The notes under the pieces: generated by a model
The model's database searches: none
The model's input: the letters and a program-made list of their open reading frames with translations, nothing else
What the model was told of the DNA's origin: nothing
In this document: positions 1-64,000 of the stretch, one piece after another
Layout: each line of letters begins with the position of its first letter
Position numbering within the stretch: position 1 is the first letter of the stretch
Translations under genes and position numbers: made by a program
Assembly (NCBI GenBank): GCA_010015585.1
Contig: ML975176.1
Reading direction: 5' to 3' (one strand)
DNA from: Eremomyces bilateralis CBS 781.70
Lineage: Eukaryota
Length of the DNA stretch: 64,000 bases

Positions 1-1
1 A

Positions 2-1627
2 AACGGCTCGCCAACGCCGGAACGAATTCCGAAGACTATAATCTTTATAGACTCCCGACGTGATATCCAAAAATGTGCGGAATGTCTGCGAGGCTGGCTA
101 CAGAAACTCTCAGCTGGGGCCGTCGGGGCCCACGACTGCAAGCAGATTATCCAGGTCTACCATTCACACACCACTCCAAACGACAAGAATGCTATATACG
201 ACCAGTTTTCCAAAGCGGACTCTAAGATCCGAATTATGGTGGCCACAGAATCATTAGGAACGGGGGTAGATCTCTCGGATGTCACACGAGTTGTCCAATA
301 CGGCTTCCCTCTGGAACGACTCTTATGCGTCCTTATCCAACGATTTGGCCGTGCAGCTAGGATGGCTGGCATTAAAGGAGAGGCCATCTTCTTGGTGGAA
401 AGTTGGGCGATAGGTGACAGGATCTTATCGACAAGACCGGCGCTTCTATCCAGAACTCAGACGCCGTCGTGTTTAAGACGGCCTTCCAACACGAGCCGGT
501 TAGCTCAGTCGTACTCTGCTGATCCAGGAGTGGGCGGTGACATCCTAGATGATGAATCGGATATTGCCGTAGACGCCATTAAATATGATATACCAGGAGA
601 GCAGCACCGACGCAAAACGGAGAGAGAACGCCGAACAGACCTACACGATGACTGTCCGGCGCTATTCAATCTTGTTAATCGATCCGCATGCCTACGCCGA
701 ATCCTAATGGATTGGCTACAAGAGAGTCTATCGGATCCAGCATCTAGGTTACCGGCTCCTGAACCGCAGGAGTGCTGTAATGTCTGTAACCCAGATCTGG
801 CGCGGGCGGTACCTTTCCCATGGGATACCACAACTGGTCTTCGTAAGCCCCAGACTGGAACGGCATCCGGCGCATTTTATGACCGCCTGACCCTCTGGGG
901 AGATAACGTTGTGAATTCGGCACATCGGATGATGAAGCCAGAACTCTCAGCACGGTTATTCGCGCCGAAGGAAGAGTGGATATCAATATCGAGAGAGTAT
1001 ACGAACATCCGCTCGGCTGCTGAGTTGGAGAAGTTTACGAAATCGGCTTGGATGAAAGACCATTCCCATGAGCTGTTCGAAGAGTTCAATAAAATCAAGT
1101 CCTATGTAGTGAGGAACTGGCCCGGACGCTATACACCAGGAACCGCAGCGGCAGCTCAAGTTCTAATACGAAGGGCGCCATTCGAACACGCTCATCCCAC
1201 AGTCGAACAGCAAGTATCTCAACACAGAGGTCGGAAGAGAAGATTGTCTATAGAAGCAGAGACTCTGATAACTCCTGATCAGGAACGAAGAGTATTACTC
1301 GCGCGTGAGCGAGAAGAGTACGTTTCCTCGCTAGAGCGGATCATTGCTCAGGCAAGGGAGGTGTCAGCCTCGTGCTCTTCCCATCTACCTACCCTACCAA
1401 TGACCATAGTATCAGCGAACTCGTCATTTACATCTATGGGTAGGTTGATGACATCTACAAACGTAGATTATTCTTCTGCTAGGTCAGGTGTTCTCGAAGA
1501 CGGCGAGAATGAGGTATCAGGTGTAATTGATGGTAATCGGGCCTTGAAACGTCCCATATTAACCCGGGGGGGGGAAGTAGAAACGAAACGGGTCGTCCTC
1601 GGCGTTCTAGACTCTAACGCAAGGTGA
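2..1627 (+). CDS. RecQ-like superfamily 2 helicase, C-terminal part (5'-truncated by window edge); transposon-encoded
   Basis: The frame is open from base 2 and reads PKTIIFIDS (motif IV), VYHS, IRIMVATESLGTGVD (motif V), VVQYG and QRFGRAAR (motif VI), then a RecQ-type Zn module C(LRR)...CCNVC. Confidence 0.85.
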   Translation, partial: NGSPTPERIPKTIIFIDSRRDIQKCAECLRGWLQKLSAGAVGAHDCKQIIQVYHSHTTPNDKNAIYDQFSKADSKIRIMVATESLGTGVDLSDVTRVVQYGFPLERLLCVLIQRFGRAARMAGIKGEAIFLVESWAIGDRILSTRPALLSRTQTPSCLRRPSNTSRLAQSYSADPGVGGDILDDESDIAVDAIKYDIPGEQHRRKTERERRTDLHDDCPALFNLVNRSACLRRILMDWLQESLSDPASRLPAPEPQECCNVCNPDLARAVPFPWDTTTGLRKPQTGTASGAFYDRLTLWGDNVVNSAHRMMKPELSARLFAPKEEWISISREYTNIRSAAELEKFTKSAWMKDHSHELFEEFNKIKSYVVRNWPGRYTPGTAAAAQVLIRRAPFEHAHPTVEQQVSQHRGRKRRLSIEAETLITPDQERRVLLAREREEYVSSLERIIAQAREVSASCSSHLPTLPMTIVSANSSFTSMGRLMTSTNVDYSSARSGVLEDGENEVSGVIDGNRALKRPILTRGGEVETKRVVLGVLDSNAR

Positions 1628-1727
1628 AGCCCTCGCAACAAGAAAGGGAATAATAGCCGCTACAACCACAGCGAGTGGACATTATAGATAGGTTACTCTG
1701 ACTCGACGTCCGAAGGTAAACCCCATT

Positions 1728-4420
1728 CATGGGCTACATCTCTGTCTGCCAAGGGCTGGCGACGTCTGTTAGCACGAGACTAGAAACTCCATGAGCATGC
1801 GCATACCAATATCGCCATCGTGTCGCTATTAGGATCTAAATCAGCCGTGGCTCCTCTCCTCTCATAAGGTGGTACGACTATTCGATCTTCATCTCTTATG
1901 ACCTTTGCATTAAACACCTCCAATTTTTGAGTTGCTACTCTTCCGAGCCCGATCGTATGTATGTCTGGTGCTTGATGTCTTGCCTCCCTGCCGCCGTCAT
2001 AAAATTTAATCGAGTCGCATGCCAGCTCAAAGGCTAATGTATGAATATCATCCATCGCGGAGGGCACAGAATGTGTGGAGTTGCCCTTCCGGGCGAATGC
2101 GTCCTCTACTGCCCTGCGTAGACAAACAGTATATTCTGCCGTTAATGAGGTAGTCTTGAACAGAGCATCCAATCCGAAAGTCGACGTTCGACGGGCCCAA
2201 AGCTCTCTTTTCAGCTCCAGGTTCAGATATTCAAGGCTACGATCGACTTCTTGCCAGGTGTCCCGACAGCCATGCGGGTTAACGAGGCTATTCGAGAGTA
2301 TTGCGCGCCGAAGCTCCTTGTCACAAGCTTTGGTGCTAGTGAGCCGCTTTAGATAGAGCATTTCGAATGCGTAGTTTGATTGTCCAGTCCCCTCGAAGTA
2401 AAAGCAACAGACACCAATGACTCGGTCGATGAGTCCTATATCTCCGTTTTTGATGCCGTACTTCAAGGTCTTGTACACAACCATTTGTTGAAGGTATCGA
2501 GCATGACTAAGGAACTCCTCATCGACTGTATTGTTGGTATGCTTCTCCTTCGATGGTCGCCAGGCTTCCGGCTCAAATGCGGATCTGCGAACATCCTCCA
2601 CCAGTTCCATGAACCCTCTAGTATCCATGTTCCGAATTGCCTTGTCAACCCCCTCTTGATCGGAGATATCGATGCCGTACTGCTCGAGGTGAGTATAAAG
2701 TAGTCCAACAACTCGAGCGTCGAAACTGTGAAGCACTAGCTCTTCTAGAACCTGAAAAGCTGCACGGTCCGCTGGAATATTCTTTCGTCCCCAGAAGTTG
2801 ATGTTGTGATAGAGAGTTGAAGCGTCCTGTTGCTCCATGTTTCCGTAATGTGTCTTTTGCATGAGCCATAGAAAATTCATACGCAGGTGAAAGAGAGCAG
2901 CGACTCCTATCAGCCAGTCTTTTCTATCATACGCCATAGACGCGTCGACTTGCTCAGCCTGCATAGATCGGATAAGTGAAGAGGTTTTTTGATCGCCAAA
3001 CGCCAAGAACAGACGGTTGTCGAATTCTTTATTATCTAGTTGGAATTGGTGCTTGTAGATGCTCTCTATAACCTCGTAGGAGCCATCTAGAGTACCTTCG
3101 TTGAAGAGAATCGGACCGAGCGTCTTGCTGTCTGTCTTTCGAAGCTCGAGTAACTCGACTGTTGGCATAGCGGGGTAAGGTATACCGGACGTAGAGAAGA
3201 TAGATTTGATCGCGAGTGGATATACCGATCGAATTGCCTCCGCTATAAAGTAGGTATCAATCTTGGCGGCGGTCTCGTCATATACTGCTGCACCAGGAGA
3301 GTATAGAAGATCCTCTATTGTAAGTGGAACCTCGCGGTGCAGCATTGACTGCTTTAAACCACCAGAGGGGATATCGGCGCCTCTGAAAACCTTTCCCGTT
3401 GTCACAGAGCGCATTTCTGCGTGATTTGAAATGAGCTGGTGCTTAATACCTTCTCGATAGTCGAAATTGTCATACACAACACAGGCATCTAGTTGCTGAC
3501 CATATCGACGGACCGTTCCCTAGTTGCAATCAGTCGACGTCTATGCTGAGAGGCGGTGAAGATGCCTTTGCTTGTTCTGCCACGGTTTCGAGATGTCTGT
3601 GGACTCCCTTGTAGCCTTCACAAACCCCAAACTGGTGAAGAAGATCGAGGATACGCCGTTTCACGCCATTTGAGTGCAGAAAGGCACCAAATACGCGGGG
3701 AAACTTGTTGCTCCCTTCCGACGCCCGAGAATAGCAGAGAATCGACGTGATTATCGCAATCCTGTGGTTGAATTTGACAGGGTCCCGTAGTGATCGATCT
3801 TTTCTCTCTCTCTTGGGCGCCATGATGCCATTAAGCAATCCACATAGAAGAGGAGCATGAGTGTTAACTTGCTCGTACATCTGCCCAAACTGCATATCGC
3901 CCAGTATACGCTCGTAGTCCTCGACTTTCTGTCCCTCTGGCTCTTTCTCCCTTCCCATGCCGGCAGGTGAAGTTCTCTCTTGGACACGGTCGACTTGGTA
4001 GGCACTAAACATACCTCCGGCTTCTTCCAGTGCCTTCATTTCCTTCCTCAGACCCTTTACAGTGACAATTCCTGTCGCACCAGACGCGGGGTGTTCTTGC
4101 AGCGCGTCTAAGACCTCTGGTTGACCGTAGACGGCCTCGGCGAGCCGTTTGGCACGCGTGGCAGGGCGCTCTCCATAACCACCAGACCCTTGAGTCGTCG
4201 CGTAGACATGGATAAATTCTCGTAATGTAATTTTTTTTTTCCGCATGAATTGGCATATCTCGTTTACTCTCTGCGCTTTACTGCGTCTTTGAGACCTTCT
4301 TACTTTCTGACGAGGTGCATTAGATGTGTTTGAAGCAGCAATATGCCGAGGACTTGGAGCGGGAGGCAAGATGGGCGGGTTCAACCGCGCACTCTGACGA
4401 CGCTGGTTTTGGGCCGACAT
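1728..4420 (-). CDS. Academ-type (DUF6589-like) DDE transposase, spliced
   Basis: ATG 4420 (MSAQNQRRQSARLNP). Exon 1 joins in frame across a 46-nt intron (3565-3520) to GTVRRYGQQLDACVVYDNFD. Motifs YDNFD, GDQKT, LFHLRMN, G.SNYAFEML, N.LVN..G and D..LEYLN are present. A probable last intron (gtatgc...gctaacag, 1806-1766) leads to TGA near 1728; unspliced, the stop is at 1780. Confidence 0.8.
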
Positions 4421-4570
4421 GGCCCAAAATTCAATCAATTATGGAAAAAGCCCAGAGGAATCGAATGGATGTATTCAATTGATGATGCACCATGTGGTTG
4501 TGGATAAAAATGGAGTTAAAGATGGTCTTCTATTTGGCATGAAAGTTCACGGCACACGCCGAAATAGGTG

Positions 4571-4680
4571 GACAGAATCCTCAGGCTATTTGTTCGAGGA
4601 GCACATGTGACTTACCGATTAGGTATAGTCCGCTCCGGTGCCTTGGCACGACCACAAATAGCCTGAGCTTGCTGAGGTAA
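4571..4680. repeat. Terminal repeat (TIR) of the Academ element, with internal inverted repeats
   Basis: Perfect 14-bp arms ctcaggctatttgt (4580-4593) / acaaatagcctgag (4654-4667). Inner stems ggagc/gctcc, gacttacc/ggtatagtc and gtgcc-tt-ggcac. Homologous copies at 30636-30741 (inverted), 31228-31333 and 31334-31431. Confidence 0.85.
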
Positions 4681-4807
4681 TGTCAACCAGTACCATTCAG
4701 TCATCTCCTCTACCACGTGATTCAATTCCGCTGTCCCTTGTTGTTTCCTCCACTAGATACACTGATACTGTAATAGTCTGTACTCTGTACTCCGTAAGAT
4801 TGTCCTA

Positions 4808-7444
4808 CTACCGTTTCCTATTTCCAGGCACATTCAACCTAAATCGCTCTCTATCCTCACCCTGTCCCTCGCCGCTATCGTGACTTCCATCCACCACTCC
4901 TGCATCCGACTGCCCACCCTGTCCTTGCTGTGGCTGCGCTCGTCGAGTCGCACGCAGTCGTGCATCTTCTTCAGCATCCCGTTCGTCCTCGCTCTTTTCT
5001 TCCGTGACTATGATTCCACTGCTGTGATTACTGCCTTGCCGATTGTGGCTCGACCGGCTACTTCCAGATTGTCTCGGTCGGAACATACTTCGACGCACTT
5101 GTTCGGCAGCTTCCGGCTCGGCCTCTGGCATACTCGAAGTGTGGAGTTCGCCCACTGCCCCGGGCTGAGTCTCCGCGCGACGCTCGATGTCAACTAGATC
5201 CGCCTCATACTTCCCAGTCCGCCGAACCTGGATTTCGGGGAGCCATCGGCGCAACAACGAGTTCTTTGTCCGTTGCCAGACACCGCCACCCCCGGCGTCA
5301 GGGCGGTAGGCGGGAGCCATGACAGTCCGTTTCGGCGCAAACCATCGCACGATCAGTTTCCATTTGATCTTGCTCAACAGCCCCTCAGGCTCAACGGCAT
5401 CGACTCGCGCCCCGGTACGGGACCAGAGATCCGGGTGTTCGGAAGCAATATCATGGTAAAGGTTCTCGTATGTCCCACGACGGATGGGTACACGCACAGT
5501 CGCTGGACTATGCTTGAAGACGTACACGATGATGAAGAGAATGAGCAGCATAGGAAAACTGGAGATGAAATACCACTTGATCGATGGATTGTCCTCAAAC
5601 GTGTCGACGTTCATCCCAAAAAATCCCACGACAAATGTCAAGGGGAGAAAGATGAAGGTAATCCAGGACAATCGCCAAAGCGAGGCATTTAGCTGGAGGG
5701 AGAACCGTGCGTCCCGGATCTCGACGCTCTTGTACATCTTCGGCGCGTTAGTCGTGTATCTGCATCCATTGAGAAAGGGAACTTACCAAGTCACTGAGAT
5801 TTTGCGTCGGCTTTACCAGATCCTCTTGCACCCAATTCGCCAGCTTGTCAAAGCTATCCGGCACGGTCTCAATGAAACTTTGCTTCGAGAGCATGTCATC
5901 CGCAAGTTCCTTCAATTCCCCCTTCAATTCTTTGATCACATCGATATGAATGTACATGAGCTTCTCCACTTTGAGCCAGATGCTCGCATTGGTCCACAAC
6001 TCCGGAGCGCGCGATTCATCTGCCGGATTCTCATAGATCTTGTCTTCCAAGATCGAAACATGGGTCTCACATTTGGTCAGAAAATGGTCCCAGTTGTTGT
6101 TTAGCGATTTGAATATATCGTTCAAGATTAGATCCATGCATTCGAGGGTCAGAGTCTGATCGCTCAGGGTCGGATCGTCTGACAGATCCTCTCGCGGCAG
6201 AAAGAAGGTTAACCCGCTCCAGGCGGATTCGATCTCCTGTCGCGCCCCGATTAGGGTTTCCTCGCAAGACCCCGACTGTGAACCTTCGAAGATGATGATC
6301 ACCGAGCCATTGTCGAGTCGGTTGATGTCCGGAAAGTAATCCTCGTCGCCGTAGGGCCCAAGCCGAGGACGCCGTCCCTCCGCATCGCGGGCTTTCGCAT
6401 CCTCCCTCGGCGTTGAATACGGGCTCTCCATATCTTCGGCGTTCAGCGCCATGGACTCGCCTTCGTTCCGCTGAATGTACACCGACAGCCGCTGCACATA
6501 CACATTGTACCCGTAATCCGGATTCTCATCCGGGCCGTACGCGTTCAGCTCCAGCATCTTGAAGTCGTCGGCCGCCCCCCCGTGGAATCGATTGGCCGGC
6601 ACCGGACGGAGATAATCCAGACCAAAGGCACAACGGGAGATCCCTCGCCAGGGATCCCGTTGGATCCGAAACGTCTTCCCATTCAGCAACGGCTTGCCCG
6701 CCCGCCGTTGCGGTCGTTCAAACTCCGCCCACTTGCCAAACGCCGTCCCAACGAGGTCATCGCGGTGGTTGATGTTGAACTTCCGAAGGAGGTATCGCCG
6801 CGCCCAGACCGCGTTCTGCACGTGGATGATGCGTAGGATCAACCCCGGCTGATCTTTCTGTCTGTCGGCGTCCGCGTAGAACTCCTGAAGCTTAGACAGC
6901 TCATGGAACTCTTGCGCCACGATCTTGCGACGGCCGGTGGACGTGTATCTCGCACTGATGAAATCGATCACCAGAACGCGCCCGTCCTTCCAGCTGTCCG
7001 CGGTCCATTCTTTCTTCCATTTCGGGCTCGGCTTCGGTTTGTGTTTCCGGTAACGGGCCTTTCGGCCTCGTGGCACGCCGTTGCGTCCGTTCTCGGTGGG
7101 AAGAAAATCATCAAAGGCAGGGCCTACATTTGGCGCGTCAGACACGATTACATTCTTTCAAAACGGAGGATCCAATGGGTGGTATGCAGATCCCATGGTC
7201 ATAAAGCGGCCCAGTGGAGCGAGCCACGCGTCTTCATGAGCATCAACCGCGCGGTCCGGGAAAACCATACAGCACGGCGCATACCGGGCGAAGCCGCTCG
7301 CAGGACTAAACCCGTCGAAGCCGGCGAAGGGGAATAGTTCCACTCACTCTTTGGTTCCGGGTCCTGTTCCCCATCAGTTAGATCCTGTACCGTGATGGGC
7401 GGCGCAGAGAAGGCTCTTCGAATCCCATCCATCGAGCGGCTCAT
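4808..7444 (-). CDS. CorA-like Mg2+ transporter family protein (multi-exon; in-frame TGA at 7158-7160 in the most likely model)
   Basis: C-terminal exon has LSWITFIFLPLTFVVGFFGMN (CorA GMN motif) plus a second TM helix. An intron joins ORF 5748-7145 to ORF 4808-5737. The 5' exon 7444-7285 splices in frame via intron 7284-7232. Confidence 0.75.
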
Positions 7445-8467
7445 ATTCCTGGGACCCGCAACGATTCCAAAAGATCACTGCTCACGACGCGGAAGCAGAG
7501 TGGGAAGAAGGGCCATATACTGACTAAAAGAGGGGGCTGGTATTCGATACTTCGCTATATTATGCACATGGAACGCTGCAAAGTCGAGCATCGGGGCGTG
7601 AAGCAAATTATGCCGCCTGGCGGGCACAGTTGTTTACCAGCAAGCGCAACAAGGGTACTGCACCAGGTTCGGGTCAATGCGCAAAAGAATCGATCTCGTG
7701 TCAGAAAATAGGTAGTCAGCCTTGCGGCCCTTGCCGTAATATTAATTTGAATGTGCAGATGCGTGAGTACATACTACGTAATATGCTGCTTCATGCTTGG
7801 TCGGTTCAAGAGAAATTAAGAACGCAGATCCTCCTCATTCTGGATGCAGCCATGCAGGCCGTGGACATGTATCGGTCTGGTTTTTCGCGATTTGCGGAGG
7901 GGGTGACCTTTAGGCTTTAAGAAATGAGGGCCAGGGTCCAGCACCCCCTCTCCTGGATGATCCATGTAAAGTGGTCGTATTAATAGTACAGCTCCAGACA
8001 GCCTTACTACGTAGTACGGTGACAGCCGGAACTCTGAAGGCTGAAAGGCCAAAGGTGAACAAGACGATCACCAATTTGCCACATCCTCACCGGTTGCCTT
8101 TGAAGTTTGACCCCTGTTCGTCCATCCGATGTTTGTCACTCGCAGAGCCGCAGGAGCGGGGAGATGGTGGGAGAGAAAGGATATCAAGTTTGCTACGGTA
8201 ATCATAATCCATCGCCGGGTTTTGCAGCGATCCTTTTTTGTTCATCGAGCTTTGAGCTTCAGGCCGTAGAGTGTTGCCTATTGCATTACGATATGCCCGA
8301 AGTGATGCGTCGCATGATAAATATATTTCGTCGATTCCAGGGCATTTAGAAACCCGGATCGCCCCTGAACCACCATGTATGTCATTTCCTTCGTTCACAT
8401 CCACATAAGATCGCAGACTTGCCATGGCGATCGTGAGGGTGCTTTGTGCAGCACCTGCCTCGCGTGC

Positions 8468-10755
8468 TTACTCAAAACTGCTGGCAACGTCGGCCCTCGC
8501 AGCTAGTTTGGCCTGGTAATCCCGAATGTCGGCCCACCTCCGAAGGTCGGATTCATCGCCGTTCGAAGCATCCGAGGCGCCGCTGTCGGGTCCCATTCGT
8601 TCTAGGCGCGACATCAGGTCGACAAGCGGTAAGAGCGTTTGGTCGCGTAAAGCGGCGAAGGATTTGGAATTCGACGACGAATTCAATAGAAGCGAGGCCA
8701 CCTGTCGCACTTTCATGCTCTGCAGACTTGATTAGTAGATTTTACCGGGCAGATGGCGAGTCGATGACTTACAAAGCTGATGGAATTGGGCTCCATGTGG
8801 ACTCTGCTGACACTTTTCACCATAGTCAGGAGACCTTGGATGATGCTTTCCCTCTCTTGGGTCATATCCTCTTCCGATATCTTGATAACTGCCTCTGGTG
8901 AAGAGACATTTCGCTCGAAGCTGGTGTTGCTAATGGGCGGAGCGTTGCCTCCTTCAGCGGACTTGCCAGGATCTCCTTTGCCATTGATGGTTTGGGCCAT
9001 TCCCGAGTATCGGTCGACGATGTAGACACGAGTACTTAACTGACTGGCATAGATGTTCGCCTTTTGAATCTCGTACTGAATCTTGCGTCGGTCGAGGATT
9101 TCGCCGCCGGAAGTACCTGTGAGAGCTGCGCCGGCGATTGCTTGGGTCGCGCTACTATACCCAGACGGCGCCTCCCAAAATGGCAGGCCGAACGGTACAT
9201 GCTGATTGTACGGTGACCAAACCTTCAGCTCCGGGGGGAGCTCGTTGATGGCGTCGTGGCAGTTGCGTAGTCCCGCCTCAAGGGCCTTCTTCCGCAGTTG
9301 ACCTTGCGTGGATGAAAGGACGCCCGATGAGTAGTCGACGGCTAAGATCCCATCGACGCTCTGGTAGATGCGGACATTGGCGTTGAATCCGGTGAGAAAG
9401 GAGACTACATTGGCAGGCTGGTTCTCGATATTGTCTGGATGGAGAAACTCGTCATCCACCTCCACTGGCTTGGGCGGATAAGTGAAGGTTGGAGTCTCAG
9501 GAAGGATGATAATTGGTCCGTCCCTTGTGAAGATGTCCATTGTTCTGAGAGAGATTAGCCGACGCGTAAAACCACAACGGTCGAATCCAATGAACTGTAC
9601 ATACCTGATACTCACGAACACTGTCCAGAATATCCTCCTTCCGATTTCCTGAGTCACAAGATCAGGAGATGAGCGTCCCCCGTCGGAACTCTGATCATCT
9701 GACCGCTGCCTGGACTCCGAACGATGGAGCCCAAGGAGCCGCAGGATGGTCAAGCATTCTGAGAGAGAGAGGATGGTCTGCACCGATCGAAAAGTATATG
9801 CATGGGTAAGTCCGATGAAGTAGCTTGTCGCTGCATCGTTCACGTTGATATCTTCCTTGTCAACGTAATTGAAACCCCGAGAATCCGAACAGACCTCCAA
9901 GCAACGTTGAATCAGATGCGAGTGCGTGGGAAAGAGATCACCTTGGTTAAAGGCATTCAACTCTTCCCGCACTTTTCGAGGGAACGATGCGGTCAAGATG
10001 GCAACCATCGAAGCGAGAAGCGCCAGGAAGGGGGGGTTGCGGTAGTCCTCTCCACTATCGAATTGGGCCCGGAACGTCGGTCGATGCGGGAAAGGACAGA
10101 GAGGGTGAATATAGGTGAAAAAGTCGTCAACCAGGCGAGAGACAATCTCCCGGGAACAGATAGACTCGACGCCTATTGTTGAAGGCGATTTCAGAGCGGT
10201 GAGCGCATGAGCCATCTGGGTTGGAGACGACGCTCCAGACTGTCCGACGAGCTCCCCTTCTCCGGTGAGTTTGGTCCGCTTCCTCCTCTCTGCCACTCGA
10301 TTTGGAGGGCCTCGACGCTTGCTGGGCCGATCGAAAGTACACTCGATCCCTAACCGCTGGCATGGCTCACATGGCAAGGTGTCCGAGCAGCGAACCTTTC
10401 GTTCTCCACATGCATCACAAGCTTTTCGCAGGCGGTGCTGCTTCTGACTGTCCTGCGTCTGGCCGGGGACCGAAGCTGGTCCAGCGGCGGGGACAACCTG
10501 AGGGGGACCGTGGATGCCGACGTGGCCGAGGGCAGGATCATGTTCGCTGTGCTGCGCCGGTTGCACGACACTCCGCAGTTGCTCGGCCAAGGTCAAGGCC
10601 TCGTTGTGCTCGGCGGAATTGGGTCCCACGTACGGACCGGAGTCGTGCCGCAGCGATGGACTGACGGGCTGCGTGGAGGTTGATGATGGGTAGATGGGAT
10701 GATTTGGATGATAATGCTGCTGGTCGGGTGGCGGCGGGGGCGGGTATTGAGGCAT
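8468..10755 (-). CDS. Zn(II)2Cys6 fungal transcription factor with fungal-specific TF middle domain
   Basis: ACDACGERKVRCSDTLPCEPCQRLGIECTF binuclear cluster, FFTYIHPLCPFPH and EIGRRIFW motifs. Introns near 9600 and 8770; the last exon is ORF 8468-8716. Confidence 0.9.
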
Positions 10756-12034
10756 CGCGGCGATGCTGCGCCTGCTCTCTAGGTCCTCCTTGTAAGTCCA
10801 TGCTCGTTTCCGACGATTGTATGATTACTTGCTGCGCTCACCTATCCTCGATCTGCAGTGTTCCCTGGCCCGTAAATGATGGATGTAGGCCGAAGATCTA
10901 GCGGGCGGCGCGTCGCGTCAACTGTCTCACCGTTCTACCACCGGGATTATTGGACAGGAGGCACTATGTGAGTACCAAACTCCCTGTCGTCACTTGCTGT
11001 CGAAATCGGAACTCTACGATTCGGATCGAGTGCTCTGTGATAATTGAAAGCGAGACAGCAGAATTTTCACCTTAGACTTTCCATCTGTGACATTCACCTG
11101 CCTGAGATGATGGTGATTATTGAATATCCACGTGACAATGGGCCCTTCATCATCCGGCTCTACCTCGGTAGATTGGAAGGCATCCGTGGTCTCCATTGGC
11201 TAATGATGGGTGACGCCACACAGTCTGGGGAAGTAATTAGCAGCGGCACGGAAGTGGAGCTCCCCCAGAGCCCAGCGACTGTTTCTTGAGTCTTAACTCC
11301 CTGGTTGCGAGAGTGGCATTTCATCATTCACAGGGCTGGATTATGGGTACACCAGGAATTCAGGATATTCCGGTTTGGGGAAGAGCAATTGAAGGAAATG
11401 AAGCGAACTCCCGTCATCAACATCCTGTCCTACCTTGTTCTCATCAATCTTGGAGCAATAGAGTATTGGACAGAGTAGAGTACTGCAAAGTTGCCCAATT
11501 TAAAGACCGAAACAAACGACTATACTGAGGGGTTGGATTGATGCTGCAGGAAACATCTCTCAATCCCTTCCTTCATAAAGATACCGAAACTCTCATAAGG
11601 ACTGACTTGGTTACAAAGAATATGAGAAAGGAGTGGCTTTGATGTTACCGGTCCTGGTAACCGGGTTCACAAGACTCTCTGGTGCAAGGACGAATAGATA
11701 CGTGTTAGATGGTAAATAATTGGTCTGCCGAGATGGGACCCATGCTCTCGCATCAATTAGATGGCCGCTAATTGACCACCCTAACCACGTCGCAGACTGG
11801 CTAATAGCAATACTCCCTTCATCGAGTGAACCGAGGGGCTGCCTACTGCTATATAGGCGCTCCATAAAGTACATTAAATGCAATGTCGGGTATCGCATCC
11901 AGATACCCGGCATCCACTTAAATGTTTAACGCAATCTAGAAACCAATTCCTCGTTGCGTATATCAGACCTTCTCCTCGTCCCCTCGCTGTGCTTGACGCT
12001 CCTGTTTCAACGTTCCAGGTACCATTCAATCAAT

Positions 12035-12556
12035 ATGCGAGTCCGACTATTTTCATTGCTGAGCACGCTCAGTGCCCTCACCTGTGCACAGTGTGCAGAG
12101 CCAGCCCAGAATACCACAGCCCAGAATACCACCACCATGCCGCGTACTCAACCCGTCCTAGGCGCCGTTGGAATCGCCGTCTCCAACCTGAATGTCTCGA
12201 TGGACTTTTACACGAAAGTGCTTCCCTTCGTCGACACCGGTGTCTCGTACGATCTCCCCCAATTCCTCGAGAAGGTGGTTGCCCTCCCGGCCCCGAACTC
12301 CGGAAGCTCCGTCGTCCTGATGCAATGGAAAACCCCACGGAACACGACCAACATTCCCGTCAAACTGGCCCTCTATGTCGAGGACGTCCACGAGTCCATG
12401 GAAAAGGTTCGGGCATACGGAAACGAGATCCTCTTGGAGGCGGGATCGGGCCGCATCGGGACTGTTTCGCTTCCTACTGGCATGGCCCGAGACCCGGATG
12501 GCTATATCTTGGAATTCAATCCGCTCTCTATTCTTTCCCCAAAGCAGGCTCTTTGA
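12035..12556 (+). CDS. Secreted glyoxalase/bleomycin-resistance (VOC) family protein
   Basis: ATG 12035 with signal-peptide-like MRVRLFSLLSTLSALTCAQC. VOC motifs VGIAVSNL..SMDFYT and ARDPDGYILEF. Intronless. Confidence 0.8.
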   Translation: MRVRLFSLLSTLSALTCAQCAEPAQNTTAQNTTTMPRTQPVLGAVGIAVSNLNVSMDFYTKVLPFVDTGVSYDLPQFLEKVVALPAPNSGSSVVLMQWKTPRNTTNIPVKLALYVEDVHESMEKVRAYGNEILLEAGSGRIGTVSLPTGMARDPDGYILEFNPLSILSPKQAL

Positions 12557-13126
12557 GTGTCGACGCGATGATTGGGGATCTGTGGAGCTGTTAGTGGATG
12601 AGGGATGGTATATGTTCATGGAACTCAAGGAATATCAAAGAATCTAGTTCGGAGGAACAAAAGTCAAAAGACATGTTAGCATAATTCAGCGGCTACTTAA
12701 TTAGTCATATGGTTGTGAGAAGCTGCATATCGATTGGGCGCGTTTTGAGTTGACAATAGACTTTTCGATCCTCTGTGATAGACGCTGTTGGCTTCTGAAC
12801 GAATCGACCGAGTCCAATTATTGACCGTGAAGACAATAATAACGTATATATACACTGGAATGGAAGCAAGTGCTTCGTTACGGAAATTTTTATTAAAGTC
12901 TCGATGAACAGGAGGACGAGAAGTTCCATTACAGTCGTCCACTTTCTGTAATATCCATAAAATATCCAAATGGTGGGGGCGTGAGGCTCACGAGGTCCAG
13001 GTACGTACCCACCCGGATCTTGCCGAGCCATCCAGCTTCCATATGCCATCAACTTCCAAAGACCAATTGTAAAATACCTTACGATCAATTCCGTATCCTC
13101 AAGGTTTGGGTGAAGTTGGCGGTGCA

Positions 13127-14921
13127 ATGCTGCTATGCGCAAATCATGTCACTCGCCAATTGATCTTGCGGCCCTCCTATTCCGGCGCTCGTGCCTGGGT
13201 TTCGCGTCGCCGTGATGTCCGACGCCATTACAGCGAATCCAATGGTCCTAACATCGCCATCCTAGGTGGGGGGATAACAGGTTTATCGACGGCGTTCTAC
13301 CTTCGAGAAGCTCTGCCGAGCTCGAAGATCACAATATATGAGGGCTCGGACCGTGTGGGTGGCTGGATTCGGTCAACTGCAAAGGGTATTGGATCGGGCG
13401 ATGTCATATTTGAACACGGTCCACGGACTCTCAGGCCCACGATTGGGCTATTGACTCCTCATCTCGTTCGTCTCCCCGCTGTATGGTACCTTCCGCTCTC
13501 TGACCTAGAAAGATCGAGGACTTAGGTCTGGCCCAAGATGTCATTGCGACTCGACGAGATGCTCCCGCCTCAACGAATCGGTACATCTACTATCCGGATC
13601 ATCTGGTACGAATGCCGATGCCACAAGCAGGAGAAGGGATCTCTCAAGTATGGAACGAACCCTTGTTCGAAGGGATCGGCTCCGCTCTGACCGAATGGTT
13701 TGTGTCCACTCGACCATCCAATTTGCAGGACGAGTCCGTCGCGTCGTTCATCTCAAGACGATTGGACAGGAGAATGGCGGACAACATGGTTTCTGCCCTT
13801 CTCCATGGCATATACGCAGGCGATGTAAATCAGTTGAGCATGAAGAGTATATTCCCACTCCTATGGTACTATGAGGGCCGATACGGAAGTTTGGTTGGAT
13901 CAATACCCAGTGTATGGTCGAACTTACGGTCCGGCATGATGCTTGGCTCTGCGCGAGAGTACCAGTCAATCCTTGATCGTCAGAGAAAGCCTCTGGGGTC
14001 GACATTGAAAGAGAAACTTTCCCGGGCAAGTGTATATACGTTGAAGCGTGGGCTTACGGGTCTCGTTTCTGCCCTGAGAGAGCGATTGTTAAGTCGAGGC
14101 GTGACCATCCATGAGAATACGCCTATCTCAGCACTTTCTATGGATAGTGCAACGGAGAAGATTGAAGTGAGTTGGTTTCATCCACCCTTGGTATCCGCTA
14201 ATAGTATCAGATCACCTCCGCTGGAAAGTCCTTACCACAAGCCGACCAGGTCATCTCCACGGTATTTTCCCGCCATCTTGCGAACATCTGCAAGGATGGC
14301 TCCGGGACCACGCTTTTGCCATCCTTCGGCGAAACGCACGCGGTTTCGGTCATGGTGGTCAATCTCTTCTTCCAGGAATCCGACTTGGGGATGCCTGAAG
14401 GCTTTGGATACTTGATCCCCCAAAGCATTCCGATCGATCAAAACCCCGAGCGCGCTTTAGGCGTGATTTTCGACTCCTGTGCGACGTCGGGCCAGGATTC
14501 GGTTTCCGGAACTAAGCTCACGGTTATACTGGGGGGGCATTGGTGGGATGGTTGGACGGAATTCCCGGATGAGGAAGAGGGGGTGTCGATGGCTCGAGCG
14601 ATATTGTCTCGGCACCTGGGGCTAAATGCGACGCCAACAGCCACCCAGGCGACCCTGCAGCGAGAATGTATTCCACAATACTTGGTGGGGCACTGGTCGA
14701 GGATGGAAAAGGGACACCAGGAGCTGAAGCAGCACTTCAAGGGCAAACTCAAGGTTGCCGGAAGCTCGTACACGGGGGTGGGGGTGAACGATTGCATCCA
14801 GTCGGCGCGGAACCTGGTCGTCGATGCGGATGAGCTCGCTTGGAAGGATAAAACAGGCCTAGAAGAGTTTACGGGGGATTTGAGGTTTGCAGAGGTGTAT
14901 TTTAGGACGAGAGGCGAATAA
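13127..14921 (+). CDS. HEM14: Protoporphyrinogen oxidase
   Basis: Mitochondrial-type leader, IAILGGGITGL FAD motif, RVGGWI, FEHGPRTLRP, GIYAGD..QLS, GFGYLIP, CIPQY.VGH and GVGVNDCI. Two short introns. Confidence 0.93.
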
Positions 14922-15298
14922 TTTCTCGCATGGAACCTGATTGTTCTGTCTCCGTACCCGTAACCAAACGGAGTTGAAGTTTACATTCCTTGTAATCCGC
15001 ACAGTACACCGACATGTATCATTTAACATGGAGCAGTGTATTGGAACTTTCAGGTTCAGTTGTACATGTGGTTCGATACAGGCAATCTGATAGAAGCACG
15101 ACTAGAATGAAGTGTAGGGGTCTAGGGGATCTGCGGACCCACTAAAATTTCTGTAATACCTCCAGTCTGGACGACGTGAATAAACTTTCAGCATGAGCGT
15201 TGCTAAGGACGTCTACTCCCTACTTCTGCTTGAAACCATTTACTTGATCCTCCCGGAGCAGAATAGTCGCATCCTACATAAGAGAGGAACTATCGAAA

Positions 15299-18200
15299 AT
15301 GGTTCGAAAGCGTAGGAACCATGACCCCGAGTCCTCCGTGGACACCAAGCGACCTCGTCGTGTCTACACCAACACCGACGCAGCGCTGGCCGATATATTC
15401 GAAAATCTGTCGAACGAAGCGGCGGCTCCTCGCTTAGAGGCCACAAAGGAGTTGCTGGAGACCGTTCAATCGGCTCAATGGTCATCACCGGAACTGATTG
15501 AGAAGATTCTGCGCCGCCTCGTCCGGGGATTGTGTAGTAGTCGAAAATCGGCCCGCCTTGGCTTCTTTCCGGCACTCATCGAGGTGATACGTACGGTGTA
15601 TGGCGACCCAAATGCTGTCCCGGACACGTTCTCTCCATCGTTGGGTGATTTGCTTTCATTCATTGAATCCAACACCCGGACGGACGCAAGCGCTTCTGGA
15701 CAGGTGAGCCTCTAGCTCTGCCATTAACATCATGAGCTAACCATGCATTTAGGAACGGAGAGATCATATATTCGGTCGTCTTTATTCTAGCGCTGCCTTG
15801 ATTAACTCATCTGTCTTACTGGAAGGCGATCTCTCATCTTCGCTATGGGACGACTTGTTGAACGTGGTTGGAGGTCTTGCCAAGGAGCACCCTTGGGTCC
15901 GAGAAGAGTGCGGTTCAATGCTTTGCAAGGCCCTGAGACTCCTTTCCAAACAAGAAGCTCCGCAAGCCTCACGTCATGCGAGAGCGATCGTTGACGCATT
16001 GTCGAAATTCAAGCTACAACGCACACCCGAAGGGGTGGCCATTTGGCTGACCTTCACGTCCCAATTTCCTGATCTGGATCTCCCAGCCAAAGTATGGCAT
16101 AAGGATGATCCTCTTTCCAAGAAGGAGAGGAAAGAGCTGGCTGCGATCATGAGAGAAGACTTCAGCAAAGCCTCCGGCCCTGAAGCCTCTGACGGCACCA
16201 ACAAGTCAGGCTCTTGGAAGTCGCAGAGTAATTTCGCTTGGAGTGTCTTGATACACCATCAAATTTCCCGATTGGAGAACAAAACCGAAGCCGCCGCTCT
16301 GTTGGAGGAGTTCAGTCGCTTCTGGATCGACGTTGTTGACAGTAAGCCCCCTTACATTTTCCAAAGACCAAGGCTAATTATTGCAGATAACTTATTTTCG
16401 GCCAAAGCATCCGCGGAGAGGAAAGCATGGGGATTGCAGATCCTTTCACAAGCGATTCGAACCTGTCCGGCTTGGGCGCTGTTCGAGTTACTCAGTCCAA
16501 ATATCCTCAGGAGTATCCAGAACCAGAGATCTTCTCCAGACAGTAATCTGCATGGTCTGGCGTTGGAGCCATTGAAGGAGCTCATCAAGCGGGTCAAGAA
16601 AACTCCTGATCAAGGCGCCTCTATAGCGATGTTCCTTTTGTCTCAATCAAAGTCGATGGACTTCGATCAAGCGACGAAGTCACGCACGATTGAGACCATC
16701 CTCAGTGAGACCGACGAAGAAAAGCTCGTTGATTTTGTTCAATTCGCCAAGGATATCATTAACCGACCGACTTCTCAAGACGAAGACGAAGCTGCCGATG
16801 ATCGTCGAGCAATGGCCGACGCACTACTCACAATGGTCAAGGGGCAGGTGAAATCGGGGTCGGAGAAAGAAACCGGAGGACGGAACGCTTCTCCGCCATG
16901 GGTTTCCCCTCTGCTGCGTCTGATGGTGGAGCTGTCTTACGTGAAAAAGCGGAAATCTGCATCCAAGAAAGACCGATCCAAGCCGTCGATTTCGAGTGTC
17001 TCCCGTGAAATGTTTCGGTCGAAGTTGAACTTGATACTTGGCACATTGCTGGCATCCAAGGACACTTCGCTTTGGGACTGTGCTTATACAGCCGCTTCAT
17101 ATCTTCAAGAAGACGCCCAATCTGGATCTACTGAGCTGGTTGCGGAATACGACGAGAAGATCTCAGAAATCCTGGAATCTACGTTCGAATCACTTGATGA
17201 AATTCATGCGAAGAAGATGGAGTCTGACGACAGTCTCCGGTTTACCTACGGAGGACTGGAGCTTCTGCAGTCTTTCACCGTCCTCCAAATCTATAATGGA
17301 GAACCCGAAGCGGTGTCCGTCGCAGAGGATCTGATCGAATGCTCCAAAGATCTCACCGGGGATGATAGCGAAGGCAATGCCATCGGCGCCATCCTTGAGA
17401 TCCTGATCTCCTTCGCCTCCAAGCGGTCGACATTGATGAGAAAAATCGCGGAGCAAGTCTTCTCCGCTTTCACGAGCCGCATGGACCGAACTACTTTGGG
17501 GTACTTGACTGATATCCTTGGAAAGGAGGAGAGTGAAGCTGGCCAAAGTGAACTGTACGAGGCGGAAGACGATGCCGAAGCCTCGAGCTCAGAGGACGAG
17601 GAAGATAAGGAAGACAGCGACACCGAGGAATCTATGGACTCGGACGTTGAAATGGTTGATGGCGTCGACAATGAGCAAAATGAGTTCGATGCCGAGCTGT
17701 CGGCTGTTTTACGAATTTCTAACGCCCAAATTGTTGGGCCTGAAGATCTTAGCTCGTCGGATGAGGACGAAGAAGAAGAGGATTTTGACGACGAGCAAAT
17801 GATGGCATTGGACGACAAGATCAGCGAAGTGTTCAAGAAGCGGATGGGCCAGACGAACAAAGAGAAGAAGAAGGCGAAGACGGAGGCCCGAGACAACATG
17901 GTTCAGCTCAAAAACCGAATCCTGGACTTGCTCACGATTTTGGTGAAAAAGGAGTTCGGCAAGGAATTTGTGTCGGGCATCATACTCCCGCTTCTCACGC
18001 TTGTTCGAACGGCTTCGACGCCGCAGCTTTCGAAACGGGCTTTCGACTTGTTGAAGCAGTATTTCGACCTCGGCAGAGGGAAGGAGATGCCGCAGGTTAC
18101 TGACCTGAGTGGTTGGCTTTCACTGTTGGCGTCCATCCACGAGGAGGCAATGCGGACGAAGGCGGATAACCACGGAAGGAGTTGTAGCAGCGCTAGCTTG

Positions 18201-18380
18201 TTTGTTGTTCGGGTCTTGGTGGCTCAAGACAGGAAACACTTCGACGCAGCGGGAGAGGTGTATTTACACACAAAAAAACTGTGGTTCGCCGATCCGAAGT
18301 CGAAATTGACACAGAGTTTCTTCTCGGATTGGGTAGGCTGGATGGGATCGATGCGAAAGGAGAAGTCAGCATCCCACTAG
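15299..18380 (+). CDS. POL5: DNA polymerase phi / MYBBP1A-like nucleolar protein
   Basis: N-terminal RRLVRGLCSSRKSARLGF, ERRDHIFGRL after intron 1, acidic tract, DDEQMMALD and KNRILDLL. Confidence 0.9.
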
Positions 18381-18533
18381 CCGGATTAACCTGGACGGAT
18401 ATTTAGGTTGGTACTGGAACGGACACTGGATTGATAGGAAACCCCACGTCGGGGTGCCGGGAGCGAAAGGATAATTCAAAACATGGTCGACACCTATCTA
18501 CCCGTACATTGTCTAGTCTGTTCCTAGTGATTA

Positions 18534-20345
18534 AGTTCGAACCCCTGCCTGTTGGCCAACCACCTACTTGGCCAGTATCACCATCTTAGCCACCATCATG
18601 AAAACCGTGACATCTCTACCACCACGTAATTATATTGAAAATTCAAACCATAGGACTATTGTACAGCATCTTGGGGAGCGTCTGGTATAGTTTCAGCCAC
18701 GGGAATACTCTGTTCTAGTATAGTATTTGCCTCCAGAAGCCGTACAGCCTCTTGCGCTACTTTGATCTCTTTAATCTGTGCGAACTTAACATTGGGATCT
18801 ATCCGAACCTTCTTCTTGCGTTTTGGGGCTGAGGCGGCATCTAGACGGGCCTGGAGACTCGCAATTTTCAGATCTGATGCAGCCTGACGCGCCTGTAGCA
18901 CTCCGATTGCCTTGGCTGCCTTCCCTATGTAGGCCTTCGTCCACTTCGTCACGCGTGTGTTCTTGCTAAGAACGCGCAATGCACTTTGTATTTGTTTGGG
19001 CTTGTAGGGCGTCGTCTGGAGGACCGAGGCGACTAGTATTGGGGTGCGTGGAGGCGTGTTTGGTCGTGGAATTGAGGATGCGGTTTCGGTATGCGTGGGC
19101 GGTACCACGAACCGGTTATTGAGACCTTTTGACGGGTCCCACGGTATAAGACCTGCAGCCTTCCACCCTGATCTGATTGTACGGTCAATTAGGCGTGCCC
19201 GACGCGCCTCAGCATAGAGGACAATGAATCTTCGTCGTTTAATCGGTAGCGCCTCGTCGATATACGCGCTTTGGCGGAGGAGGGCCTTGTAGAAGCGTTT
19301 CAGAGGTGAAAAACAGGCGAGATCGAGAGGCTGAAGGATGTGGGAGGTATGCGCAGGTAGGAAGACCACAATCACGTCATTTATCCTGCATTCGTATAGG
19401 AAATCGACGGTTGCGTGGCTTCCGTGCCCGTCCATGAGTAGGATCCTGTACCGTCGCTCTGTAGCGGTTTCAGGGAGGAAAACTGTACGAAGCCACACCA
19501 ACGCGTGTTGATCTGAAGTCCAGCCGTTTGGTGATACCGCATAATGGAAGTCTGGAGGTTGTTCAGGGAACCAAGCAGCTTGTAGGGACGCGCCTTTCTG
19601 GATAATGGTTGGTTTGATATAGCGACCGGTCGCAGAGACTGATTCTATGATAGAACACCATTCCCGGTTCTCAGGACTCGTGATATAAGCTGTCGACTTC
19701 TGCGAGTCTGCGATGACAGTAGAATTAGCACATATTCCCATTCCAACACCGACTTCATCCATATTCCATGTATCGGAAGGGTGGACATCGTACTGTGTCT
19801 GAACTTGGTGAAAATACGCGTAAAACCCATTGATTGTATCCTGGGTTGCAGCCTGACGTCGTACGACATCTAGACTATGCCCAACACACGTCGCAACGCG
19901 TGGATTTCGATGTAGAAATCGTGGTATCCAATTCTTCCCAAGGGGTGTAGAATCACCCTGAAGCTCTAGAACTCGCGCGGCCATTTCACGCAGACGTGCG
20001 TGGGTAGGGGGGAATCCTTGAGCGTCACTCTCAAGTATCCAGTCGACTAAAAACCTCTCTTGCACCGGTGTAAGGCGTTGGTTCGATTGTTGAGCTGTAG
20101 AGCGCGATTGCATGCCCTTGAGGCGGTTTTGAAGCGTAGCTCGATTGACCTTGAATAGGGCCGCAGCTTCATTTTGTGATTTGCATTGACCGGTCTCTAC
20201 GGCATGGATAGCCTGTAGGAGTACCTCCTCTGAATTTGACATCGTAATACGATATGGTGGTTGAGATATTACGCGTTTGGTGATGGTGGTGAAGATGGTG
20301 ATACTGGCCAAGTAGGTGGTTGGCCAACAGGCAGGGGTTCGAACT
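18534..20345 (-). mobile_element. Intact Fot1/pogo-like (Tc1/mariner superfamily) DNA transposon, 1812 bp
   Basis: Perfect 54-bp TIRs (18534-18587 / 20292-20345, agttcgaacccctgcc...) flanked by TA on both sides (18532-18533, 20346-20347), with a full transposase ORF inside. Confidence 0.95.
18656..20242 (-). CDS. Pogo/Fot1 transposase (HTH + CENP-B HTH + DDE_1, DD35D)
   Basis: ATG 20242 (MSNSEEVLLQAI). HTH, WIPRFLHR, WNMDEVG, LLMDGHGSH and HTSHILQPLD motifs, with 35 residues between the 2nd and 3rd Asp. Confidence 0.95.
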   Translation of the reverse strand: MSNSEEVLLQAIHAVETGQCKSQNEAAALFKVNRATLQNRLKGMQSRSTAQQSNQRLTPVQERFLVDWILESDAQGFPPTHARLREMAARVLELQGDSTPLGKNWIPRFLHRNPRVATCVGHSLDVVRRQAATQDTINGFYAYFHQVQTQYDVHPSDTWNMDEVGVGMGICANSTVIADSQKSTAYITSPENREWCSIIESVSATGRYIKPTIIQKGASLQAAWFPEQPPDFHYAVSPNGWTSDQHALVWLRTVFLPETATERRYRILLMDGHGSHATVDFLYECRINDVIVVFLPAHTSHILQPLDLACFSPLKRFYKALLRQSAYIDEALPIKRRRFIVLYAEARRARLIDRTIRSGWKAAGLIPWDPSKGLNNRFVVPPTHTETASSIPRPNTPPRTPILVASVLQTTPYKPKQIQSALRVLSKNTRVTKWTKAYIGKAAKAIGVLQARQAASDLKIASLQARLDAASAPKRKKKVRIDPNVKFAQIKEIKVAQEAVRLLEANTILEQSIPVAETIPDAPQDAVQ

Positions 20346-20380
20346 TAAACGCCAAAAAAATGCTGCAAATGTTGTCTTAA

Positions 20381-23234
20381 TCACAGGTTCCCGCCTCGAC
20401 CATCCGTTTGAGCCTTCTGGAACTGGTACAATAACCCTAATACACCCGTGTTGCCATCGCCAGCTTGATTAACGCCACTAGGAGTCTCGTCATCTGTACT
20501 GTCAGCATCCTTTTGCCATGAATCGAGATCGGCTCCAAGGTCGACATCATTACTTGCGGTTCTCTGCATATCATGCTCGGCCAATCGTTCTTCTAATCCC
20601 TGTTCCTCGTTCTCATCCGGACGTTCCAATGGCACCTGGTTGGCCAGACGATGCCGGGTCGGGGTGGAGCTCTGTCGGGGAGAGTGTCGAAGATGTGGCT
20701 GATGGTGGGGATCCAGAAGAAGCGAATTGAGAGGAGAGCCCGGGTGACCCGAGTGGGAAGCGGTCGGACCGAGTCGAGGGGTGCGGTGGTGAGACTGCCG
20801 GTGCCGAATTCCATCCCCTCCCATGATGGATGATGCCATTCCTGGGAAGACTGGGGGGGGGACGAAATGCCTTCGGGAGGTTCGCACTGGGTGTCCTCGA
20901 TTCTGATTGGCACCGTAATTGTCCATGAACCCATAGTACGATGCCATCACCTTGTTATCCTTCGTCGCCAAATAATTGTCACGGAATTCGATGGGATCGA
21001 TATCTGTCGGGTTGTCCTTGCCCTTGCCCATTTGATAGGATCCCTTCTTGAAGTCGAAGATGGCAAACGAGCACACATGCCCCAGACCATCAACATGGAT
21101 GGTGGACTCGCGAAAGAAATCCACGATGCGTTCGCTGGATTTGGGGAGGCTGTATAACATGGCGTAGGGAGCGAAAATAATGCTCATCGCTTCCTCCAGG
21201 AATAAGATGATTCGGAGTTTGTATAGCGTGGAAAAGTCTTTGCGGACTTCGTCGCTGTGTAGCTTGTCATGCCATGACGGAGGGTAGTAGCGAGTGTGAT
21301 ATATCACATGCGTAAGAGCATACTCCGGATCCAGCACAATATCCTCATCCGGAATGCCACTTCTAGCTGTTCCCCAAATGGTACCAAGAATGCCCATATA
21401 AAACAACGCGGTGCGACCGGTTGTGAGCTCGAAGCCGAGGAAAAGCTCGGAGTCGAAGAGCGTGGCCAGGAAGAGTACGGCAAAGAGCGCACCAGACACG
21501 AAGGTGATGAAGCGCGACAGCTGCGCCATGCGATCCTTCGGGAATTGATTGAGATACTGGACTGCGTATGGGTACGCCAAGTTCTTGCGACGCTCAAACA
21601 AGTGCCCGAGCTCATTGAATTCTCGGAATTTCCACTCTGCAATGGGGCTAAATATGCGTGATCCGAGCTCCGCGGGGTTTCGTTGATATTCCTGCATCTG
21701 TTAGAGCCTGATCCAATATCAAGGGTGGTTGCCGTACCGTGAAATTTCGAAAAAAGAATATAACCAGGTTATAAAACACCAAGAATGGGGCCGACACGAT
21801 GCTCAACACGCCAAAGACCAGAAATCGTGTGTTCAAGGCTTTGATGAGATCACGTCGAGACCGGTCGCTGAGAAACATGGGCTGTATTTGGCCTCGGGGG
21901 TCGAATGCAAAGTCTAGAATGGCAAGAGAAATGTTCCATTGGATCGTGCGGGTGAAAATGTGGTATTTGCCCATGAATGGAATGTCAACGGCGAGATCCA
22001 GAATGTCTTTGTTGAACAAGGCTATCATATAATTCTCCCGCCGCATGAGTCGGTTGGCGATATCGTGAGCATCCATGCGCTGCTTTGACTGAGTCCGCAG
22101 GATATATCTTCTATTGTGAGGGGTCAAGTTGTCGGCCGTGGTGGGATTCGCGTCTCTCAGTCGCATAAGCCTCTCAACCACTAGTTGCCAGGATACGGTC
22201 TGAATATCTCGGTCGGGGATATCTAGCAGGTAATGGTAGAAATTATGCATTTCCAACAAGCTAGGGATCCCGATGATGAGCTGTATCAGCTTGTACACCC
22301 AGACTGCAGTGAAGAGCCACATGGTCAGGTGTGCTAGGAATGGCATCCTCCGTACGCAGTGCTTAACGTAGACATCATCGAGGGAACGGCTTCCGGCAAG
22401 CTTGGAGTAGTCGATGCACATGAATAAGTAGGTTGAGAACCCAAATGCAAACGCCCCGGTACTACACTTCGGTCAGATAAAGGGAAGGCCCAAGGAAAGT
22501 CGATCTTACGCTAGGTTTAGGAGTTGTCTCAATATGATCGAGTACATGCCGTGGGAGCAGAAGTAATCATATACACGCTCGAGGAATTGATCCAAATTCA
22601 CCACCTGACTCCATTTCCACATAGCTTTCTCTCGCGGGTCGGTTATCATCATGCCTTGTGTCCTTTGTGGAGGTTGAGCAGCATGCGACGGTGGATGGTG
22701 AAGCCGTTGCTGCGCCTGTGTTGCCCTCCATTGTGACTTCGTCGTCGGATTCGTAGGAGCGGTTACAGGAGGAGGAAGGGTTTGATCGGCAAACTGTTCT
22801 CGTTGACCACGTCGACGGCCCCGGGTACCGGTCTCGTGCTCGTTGAAGCCTTCCAAGAGCAGAGACTCCGGAACTTCGTCATCATCATCATCCCGAGAGA
22901 CGGCCCTGTTCGGTCGGCGACCGAATCCTACGTTGTCTAGCGGTGGTTTATTATCAGCACCGCGGGTCGAAGATCTTCTCGGTGCAGGGGAATCATGATG
23001 CCGTAACTCTGGAGAGCTTTCGGCGGAGGTTGTATCCTTTGTGTCTTCATGAAGGAGGGCCTCCAAGTCCTGTGCTTGGAACCGTTCTCCTAGATTTTCC
23101 TCATCAATGGCCAAATCGCCATCTTCAACATCTGAGAGCCGGTCCTCTTCTTCCTGACGTCTCATTGTCTCGTACACGGATGCGGAGTGTGACTGGCCGG
23201 GGAGCAGGCGGGAGAAGACGTTGTTGGAAGCCAT
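20381..23234 (-). CDS. ATG9: Autophagy protein Atg9 (three exons)
   Basis: AMWKW..V.NLDQFL..VYDY, QRMDAHDIANRLMRRENYMIA, WKFREFNEL.HLFERR, IVDFFRE.T.HVDGLG.VCSFA and GVLGLLYQFQK motifs. Confidence 0.95.
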
Positions 23235-23714
23235 GTCGTTTCCGGCGCGTCATTACGATCGAGGGCGTTTGTAAGTCTGGATGTTTGTTGGATGAGGCCA
23301 ACCTTTTGAGAGGCTCCAGCCTACACGGGATTGCTTTGTCATGTGGACCAGTTGTTGTGCTTTCTGGCTGAGACTCAGAGCTGAGACTTGACGGAGTGTA
23401 ATGTGGAGGAGTCAACTGAAGGTGTAGACTGTGGGGGATGATGACCCTGTCACGAGTCATGTTCCCTTGAACTCCTGTTGCCTGGACCCATATTTCTGCG
23501 TCAGGCATTTCATTGTCCTCTCATGAACATTGAATAGTACATCATGCACTACTGTGAACACATCAACACATCATACGTGGATATCCACTGTGGGCATTGT
23601 CTAAACCTAGGAACCCGCCAGGCACCAAACTAAAGAGCCCATCTAATCCCACATGTTGTTGTGATAAAAATATTTGTTCTAAAGCCTCAAAAGCAAACCG
23701 AACGGAACCACAGG

Positions 23715-25836
23715 ATGTCGACACCTCTACCCAGCAATCCCATGGGATCCCCCTTCTTCGATGAATCCGCTTCAACAGACGCGACATTGGCAGAAGGGCC
23801 AAGTTTCCCTCGCGGAAGCACAGTGTCTTCAAGAATATCCAACATTCTATCGGTTTCATACGCTGACCAAGCCATCCGCGATGCCCTTCAAACGTTGCAG
23901 TCGCGTGGTGCATCCGACTACAACCAAGTTCGCCGGCATTTCTACCATGATGTGCAGAAGGAAACCATTCAATGCAATGCGGAAGTGGTCCAGGATTTTG
24001 GGAAAATAGCTGTGGTGAGTGCCCCAACCCGATCTCGTTGGAAACCGAAACTTAGAATACGAGGACCTCCATAAAATCGGCGAACTCGTCGCCGTTCTCC
24101 GGGAGCGATGCACGGTTATGCGAAACGACCTAGATGTTTCTCGGTCGGAAATAAATCCAGTCCTCAAGGAGTCGAAAGACCTCCTTGAAAAAAGCTCGGA
24201 AGTGGAACAGAAACGGGATCTTTTGGACGCCACCCAGACCCATTTCATGGTCCATGAACTTTCCGACATCTCCGCCAGTATTCCACCAGGTGCACCAGGT
24301 GATGAATTTTTCGAGAAGATCGTTCAAGTGAAGCGTATCCGACGCGACTGTCAGGTACTTCTTGGAGCCGAGAACCAATCCCTCGGCCTTCAGATCATGG
24401 AGCAGGCTTCCAAACGGCTCAATGGACTTTTCCAATCGCTGTTCAATTGGGTACAAAGGGAGTTTAAGACTCTGGATTTAGAAAACCCACAGATCAGTGC
24501 GGCGATTAGGCGGTCATTACGTGCCCTCTCCGAGAGACCCAGCCTTTTCCGAAGCTGCCTTGACGCCTTTTCGGTCTCGCGTGAGGCGGTTCTGTCCGAC
24601 TCCTTCCATGCCGCCTTAACCGGGTCGGTAGGAGGAGACCAGAAGCAGCCCTCGAAACCGATTGAACTGATCGCACACGAACCCATTCGGTATGCTGGAG
24701 ATATGCTCGCTTGGATCCATTCGGCGACGGTTTCGGAGCGAGAGGCCCTGGAAGCCCTGTTCATTGGGGAAGGCAGGGAAATTGCGAAAGGCCTTGAGGC
24801 CGGGCGGGATGACGACCCATGGTCGGTTGACGAAGAAGGCGTCGTTTTTGATCCCCGAACCGCATTAGCCGAGCTCGTGGACCGGAATTTAAGTTCGGTT
24901 GCCAGGCTATTGCGACAGCGGGCCGAACAAGTCATTCATAGTCACGACGACCCGGGGGTTGCCTTCAAGATCGCTAACCTGGTCGCATTCTACAGAAGCA
25001 TATTATCGAAGCTCCTTGGTGGAGAAGGATCGGTTGCGGACACACTACGTGCTATCGAAACTTCCGCGAATCGGCAGTTCAAAGCCGGGGTCCGGGACCA
25101 CATCGCTGCTTTGGAACACGAGAAACAGGTTATCCCGGATCACTGTGCCCCCCCTGAATTTCTGGCCGATGCTTTGAGACTGATCGGAGAATTAATGATC
25201 ACTGTGGACACATCCATTGACGCATCTGGCCATGAGGAACAGATTAGCGAGTCGGTCTTGGAGGAGGCTCTGGATCCCTTCCTCGAACATAGCAAAGCCA
25301 TCTCGAATCATGCGGAGAAGCCGGACCGCCAGGTGTTTGCTTTGAACTGTCTCTTGGCCACAAAATCCGCGCTCCAGCCGTTTAGCTTTACGAAGTCAAG
25401 ACTCGGCAAAATCAAGCAAAGCCTCGAGGGAATCTCACGCGAGCTTACAGACTACCAATATTCTCGTTTGCTTGAATCCTCCGGCATCATGCCACTCATG
25501 GACGCGCTGAATCGCTTCAGCGACGCTGATAGGAGGCTACTATCAGCGTTAGAGCTTCCTATCCTTCAACCGCAGAGCGTCCTCGAGATCGGCCAGCAGC
25601 TGGACGACTTTCTACCGTCCGCGTTAATGGATGCCACGGAGATCATTCGGGATCTACGAGACCCCGACCTGGCACGACAGATCACGGAGGAAGCGGCGGA
25701 GTTGTTTTGCGAGGATTTTGAGCAGCTGGAACATAAGATATCGACCATTGAGGAGCAGGCTGAATCGGCAGGGAGACCAGGGCTGAGACAAGTATTTCCT
25801 CGAACCACTGCTGAGATTCGGGTTCTATTGAGTTGA
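23715..25836 (+). CDS. COG6: Conserved oligomeric Golgi complex subunit 6
   Basis: ISNILSVSYAD..IRDAL, KPIELIAHEP.RYAGDMLAWIHS and C-terminal FPRTT.EIRVLLS. Intron 24015-24063. Confidence 0.92.
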
Positions 25837-25962
25837 AAGGTTCGAACCTCCCAATATAATTTCATCCACAACCATTATGCGTCAATAGTCATGAAGCACC
25901 AAACTCGACTAGTGATGCTGGAAGTAACGTCGCATGGTTGCCAAACACCCTAAGTCAAGACA

Positions 25963-26333
25963 TCATGACGATTGATTGCGCTTCTCCCACTGCTCTGGAG
26001 TAAAGCACTTCGGTGTCCACGCGTGAATGGCCGCAATCTCTTCCTTCAAGGCCGAATTAACCAGCCGATGTCGGGCCAGGGTAGTCTTCTTGGTGAACTG
26101 TTCCGATACTATGGTGGCCTCGAACATCTGACCGCATCCGCCTTGAACTTGGGTTAGAACGTACGCTTTCCATACGGTATCTCTGCCGCATACGTACCTG
26201 ACATGTCCTTAATCTCAACGAGTGATGCGCCCAGAGTTTCCTTCAGCTTTTGCGCCAGGCTTTCTGCGGTTACGCCGGAGTGGTTCGTTGCAGGATCCGC
26301 GGCAGAAGACGGATCGCTGGGCATAGAGGCCAT
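25963..26333 (-). CDS. BOL2: BolA-family protein (Bol2/Fra2-like)
   Basis: Exon 1 ...L.ASLVEIKDMSG, an intron, then GCGQMFEATIVSEQF...RHRLVNSALKEEIAAIHAWTPKCFTPEQW and TGA at 25965-25963. Confidence 0.85.
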
Positions 26334-26662
26334 TTTCAGAAATGTCGAAACTTTGGATGCTAAATTTGGACAAATCAAAGGCAAAACACCGCTGTTCAAA
26401 ACATTGGTCTAGATATGGTTGGATAACCAGCAAGTTTTGCTCATCCTTCAATTCCGTTCATGTTGATGATGATGTTATTATGATGCCTGAGGCATAGATT
26501 TTGCCAATTCCCAGTGTGCAGATGTCGATTATTCGGCCGCAAAATCATCGTCCATTGCATCATTTCAACGTTTTCTTAGACGCGAACATATTTTACTAAC
26601 GAAGGTTCCTTACGCTCTAGATAGCAAAGGAATATATAATCATTCGTTTGGCGGATGAACTT

Positions 26663-28066
26663 ATGTTGGGTCGTGTCTACCGCCAGTATTCCACAATGAT
26701 GTCGTCCCAAACGGCCCCTTTTTCCAAAGCAGTGGTCAGTGCCATGCGCAAATTGTAGGTCAATGTTCAGCGGGATCGTATAAACCATAGGACTAAGAAT
26801 TTTTAGGTATCCTGAAAGACTTGCAGACAAGAGCTGGGATAACACTGGACGTACGACGGCTTAGGCTACGACTCCTATTTCAAGACATGAAGTTGACGAT
26901 CCTACGTAGTGCTCCTGGAAGCGCCGTATAACCCTCAAAGACGGCAGCGCAACTCTGCTTTACTGACCGTAGACTTGACGAAAGCCGTCGCCGACGAGGC
27001 GATCGAGACGAAACAGTCGATTGTTGTGGCGTATCGTGCGTCCGCCTGCCCTGCTTTTGCACCGCGTCCCCACTAAGAAAGACAGATCCGATAATATTTA
27101 AAGGACTGAAAGCGTTGAGTCTTGGCGACAGCCAGCAACAGTCGCTACTGCGCCTGGCCACGGAAGGGATAAGTGTATGCCTCCGTTGCTGTCCGCGATC
27201 TTCATCCAGCGACTGACCGCTCTAGGTTTACTGCCCTCACACCGCCGTAGACGCCGCTAGCGGAGGCCTAGGCGACTGGTTGGCAGATATAGTAACCGGC
27301 GATGCGATCGAGCAACCGCCACAGGAGCTACTACAAGGCTCTCCCGTCGAAGGACCACCGTCAGTCCCGCCAGGCGAAGAGACGGATCCATTCGTCCTCC
27401 CCCAACGGCCATCCTTCATTCTTCAACCCCATCCTTCCGGGCTGAAGTTTATCCAGCGCGATTTAAAGCTGTATGTATACCGGTACCATATTTGAGCATC
27501 ATCTGACACCCCCGAGCGCGTCGATCCCACACACCCGCTCTGCAATCAAGCCGAACGAGGACCCCTCATCCCCTGGCGCAGGGATGGGTCGAGTCGTCCG
27601 CTTTGCCCAGCCACAGCCGCTCGCGCATTTGATCGACCGCATCGCCCGAGGCTTGGGCCAGCCAAAAGGCTTCCCCGTCGCCATCCCCCAGGGAACCGCG
27701 ATCGAGGACATCTCGATCCGGAGCGTCGGCATCTGCGCGGGCAGTGGCGGATCGTTATTTGCGGGCTTGGACGTGGATTTGCTGTTTACCGGGGAATTGT
27801 CGCACCACGAGGCACTGGCCGCCATCGAAAGAGGGCAGTCGGTAGTGACGATGTTCCATTCGAATACGGAACGAGGGTTTCTGCATTCGGTACTGAGTAA
27901 CCAGCTGTTACAGGCGGTGCGGGAGGAATGGGAGACGATTCGGAGCGGGATAAGAGAGGATGGGCGTCTGGAAGAGGCGTTGAAGGATACATCCGTCGAA
28001 GTGGAAGTTAGTGAACGCGATAGGGACCCTTTCGGGCTGGTCATTGCGCAGTCTGCCGGGGGATAA
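26663..28066 (+). CDS. NIF3: NIF3/YbgI-family protein (multi-exon)
   Basis: YPERLADKSWDNTG.LLE, LLTVDLTKAVADEAI, AYHPIIF, PHTAVD, GMGR, VGICAGSG, TGELSHHE and HSNTERGFL motifs. Confidence 0.9.
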
Positions 28067-28250
28067 TTCCCGCAATGTGAGCTTGGTATCAAAACGTTTC
28101 GACGTTCTCTAATTAAGAGGGATACAGAGTCTATGTTATAGATAGCCCACGAGTTGTGCATGCGCGCTTGTGATATGGACAAGATGAAACAGGTAAAACA
28201 TCATACGCTTGAACGCTGCAGGCCGGACGCCCAACCAATGCCATTATTAT

Positions 28251-29659
28251 TCATGGGGGTAAAACCACCGGCTTCCCGCCAGCAGGACGATACTCTTCGT
28301 CGTATGCCCATTTTGTCATACGATCCACGATCCTCGCACACAACGGATCCACCGTCTTCGTCCACACCAGCGCCAACCGGTAAGTTATGACGAAAAAGAC
28401 GACCACGGAGGCCGCCATATGCAGACTCGATCCACGCTGCAAGTCCATCTGTTCCCCGGTCTGCTCATTGACGGGAGGATTCAGCGCGCTCGGAAGGTAG
28501 ATCAGCCATGTGAGGACGGTCTTCATGAGCTGGTTGTGGATGAGGTACACGGGCAGGCTGACGCGGCCGAGGAAGTTGAAGAAGCGGTGGGAAAGAATCC
28601 GCCGTGCGTTCGGAGAGGAGTAGACGCCCAGAACTATCAAACACGCGCCAATGGAATCCCAGTATTTGCGAATGTCCGCTTCGGCGGGAGTAATGGGAGA
28701 CATCATGTTGACCATGATTCGGGTCCATGCGGTACGGTCTGGTGCGTCCTGAGGGAAACTGCAGAGGAATAGCCCGAGGACAAGGGAGATTATAGGAAAC
28801 GGCGCGGGTAAGAGGGCGGCGTCAGCGCCGACTTCGACATGCAGGTCCGCTAAGAGCATGCCAAAGGCGACATTCATGGTCTTTTGAGCTATTCGTAGGT
28901 CAGCATGGTTGAAGGCTTTTCATAAGATACTAGAAGCCTAGGACTCACCTGTGCCGGCAATCCATCCATAAAAGTAGACCGCAAGGAACCCGACTCTCCT
29001 GGCCTTGGGAGTAACTGGGAGGGTAGCCAGAAGTGTCAAGTACACAATCATGCTCCCTTCGAGTAATACAATCATGGCCCATTGAATCCCATCATATTCA
29101 TTCCACCCCTCCGTCCAGGTCGAGGCCTCCGCATGGAAGAGGCTGTAAATAGCCGAGGAGATCGATGTGCCCGGGGCGTGATAACCCTGGCGGATCCAGG
29201 TCGCATCGATATGTTTCCCCATCTTATAAGCACCAACGTTGGCTAGCCCCCATGAAATCAGGGTGGCAAAGAATGCCGGTAGGATGAGTTGCGCTGGTCG
29301 CTTCAAGGCGTTTTTCGATAGACCTGAAAATGCAACGTCCACGCCGGCCGCCTTTGCTTTGACCAGCGGTCCCAGCGTATTCACATAGCCTGTTATCAGG
29401 AAGAAGAGAGCCACCGCTGCACGCCCGGCGATGAGGAGTCGAAAGAAGGGGAGTTGCATGAGGGTGGGGGGTTCGTCTGCGGCATTCGACGGGGCGTGGA
29501 TTTCGGGAGCGAACGCGGTGAGGACATGACCGCTGACAACGATGAATGCCGCAATGCCTCGCAATCCCTGGTCATTGTGAGCGTCACGATCTAATCGACT
29601 CAGAACCTTTCCTAATTGCTCACATCTACCCAGTTGGATTCCCTCGAGTTGGAGGCCAT
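28251..29659 (-). CDS. Acyltransferase-3 (OafA/Cas1-like) membrane O-acyltransferase
   Basis: ATG 29659 MASNSRESNWVD|GLRGIAAFIVV.GH, AVALFFLITGYV, FLGRVSLPVYLIH and multiple TM helices. Two introns. Confidence 0.85.
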
Positions 29660-30635
29660 TGCGTATGCAAAAACACCTATCTAATACTTCCGCTAGAAAG
29701 CACTGAAATATCCGAAGCCGGCTCAAGGAGGAAAATATAGGTAGAAGGTTCCAGATAGAAATGCACACAGGCTTTGAACGCGTTTGTAGAGGCACTTAAA
29801 GCATCAAGCCAATATTCCGACGTCGAAAACAGGTCCTAGCGATAGTAGCGAAAATGTACCGGTGTACGCGGTTCGGAGTTTGCTCATATCCCTTCTGGCC
29901 TCCTCTCCTCTTCTCTCATCCCCCGCTGACCTCGCAGCAAATGAGTGAAGGGATGTATCGCAACCGGGCTCATGGACTCCGTCGATATGGTAATATTCCA
30001 GGGCCGCAAGGTAGTCAGACGATGACGTGTTCGCGGTCGTCGAATTCATGCAAGGAGTATGCTGGGAGTAGGAATTCGGATAGCGGAAGTCGTAAATAAC
30101 GAGGACTGAGTAGTAGATCGGGGGATTATTATTATAATAAGGGTCGAGGTATCAAGAAACGAACTCAACACCAAAAATCCAAAACAAAAGAGCTGAGGCT
30201 GTGACAGCCAAAGTCGAAGAGAAATTCGTTGGCGAGGCTTACATCCTATTAAGAGGTACGTACATCGCCAATTCGCCATTCCCCGGCCCAGCCTGGCTGT
30301 TAGCCTGTTACTTATACATAATGAGTGGACACGGAGGATGGAGGCTTGGAGGATTATTGAATACATTTCAGTGGCTGATCCATACGTCCACAAGCGTGTT
30401 GCCCCTGGACCCCGCCCGCATGCACAGGACTTTCTGAGATCAGGATCGGCAATCGGACGCGAATCATGCGATCGGCCATTGGCCGGATTAGTTCGGGAAA
30501 GTTCAGGAAAATCGGGGAATCCGGAATAAATGCCTGTTCGAAAGTCGAAACGATAGCTGGAACTTGTAGAGTAAGGAGGAGGATAGAAGCGGTTTGTGGA
30601 ACAGTCACGTGGTCAAGCTGAGGAGTTCAATTGCC

Positions 30636-31333
30636 TTACATTAGCACGCTCAGGCCATTGTGGTAGTGCCTGAGGCAACTAACCGCACTATACCAGACCT
30701 AATTAGCAAGGTTCTCTACCAAGTAGCCTGAGGATCATGTCATTGATTTTTGGCCCAAGTCGAGATCGTTTGTATGAGAGCAATTTAACTACTTCAACTT
30801 CGTTTTTCTCCACAACGAGCCGTCGCACAGTAAAATTGATACGTTCAATCGAATCCTCTATCGTTTCTTGACAGCCCAGTGAAATTTAGGCGATGTCAGA
30901 TCGAACCTCCTCTCGGCGCAGCGTACGACTGGACCCAACGTCTCCCGAGAGCAGAGAATAGCTACGAACTGGTGCTTCGACTGTGGTGGTTGGTTGACGA
31001 TTCTGACGCAGTCTGGTTTTTTACATATCAGCGTTTTTTGCAAGACACAAGCATCCGAAGTGGAAAAAAATTCAATTTCTAGATGAAGTATACCTTGCTG
31101 CACAGTCCAGTGAATTTAAGGGCAAATATAAGAAGTCCTCGTATTGTTATTGAAGAATATGCAAAAGTGAGGTTTCCAAAATCGTGCAAAACACATGTAA
31201 ATTATCGAACAGTCAGTGTGAACCATTGACAGAATCCTCAGGCTATTTGTTCGAGAACTGCATTGACCGATTAGGTATAGTGTGATTTGTTGCCTCAGGC
31301 ACGACCACAAATAGCCTGAGCTTGCTGAGGTAA
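30636..31333. mobile_element. Non-autonomous (MITE-like) derivative of the Academ family
   Basis: Imperfect ~105-bp inverted termini (30636-30741 vs 31228-31333) homologous to 4571-4680. The internal remnant ATG at 30893 (MSDRTSSRRSVRLDP) resembles the transposase start, at a matching distance from the end. Confidence 0.75.
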
Positions 31334-31431
31334 GCCATTTGTTCGAGGAGTGCATGTGACTCTACCGATTAGGTATAGTCCACTCCGGTGCCTTGGCACG
31401 ACCACAAATGGCCTGAGCTTTGCTGAGGTAA
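31334..31431. repeat. Additional, 5'-truncated Academ terminal copy in direct tandem with the MITE end
   Basis: Differs from 4585-4680 by only 5 substitutions and 2 single-base insertions, and ends ...gctgaggtaa. Confidence 0.85.
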
Positions 31432-32517
31432 GAGTCAATAGAATAGAAGGAGGTAATCACGTGGTAAGGGCGCAACCTGAATGACCTGAATCATCCAGCA
31501 GCAGATCTAAAGAGATCAAGAGAGATATCTGAGGAAGGACTAAGGAAAAAGGTCAATGTGCGACACTATTGGTAAGGGAATATTTCGTACTACCGATGGT
31601 GGGGATACGGATATATTATACTTTATTATATCCTGTAGAAACAGAATCCGGGTGACTGACGGCTGCCCAAGTACGTCGAATCCTCCGTACAAACATGAAC
31701 TGATGTTTGAGGCTTCTCATTGTCCACTGAAATCCAGACCTGTCTCTCTGATCTGCTGTACAGATAATCAGCCCAAGCTTGCTAGGTCCTTACTCCGTGT
31801 AAGGTACTAAATTCAACATTGGAGTATCAGGGAGGTCAAGTGAATGGAATTTACCACGTAAATATTAGGGAATTGGAAGTGAAGTTATGTACAATTCACC
31901 TCTCCCACTATTCCTCTCTATGCCTCATGACTACTCCGTACACCACCGCAGTCCGCAGTGCAGTATACTAGTGCAGGAACAAGACGTCTTCCAGCTTCTT
32001 ATTCTCATTCTAATTCCCGGATGATTATATCTTTCTTACCCGTAACTGTCACAAGTCAACAAACACCATAAAGTCATCGAGTCCAAAGTATTATTATGAT
32101 AAATAATTATGACCAGACCGGGACGGACCCTCACATTTCTGCCCCAGGTCCCCACACAGACATTACCATAGCACCTCCACAGCACCAGCTCACCTCTCAC
32201 TCGCTGTGTCTGCTCCATCGTCTCACTCCCCGTTCATCTTAGGTCTAGTTCTGTAGTTCTCTAGGTCTCCATCACGACTTCACCTCACCTTAACCCCATC
32301 GACAACAGAATTGCGCCCGCAGTTTCTCCGACAACACGAATCTTGACCAGATCCGATTAACCCTTCTGCTGATCCCGCCGCCCGCAGCCTCTTCCCGCCC
32401 GCTGCTGCGACTGCTTGCCATGCCGATGTCGTGACGTGCAGTTCTCCGCATATCGACATCACCTCCGCCCTCATCCTATTTCCTTCGCATGGCCGCCTCC
32501 CCATCCATTCACCCGTC

Positions 32518-35500
32518 ATGACGAGGGAAGAGAATGCCGACCGCCACGGGTCGACTACGAGCTCGGGTGCCGACAGCTGGCGCTCTTCAGATACCGTCAA
32601 GGGCTTCTTCGCCGGCCAGAAGCGTGATCGAGCCACGCCGATGAAGGTCGCTACGGACAAAGAAAGAAAGTATGTACTCTCTTTCCGCTTGTTGCATTGA
32701 TGCATTCCGGCCTCCGGGAGACCTATGCACGACCGCGACCGAGCCATCAATTGTTTCTTTGTCACTTGTCACTTGTCACACAGCTTGCGTCGAGCTGGTG
32801 CGCCCCGTCCATCCAAACCTCGATCGTCCACCACACCGCATCTGTGTCTTGCGCATCGTGGCCGTGCATGTGCCATTGTCGCTAAGCTTTGAACATACGT
32901 ATTCGATGGTTTAGACATTCACGCTCTCGTCAATCGCGTCCCGGCACGGCCAGCGATGGCTGAATGACCCATCGACTTTGGAAATCTGCAAGAATCATTG
33001 TTTCGGTATATCCCGCTGACTCTAAGGCATCGCAGTCACGAAAAAGACCTCGAGATCTCTCCCGGTTCGCAAACTCCTCACCGTTCCTTTTTGCGAAGCC
33101 CTGTCCCGTCGAACTATTATCCATGGGAGTCCGGTAGAGCGTCCGATTTCAACAACTACCGCAAAGACCTCGCCGTGCTCGAAAACGGTCCCAGAGTGCC
33201 ATCCATCTCTCGACAGCCGCCGTCCGCCCCTTCCCCCAACTCGCAGTGGTCCACGAACGCCGGACAATCCGTCATGCCGACCAGTGTCTTCGGAAACAGT
33301 TTCTATGATGACTCCAACGAGGATATCGCCCAATTGTCGCCGGGCTTTCGGCCTGGGAGCAAGGATGACGATCCGGGGTACGAAGGTGAAGTGCGCCGGC
33401 CGTCGGTAGCCAGTCAGAATACCGCCGGAAGCTCCGGGTCCAAGACGTCGAGCCACAGCCGCAGTTTCCACAAGAAGCTTCACGGTTTCTTCGGCGACGA
33501 GTACGCGGAAGCCGTGTCTCGACAGAACTCCCAGACCAGTCTTCCCCCGGGAGCATTGTACTCGTTCGCTGATTCCTCGCAATCGCGTGCGCGCCACCGG
33601 AACAATTCGTTCAACCATATGGGGGTCGGCAGCCGACCCGCTTCGCCAAGAAGTCATTCTCGCCCACGAACGCCCCTGCCCTCGAGCGAGGTGACGCCAT
33701 GGGAGTTCCAGGATATGAAGGAACCGCCTGCTTCAACGGATCGTCGAACTATTAGCTCCAATGATTCGAACCGCACCGCGAGACCCTCCATTTCGACCGG
33801 CCACAAATTGCATCTCCCGGGACATCGTCACAGCAGAAGCAAAGAAGACCACAAGGTCTCCGACCCCGATCAAGCCCTCCAACCACGCCCACGAACCTCC
33901 CGGGAAGGCTCCGTGCAGAATTTGCGCCGTGCCGACTACCCACTCCCAAACCTCCCCAACACCAACTCATCGTTCAATTCAAAAACGTCGCTCGCACCCC
34001 GCGCAGCGAGTCCGACACCGAGCGCACACAGCGGTATCGGAAGAGATGCTCAGTCGCAGCGATCCCCAAGCGTGAACGGCGCGGCGTCGAAACGCTCGAT
34101 TCTCGATAAATTCCGACGCAAAGGGGGAAACGAGCGAACGGACCGGCAAGGTAGTGAGGCACTGAGAGACCTGCCGTCATCCAGCACCTCACTTCAGCAG
34201 TCGTTGAAGGCTGGACGAGGACCCGAATTCGCACAGCCCGGTCCGAAAAGGAAGGGCACGGTCTCTGAATTCCCGACCAACGGACGAGCCATGAGTACCT
34301 CCAAGGAAGCGCAGAAGCGCGACCACCACCGGTTACCGTTTGTGGGGTCGAAGAAGGGTCAGGAGATCAAAGAGGCACAGAAGCCCCGGGATCCGAACGT
34401 CGCGCGCTCGGACGCTCAGAATGCATCGCTGTGGTTTCTCGACACTGATTTGAGCAACTTAACTGACATCATCAACCCCCACCCGGCACCCATGACCCCT
34501 CCTGGGAACGACTCCAATTCCGCGCCGTGGGCTGGGGAGGAGCCGCCTCCTGAGTCGAAAGAAGAAGAACCAAATCATGGAGGTTGGGAAGCGCCGGAGT
34601 CTTGGGCAGTGAAGAACCAGGCCGACGAGAATCTCGGACGCTTGAGGGAGTTGGACGATAGTGGGTTCCCGACCAGCGACGATCAGGGGACTTCATATGG
34701 TGCTCGTATATTCCGGCACGACTCGACCTTCATGACCGTGTCGTTACCCCTTAATGCCACAGTCAACGACATCATCCAGATGGTAGGGAAGCGAACCGTT
34801 CTGCAAGACGAATTGAACAATTACCATATCGTGATGAAAAAACACGATACATCCCGACAGCTCGATCCCCAGGAGCGGCCGCTCGCCATTCAGAAGAGGC
34901 TGTTGGAGCAAGCCGGATATACCGACATCGATCGCATCGACGAAGTCGGTCGTGAGGACAACAGCTACTTGTGTCGTTTCATATTCCTTCCAGCGAAAAT
35001 GACCGGCTACTCCACCTTAGACAAGGACGACCCCGGCTTCAACAAGATGCAGAAATTTAACCATATTGATCTTTCCGGGAAGAATCTCATCACCATCCCC
35101 ATCACGTTGTACCAAAAAGCTAACGAGATCGTCTCTCTCAACCTTTCCCGCAACCTCTCCCTCGATGTCCCGAAAGATTTCATCCAAGCGTGCGTGAACC
35201 TGCGCGATATCAAGTACAGGGGTAACGAGGCATGGAAACTGCCACCGAGTTTGAGCCTAGCCAACCGCTTGACCATGCTCGATCTATCCAACAACCGACT
35301 GGAGCAACTGGAACATGCAGAGCTGTACCAACTGGAATCACTGCTTGGTCTGAAATTGGCGAACAACCGGCTAACGCATCTGCCAACGTACTTTGGACAA
35401 TTCCGGTTCCTTCGAAGTCTCAACCTTTCATGTAATTCACTGACGGAGTTTCCCGACTTTTTGTGCGACCTCAAGAACATGGGAGATCTGGATATCAGCT

Positions 35501-38500
35501 TCAATTCAATTAGCGCAGTGCCGAAAATCGGACGCCTCACCAAGCTGGAGCGACTCTGGGCCACGAACAATCGTCTTACGAAGTCGTTTCCTGCATCGAT
35601 CACGAATCTGACCAAACTCAAAGAGGTCGACGTCCGGTTCAATGCCATGGAAAGTATTGACGTCCTGTCCCAGCTTCCACAGCTCGAGTATCTCCTCACC
35701 GGCCACAATCGCATTTCCGCCTTCGAAGGAACGTTCGCAAGGATCCGGGTGTTGGAAATGGACCACAATCCAGTCACTCGGTTCGGCTTCTCTGCCAGCA
35801 TCCCCTCCCTAAGCATTCTCAACCTCGCTTCTGCCAAACTGGCTCAGCTCCCGGATGATCTGTTCCAGAAGGCTCCTTCATTAACCCGCCTTAACCTCGA
35901 CAAGAACCATTTCGTGTCACTATCACCTCACATCGGCCGGCTCGCGCATCTGGAACATTTCACGATTGCCCGCAACCTCCTGAGCAGCTTGCCAAAGGAG
36001 ATTGGCCGCCTGGGGGAGCTCAAACATTTGGATATCCGTGCCAACAATCTCACGTCTCTACCCCCCGAACTATGGTACGCCCGGAAACTGGAAACCCTGA
36101 ACGTCTCCGCCAACGTGCTTGACACCTTCCCGAAACCGGGTGCACCTCTCCCGAATCTTCCACACGACCCAAGTGACATGCCGACTCCTGGGTCCGGCTC
36201 GACACAAAATTTCGACGAGCTTGGTAGACTCGAAGATTTTCAATCCCGGAGACCGAGCCAGGCCTCTGGGTATCTGAGTGTTGGTAGCTCATCGGGAGGC
36301 AGTGTCCATCGAAAGGGATCAATGAGCTCCAGCTTCACCCAGAACGGCCGCAAAGGATCGGCCATGTCCCGCGCCACGACCGAAGGGACCATCACGCCCG
36401 TCTCTCGGAAAGATTCAAGTCTCTCAGGCCGGCTAGTAAATACATTCGCAAGTTCCTTGAAGCATTTGTTCCTTGCAGACAATCGACTCCCCGACGATAT
36501 TTTCGACGAACTCGCCCTACTGCCAGATCTACGCATTCTCAATCTATCTTATAATCTACTTTACGATATTCCACCCCGAACCTTGCGTCGATGGCCGCAT
36601 CTCACCGAGCTGTACTTGTCAGGGAACGATTTAACGACCTTGCCCGCTGAAGATTTGGACGAGGTGGTCTCTCTCCGAGTCCTCCACATTAACGGAAATA
36701 AGTTCCAAGTCTTACCGGCGGAGCTCGCCAAGATACAAAAACTTGCCATCATGGACGTTGGCAGCAATCTGCTCAAGTACAACGTCAACAATTGGCCTTA
36801 CGATTGGAATTGGAACTGGAACCACAACTTGAGATATCTTAATCTGTCCGGGAACAAGAGGCTGGAGATCAAACCGACCGGCTCTTACATGGGGGGGGCT
36901 GGACGTGGTGGAAAGGATCTCACCGACTTTACATCGTTGTCCAAGCTGCGTATCCTTGGCTTAATGGACGTTACCCTGATGGTCCCCTCCGTGCCCGATC
37001 AAACTGAAGACCGAAGAGTCCGCACCTCTGGTTCGACCGTTGGTAGCATGGCATATGGTATGGCCGACAGCCTGGGTAGGAATGAGCATCTCTCGATTTT
37101 GGATCTAATCATTCCCCGGTTCCGAAACCACGATGACGAGACGCTGGTCGGTATGTTTGATGGCCAGCCCATCTCCACCGGAGGTTCGAAGGTCGCCAAG
37201 TACCTGCACGAAAGCTTCAAGGACCGCTTCACGGATGAGTTGGAGAAATTGCGCGGGCCGGAAACCCCAGTCGATGCGCTCCGGCGAACGTACTTGACTC
37301 TCAATAAAGACCTCGCCATTGCGGCGAACTCGAAGGATTCCAAGACTCAGATGGTCCATCGAGGCTCCATCGGCATGCCGGAGCTAGGCGAGGACGATTT
37401 GGCCTCCGGCAGCGTCGCGACGGTGCTTTTCCTCAAGGATATGGAGCTGTTCGTCTCCAACGTAGGAGATGCCCAAGCCCTTCTGATACAGTCGGAGGGA
37501 GGCCATAAGATGATCACGCAACGCCATGACCCTGCCACCGTCACTGAACGTCTTCGAATCCGAGACGCGGGAGGATTCGTGTCACGACAAGGGAAGCTGA
37601 ACGATGTCCTCGAGGTCTCCCGGGCGTTCGGTTACATTTCCATGACCCCCGCTGTCACTGCCGCTCCGCAGATCAATCACATCACCCTTCGAGAGTCGGA
37701 TGAGATCATCCTTATCGCTTCACGGGAGCTCTGGGAATACTTGACCCCCGAATTCGCCGTGGATGTCGCTCGCTCCGAACGAAGCGATTTGATGCGCGCG
37801 GCGCAGAAGCTTCGGGATCTGGCCATCGCATTTGGTGCCACGAACAAGATCATGGTGATGATGCTAGGTGTCAGCGACCTTCGGCGACGCGAACGAGCGC
37901 GGTTCCGCACCCACAGCATGTCCATGGGTCCAATTAGTATGCAGGACGATTTCTTCACCGTGAGACAACGGAAGAGAGGGAAAGAGGGCGTGGCCGATCA
38001 AAATATTGCTCGTCTCGATCCCGAGGTTGATGCACCGGTCGGCGAAGTGAGCTTGGTGTTTACGGACATCAAGAACTCGACGTTGCTATGGGAGACGTTC
38101 CCGATTGCGATGCGCTCAGCCATTAAAATGCACAATGAGCTGATGAGGAGGCAACTGCGGCTCATCGGTGGCTACGAGGTCAAGACGGAAGGTGATTCAT
38201 TCATGGTCGCGTTTCCCACCGTCACTTCGGCTCTCCTGTGGTCCTTCACGGTACAGAGCCAGCTGTTAGAAGTCCCATGGCCAGAGGAGATCTTGAACAG
38301 CGTCAACGGACAAGAGGTGTTTGACGGCGACGGAAACATCATCTTCAAAGGTCTCTCCGTTCGCATGGGTATCCATTGGGGCGCTCCAGTTTGTGAAGTC
38401 GACCCCGTAACGAGGCGTATGGACTACTTTGGCCCTATGGTCAATCGGGCTTCACGTATCTCATCAGTTGCGGACGGCGGACAGATTACCGTCTCGTCCG

Positions 38501-39251
38501 ATTTCATCGCGGAAATCCAACGGCTCTTGGAGACGCACTATGAGTATGACCGGTCCGGGTCAACCGGATCCGATGATACCATGGGCGATGATATCCTGAG
38601 CCATACCATCCTACGTGAGCTTCGATCATTAAGCAGCCAAGGCTTCGAAGTCAAAGATCTCGGTGAGCGACGACTCAAGGGTCTTGAAAATCCCGAACGC
38701 GTCTATTTGATGTACCCACATGCCCTAGCGAACCGTCTCCTCGTCCAACAACAACGAGCGGAATCCGAGAAATTGCACCGAACTAGCTCGGGACTAATGG
38801 CCAACAAGCCACAAGAGACCAAACTTATCATCGACGCGGAAACGGTTTGGAGCCTTTGGAGCGTCAGTTTGCGCCTGGAGATGCTGTGCAGCACGCTCGA
38901 GGACCCAGACACGACCCAACTGAAGGCACCGGAAACCGCCATATTGGAACGAATGAGGACCCGTAGCGGGGAGCTCACGGATCGATTCCTGATCAACTTC
39001 GTGGAGCATCAAGTTTCACGGATCGAGGTATGTTGGACTTGATATGTTAGTAACTGGGTTATGCAATGCTGATGACCTGACAGACATGCGTCACCACTCT
39101 CGCCCTTCGAAACATGGTCCGGCCATTCCAAGGTGGACTCCTTGGGCAAGCGTGTCCGATGGACGAGATTCTTACCGACCTTACCTCGCAGCTTGGGGAT
39201 CTTCAGCGGATGAAAGCAGAGGTTCAAACGCCCTCCACACCGTCTCCGTAA
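32518..39251 (+). CDS. CYR1: Adenylate cyclase (Ras-association, LRR, PP2C-like and class III cyclase domains)
   Basis: GWEAPESWAV, RA domain, long LRR array, PP2C-like region, and catalytic VFTDIKNST...GYEVKTEGDSFMVAF...RMDYFGPMVNRASRI. Exon 1 32518-32669 splices in frame to 33027; the last exon ends TAA at 39251. Confidence 0.96.
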
Positions 39252-40113
39252 CCGTTCCACGGTCCATTTCCGGAGGCAATTTACCTTGTATGATTAGCAC
39301 AGATATCCCTATTACTCGCTGGTTGCTGTTGCGAACCGCAGCAGATGTTTCGGCCGGTTCCGTTAGCCCGGTTTGGGCGTTTGTATACAACTCATTGCAC
39401 GAGGGCGGATTCATTCATCCACGCGAGCAGAATCTTTGCGCTCTGCGTTCGCGCTATCAGGACAAGCAAGCAAGACACACGCAGGCGACTGTCGATGTTC
39501 AGTTACGACTTTCATGCTGATGACCGGAGCGGTTGGCAGGCAATATTGCCTGGATGGGCTTTGGGATACACTTTTCATTCATTCTGTCATTATTTTCCTG
39601 CGTTCGTGCTCATTCGATGGGACGGGTTAACGCTCTATGACATGCAAGTTGGCGATCATCTGCTCCTTTTCTTATTCATGTAAATCCGGATGGTCTAGCA
39701 CACCTACTGTCAGGGTGGGTGGTTAGGGATGGGAAACATTTAATAGCGCTCAACGACCGAAAAGGCTAATTCCAGTCACGGATTCATCATAGCATAACCA
39801 TCGTGGTGGATGCCACCAATCAATATAAATACGATAATTAAGTACTTTAAAGGGTTTCGTGAGCTTTTCGTCGTGCTGAATATCGCCTAGGCGAGTGCAA
39901 TCGTTCTGGTACGTAACGGTCGTTCGGCTGACCATTCTTATACTTTCACCTGGGAAGGACCACGTTGGTTCCTCCATCAACGCTGGGAACTTAGGCAACT
40001 CACCACGTATCTCCCAACATCACAGCCTCCTTCAATTCAATATGTCTAGTTAAACCGGCAATGGATCGCAATTGCGATTTTCTTAATATTATACCCTTCG
40101 GAACCTCGTCGCA

Positions 40114-41846
40114 ATGCCAAACTCTGCGGTTGCGACCTCTGTTAAAGGTGCCACGGTCCTCGTCCTCCTCCAGGTCAGCTCGAGGGCATTGACATTTATC
40201 CTCAATCAAACCCTCCTTCGTATCATCTCTCCCGAACTCCTGGCGGTCGCAACTCAGTTGGAGCTCTACTCTATTTCTGTCCTATACTTCTCCCGCGAGA
40301 GCGTCCGCGTGGCCGTGCAGCGACAGCCGGACGATGTGCAGACTGTGGTGAATCTCTCCTACATCAGTCTTGCCCTTGGCCCCGTGTTTGCTCTGGTGCT
40401 TGGGACGCTGTATCTACGGTCTGCCAACTATCCCGTCTTATACGTGCGAGAGTCCTTGATCATTTACGGGTTCGCTTGTCTTGTCGAATTGCTTTCCGAG
40501 CCTGGGTTTGTGGCCGCCCAGCAGAAACTTCTATATGGAATTCGGGGCTCAGTAGAGAGCTTCGCTACCATCGTCAAGTGCCTTATAATTTGCGGACTCG
40601 CTTTCTGGGCGCATATCAATGGGTTGAATTACGGAGTTTTGCCATTCGCATACGGACAACTGGCGTTTGCGACGACGCTCTTTCTGGGATACACTGTCCG
40701 AGTGAGCCGCCTTGCGGCAAAGCAGAATTTCTCCCTGATTCTGCGGAAGATACGCCCACAGTATGTGCATCGGGGACGCGCTGGCCATCTTAAGCTTACC
40801 AGAAGCATACAGACCATCCGAGATACATTACTTTAATGCATTTTCTCGATCGCTATGCAGCCTGGTGTTTAGCCTTTCTCTGCAGTCCAGCGTCAAGTAC
40901 ATCCTCACCCAAGGGGACTCATTAATTATGGCAAACCTGACCACCCTCCACGACCAAGGTGCCTATGCACTGGCGGCCAATTATGGCGGCCTCATTGCAC
41001 GAATGGTTTTCCAGCCTATCGAGGAGAGTACTAGAAATGTCTTTGCTCGACTTTGCGCGTCCGAGTCGAACGTTACCGAGCCCAAGGAGCAAATCAACCA
41101 GGCCAAAGTGTTACTTCAGGATATCCTTCGCATATACAGCCTCATGTCACTCGTGGCGGTTGTTGCTGGGCCAGTTGCAGCACCCTTGCTTCTCCAACTG
41201 GTGGCCGGCTCCAAGTGGATAGAAACCGGCTCTGGGGAGATGCTGTCCACGTACTGTTTCTACATCCCTCTTTTGGCATTAAATGGGGTTACGGAAGCAT
41301 TCGTGGCAGCTGTTGCTAACAAACAGCAGCTCTACCGTCAATCAGTATACATGGGCTTGTTCTTCGCTGCATTTGCTGGATCTGCTTTTCTCTTCTTGCA
41401 TACTTGGTCACTTGGGGGCCACGGGGTGGTTTATGCAAACTGCTTGAACATGGGATTGCGCATTTTTTGGAATATATCCTTCATCAAGGACTTCTTTAAC
41501 CATAGGAAGTTGGTAAGCACCCAACCGTCTTGTCGCTTGTGACTCGGACACTGATTTGAGCTGTAGTCATTCACCATCTCCACATCCTTGCCTTCATACG
41601 GTTCTCAGGGAATAGCCATAGCTTTCTGGGCATTGCTCAGGAACCGTCGGCTGTATGCGTCAACGTTGCTGGGAAGCCTTGTTCGGGTGGGGCTTGCAGT
41701 GGGAGTATACCTCGCGCTATTGTAAGTGAAATATTTGATAGACACAGTTAGCATGTCGCTAACACCTCAGGCTACTCTTCGAACGCACCTTTCTCTGGGG
41801 ACTGGTACAGAATATCAGGGGTCAGCGAACCAGCGAGCGTTCTTGA
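40114..41846 (+). CDS. RFT1: Rft1 (Man5GlcNAc2-PP-dolichol translocation-associated protein)
   Basis: LQVSSRALTFILNQ, YFSRES.R.A.QR, KYILTQGD, QGAYALAANYGGLIARM.FQPIEES and LALNGVTEAF. Three introns. Confidence 0.93.
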
Positions 41847-42318
41847 CGCAATCTATGCAGACCATGTACAACAGAAGTCATGATATTAAAGCATGCTACG
41901 CTGCCTGGTGCTTTCTCCTATCGGCGATGCAATATCATATACGTGCCATACTGTCGTTCCATGGAGGACAATGGCATTCAGTGATGGGTGCGAATATCAA
42001 AAGGCTTCAGGGATATAACAGGAAGCGACGGCCCAAATCGTAGACCGTGTAGACGCCGGCGACAATACAATTATTCTACAGGATACCTGTTCACTTTCAC
42101 GTCGTCAAGCCATAGTTAGACCAAAGTAGTTCCATCACTCTGTATTCTGGAATAGCGCTGTACTCGCTGGGGCAGCTATCAGATGCAGGGATGTGACGGG
42201 GGTTCACGAACATCCCAAGTTCCATTCAACAACGCGATTCTCCCGTTCCACCCTCCACACCTACTGATGTTCTAGACTGCAGGGTCAGAGCAACCAAATT
42301 CCATGATCTGAAGACTGA

Positions 42319-43661
42319 ATGCGACCAGTCCTGCTACGATGGTCGCGTCCGCTGCGGCTGCTCGTTCCCGGCCCACGATGTGATCACCATATACGATGCG
42401 GACCGGGTCCCCAAGTTTCGTCGGTGTTGGCACGACACGCTCTCAACGACGGATGCCCTTTGCAGCTCTCTAGATCTGCGAGCTCGTCTTCATCTTCAAG
42501 ATGGAAGCAGCGCCAGTTCAAAGACCAGTTTACAAGAGAAGCCAAGGTTCAAGGCCTCAAAAGCCGTGCAGCGTTTAAATTGCTCGAGGTATAACACACT
42601 GCCCTCTTAAGGAGCTGATGCTAATACCTCCTGTGCGGTAGATTGATGAGAAGCACCACCTTTTCAAACGTGGGGCAACTGTCATCGACTTGGTAAGTGA
42701 CCCCGAGGTCAAGCGCTAAGACTATCTCTAACACATCGTCGCAGGGTTATGCACCAGGATCGTGGTCACAGGTCCGTACCTCGACGAGCGTTTGTTGCCA
42801 TAATGGAAGGGGGAGAAAACTAAACGCAGATTAGGTTGCCATATCGCGTACACAACCCAATGGACGGGTGGTGGGAATCGACATGCTCCCCGCGCAACCT
42901 CCGAGGGGCGTCTCGACAATTCAAGGCAATTTTCTGTCTCCCGCCGTGCAAGCAGAAGTGCGCACATATGTCCAGGACCCCGCAAGGGGACGGCCGATCC
43001 AACGAGGAATCCCACCACCGACTGCAGAAAGTGAAACATCGGAAGAGAGGAGTGAAAGCTACATTGATATGGACCGACACCTGGCAGCGGAAGGCATGGA
43101 GCCCATGGGTGGTGTGGTTGAGGAGTTGGAGCAAGCCGAAACCCGTCTGTCGACAAAAGAGAAAGATGTGGCCATGGGGCGTGTGGTGGATGTGGTTCTG
43201 AGCGATATGTCTGCACCCTGGCCTCAGACCACTGGTTTCTCGGTGAACTCCGTTAGTGACGCATATACTAGGATGATGAACTCGAGCGGCAACTCCTTTC
43301 GAGATCATGCCGGAAGTATGGTGAGCAAGCTCCTCTCTCCTCTGATGTTATATTGATTTAACCAGTTGCATTAGGATCTTTGCATGGCTGCGTTGACGTT
43401 CAGTTTCGATACTTTAAAGACGGGTGGCCACTTCGTATGCAAATTCTACCAAGGATCGGAGGAAAAGGCATTTGAAGCTCAACTCAAGAGACTTTTTGAA
43501 AAGGTGCATCGCGAGAAGCCCAAGGCGTCTAGAGGAGTACGTCTTTGTTACAATCGATCTCCTGTTCTGGGGGCTAACAGTTTCAGCAATCGAAAGAGGC
43601 ATACTTCATAGCGTTGAGACGAAAGCCGCTCCCGAGTCGGGAGGAAGTATTCGATACATAA
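42319..43661 (+). CDS. MRM2: FtsJ/RrmJ-type mitochondrial LSU rRNA 2'-O-methyltransferase
   Basis: Mitochondrial leader, SS.RW..RQ.KD.FTREAK..GLKSRAAFKLLE, DLGYAPGSWSQV, VDVVLSDM, GHFVCKFYQG and SKEAY. Multi-exon. Confidence 0.9.
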
Positions 43662-43785
43662 TCATCACAGAGTGGCCACGATTTAGAACGTTTCATCGAA
43701 CAACCCACAAAGTCCTATGCTATCATGATTCAGCTAGCCGACATGCTTTCAAAGTATTCCATCATTACTATGCAATGAACAAAGT

Positions 43786-45658
43786 CTACTTTCCGGCAAC
43801 CCCCTTCCGATCTTTCTTCAGAGGGGAGAACTGGAAACCATCTTCTGACGTGATGAATCCACCTTTGATTCCTCCCTTGACACCAAACAACCCACCCTTC
43901 GCCAAGGACCGACCTGAAAGTAGACCTTTCCCGGGGATCGGTTTGGACGGGATGCCATCATCTTCGTCGAACAACGTCTTGCCAAGACCGTTGCCTGGAA
44001 GTTTTCGCTTTTTCCGCTTCTCCATCGCGGGGTCGTCGTTGAAGGTGGCAAAGGACGCGAGCGATTTCCGGACTTTCGGTACCGGGGCTGCGGTGGGCTT
44101 CAACTTGGGAATGGATTGATCCAGTTTCGGAAGGACCTCGTTCTCGGACCCTTCCTCGGCAACCGATTCCAGTTTTGATAAGCGGGCTTTTGTTCTCGAC
44201 GGTGCGGGTTTAGAGTTCGCCTTTGCTCCGGCCGGGACGAGCGCTTTCGGTTTCGTTGCCGGCTTCTTTGCCGGTTTCTTTGCCGGCTTCTTCGCGACCG
44301 CTGACGGGGTTTCTATCTCCTGCTCTTGATCTTCATGGTCTTGTGACTCTCCAGGCCGCTCCGATTGGGTATTGTCGGAGGGGGTGGCATTGGGTGAAGG
44401 GCTCTCAGGCAGCACGCTCGTCGATCGATTCAGGAACGGAGTGATGGAGAAGGTGGATTTGTCACCAGGAAGCGTGGATCTCTTGCCACGCTTTGCACGG
44501 AAGCCATCTCCAGGAGTACCGATGGTAGCATCGGGATCGAGATCAGTATGGGCCAACTTCCGCTTGGTGCCCTTTGTCTTGGCCTCTTTCTTGTTGACAA
44601 CCTCCTCTGCGATCTGCGCTTTCTCCAGGCTGCCCTCGACCTCTTTAAGCTTTTCTTTGGTGGACTTAAGCTTGGTCCGAAACGCGTTTAGCTTGTCCTC
44701 CAAGACGGCCTTCTGTGCATCCCATTCCGTCAGCCCCTTTTGTAGTGCCTTATCAGCCTTTTCGCGCTCCCGCTTCTCTTTCTGAAGGTCCTTCTTGACA
44801 CCGTCCAGCTGTGACGTGTCCGATGTGACGTTTTCACTTGCTGTTTGATTTATCCGTCGCTGGTCCTCCAATTCCCCCCGAAGCTTCTCGGCCTCTCGCA
44901 CGGCATCTTTGTGCTCTTGCCTTGACTCCTGAAGCTCCTCTCGGAGTTGCTCGATCTGCGCCTTGTCGCTAGCACCAGTTTTGGACGCCTTTGCGGAGAC
45001 GCGCTGGGTTGCTTTCTTTTCGTTTTCAAGTTCGACCTGTAGAGTGGTGACTTCTCGCTGTAGGGCAAGTTTCTCGGAAAGCAATGTCTGGTTCGAGGCA
45101 GCTTGTGCCCGCAAATGCTCCAGTTCGGGTTTCATCGTCGAAAGCTCACGCGTGAGTGCCAGCTTCTCAGTCAGAATTTTGGTGGAATCCGTCGAGACCC
45201 CTTGTAGGGACAGTATCTCGGCCTAACCCCCGTGGTCAGCGTAGCGCATACAAGATGTAATGTTGACTTACTCTCATGGTCTCGACATCACGGCATTTCT
45301 GGCGCAGGTCGTTCGAGAGTCGCTCAACTTGAGCATCAAGTTGTTCAGAACGCGCCAGGGAATCTTCCAATTGTTGTTGAACATCCTCGGTCCTCTCCTC
45401 GTCTTCTAGGAGCTGCTCGTTCAGTTGTTCGTTCTCGTCCTCCAGTAGCAGCATTTGGAAGCGCAGATTCCTGATATCTTCGTCCTTGACCACATTTTCG
45501 ACATTGCTGACGCTTTGCTCATAGTTTTGCTCCAGTCGAGCGGTTTGGAGGGCTTGTCGAAGCTGCGAACACGTCAACCACTGAAAGCGCGATAAGGGAC
45601 AGGCCTTTCCTACTTCATCGGGCTTCAAGGCCTCGGAGAAATCGGGTCTTTGTGGCAT
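43786..45658 (-). CDS. Uncharacterised coiled-coil protein with basic, S/T-P-rich C-terminal region
   Basis: ATG 45658 and two short introns linking ORFs 45236-45694 and 43786-45135. Heptad-rich N-terminal half, then TIGTPG, FSITPFL and FSPLKK motifs. Confidence 0.75.
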
Positions 45659-46028
45659 TTTCGAAGAATACGGGGCAAATGATGTGTTAGTCAAGTATGC
45701 ATCTCCAAATATTCAGCGATAGTGGTCTGGAGTTTGGGTGATGCGACAACGACAACGGTGTTTCGTCTGGTTCAGAGTGGTGGATAGCGGTTGCTGGTCA
45801 GGCATCATGTAAACAAACAGTGGGCACGTGACTGACATCATGTGACTCTAATATATACATCACATGACTCTTCCCTATTCTACGGCGGACGACATAAGCC
45901 TATCATGCCATTCCGAACATGCAAGCTGTTCGAAAGACAACTGAAGCGTCACAGCGGACATTTCTGAGCAACAACATTGTCAAGAGGAAATCAGGCAGTT
46001 GGCCTATCCATTCGTTCCCCAAGCCACC

Positions 46029-47167
46029 ATGAGGTTCTTCCCATTGCTTGTGAGCCTTCTTCCCCTTGGCGTCCTGGGTGCGAAGAAGCCCACCGATCCA
46101 TTCCAAGACTTCCACAACAAACCAAGCCCCATGAAACTCGTCGACGTCACCTACGATCGATTGACCTCCGCCCCGAGAGATTACACCGTTGCGGTGCTGC
46201 TCACGGCTTTAGAGGCGCGGTTCGGATGCGAATTATGTCGGCTGTTCCAGCCCGAATGGGAGCTGTTGGCAAAGAGTTGGAGGAAAGGGGACAGTAGCGG
46301 AGAGTCAAGGCTGCTCTTTGGGACACTGGATTTCATAGACGGGAAAGCGACGTTCCAATCGGTATGATCCTCCACCATGACGGCAATAGAGTAACTTCTC
46401 CTAACATGATCCAGCTCAATCTCCAAACCGCGCCGGTCTTGTTGATATTCCATCCAACGATTGGTCCGGATGCCAAAGTGGATCCTCAGCCGACACGATT
46501 CGATTTCAACGCAGGGTGAGAGAGCCTTAAGGAGTGAATTGCGATCATTACAGTACTAAATTAAATGCAGCCCACAAACCGCCGAGTCCGTCCACGCCAT
46601 ACTTAGTAGGCATCTCCCTAGCGGCCCTCATCCCCCCGTGCGCCGTCCTGTGAACTACGTCAAAATAGTGGTCATCACAACCGCCGTGCTTGGTCTCATT
46701 ACATTATTTGCCGTTGCCGCACCATATCTTCTACCGATCATCCAGAACCGGAATCTGTGGGCTGCGATCAGCTTGGTCTTGGTCCTAGTCTTTACAAGCG
46801 GCCAAATGTTTAATCACATTCGTAAGGTACCTTACGTCGCGGGGAACGGCAAGGGAGGGATCAGCTACTTTGCTGGAGGCTTTCAAAGTCAATTCGGCCT
46901 CGAAACCCAGATTATCGCTGGCATATGTGAGCTTCTACTTCCCGATCAACGTCATGCAGAGGAAATGTGCTAACTTGCGTCATAGACGGCATGCTTGCAT
47001 TCGCCACGATCACCTTGGCTCTCAAAGTTCCAAGAACGGCGGATCCAAAGAGGCAACAAGTAGCTGTGTTCATCTGGAGTGGCATACTCTTCCTTGTTTA
47101 CAGTTTTCTCCTGAGCGTTTTCCGGATGAAGAACAGCGGATATCCTTTCACGTTACCTCCATTTTGA
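46029..47167 (+). CDS. OST3: Oligosaccharyltransferase OST3/OST6 subunit
   Basis: Signal peptide, thioredoxin-like C(EL)C, FTSGQMFNHIRKVPY, GFQSQFGLETQI and C-terminal FRMKNSGYPF. Confidence 0.92.
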
Positions 47168-48156
47168 GCAATGTATCGCCAGTCCGTAACATGTCAGACT
47201 TTCGATACTGCCGGAGAGATATAAGAGCTAGGAAGATGTCAAAAGTCCTTGCCCCGAGAAAAACCTATTCCATTGTGTCTGATCTGTCTGGCGTCAAATG
47301 TTGAGTTGCACCTGGTGTTCTGGGCGTTGAACTGGCCACGACTTAGACTCTGGTACATTGTGTACATGGGCTACGGTATGTATGAGTTAGACAAGCAGGC
47401 CTCACTTGGAACGGCCGGCAAGAAACAAAGAAAACTTTTCGCATATTCAGCGTAGGACCACCGGGCGACCGATCGTCCTTCCGTCTTTGTCTTCACCCAG
47501 GGTCATTCGTTATCCAATGTCGCCGAGATATTCCCATTCATGCGTCCAAACCGACTTTTTTCACAGTCCTGGTGTTTACCATGTTGATTCTGAGCTCAGT
47601 TCGCTTGACTGTGATACATCCATTTCCAACCAGGAGTTCGCTCGCAGGCATTCCAGCTTCCCTTCTCACCGTCATCCACAATACATTCTGAGGCATCTCA
47701 GCCAACCGTGAACACACTTCAGCATCTAGGATCACCAACAAACCATGTTTGATTCTCATTAGACTACGTGGACAATGGGTACCTGGTCATAGATCCACGG
47801 CGCCTGATTCAAAGTGACCGTGAAACAAAGAAACATGTGTCTCACACACGACCTCGTGGCAACCGGAACAAAGCCCTTCTATCTTGGGAATTGGAACAGC
47901 AGAATTCTGGCGGTCTTGCTTCAGCGCGCCATTCATCTTCACAATATTAATCGGCTTGGCGTCTGGCTTTGTTCACAGCTGGCTATCATTTAGATCCTCT
48001 TCTAACCTGACCATAAATATCTCAGCTGCAGACTCGCTCTTCCTTCTATCTTCCCTTTCGATTGTTTTGCCCTACCAAAATCTCTATTGCTTCGAAGCCG
48101 GCCTTCGACTTGAATCTATCGTTACGTATAGCATCCGGCGCTCGACGCTCGCCATC

Positions 48157-49320
48157 ATGCGGGTCACTTCGGTTCCATATCGGTCATCCAATCTTGCAAT
48201 CCCTACATCGCCCTTTTCTCCCATTACTCCAGTCGCCATCAATATCTCCCGACCCAGCAGAGCTGAAAGTCCCCGATCGACGTCCCCAAAAAGCAAGAGA
48301 AAGCCCCTCTCCCCACCTCCACAGTCGCCACTGCAGTGGCTCTGGCAATGCCACATCTGCAAGGCATCGTATCCCTTGGGCGTGACCCGACGATGCCTCG
48401 TGGACGGACACTACTTCTGCTCCGGGGTCAGCTATGTCAAATCCAAACGGCCCGGCCACCCCAAGGTCCCCAAACGCGGCAAAGCTTGCACCAGTGAATT
48501 CGATTATCAAGGGTGGAAGCGGTGGGGCGACTGGCGAAGGGCGGATCAATCCCATACTGCTACCGATGATGGGCGGAACACGCAGAGCGCGCCCAAGGGC
48601 TCCAAGAAGAACTGCTGGGACACGTGTGACTTTCCAAGCGAATGTCGGTGGGGAAATCAGTTGGGGGTTCAGTTCGCTCCAGTAACCAACGCAGCACAAG
48701 TAACAGCACAGACTCCCTCCTCCCATCCAGAGACGCCTCCGCCTTCGCCTCCAACAACAGATATAACGGCTCCTCCATATTCCGAGCGGGCGGAAGCATT
48801 GTCAACCCTGGAGGGCATGTTAAACAAATCCTTTCTCCAACCCCAATCCACGTGGTCGAGCTCGCCATTCAGTGACCAGTGTAGTAGCAGCGCTGGGTCG
48901 TCAAAGGATGACTTCTGGTCGGCGCTGATGATTTCTGCCAAACGACGGAAAAGCACGCCGGATGTATCGCCTCTTCACGAGCTAGTGACGATGTCGCGAA
49001 GCGAGAATATTGGGAATAAAGGTAAATACAGAGAAATGAAGGTGGGTTTGGCGGATAATGGAGGGGTTCAACCGCGAGCTCCTGCGGTGGACTCGGAGAC
49101 TGACGATACGGAAATCCAGGATGCGAAAAGAGAGAACGCGAAGAGAGAGAATACACGAGTTGGAGTTCGCGAGGCAGCAGTGGAGATGGACAAATCATCA
49201 GCACCCATGGAAGGTGTCGAATTCACTGGGAATTTTGGGATCAAACGAGACTCTGAGAAGCGCATAGTGAGAAGGGCGAGCATCAGAAGTTTGTTCCAAG
49301 GGCGGAGTGGTAGTGGTTGA
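48157..49320 (+). CDS. Hypothetical protein with a Cys/His-rich putative metal-binding domain
   Basis: Long intronless ORF from ATG 48157. WQCHIC...RRCLVDGHYFC...CTSEFDY..W..W..WRR...CWDTCDFPSECRW is embedded in Pro/Ser-rich disordered sequence. Confidence 0.7.
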   Translation: MRVTSVPYRSSNLAIPTSPFSPITPVAINISRPSRAESPRSTSPKSKRKPLSPPPQSPLQWLWQCHICKASYPLGVTRRCLVDGHYFCSGVSYVKSKRPGHPKVPKRGKACTSEFDYQGWKRWGDWRRADQSHTATDDGRNTQSAPKGSKKNCWDTCDFPSECRWGNQLGVQFAPVTNAAQVTAQTPSSHPETPPPSPPTTDITAPPYSERAEALSTLEGMLNKSFLQPQSTWSSSPFSDQCSSSAGSSKDDFWSALMISAKRRKSTPDVSPLHELVTMSRSENIGNKGKYREMKVGLADNGGVQPRAPAVDSETDDTEIQDAKRENAKRENTRVGVREAAVEMDKSSAPMEGVEFTGNFGIKRDSEKRIVRRASIRSLFQGRSGSG

Positions 49321-49507
49321 AGCTACTGGCATGAGTGAGGGCATATCAGCGTGGCCTGGATCCTGGATTTTAGGAATAGCTAGTTCTCTGTAGCCAAGAT
49401 GGTAGACAACAATTGCTGGCAAAATAAATTAGGACGGTCTGAGACCACAGTTAGAGCATATGTATTATAAACTTTCAACGCAATACCAACCCGTTGAATA
49501 CCTGTGT

Positions 49508-50761
49508 TCACCTCTGTCCTGATGGTGCTTCATATGGGCCATATCCAGGCCGGGGGAATCGGGGAGAACCGTCGTAATTCCACGAAAACCTCTGGGCCCT
49601 GATCGTCCTGGCGGACCATCCAAAAGTCGGGTCTCTCATGCCATGGTACACAATCCAGTCTTCTGTTTCATCCGGGCTCTTGGTGAAGCTGGCATGCCCT
49701 ACACCAAAAGCTTCTTCCTCGGGGTTCTGGTAAAACACAGGTCCTTCTTCTAACTTTTTCCACGAAGAAAGATCCATAGGATCGTCTCCAACCAGCTCCA
49801 GCTGACCCAAACAGTAATTTCTGTTATCCGAGCGAGCGGCAGAGTAGATAATGAATTGCTGGCCGGTCTTTTCATTAACCAGTTGTTGAGGGGCTTCATT
49901 GGACGACATGCGAACATTGACGGTTCGATTGTACGGGGTTTTCTCCCAGGGCTTTGTAGGCGCAGAAAGAATTTGCCGCTCCTCGAGTGTAGAACTCACT
50001 GTCCAGGGATTGGACACTGTTCGAGTCAGTAAACAGATTGAACGCGAAGGCTTGCCACGTACTCTTTGTGATGCATAGATTTGCGGGCCAGGCATCGTAT
50101 TGGTTGATCCAACAGCTATAGATGTGGTACAATCCCGATTTGTGCTGGAAATAGGTTCCATCTATCGCGAATTGGTCGTAGGTGTCAAGTTGACTTTTGA
50201 AGGTATATTCGGCTTCCCATGGATGTGATACTGACCCTTCTAGAACATACATGCGGTGAAACACAGCTGGACAGTTGTAGTCGCAGAGCATGTCGACTTC
50301 AGGAATCGGACTGTCATTGTTCGGGTCGGCGGTGAATATCACGTACCAACGGTCGTCTATCGAGTGCAATTCTGGAGCCCAAATATCCGTAGAGTAATTC
50401 GTACCGGGCGGTGGAGTGAAGATTGTCCTTGACTCGGCGTTGTTCCAGTCCCTAGCTGGATGAGTAAGATCGATCAAAGATAGATTAGCGATATGGAACT
50501 TTACGTGAGCCTTGGGCTACGCAATAATTCTAGACCGTTGTTGGCCGACAGAATCATGTAGTAGAGCCCATCCTCATAAAGGAACACCCAACTAAGCCGG
50601 CGTTAGGAAAGACTTTAGCAACGATAAACCTATGTAGCTCACGGATCCGCCGCCTCCTTCTGTAGAATAGGATTGGTAAACGTCCTTGTATTGTTGGGAT
50701 GACACGCTCCTATGTCAGAGAAAACCAGAGAGGCCGTTAAAAACCAGGTCGCAAACTTCAT
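49508..50761 (-). CDS. Secreted glycoside hydrolase family 43 (arabinofuranosidase/xylosidase-like)
   Basis: Signal peptide MKFATWFLTASLVF, FTNPIL...ADP|W, DIWAPELH, FAIDGTYF, GVGHASF and WIVYHGM. Several introns. Confidence 0.9.
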
Positions 50762-51937
50762 GATGCTTTTCAACCACGCGTCAAAATGATAGAAAAGGAG
50801 GTAGAGGACATGAATAACTTGAATAAAGAAACATTTTAAAAAGGAATACAAATCGATCGGAAGCATCCAGATCATCGCTGCTTTCCGTCGTTCTGTGTCC
50901 ACCAAGCGGGGAAGGCGATCGCTACTGGAATGAATGGGTCCGGTAATGAGAGATCAAGAGCGGATGTAACCTGTCAATACCGTAGTCTTCGCGTGCAGTA
51001 GTAGCAAAATGAAGGTGTAACCCGGCAGTAACATGGAATATGAAGAACACATGAGCATAGCTTAATAGAAGAGGCTAGACCTAGCCGCGTCTGTCGTGTT
51101 CCAGCATCAGATGGAGTGAAAATACTGTGAAATGGATTATGGATAATCGAAGCCCAGATCGAAGCAAGATCGAAGCAAGTGTCGGTATCACTCTAAACAA
51201 ATTAGGTTAGACTGTAGCTACCTGCTGGCCGGGTAAATCTTGAAATCGGGGGGAAAATCTCACTAGCAATCTTCAAAATATAAATACCACCACCCGTCCT
51301 CTCCTCGGATCCCTATAACCGTCTTCTGCCTCCTCTACCATTCGATTGCCCATTTCCTCTCTTACTTCGCCCCGTCCCAATTTCGCACTTCCCACCGATT
51401 GAACTATTGCACGCACTATTTACACGGCCGAATTCCCTGCCAACCGACCTATGCGAGATTCCTTCCCCTGCCCAGTCGTTCCATTCTGTTAGGGAGGGGT
51501 ACATGTACTCTCATCTTCATCGATAATAAACACTGCGAGCCCTCATTAAGATGAGTATTAATAGCACGTGCCTTGACAGGGTCCAAATCGACAAGTTTCA
51601 TTTCTACCAGCAGTGCGTCGATCGGCTGTTCAACTTCAACGAAATACTGTTCACTGCGCGTATAAACGGACTAATTACAACTTGAACAACTGCGTCCCGG
51701 TGGTAAATATAAGGGATATCTGATCAAAGGCAAGATAGGTATCTGAATGCCCTGCGGTCGGTGCCTGTCCGAGTCATTCCTCGCGCTCGACAAGTCGGTG
51801 CCATTTGACCTAATAAAGTTCGCACAACGCATTGCGAAGATAATTCCAAGGACCCAAACGCGCCCCTGAACTCAAAGAAACTAACATCATCGACCCAAGG
51901 GTATCATTTAACGCTTCGATGGAAAAATCGCCGTCAT

Positions 51938-53040
51938 TCAAGGCTTCTGCGGCACGACCGCCGTGTCGTACTGCGGTGGCGCCTCGTAAGGGACACCACC
52001 TGGGTGTTGCCACGATTGTGCCAGGCCCGCTGGATGAAGATTGGATAGTTCCACCGTGGGGTACGGCGTAGTTGGGACAGCGCCTACATACGTAGTTGAC
52101 GTACCGGTCAAGATTTCCTTCGAATCATCTTGCTTCGAGAGTCTCCGGTAGGTGAATCGTGTCCGGCACACATACGAGATGATGGCAATGAGGATGGCGA
52201 CGAAGACGGCGCCGACCGCAATGCCGACGATAGCACCAGCGGGCAGCTTCTTTCTTGGTGGTTGTGGAAGCCTGCGGGCATCTAGATTAGCTACGGTTTT
52301 CCTTAATAGTGTTCTGCAGAATCTTACGGCGGTAGCTGAATGTTGTTATTGCGGATATAATCAACAACGGGAGTGTCCGTTGGATTCCATGCGACCACTA
52401 TCCCAGACGCTGTTATAGAGAAAACGCTTTTCGAGTTCCGGTTTGTTGTTGAGGTTTGGGACACATTATATGACGATGGCCGCACCGACGGCCATCCCGG
52501 CGTCATACTCCAGAGGTTCGTGATGGTTCTGGCAGATTGAGTACATAGTGGGTACTCGTAAGTTGTTATCCGGGTAGTCCTCCTTCCCCCCTTCGTCGTT
52601 CTTACTCTTGTAGATGTACCTTTTTCTGCTAGAAATCCTGAGGGGCAGCAAATATATCTTGATTCCTTGCCCGCCCCCGGCAATCCCGCGGTAAAACTGG
52701 CTGCGTAGATAAAGCCTGACGGACATATGCCTGGGGAGTAATATCCTACCGAGGATATGTTTTGGTCGGCGCTGGGCATTAGCTGAGCTATAGCGGTTAT
52801 CGTTGGTGATGGGGCAATGGTGGTCGTGTAGGTAGACGGCGTCAGTCCGTTGGTAGTTACAACGCTCACCGTAGGCGCAGCGGCAACGTTTGGTATGCAT
52901 TGCGGATCGTGTCCAGCGTCTTTATGATATCCAAGAAAATAAGAGTTGCCCCATGCCGTTGTCGTTGAGAGACAGGACCCTGGAGGGGTCCATTGCGAAT
53001 TGAGTACTCCTAGGGAAAGGAGAGTAAGCGTTTGAACCAT
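51938..53040 (-). CDS. Type I membrane protein with Thr-rich ectodomain (uncharacterised fungal family)
   Basis: WTPPGSC and YSPGICPSG...ICCPSG. After an intron the frame continues into the TM helix AGAIVGIAVGAVFVAILIAIISYV and a short tail containing PPQY. Confidence 0.75.
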
Positions 53041-54094
53041 CGTGGCGTTTACGCCAGGCACGAGAGTTCTGAATAGATCAAAATGCCTGGGAGGATGCCT
53101 CCTCAGATGTCCTCCGGATAGTATTTCCACGGTTGGGTCGCTGATGAGATATACTCCGATATCTCCATCGTCGCAGAGACCGACTCTACGTTCCCTTGAG
53201 CTCTTTTTAAGGTTCTGATCAAATCTGAGTCACGCGGAACCGTGGAATCACCCCTGGACTGCAATACGACCATAGCCCAAAGGTGAGAATACGTAGTATG
53301 GGGGAAACTCGGCTTCTAATCAGCCAAGATGTAAGCCTCCCGCGGATACTTTAGATCCCCGAAAAACGAAAGCTTTCTCCATTCAGCTCTCCTCCAAGCC
53401 CCAGCCATAGAGCACAGATGCAGCATGCAGTTGCCGTATTCGATCTTGGCGGGCAGATTGTCATACAGTTACAGTATCTCTCTGTCTTCGATCCCAACTT
53501 CAACACCACAACGTGTCGCCAATACCGGCGGGTGTGTGTGCAAAAGTAAGTTCGCTGAAAATTCTAATTAGGTAGCGAAGGGTAGAATCGGTGATATTAA
53601 TATTTAATACCAGAGCTTGAGTTACTATATAGACCACAAGTACTACCGTGGTCCATGGAGGAGGCGTTTCTTGGCTCGTTCGAACTTCGAACGAATGCGG
53701 CTCTGCCAAGTACCAAGTGCCAACCCATGGGTCGTGACCCACTTCTCCCGTTATTCCCAGAATGGAATAATAGCAGCTTACATAGTACGTCCATGTCATG
53801 ATACGTTCGTACCCCTACCGTGCCTGTTGGCCAACCACCTACTTGGCCAACCACCTACTTGGCCAGTATCACCATCTTCACCACCATCACCAAACGCGTA
53901 ATTAATATCTCAACCACCATATCATATTACGATGTCAATTCAGAGGAGATACTCCTACAGGCCATTAATGCCTTACAGACCGGTCAATGCAAATCACAAA
54001 ACGAAGCTGCGGCCCTATTCAACGTCAATCGAGCTACGCTTCAAAACCGCCTCGAGGGCATGTAATCGCGCTCTACAGCTCAACAATCGAACCA

Positions 54095-54407
54095 TGTAAC
54101 GAGTCAAACTGCACGCCTTTCGGATTGATACCTTTGGGAGAAGATATTGGTGGCCTTGTGGACTGCCGATAGATGAAGTATGTCGTCTAACCGTTGACAG
54201 TACACGCGAGGTTACTCCAGGGAGTCGAGCACTATGTAGGACGGATTTCTCTCCTCTTTCTCTTCTTCCTTTCCTTCTTCTTTTCCTTCTTCTTTTCCTT
54301 CTTCTTTTCCTTCTTCTTTTCCTTCTTCTTCATCTTTCGTTTGGTCCGATACTAGCTAGAATACAATAGCCATGTTCTAAAAGGCTCCCCTTCTACGCAT
54401 CATGACA
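54095..54407. mobile_element. Probable solo LTR (313 bp) inserted in the degenerate pogo element
   Basis: Non-pogo sequence with termini TGTAACGA...TCATGACA (TG...CA, imperfect short inverted repeat). No TSD (aacca vs tctag). Confidence 0.65.
54271..54330 (+). repeat. Perfect tandem repeat (TTCCTTCTTCTT)x5 in a polypyrimidine tract
   Basis: Five exact 12-bp units read directly from the sequence. Confidence 0.95.
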
Positions 54408-55664
54408 TCTAGAATCAGTCTGCAACCGCTCGCTATCTCAAAGCAAACGTTATCTAGAAAGGTGTGTCTCTACAAGCTGCTTGGCTCCCCAAACAACCTC
54501 CAGACTGCCATTATGTGGTATCCAAACGGATGGACTTCAGATAAACACGCGTAGGTATGGCTTCCTACGGTTTCCATCCCTGAAACCGCTACAGAGCGAC
54601 GGTACAGGATCCTACTCATGGACGGGCACGGAAGCCACGCAGTCATCGATCTTCTACTCTATACGAATGCAGGATAAATGACGTGATTGTGATCTTTCTA
54701 CTTGCGCATACCTCCCATATCATTCAACCTCTCGATCTCGCTGCTTTTCACCTCTAAACGCTTCTACAAGGCCCTCCTCCGCCAAAGTGCGTATACCGAC
54801 GAGGCACTACCGATTAAACGATGTAGATTCACTGTCCTCTATGCGGAGGCGCGTCGGGCACGCCTAACCGACCGTACAATCAGATCAGGATGGAAGGCTG
54901 CAGGTTTTATACCGTGGGACCCGTCAAAAGGCTTCAATAACCGGTTCGTGGTGCCGCCCACGCCTACCGAAACCGGATCCTCAATTTCAACTCCAAACAC
55001 GCCTCCACGCACCCCAATACCAGTCCCCCTAGTCCTCCAGACGACGCCCTACAAGCCCAAACAAATACAGAGTGCATTGCGCGTTCTTAGCAAGAATACA
55101 CGCGTGGCGAAAGCGACCAAGTCGTACCTAGAGAAGGCAGTCAAGGCAGTCGGATTGCTACTGGCGCGTCAGGCTGCGTCAGATCTGAAAATCGCTTTTC
55201 TCCAGGCCCGCCTAGATGCCGCCACAGCCCCAAAACGGAAGAAGAAGGTTCAGATAGATCTTAATGTTAAGTTCGCACACATTCAAGAGATCAAACCAGT
55301 GCAAGAGGCGGTACAGCATCTAGAGGCAAATATCCTACTAGAAAAGACTATTCCCGTGTTTAATTATCAATATAATTACGTGGTGGTAGAGATATCACGG
55401 TTTTCATGATAGTGGTTAAGACGGCAGGATGGTGATACTGGCCAAGTAGGCGGTTGGAACAAGCAGGGGTTCGAACAGGTATTTGCCTAATCCCAACCCC
55501 CTGCGCAACACTAACCGGACACACCCTGCGGGGACAAATTTTATGAGAACGACAGTACAAATATATCCACTTCCCACTCAAATCTTCGTCAGGTGTGTTA
55601 ACAATTGAGTCATACCTACCTCCTTCCGAATGGGTTTTCATCGACACGTCGAGGATGCTGATTG

Positions 55665-57176
55665 ATGCTCTTCCGCTTCCCTTGCCGTTCACTGCGCCGT
55701 CTCAATGTCGCCGCATCATCATTCCGTCTCCCTTCGACTCGACCAACGATAACCGGCGGCCCAACGACTTCCACCATGTCAAATGAGGCCTCACTTCGGG
55801 ATGGCCAATCGGCTTACAAGACTCGAGTCTTGCGCGTAGACCCCTCAAGAGCTGGGTGTTTGAAAGCTCGACCCGGGCGTTTCTCCTCGCAAGACGATCT
55901 CCAAGTCGAATGGCATCGCGACACTGTGGACTATGAGAGCCTGACGACTGCCGTCGACCTTCTACACAATACCGACGTACCTGTCGCATTCCCTACCGAA
56001 ACCGTCTATGGGCTTGGTGCCGATGCGACGAGAACGGGTGCCGTCCAAGGTATCTATACTGCAAAGCAAAGACCCAGCGACAACCCACTCATCGTGCATG
56101 TTTGCAGCCTCAAGCAACTGCGAAGGTTGTTACCGCCGTCGAATGGCGGCGATGATTACGAACCGATACCCAAGATATATCGAGCCTTGATTCAACGGTT
56201 CTGGCCCGGACCGTTAACGATCATCCTTCCTACTACCGACCAAAGCGAATGGCGCCTATCACCCTTCACAACTGCAAAGTTGCATACATTTGGTGCCCGG
56301 ATGCCTTCGTCGCCTCTTGCCCTTCTTCTTCTCAAACTCTGCGATTTACCGCTCGCTGCCCCATCAGCGAACGCATCCACACGTCCCTCTCCTACATTGG
56401 CCGAACATGTGTTTGAAGATCTGAATGGAAGGATCCAGCTGATCCTAGATGGAGGACCTTCTAATGTTGGTGTGGAAAGCACGGTGGTCGACGGACTCTC
56501 CGATGGCGGTCCTGTAGTCCTTCGGCCGGGAGGGGTGTCCGTCGCTATGTTAAGAGAATGCGAAGGGTGGGAAAATGTACGAGTGGCATACAAGGACAAA
56601 GCGGAGGGGGATACGGAGGAGAACGATCAGGCCATCTCAAGAAGCATGCCTCGAGCACCGGGCATGAAATACCGACATTATTCGCCTCGCGCGAAGGTTG
56701 TCCTATTCGAACCAGGCGCTACCGCTCCGTCCATACCGGATTTGAAGAGTGCAGACTCATCGAAAGGCATCGGAATCATTAGAACAAAAGCTTGGGATAT
56801 GGATACCATCCTAAGGTCCGGATCTTCCGAAGACGGTCACTCCATGAGCCATCGGCCGGTTGAATCTACGCATAGCGTGTCTTCCCGAAGTTCGATATCT
56901 GCAGAGACTGGTGCTCACGATGCAGTCGTGAAGCCATTAGTGCTGAAACGTCATAACCTCTTCCTTGAAGGCGCTGCTCATCCAGTTGCCCTTTGGGATG
57001 TTGATATTGGCCCAGGCATGGAGGACATTGCGCGTGGCTTGTTTGCCGCATTTCGCGAACTAGACCAGAAACAGGTTGATACGATACTCGTTGAGGGTAT
57101 CGACTCCACGGATGATACACTTGCAGGAGCCATCATGAACCGTGTGCGGAAGGCCGCGGAACTCAAGATCTCCTGA
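55665..57176 (+). CDS. SUA5: Threonylcarbamoyl-AMP synthase (Sua5/TsaC)
   Basis: VAFPTETVYGLGADA, KQRPSDNPLIVHV, FWPGPLT, APSANAS, GVESTVVD, APGMKYRHYSP and AIMNRVRKAA. Confidence 0.96.
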   Translation: MLFRFPCRSLRRLNVAASSFRLPSTRPTITGGPTTSTMSNEASLRDGQSAYKTRVLRVDPSRAGCLKARPGRFSSQDDLQVEWHRDTVDYESLTTAVDLLHNTDVPVAFPTETVYGLGADATRTGAVQGIYTAKQRPSDNPLIVHVCSLKQLRRLLPPSNGGDDYEPIPKIYRALIQRFWPGPLTIILPTTDQSEWRLSPFTTAKLHTFGARMPSSPLALLLLKLCDLPLAAPSANASTRPSPTLAEHVFEDLNGRIQLILDGGPSNVGVESTVVDGLSDGGPVVLRPGGVSVAMLRECEGWENVRVAYKDKAEGDTEENDQAISRSMPRAPGMKYRHYSPRAKVVLFEPGATAPSIPDLKSADSSKGIGIIRTKAWDMDTILRSGSSEDGHSMSHRPVESTHSVSSRSSISAETGAHDAVVKPLVLKRHNLFLEGAAHPVALWDVDIGPGMEDIARGLFAAFRELDQKQVDTILVEGIDSTDDTLAGAIMNRVRKAAELKIS

Positions 57177-57937
57177 TCCGAGTCTACGATGCACCCACCT
57201 TTTATGACCCGTGCATCTCTCTCCTCTCCTGCCGAGTCGCTCGCCATCAAGCTCTATCAGATCATGAACCACGAGGCTAATTAACATAATTGCCTGTACA
57301 AAAATTTTTTGGATGGGGTGTCGTTCGCCGAGACACGCAATGTGATGATTCCAATCAACACAAAATAGGTGAGTGACAGCTTGCTCCTCACGCTACACCA
57401 CTATTCGGATTGGTTTGCTCGGTAGCAATGAGAAATGGTAACGGTTCCTTTACACTCGGAAGCTTTGGAGAAAGGAGAGGAGCATTCCGTTGCTACGGCT
57501 CTGGTGCCCCTTCCCAACGCATTTCGTGTCCACTCGTGGCAATGATCCCTTCAGAGATACTCTGAGTCATCATTCTGAGTCAAAATTTCCGACCTTTGGC
57601 TTGCATAGGCATCTCACAAACTACCTCAGTGTTCCTAGTATCTACTGTGAATCGAGCACGCAGCAGAAAGGTGTCGTTGTCCTTTGCGGGGTAGCATTGA
57701 TGTTTTTAAGTTAGATTAGATGTCAAGACTGTAACCGGATAGATACATCAGTTATAGAAACACCACTTTCGAAGTACGTGTAACGGCAAGTCCACTCCTA
57801 GCTTTGAGAGTTATTTGTACCATGTGAGGTTGCAAGCCTTCGACATCAGTCGCTGCCATACCACGTCTACCACCGGAATCTATCACTAGCGCTCAACAAG
57901 ACCCGATTCAATTGCAGGAATTCGGGGACAAGTGACC

Positions 57938-58903
57938 ATGAAGGGAGTGTTCAATATTGCATTCCGAATTATAACACACAACATTCGGTATGCTGTTTCT
58001 ACGCCGTCGCCTGGAGAAGTGGCATGGAATCTTCGAGTGCCCGGTATAATCAACGAACTTCATTTCAACACACTATACAACCCAGAAGCATTCATATGCT
58101 TACAAGAAGTCCTGCACGGTCAGCTGGTGGACGTCTTGAACGGCTTGAATCGGAATCATCCATATGGCATGGGTTCCGGCTCGCCTCCATGGGCTTACAT
58201 CGGCGTTGGGCGAGACGACGGTGAAGAGGGCGGCGAATACTCCCCGATCATCTATCGACCATCTATATGGAAGTTAGAACATGCAGAAACCGTCTGGCTT
58301 TCCGAGACACCCCATAAACCATCGAAAGGATGGGATGCCGCCACGATCCGGATCCTGACCATCGGGCGCTTTCAACATCGCAAGAGCAAGGTCCGAGTGG
58401 TGACGATGAACACGCATCTTGATCACCGAGGCTCGACATCTCGGCTGGAATCTGCGAAGCTCATCGTCCGTCAGATCAAAAAGCAGATATTGAAAGGGTC
58501 GATTCCCGGTCTACGACTCAACGACAATCATCGATATAAGGAAGTTTTACCAGTGATCCTGGCCGGGGACTTCAACAGCGAACCGACACAGGAGGCATAC
58601 AAAGTCCTCACATCGGACGATTCTCCCGTGCAGGATCTGCAGAGTCTGACGGCGGACGAGAACCTTTATGGTGACAATCACACATTCACGGGATTCACTG
58701 ACGATGAGTGGCCGACGAAGCTGGACTTCTTGTTCGTCGGACCAAAGGGGTACGATGGTGGCGGGCTGGATTGGGATGTCCGGAGCTATGCAGTGCTACC
58801 GAACCGATTTGAAGCCGGTATCTATATCAGTGATCATAGAGCCGTCGTTGGTGATATTGTGCTTTCTATACCGAAGACGCGAAGATCCTTCTATCCGGGA
58901 TGA
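57938..58903 (+). CDS. Endonuclease/exonuclease/phosphatase (EEP) family protein
   Basis: THNIRY, CLQEV, GVGRDDG...GEYSPI, MNTHLD, LAGDFNS, LDFLFV and SDHRAV motifs. Confidence 0.9.
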   Translation: MKGVFNIAFRIITHNIRYAVSTPSPGEVAWNLRVPGIINELHFNTLYNPEAFICLQEVLHGQLVDVLNGLNRNHPYGMGSGSPPWAYIGVGRDDGEEGGEYSPIIYRPSIWKLEHAETVWLSETPHKPSKGWDAATIRILTIGRFQHRKSKVRVVTMNTHLDHRGSTSRLESAKLIVRQIKKQILKGSIPGLRLNDNHRYKEVLPVILAGDFNSEPTQEAYKVLTSDDSPVQDLQSLTADENLYGDNHTFTGFTDDEWPTKLDFLFVGPKGYDGGGLDWDVRSYAVLPNRFEAGIYISDHRAVVGDIVLSIPKTRRSFYPG

Positions 58904-59341
58904 CGTCAAACGCTCAAGACATGAATTCCATCACCATCAATCAATGTGCCGTATCGGGGTGTACTACATCAGATGAATTTGCCTGGTCTGGTCTACAGTA
59001 TTAACAGGACATTGTTCTTGGACAATTGGACTTTTCTGTGGCGAGCATCTTGATGAACCGATGAAAACCTCCGAGGAAGTGACAGTTCAGTGAATTCATG
59101 ATTGTCAAATGTCACCAGATGAACGAAACACACCACAGCAGGGCTCCTCCCCTCCATGCCCCGCCTTTGGCTCGCTCCAGTCCAGTCCCGTCACCGTTGC
59201 CCACACACGCACACGGCACACACACTCAGACTCATACACTTGCCCTCACATCAAACCTCGAACAAACACACCCACAATCACTCTGTGGATTTTTGACCGC
59301 TATTCCTCACCCGCAGCGAAGAAGCTGCAACCCGAGAAATC

Positions 59342-60873
59342 ATGGCCGAAGCAGCAATTGGTTGGTTCAGTCCGCTTGTTTGATCATGTTTCTACCCGTT
59401 GCACTATCTAACAAATCCTGATCTGCAGACTACTCGTTAAATAACCCCGATACTCTGACCAAGTACAAGCAGGCGGGGCAAATCTCCCAGAAGGTCTTGG
59501 AAACCGTGTCAGGTACGCATGATTCCGGTGCCCCTCAAGTCCCTATCTCACATTTCGACAGGATGGTGCGACGAAGGCGCGAATATTGTCGAGCTCTGTG
59601 AGAAGGGTGACGCCCTCCTGGCCGAAGAGATCTCGAAGGTCTACAAAGGCAAGAAGACCGTCAAGGGATTCGCCCATCCGACCACCGTTTCGCCGAGCTC
59701 ATACGTCACCCCCTATACGCCACTCAAGTCGGAGGAGGAAGAGGCCAGCAGGACCTTGAAGGCTGGAGAAGTCGTCAAGATCCAGCTGGGAGCACAGATC
59801 GATGGATTTGGCACCATTGTCTGCGACTCGGTCGTGGTTGGAGCCAAAGGAGCCGAGATCTCCGGAAGAGAAGCAGATCTTTTCCTGGCCACACACTATG
59901 CGAATGAGCTCCTGCTGAGGCTTATGCTCCCGCCGGGAATCCTTACCGCGGGAACCGATGAGGAGAAGAAGAAGGCATCCGCGCAGAAAGCTCCCACGCA
60001 GACCAAGATCAATCAGATGCTGGACAAAGTGGTGAAGGCCTACGGATGCAACATCGTGGACAGCACCACCAGCTGGCTTTTCGACCGCAACGAGATCGAG
60101 AGCAAGAAGAAGATCATCCTGGCACCCGGCGACGGATTGAAGGGCGAGGGCCTGCCGGAAATCGGCGAAGTATGGGGCGTGGAGATCGGCGTCAGCTTGG
60201 GCAGCGGCAAAATCAAGAACCTGGCCGATCGCACCACGCTGCACCGGAAGACGGACACGCGGTTCGATCTCAAGAGACCGAGTTCGCGGGCCACGATCAA
60301 TGAGATCAAGGAGAAGTTTGGGACGTTCCCGTTCAGCTTGCGCCAACTCGATGACGAACGAGCGGCGAAGATCGGAGTCATGGAATGTGTCCGTGGGAAT
60401 GTGGTTCGACAGTACGAAGTGGTCGCAGATAAAGACAACGAGCCAGTTGCCCGCCTCTTCACGACAGTGTGTAAGTTTGCTGCTTCCTATATCGGTTCTC
60501 GGATTCATTCTGTCGGGCTACGGAGCGGGTTTCTGAACCAGTCTTGGTGACCACTGGCACCAACTGGCGGCTAAGAAACGTGCCATGCCCCATATCAATT
60601 TGCTCGTGATTTTAACGGGCTCTTAATGACTAACGATTGACAGCGATAACGAAGAATGGGATGACCCGTCTCAGCGCCCCTCCGACGTTGGATGTGACCA
60701 AATTCAAGACGGACAAGAAGATCGACGACGAGGAAGTCCTCAAGATCCTCGAGCAACCGATCTCCAAGGTCAGCACCTCGAAGAGCAAGAAGAAGAAGCC
60801 CAAGAAGAAGGCGGCCAAGAAGGCAGTTGAAGAGGAGGAGGACGACGATGAGGATGACGATGACGATGAGTAG
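59342..60873 (+). CDS. CDB4: Curved DNA-binding protein Cdb4 / PA2G4 (EBP1)-like M24 fold protein
   Basis: DYSLNNPDTLTKYK, LCEKGD, VVKIQLGAQIDGF, KFGTFPFSLRQL, and a C-terminal Lys-rich then acidic tail. Three introns. Confidence 0.9.
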
Positions 60874-61902
60874 GCGAGTTCGTCGAGAAGCAGTACATCT
60901 GATGCTATCGACCCCGACCTCCTTTGGTGTCTTCCTCACGAATGCAGGGCTTCTGAGACGAGAACTTCCAGGACCATGTGATCATCGCTTCAAGGCCGAA
61001 TGAATGGCAACGGGTTGCGAAGATAACGACGTAACATAGAAATATCCGGTAGCAAAAATCAATGGAACTGTTGAGTGATGCAGCATTCTCAGCTCTCTAT
61101 TACTCTGCTCACCATACCGCGCTCTCTTGCTTGCTCTAGCACCGACTGAGGGACCTTCACGCCTCCACATGTGAGCCTAGATTCGCCACTTGGATGAATT
61201 CTAATCAGTCATGATAAAGTGAATATTTCATTTCCAGTACATATCGTCACATTTGATTGATCAGTATCGACTTGCATCATCAAATCTTCACTTTTTCCGT
61301 TGTAATCCGCATCCATCCCGCCTGGTTAGGACGACCCAAGGGTGATCTCAGGACTCAGGGGAACCGGCTCAGCAGCCCTTTTTTTCATGGGATGGCATGT
61401 GAGCGACACCAAGGAAAAGGGGAAACTCGATAAGATCCTAAAGATCAAGATCTTTCATCTCTCTTCATTCAAGACTAAATCAATCATTACCAAAAATCTC
61501 TCCGCACATAAGTGGCGTTGGACGGTACCGAAGAACGGAAAAAACAGTATTAGGAGCCAAAGGGTGAACGGAGTTTGGTGGAAGGGTTTGGTGGAAGCGC
61601 AGGGGGAGACGCAGTGCGGCGGCACCCTCAGGCTCTAACACACTCCGGCGGGAGATTATTGCGCAGCCGCAGCACTCCTTCTTTTCCATCCCTCACCACT
61701 GCACTCACCACTTCTCTTCTTCAACTCAAACCCCGTATCCTCCCCCCAACTCATGGAAACGCGGCACCACCCACCACCACGTATCGCATACAACAATTTG
61801 ACTGAGTAGTGTGTGGCCAGGTAATTCTCCCCTTCCCTTTCGGTCCGGCTACGCAGACTAACCCTTCACCAGGATTGCGGCGTGCCCCCGTTCCAGCGAA
61901 AC

Positions 61903-64000
61903 ATGCCCGCGCTCAGAGCCACCCGCCAGTCGAATCGCACCTCGCGAACCTCCAGTCCCTATGTCCATTCCCCGAATGAACCGTCGACCCAGACGACCAC
62001 CAAAGAGTCGAATCGCGTGGATCCCGATGTGTGGGACGAGCCTCCCCTGAAGGATCCGGCCCCGAGTTTCGAAGAGCATGGATTTGATCGCGTCGGAGTG
62101 CTCGAGACCATGGCGCCGCTGGGGTCATTGCCGAGTCTCAAGTTGAAGGGGAAAACGAAGGACTCCATCCGACGATCGACCTTGTCGCGGTCGGCGCTCG
62201 GGAACCAGTCCGAGGACGCGTTGGACAGTGCGAAGACCACGCCTTCCATTCCGCCGAGTCGATCACAATCACACATGCCGGAAGGGCAACCCAGTCGCGA
62301 CGTTTCGGAGCCGAGAGATGAAGAGGAGGATGAAGAATATGTTCCGAATGGGCATGGTCCGGTGACGCGACATTCTAAGCCGCCTACGAAACTGAACATC
62401 TCCTTTGCCGCGCTCAACCAAAACCCACCACCGGTAACTCCTAGCCGTCGAAGGTCGAAAGGAAGAGATCGCCTTCTTAAGGAGTCGGTGACGGAAGCGA
62501 TCAAAGTCGCGGAACAGAACGGTCAAATTTTGATCGCCATCACGCTGCAGACGTTGCTTGATAACCGGACGCGGGAAGTTGCAGTCGATGATTTAATCCA
62601 CGACATCCTGCATCAGCGGAAGATGACGGCATCTCAGGTTGAGCTCATGCGACGATTTTTTGCACTGTCAACGAAGCGCATGAATTCAACACGAAGCCGA
62701 GACCGTGGTTATATCAAGGCTATCACCTCGATCGGCGCCGCCGAGAACCGCCAACACACCCAATTTTCACCTCATCCATCCCATCTACCATTTCACAACA
62801 ATCTCCCAACAAACACCCCCGATTCGCAACCTTCTCATTCCATCAAATCCTCGCCCGTTCACCCCTCGTTAGATGCATCAAGTCAACCCGGTAGCAAGCG
62901 GAGGTCACCACGGAAGGTCATGACAACCAACGGAACGGGAAAATCTACGACCAACGATCAATCTCAAGCCGACCAAGGGCGAGAACGGGCAAGAAGTGTC
63001 TCGTCGACTTCGTCTCTCAGTTCTGTTGACGAGGCCATCGTCGAGGAAGGCTCACCCAGCACCGTCGCATTGAAGAACCTCATCGGTAACAGCCCCCGTA
63101 CCTCCAACCGCCCAAACGGCCCATTCCGAGATCTGAATCGAACCATGGCGACATTTTTTGGCGGCCAGCACAACAAAAAGCGATCCCACGACGCGATGGC
63201 GGGTCCGATGGATGCCGAGGCTGAGCAGTTGCTCCGCAAGAAATTCATGCGAGCATTCCCTGACTATCACGTCGATTCCAGCGAGATCCGCTCCAGCGTG
63301 CAGCGGGCTAAGGAAGCCGAGGAGCGGGCACCAGCCCCCGTTGAGCCCTCGCGAACCACCCGACAGTCTCTTGCTGGCCCTCTCCTGCCTCCACGGACGG
63401 CGCATGCTCTGCAGTATCCGTTTGCAGGCCGCTCCCGAGAAGCATCACCACGAGAAGGCAACAAATTGAAAACGGCTGCAGCACGTGTTAAGACATCGTA
63501 AGTGCCATTTCCCTAAGATCAGTCTGTTCTTCTATTCACATTTTCGTGTTTGTTTCACATTAAAAAAGCACACGTGGACGGTCGGACATCCATTACGCGT
63601 TCTACCTTGGGAGATCCGGAGCATGTTCAAGGCGACAAAGTTCTCACTGGGTGCAACGACGCCAGATGAGTGATAAAGAGCCGGCTAACCATTTGTCACA
63701 TTTCTAGGCCGGTCAAGAAACGCAATGTTGGCGGCACAGGCAGCGGGCGAAATACTGGTGGCCAAGGGAGCCCGATCGGGCTGGAGGAGAGCGAAGAGCT
63801 GATGGTGAGCAAAACCCCCCACTCCCCTTTCAAAAACCCCCCAAAACGTTCCCCCGTCCAACCACCCGCACCACCACTCGCATCACCCGCGCCACGGCAC
63901 TTCCTCCAAGTTTCCAACCCGCGCACCTCACACACACATTCTTCCTGCCCATCCACCATCCATGATCCTTCCATGACCCTTCATCTCCATCTCGGCACCA
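61903..64000 (+). CDS. Chromatin protein N-terminal part, probably a PHD-finger (Rco1-like) protein; runs off the window
   Basis: WDEPPL..PAPSF.EHG..R.GVLE.MAPLG motif, SSTSSLSSVD and ARVKTS|PVKK (intron ~63499-63707). I recall these from fungal PHD-finger proteins, but the PHD itself is not in the window. Confidence 0.6.

Follow-up and report, generated by a model that had tools for sequence, protein, structure and literature searches.

The Element and Its Proteins

The left edge of the window, i.e., of the whole 64-kb stretch of DNA analyzed here, is occupied by a fungal DNA transposon of the cut-and-paste type with a length of about 6.3 kb, and positions 4571-4680 are the outermost 110 bp or so of this element. 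The transposase gene is located on the minus strand and reads inward. Its first, exon-like frame (3530..4438, 302 aa) starts 242 nt from the terminus, and the second frame (1780..3519, 579 aa) carries the DUF6589 domain (Pfam PF20231, E 1.7e-65) with a DDE-transposase-like fold. The plus strand encodes, at 2..1627 and in convergent orientation to the transposase gene, the C-terminal part (541 aa) of a RecQ-like SF2 helicase (Helicase_C, E 2.4e-14); the start of this gene and the helicase-side end of the element lie to the left of the window.

The original prediction had assigned a RecQ-like helicase to the element, and this assignment holds. Apart from the Helicase_C domain in the window, a full-length homologue of 957 aa, encoded by the related element L002, matches WRN, RECQ1, and RecQ at E ~1e-17. 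The helicase contains both DEAD and Helicase_C domains, such that an SF2 helicase is present beside the transposase. In the two whole elements found elsewhere (L002 and L005, see below), the helicase gene is located inside the element and is likewise convergent with the transposase gene.

The 302-aa frame is 57-72% identical to the N-termini of five close DUF6589 proteins and 27-31% identical to two distant ones, and the model of these N-terminal 302 aa reaches a pLDDT of only 54. The DUF6589 part was modeled at a pLDDT of 85. Its structural matches are the P element transposase (Z 9.9, 282 residues aligned), Hermes (Z 8.9), and Tn5 (Z 8.8), followed by RAG1 (Z 6.7) and Transib (Z 4.9), at a sequence identity of 7-11%; Foldseek alone returned weak Hermes matches (E 0.016). 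Acidic residues that are invariant or nearly so in the transposase include D176, D333, E335, D360, and E386.

Several further observations concern the element and its surroundings. The gene content of the window is fungal and includes a Cyr1-type adenylate cyclase, COG6, and a Zn2Cys6 factor. Proteins annotated in ascomycetes of different classes share 84-90% identity with the transposase (Eremomyces bilateralis, Stachybotrys elegans, Fusarium solani, F. duplospermum, F. floridanum, Metarhizium anisopliae, and Dactylonectria macrodidyma), and from these identities the element seems to have spread horizontally. In one of the Metarhizium entries (P0016, 970 aa), DUF6589 is linked to a Piwi domain, which reflects either a fusion or an annotation artefact. 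A 9-bp hairpin, TTTTGGGCC...GGCCCAAAA, is located at 4404-4432 with the start codon of the transposase in its loop (fold z -3.5 for 4340-4449), and in its place relatives carry TTTTTGGGCC farther upstream. A separate element of about 1.8 kb is present in two inverted copies some 35 kb apart (18531-20348 and 53818-55457), which are 86-100% alike over matching pieces and 86-94% over long ones; this element is bounded by terminal inverted repeats of its own, whose arms of 94 nt are located at 18531-18624 and 20255-20348, and includes an open frame of 562 aa (18656-20344).

The Terminal Module and Its Fold

The terminal module (4571..4680, plus strand), as delimited by its fold and by homologous ends, constitutes the transposase-side end of the autonomous element and runs with its 5' side from the inside to the 3' terminus. 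The outer stem (4580-4593/4654-4667) is lengthened by 4594-4596/4649-4651, such that in total 4580-4596 faces 4649-4667. It encloses a middle stem (4598-4602/4632-4636), an inner hairpin (4609-4616/4622-4630), and a small hairpin at about 4639-4648. The 3' tail (4668-4680) is unpaired, its last bases being CTGAGGTAA.

Public-run contigs aligned on 3900-4900 show that the terminus reads ...GCTGAGGTAA at 4680 and that the repeated part stops exactly there. Several contigs from four public runs diverge from the window directly past 4680 or 4681, which confirms the claim that 4571-4680 is a transposon end. The summed contig depth rises from about 2200 within the element to 9000-15000 across the module (15239 at 4648-4681) and amounts to 165.6 past 4681, where one 13.9-kb contig covers the flank; it does not equal copy number and serves only to distinguish the repeated module from the non-repeated flank. 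One of the four runs (X4, organism B) gave no contig on 4682-4900.

With DNA parameters, the module folds at -24 kcal/mol, compared to -11.3 +/- 2.4 kcal/mol for shuffled sequences (z -5.39), and none of 200 shuffles is as good. With RNA parameters, the fold has -43.7 kcal/mol (z -4.60). As a background, 146 windows of 110 nt over the 64-kb stretch were scored against mononucleotide shuffles, whereby four revealed z < -3 and not a single one z < -4.5. Both folds and their coordinates agree with the nested hairpin of outer stem, inner stem, and small hairpin that had been postulated from the letters alone. An Rfam search of the whole 64-kb window gave no match at the gathering score.

Read outward, the terminus CTGAG|GTAA (4671-4685, and all other termini) looks like a 5' splice site, and TTACCTCAG at the termini, read inward, looks like a 3' splice site. 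Furthermore, the terminal motif is a direct repeat of the GCCTGAG of the stem, so that the 5' arm is able to pair with either copy.

Other Copies in the Window

The window contains an internal-deletion derivative of approximately 700 bp (30636-31333, MITE-like), whose initial 350 bp correspond to the transposase side of L005 (71%) and whose positions 362-608 correspond to the helicase side (72.5%). Its left end is a decayed module of the transposase-side type on the minus strand (30636..30745), which ends with TGTAA, folds poorly (z -0.65), and has non-Watson-Crick cells at 9 of 31 positions. The helicase-side end of the derivative is a full terminal module on the plus strand (31229..31333, fold z -3.33). 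In tandem behind it follows a 5'-truncated module (31334..31431, plus strand, fold z -3.69) whose outer 5' arm is shorter by the initial 5 nt; this is the second copy on which the original prediction was built.

The truncated copy aligns with 4585-4680 over 98 nt at 93% identity, with five substitutions and two one-base insertions. The five substitutions named in the prediction are exactly those observed (T4587>C31336, C4602>T31351, A4603>G31352, G4632>A31382, and A4660>G31410), and the two insertions (gactCtacc and gagcTttgc) had been overlooked. Four of these substitutions had been interpreted as two compensatory pairs (T4587-A4660 and C4602-G4632). They are real, but as evidence they are weak when standing alone, for all five changes are transitions at CpG or CpA/TpG sites, and sister copies are mismatched at the same places. 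Relatives show that both cited pairs were ancestrally C-G, with each arm in CpG or CpA/TpG context; in a palindrome, this hot context is the same on the two arms. In the inner-stem columns 38/74 and 39/73 (4602-4603/4631-4632), the copy at 31229-31333 has T.G and G.T and the module at 4571-4680 has A.C; at the outer pair 23/113 (T4587-A4660), the copy at 30636-30745 has T.G. The chance of two both-side pairs among five random substitutions is P = 6e-4 under a uniform model, and P = 7e-3 if only CpG and CpA/TpG sites are mutable. As evidence for conserved pairing, the two cited pairs are thus suggestive rather than decisive.

Related Ends and Their Common Design

Metagenome contigs were scanned in a protein-guided manner with the first transposase exon, which yielded 10 loci, in which eight termini were readable. 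Altogether, 12 additional family ends and one doubtful one were collected, from metagenome contigs as well as from a contaminated bacterial bin. Two of the loci, L002 and L005, represent complete elements of about 6.3 kb; here the transposase gene and the gene of a helicase of about 950 aa lie at opposite ends, and both read inward. L008 is a 1.5-kb derivative with both ends present. L110 (G001:C89, a 16-kb fungal-looking contig), a derivative of approximately 700 bp that also retains both ends, was found by a pattern scan of prokaryote genome bins, and L111 (G001:C201) is a second contig with a decayed end. The contigs of L110 and L111 are filed in a bacterial metagenome bin, yet carry a fungal transposon family; this bin seems to contain eukaryotic contigs.

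The fold is a common property of these ends. A z-score of -3.3 or lower was obtained for 13 of 16 ends, comprising three in the window (-5.39, -3.33, and -3.69), eight metagenome ends (-3.39 to -7.29), and both ends of L110 (-5.20 and -3.76). The three that do not fold are the decayed copy at 30636 in the window, the likewise decayed L111 (z -0.05), and L112, a doubtful member. Counting the additional ends only, 10 of 12 fold, with z from -3.4 to -7.3.

All intact ends follow the same order from the inside to the terminus: CTCAGGC, a stem extension, a loop, the complementary extension, GCCTGAG, 3-6 nt, and CTGAGGTAA. The stem base CTCAGGC...GCCTGAG (7 bp) is invariant, and a third copy of the heptamer (CTGAGG) is located at the terminus of all intact ends. 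The unpaired 3' tail measures 12-14 nt, and the loop of about 45-60 nt contains conserved sequence motifs that are able to form side hairpins. Inverted modules ending in CTGAGGTAA are present at both ends of L002, L005, L008, the derivative in the window, and the L110 derivative, whose far end reads CTGAGGTTG.

Pattern scans contributed little beyond these loci. A search of metagenome DNA with a pattern of 26 specified bases returned no stretch, the pattern probably being too stringent to recover relatives of about 85% similarity. The scan of genome contigs gave 91 loci, and 96 matches were screened over L011 and up, including the viral ones; among these 96, only L093 (identical to L110) is a clear family end. 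Five loci from viral contigs were dismissed as chance matches, none of them with the 5' arm. In L067/L112, the terminal motif is present and CACGTG is located at +27, but a hairpin is lacking (z -0.19); this locus is not counted as a family member.

Conservation of Pairing

The alignment of nine ends of the transposase-side type (A3) reveals 89.5% paired cells, compared to 85.1 +/- 0.9% in shuffled alignments, none of 500 reaching the observed value. Nine of 35 pairs are changed on both sides, compared to 4.6 +/- 1.4 in the shuffles (1 of 500). When the partners were slid by one to three columns as a control, 24-40% of the cells were paired and zero to six pairs were changed on both sides. The compensations in A3 include transversions, namely G-C to C-G at 37/75, C-G to A-T at 31/93, and G-C to T-A at 32/92, and a stem of L110 was also compensated by transversion (TGGTCG/CGACCA to TGCTCG/CGAGCA). 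In the second alignment (A5), composed of three helicase-side ends, 95.5% of the cells are paired and 7 of 22 pairs are changed on both sides, compared to 2.3 +/- 1.2 in shuffles (0 of 500). These tests cover a small sample of 9 + 3 aligned ends that are kin by descent, such that relatedness alone can beat the shuffle control, and the structure underlying them came from one aligned row.

The helicase-side ends of L002 and L005 illustrate how the parts of the module evolve. Between these two, identity is 19/30 in the variable stem, 44/46 in the loop, 14/14 in the stem base, and 13/22 in the adjoining flank. Together with the pairing of the helicase-side ends, these identities mean that, at the level of sequence comparison, the stem changes roughly as fast as unconstrained DNA and nevertheless remains paired, and that the loop is kept as sequence. 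Along the same line, stem extensions and loops differ between the two ends of one element in L002, L005, and L008, and each is self-complementary. The innermost hairpin behaves differently: none of its eight pairs in A3 is compensated, four vary on one side only, and in two the only departures are unpaired cells. The 3' half of this hairpin, CGATTAGGTATAGTC, is plain conserved sequence.

Covariation in the 9 + 3 homologous ends exceeds the shuffled controls and, in A3, also the slid ones. The central idea of the prediction, that pairing and not only sequence is conserved, is borne out by these independent relatives and not by the two pairs on which it was founded. The stem covariation across relatives probably reflects selection for a DNA end that is able to fold, which would be recognized after unwinding.

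Alternative Explanations

Three other explanations have to be weighed against selection for a foldable DNA end. The arms might simply be inverted transposase binding sites in duplex DNA, with protein and half-sites co-evolving in each lineage and no hairpin being formed. The invariance of CTCAGGC/GCCTGAG in both arms, the repetition of one heptamer three times in stem base and tail (the third copy, CTGAGG, at the terminus of all intact ends), and the loop motifs conserved as sequence are what such sites would look like. However, it is not the heptamer that covaries but the extension beside it. In L002, L005, and L008, where one protein serves both ends, the two extensions are unlike each other, and a difference (T-A versus C-G) is also seen between the copies within one genome in the window that align at 93% over 96 columns; we therefore regard duplex sites as an unlikely explanation. 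A neutral upkeep of the palindrome would combine symmetric mutational hot spots (CpG decay and RIP-type CpA-to-TpA changes) with replication template switching between the arms. The substitutions between the window copies, all five of them hot-spot transitions, agree with it, as do seven pairs that are hot on both sides, the wobbles and mismatches in sister copies (T.G and G.T in 31229-31333, A.C in 4571-4680, T.G in 30636), and the predominance of transitions among contig variants. Yet P is 7e-3 even under the hot-spot model, several compensations are transversions and thus beyond the hot spots, the stems of the helicase-side ends differ at 11 of 30 positions and are still 95% paired, and pairing is lost in the decayed copies, which speaks against conversion in place. 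Since neither 30636 nor L111 retains the fold, pairing is not maintained passively in place, and neutral upkeep appears decidedly improbable.

Finally, the module might act as RNA structure in a transcript, e.g., in the leader of the inward-reading genes, in an outward or antisense RNA, or in a hairpin precursor of small RNAs. This would be consistent with the stable RNA fold (z -4.60), with the location of each module upstream of an inward-reading gene, with the outward-reading strand folding better than its complement in 8 of 12 ends under RNA parameters, and with the excess of G.T over A.C on the outward-reading strand (17 versus 10). The latter, however, is no clear asymmetry and not decisive; the other strand is favored in two of the 12 ends, with a tie in two more, Rfam gave no match, and an inverted repeat at both ends that reaches the exact terminus is what one would expect of a DNA recognition element. 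With DNA parameters, both strands fold equally. The RNA role that had been considered in the prediction gains little support from the count of 17 versus 10, and the absence of a clear strand preference fits DNA better than RNA; we hold an action as RNA to be quite unlikely. Selection on a foldable end, as opposed to duplex half-sites and passive upkeep, is supported by three points, namely that the covarying part differs between ends that one protein serves, that compensations include transversions, and that dead copies lose their pairing.

CACGTG Motifs outside the Termini

The hexamer CACGTG occurs at 11 sites in the 64-kb window, three of which are located 25-34 nt outside termini. One (4714..4719) lies in unique flank DNA, 34 nt outside the terminus at 4680. 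Another (30606..30611) is found at a distance of 25 nt beyond the left terminus of the derivative and within the 9-mer TCACGTGGT, and the third (31458..31463) 27 nt outside the terminus at 31431. The derivative is flanked by this 9-mer as a direct repeat (30605-30613 and 31457-31465). In the relatives, CACGTG is located at 6329 in L002, ~102-107 in L003, 6346 in L005, ~4-9 in L007, and ~154-159 and 1737 in L008.

In the first set, each of the nine flanks with at least 34 nt has exactly one CACGTG 20-49 nt outside GGTAA, seven of them at 25-34 nt; the expectation at window density is about 0.005 per 30 nt. Considering all family flanks, an exact motif is present 20-49 nt outside the terminus in 9 of 12, mostly in the form of TCACGTGA or CACGTGAC, and a T is found on the outer side of CACGTG in eight of nine flanks (read by eye). 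The L110 flanks contain one-mismatch motifs only (CTCGTG at +31 and CGCGTG at +46), and L111 contains none. The stretches between terminus and motif show no relation between copies. Both sides of an element bear the motif, and the two stretches together amount to 50 nt in the window derivative, 55 nt in L008, and ~49 nt in L005, where one side is an imperfect motif right at the terminus, at the contig end. A target duplication of about 60 bp was not detected, as the best local alignments between left and right flanks span the motif alone.

The 20-35 nt between GGTAA and CACGTG could be taken as mobile DNA, belonging either to a bipartite end or to a target duplication in which CACGTG is contained. 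We reject this for recent copies, since contigs that are identical inside the element diverge past 4680/4681 and since the stretches are unrelated between the 93%-aligned window copies.

Near-copies of the motif (CAYGTGAC or ACGTGAC) are also present in the loops of most intact transposase-side ends, where they read CATGTGAC, the L110 version being CACGTGAG. The loop of the other, helicase-side end of L110 has ACGTGAC, and the helicase-side loops of L002, L005, and L008 are free of such near-copies.

The most economical reading of the flanking CACGTG, which we put forward as a proposal, is a target preference for paired E-box-like sites. The element would land between two TCACGTG sites, each about 25-30 bp outside a terminus and with the T mostly on the outer side. 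We consider such targeting possible but rather doubtful. A DNA-binding part, be it of the transposase or of a host factor of the Cbf1-type bHLH class, might bridge the transposon end and the target. Alternatively, the unpaired loop motif might base-pair with the palindromic target in a DNA-guided manner, as in the guide/target pairing of IS608. If true, CACGTG targeting would represent a novel way of selecting sites among eukaryotic DDE transposons. In addition, the motifs next to the termini may indicate a rule of targeting that could be of use for a site-selective insertion tool in fungi.

Proposed Mechanism

Loops of about 45-60 nt are far too long for spontaneous cruciform extrusion, and folding of the end hence requires unwinding of about 100 bp. 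The obvious candidate for this task would be the element's own RecQ-like helicase. In the mechanism that we propose, the terminal ~100 bp would be unwound, most plausibly by this helicase, the unwound strands would fold back into a branched hairpin, and the transposase would recognize stem base and loop motifs together with the tail, a single strand bearing the 3' end to be joined. Whether transposition needs the end in this folded DNA form is, in our estimation, an evenly balanced question. The data presented above establish the terminus, the genes, the potential to fold, and the conserved pairing at both ends of several relatives, whereas the fold in vivo, its nature as DNA rather than RNA, and the folding by the helicase are inferred.

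In eukaryotic cut-and-paste transposons of the DDE type, recognition is thought to be directed at duplex inverted repeats, and recognition of folded single strands has so far been tied to HUH transposons, parvoviruses, and integrons. No requirement for pre-folded ends is known for DDE transposases related to P element, hAT, or RAG. Our findings bear on the question why some DDE elements (AcademH, KolobokH) carry a helicase, and they provide a testable hypothesis: the helicase would open the ends for folding, and the transposase would read the branched single-stranded structure.

Comparison with Known Systems

One close counterpart is the AcademH group of DNA transposons (Kojima 2020, Mobile DNA 11:15). 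The make-up of the element, a helicase together with a DDE transposase (DUF6589), is that of AcademH as this group is portrayed in the descriptions of citing papers. According to these, AcademH comprises fungal DNA transposons of low copy number with a helicase beside a DDE-type transposase and with terminal inverted repeats (PMC10045372, PMC10799480), and our element shares these features, the inverted repeats being present at both ends of its relatives L002, L005, and L008 and of the deletion derivative. Its target site duplication is given as 9 or 10 bp (PMC10045372). At the termini of the deletion derivative in the window, an old copy, AGTTCAATTG faces AGTCAATAG with 8 of 10 positions matching when one gap is allowed (by eye); no duplication adjoins the termini of L008 and L005, which may be recombinant or chimeric assemblies. 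In 2017, Academ was still devoid of a Pfam model (PMC5751038), and DUF6589 may be this model. Among the papers that we searched, no report was found of folded, covarying Academ ends, of a DUF6589 transposon protein, or of CACGTG-linked insertion.

The best structural matches of the DUF6589 model, i.e., P element, hAT (Hermes), Tn5, RAG1, and Transib, share with it an RNase H-like catalytic core that contains a helical insertion. Cleavage at P element ends leaves a 3' single strand of 17 nt, which may be compared with the unpaired 3' tail of 12-14 nt in our module. In contrast, sequence identity to these transposases is 7-11%, none of them is accompanied by a helicase, and none is known to use self-folding ends.

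Structure-conserved subterminal hairpins are also a property of the IS200/IS605 family (IS608) and of Helitrons, where they are recognized as folded single-stranded DNA, in Helitrons paired with a helicase. This is a likeness of possible working and not of membership: their nucleases are of the HUH type, and terminal inverted repeats and target duplications are absent, whereas our element combines a DDE-type fold with inverted repeats. Along this line, a Pfam search of the three large frames of L002 revealed no HUH (Y1/Y2) nuclease but only DEAD/Helicase_C, DUF6589, and a weak match to Cas3-like_C_2, which corresponds to the same helicase stretch.

The inverted terminal repeats of parvoviruses and AAV resemble the module in their branched, three-way terminal hairpin, in which an outer palindrome surrounds smaller ones and on which a helicase-bearing protein acts. 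They differ in belonging to a viral, linear single-stranded DNA genome with an HUH-SF3 Rep protein and rolling-hairpin replication, and there is no relation in sequence. The attC sites of integrons, too, are conserved in structure and not in sequence and are recombined as a folded single strand; however, they are bacterial, are served by a tyrosine recombinase, and clearly prefer one strand, a preference not seen here. Foldback elements and MITE hairpins, finally, are formed by pairing of the two ends of an element, whereas in the family described here each end folds on itself within 110 nt, and the autonomous element spans about 6.3 kb.
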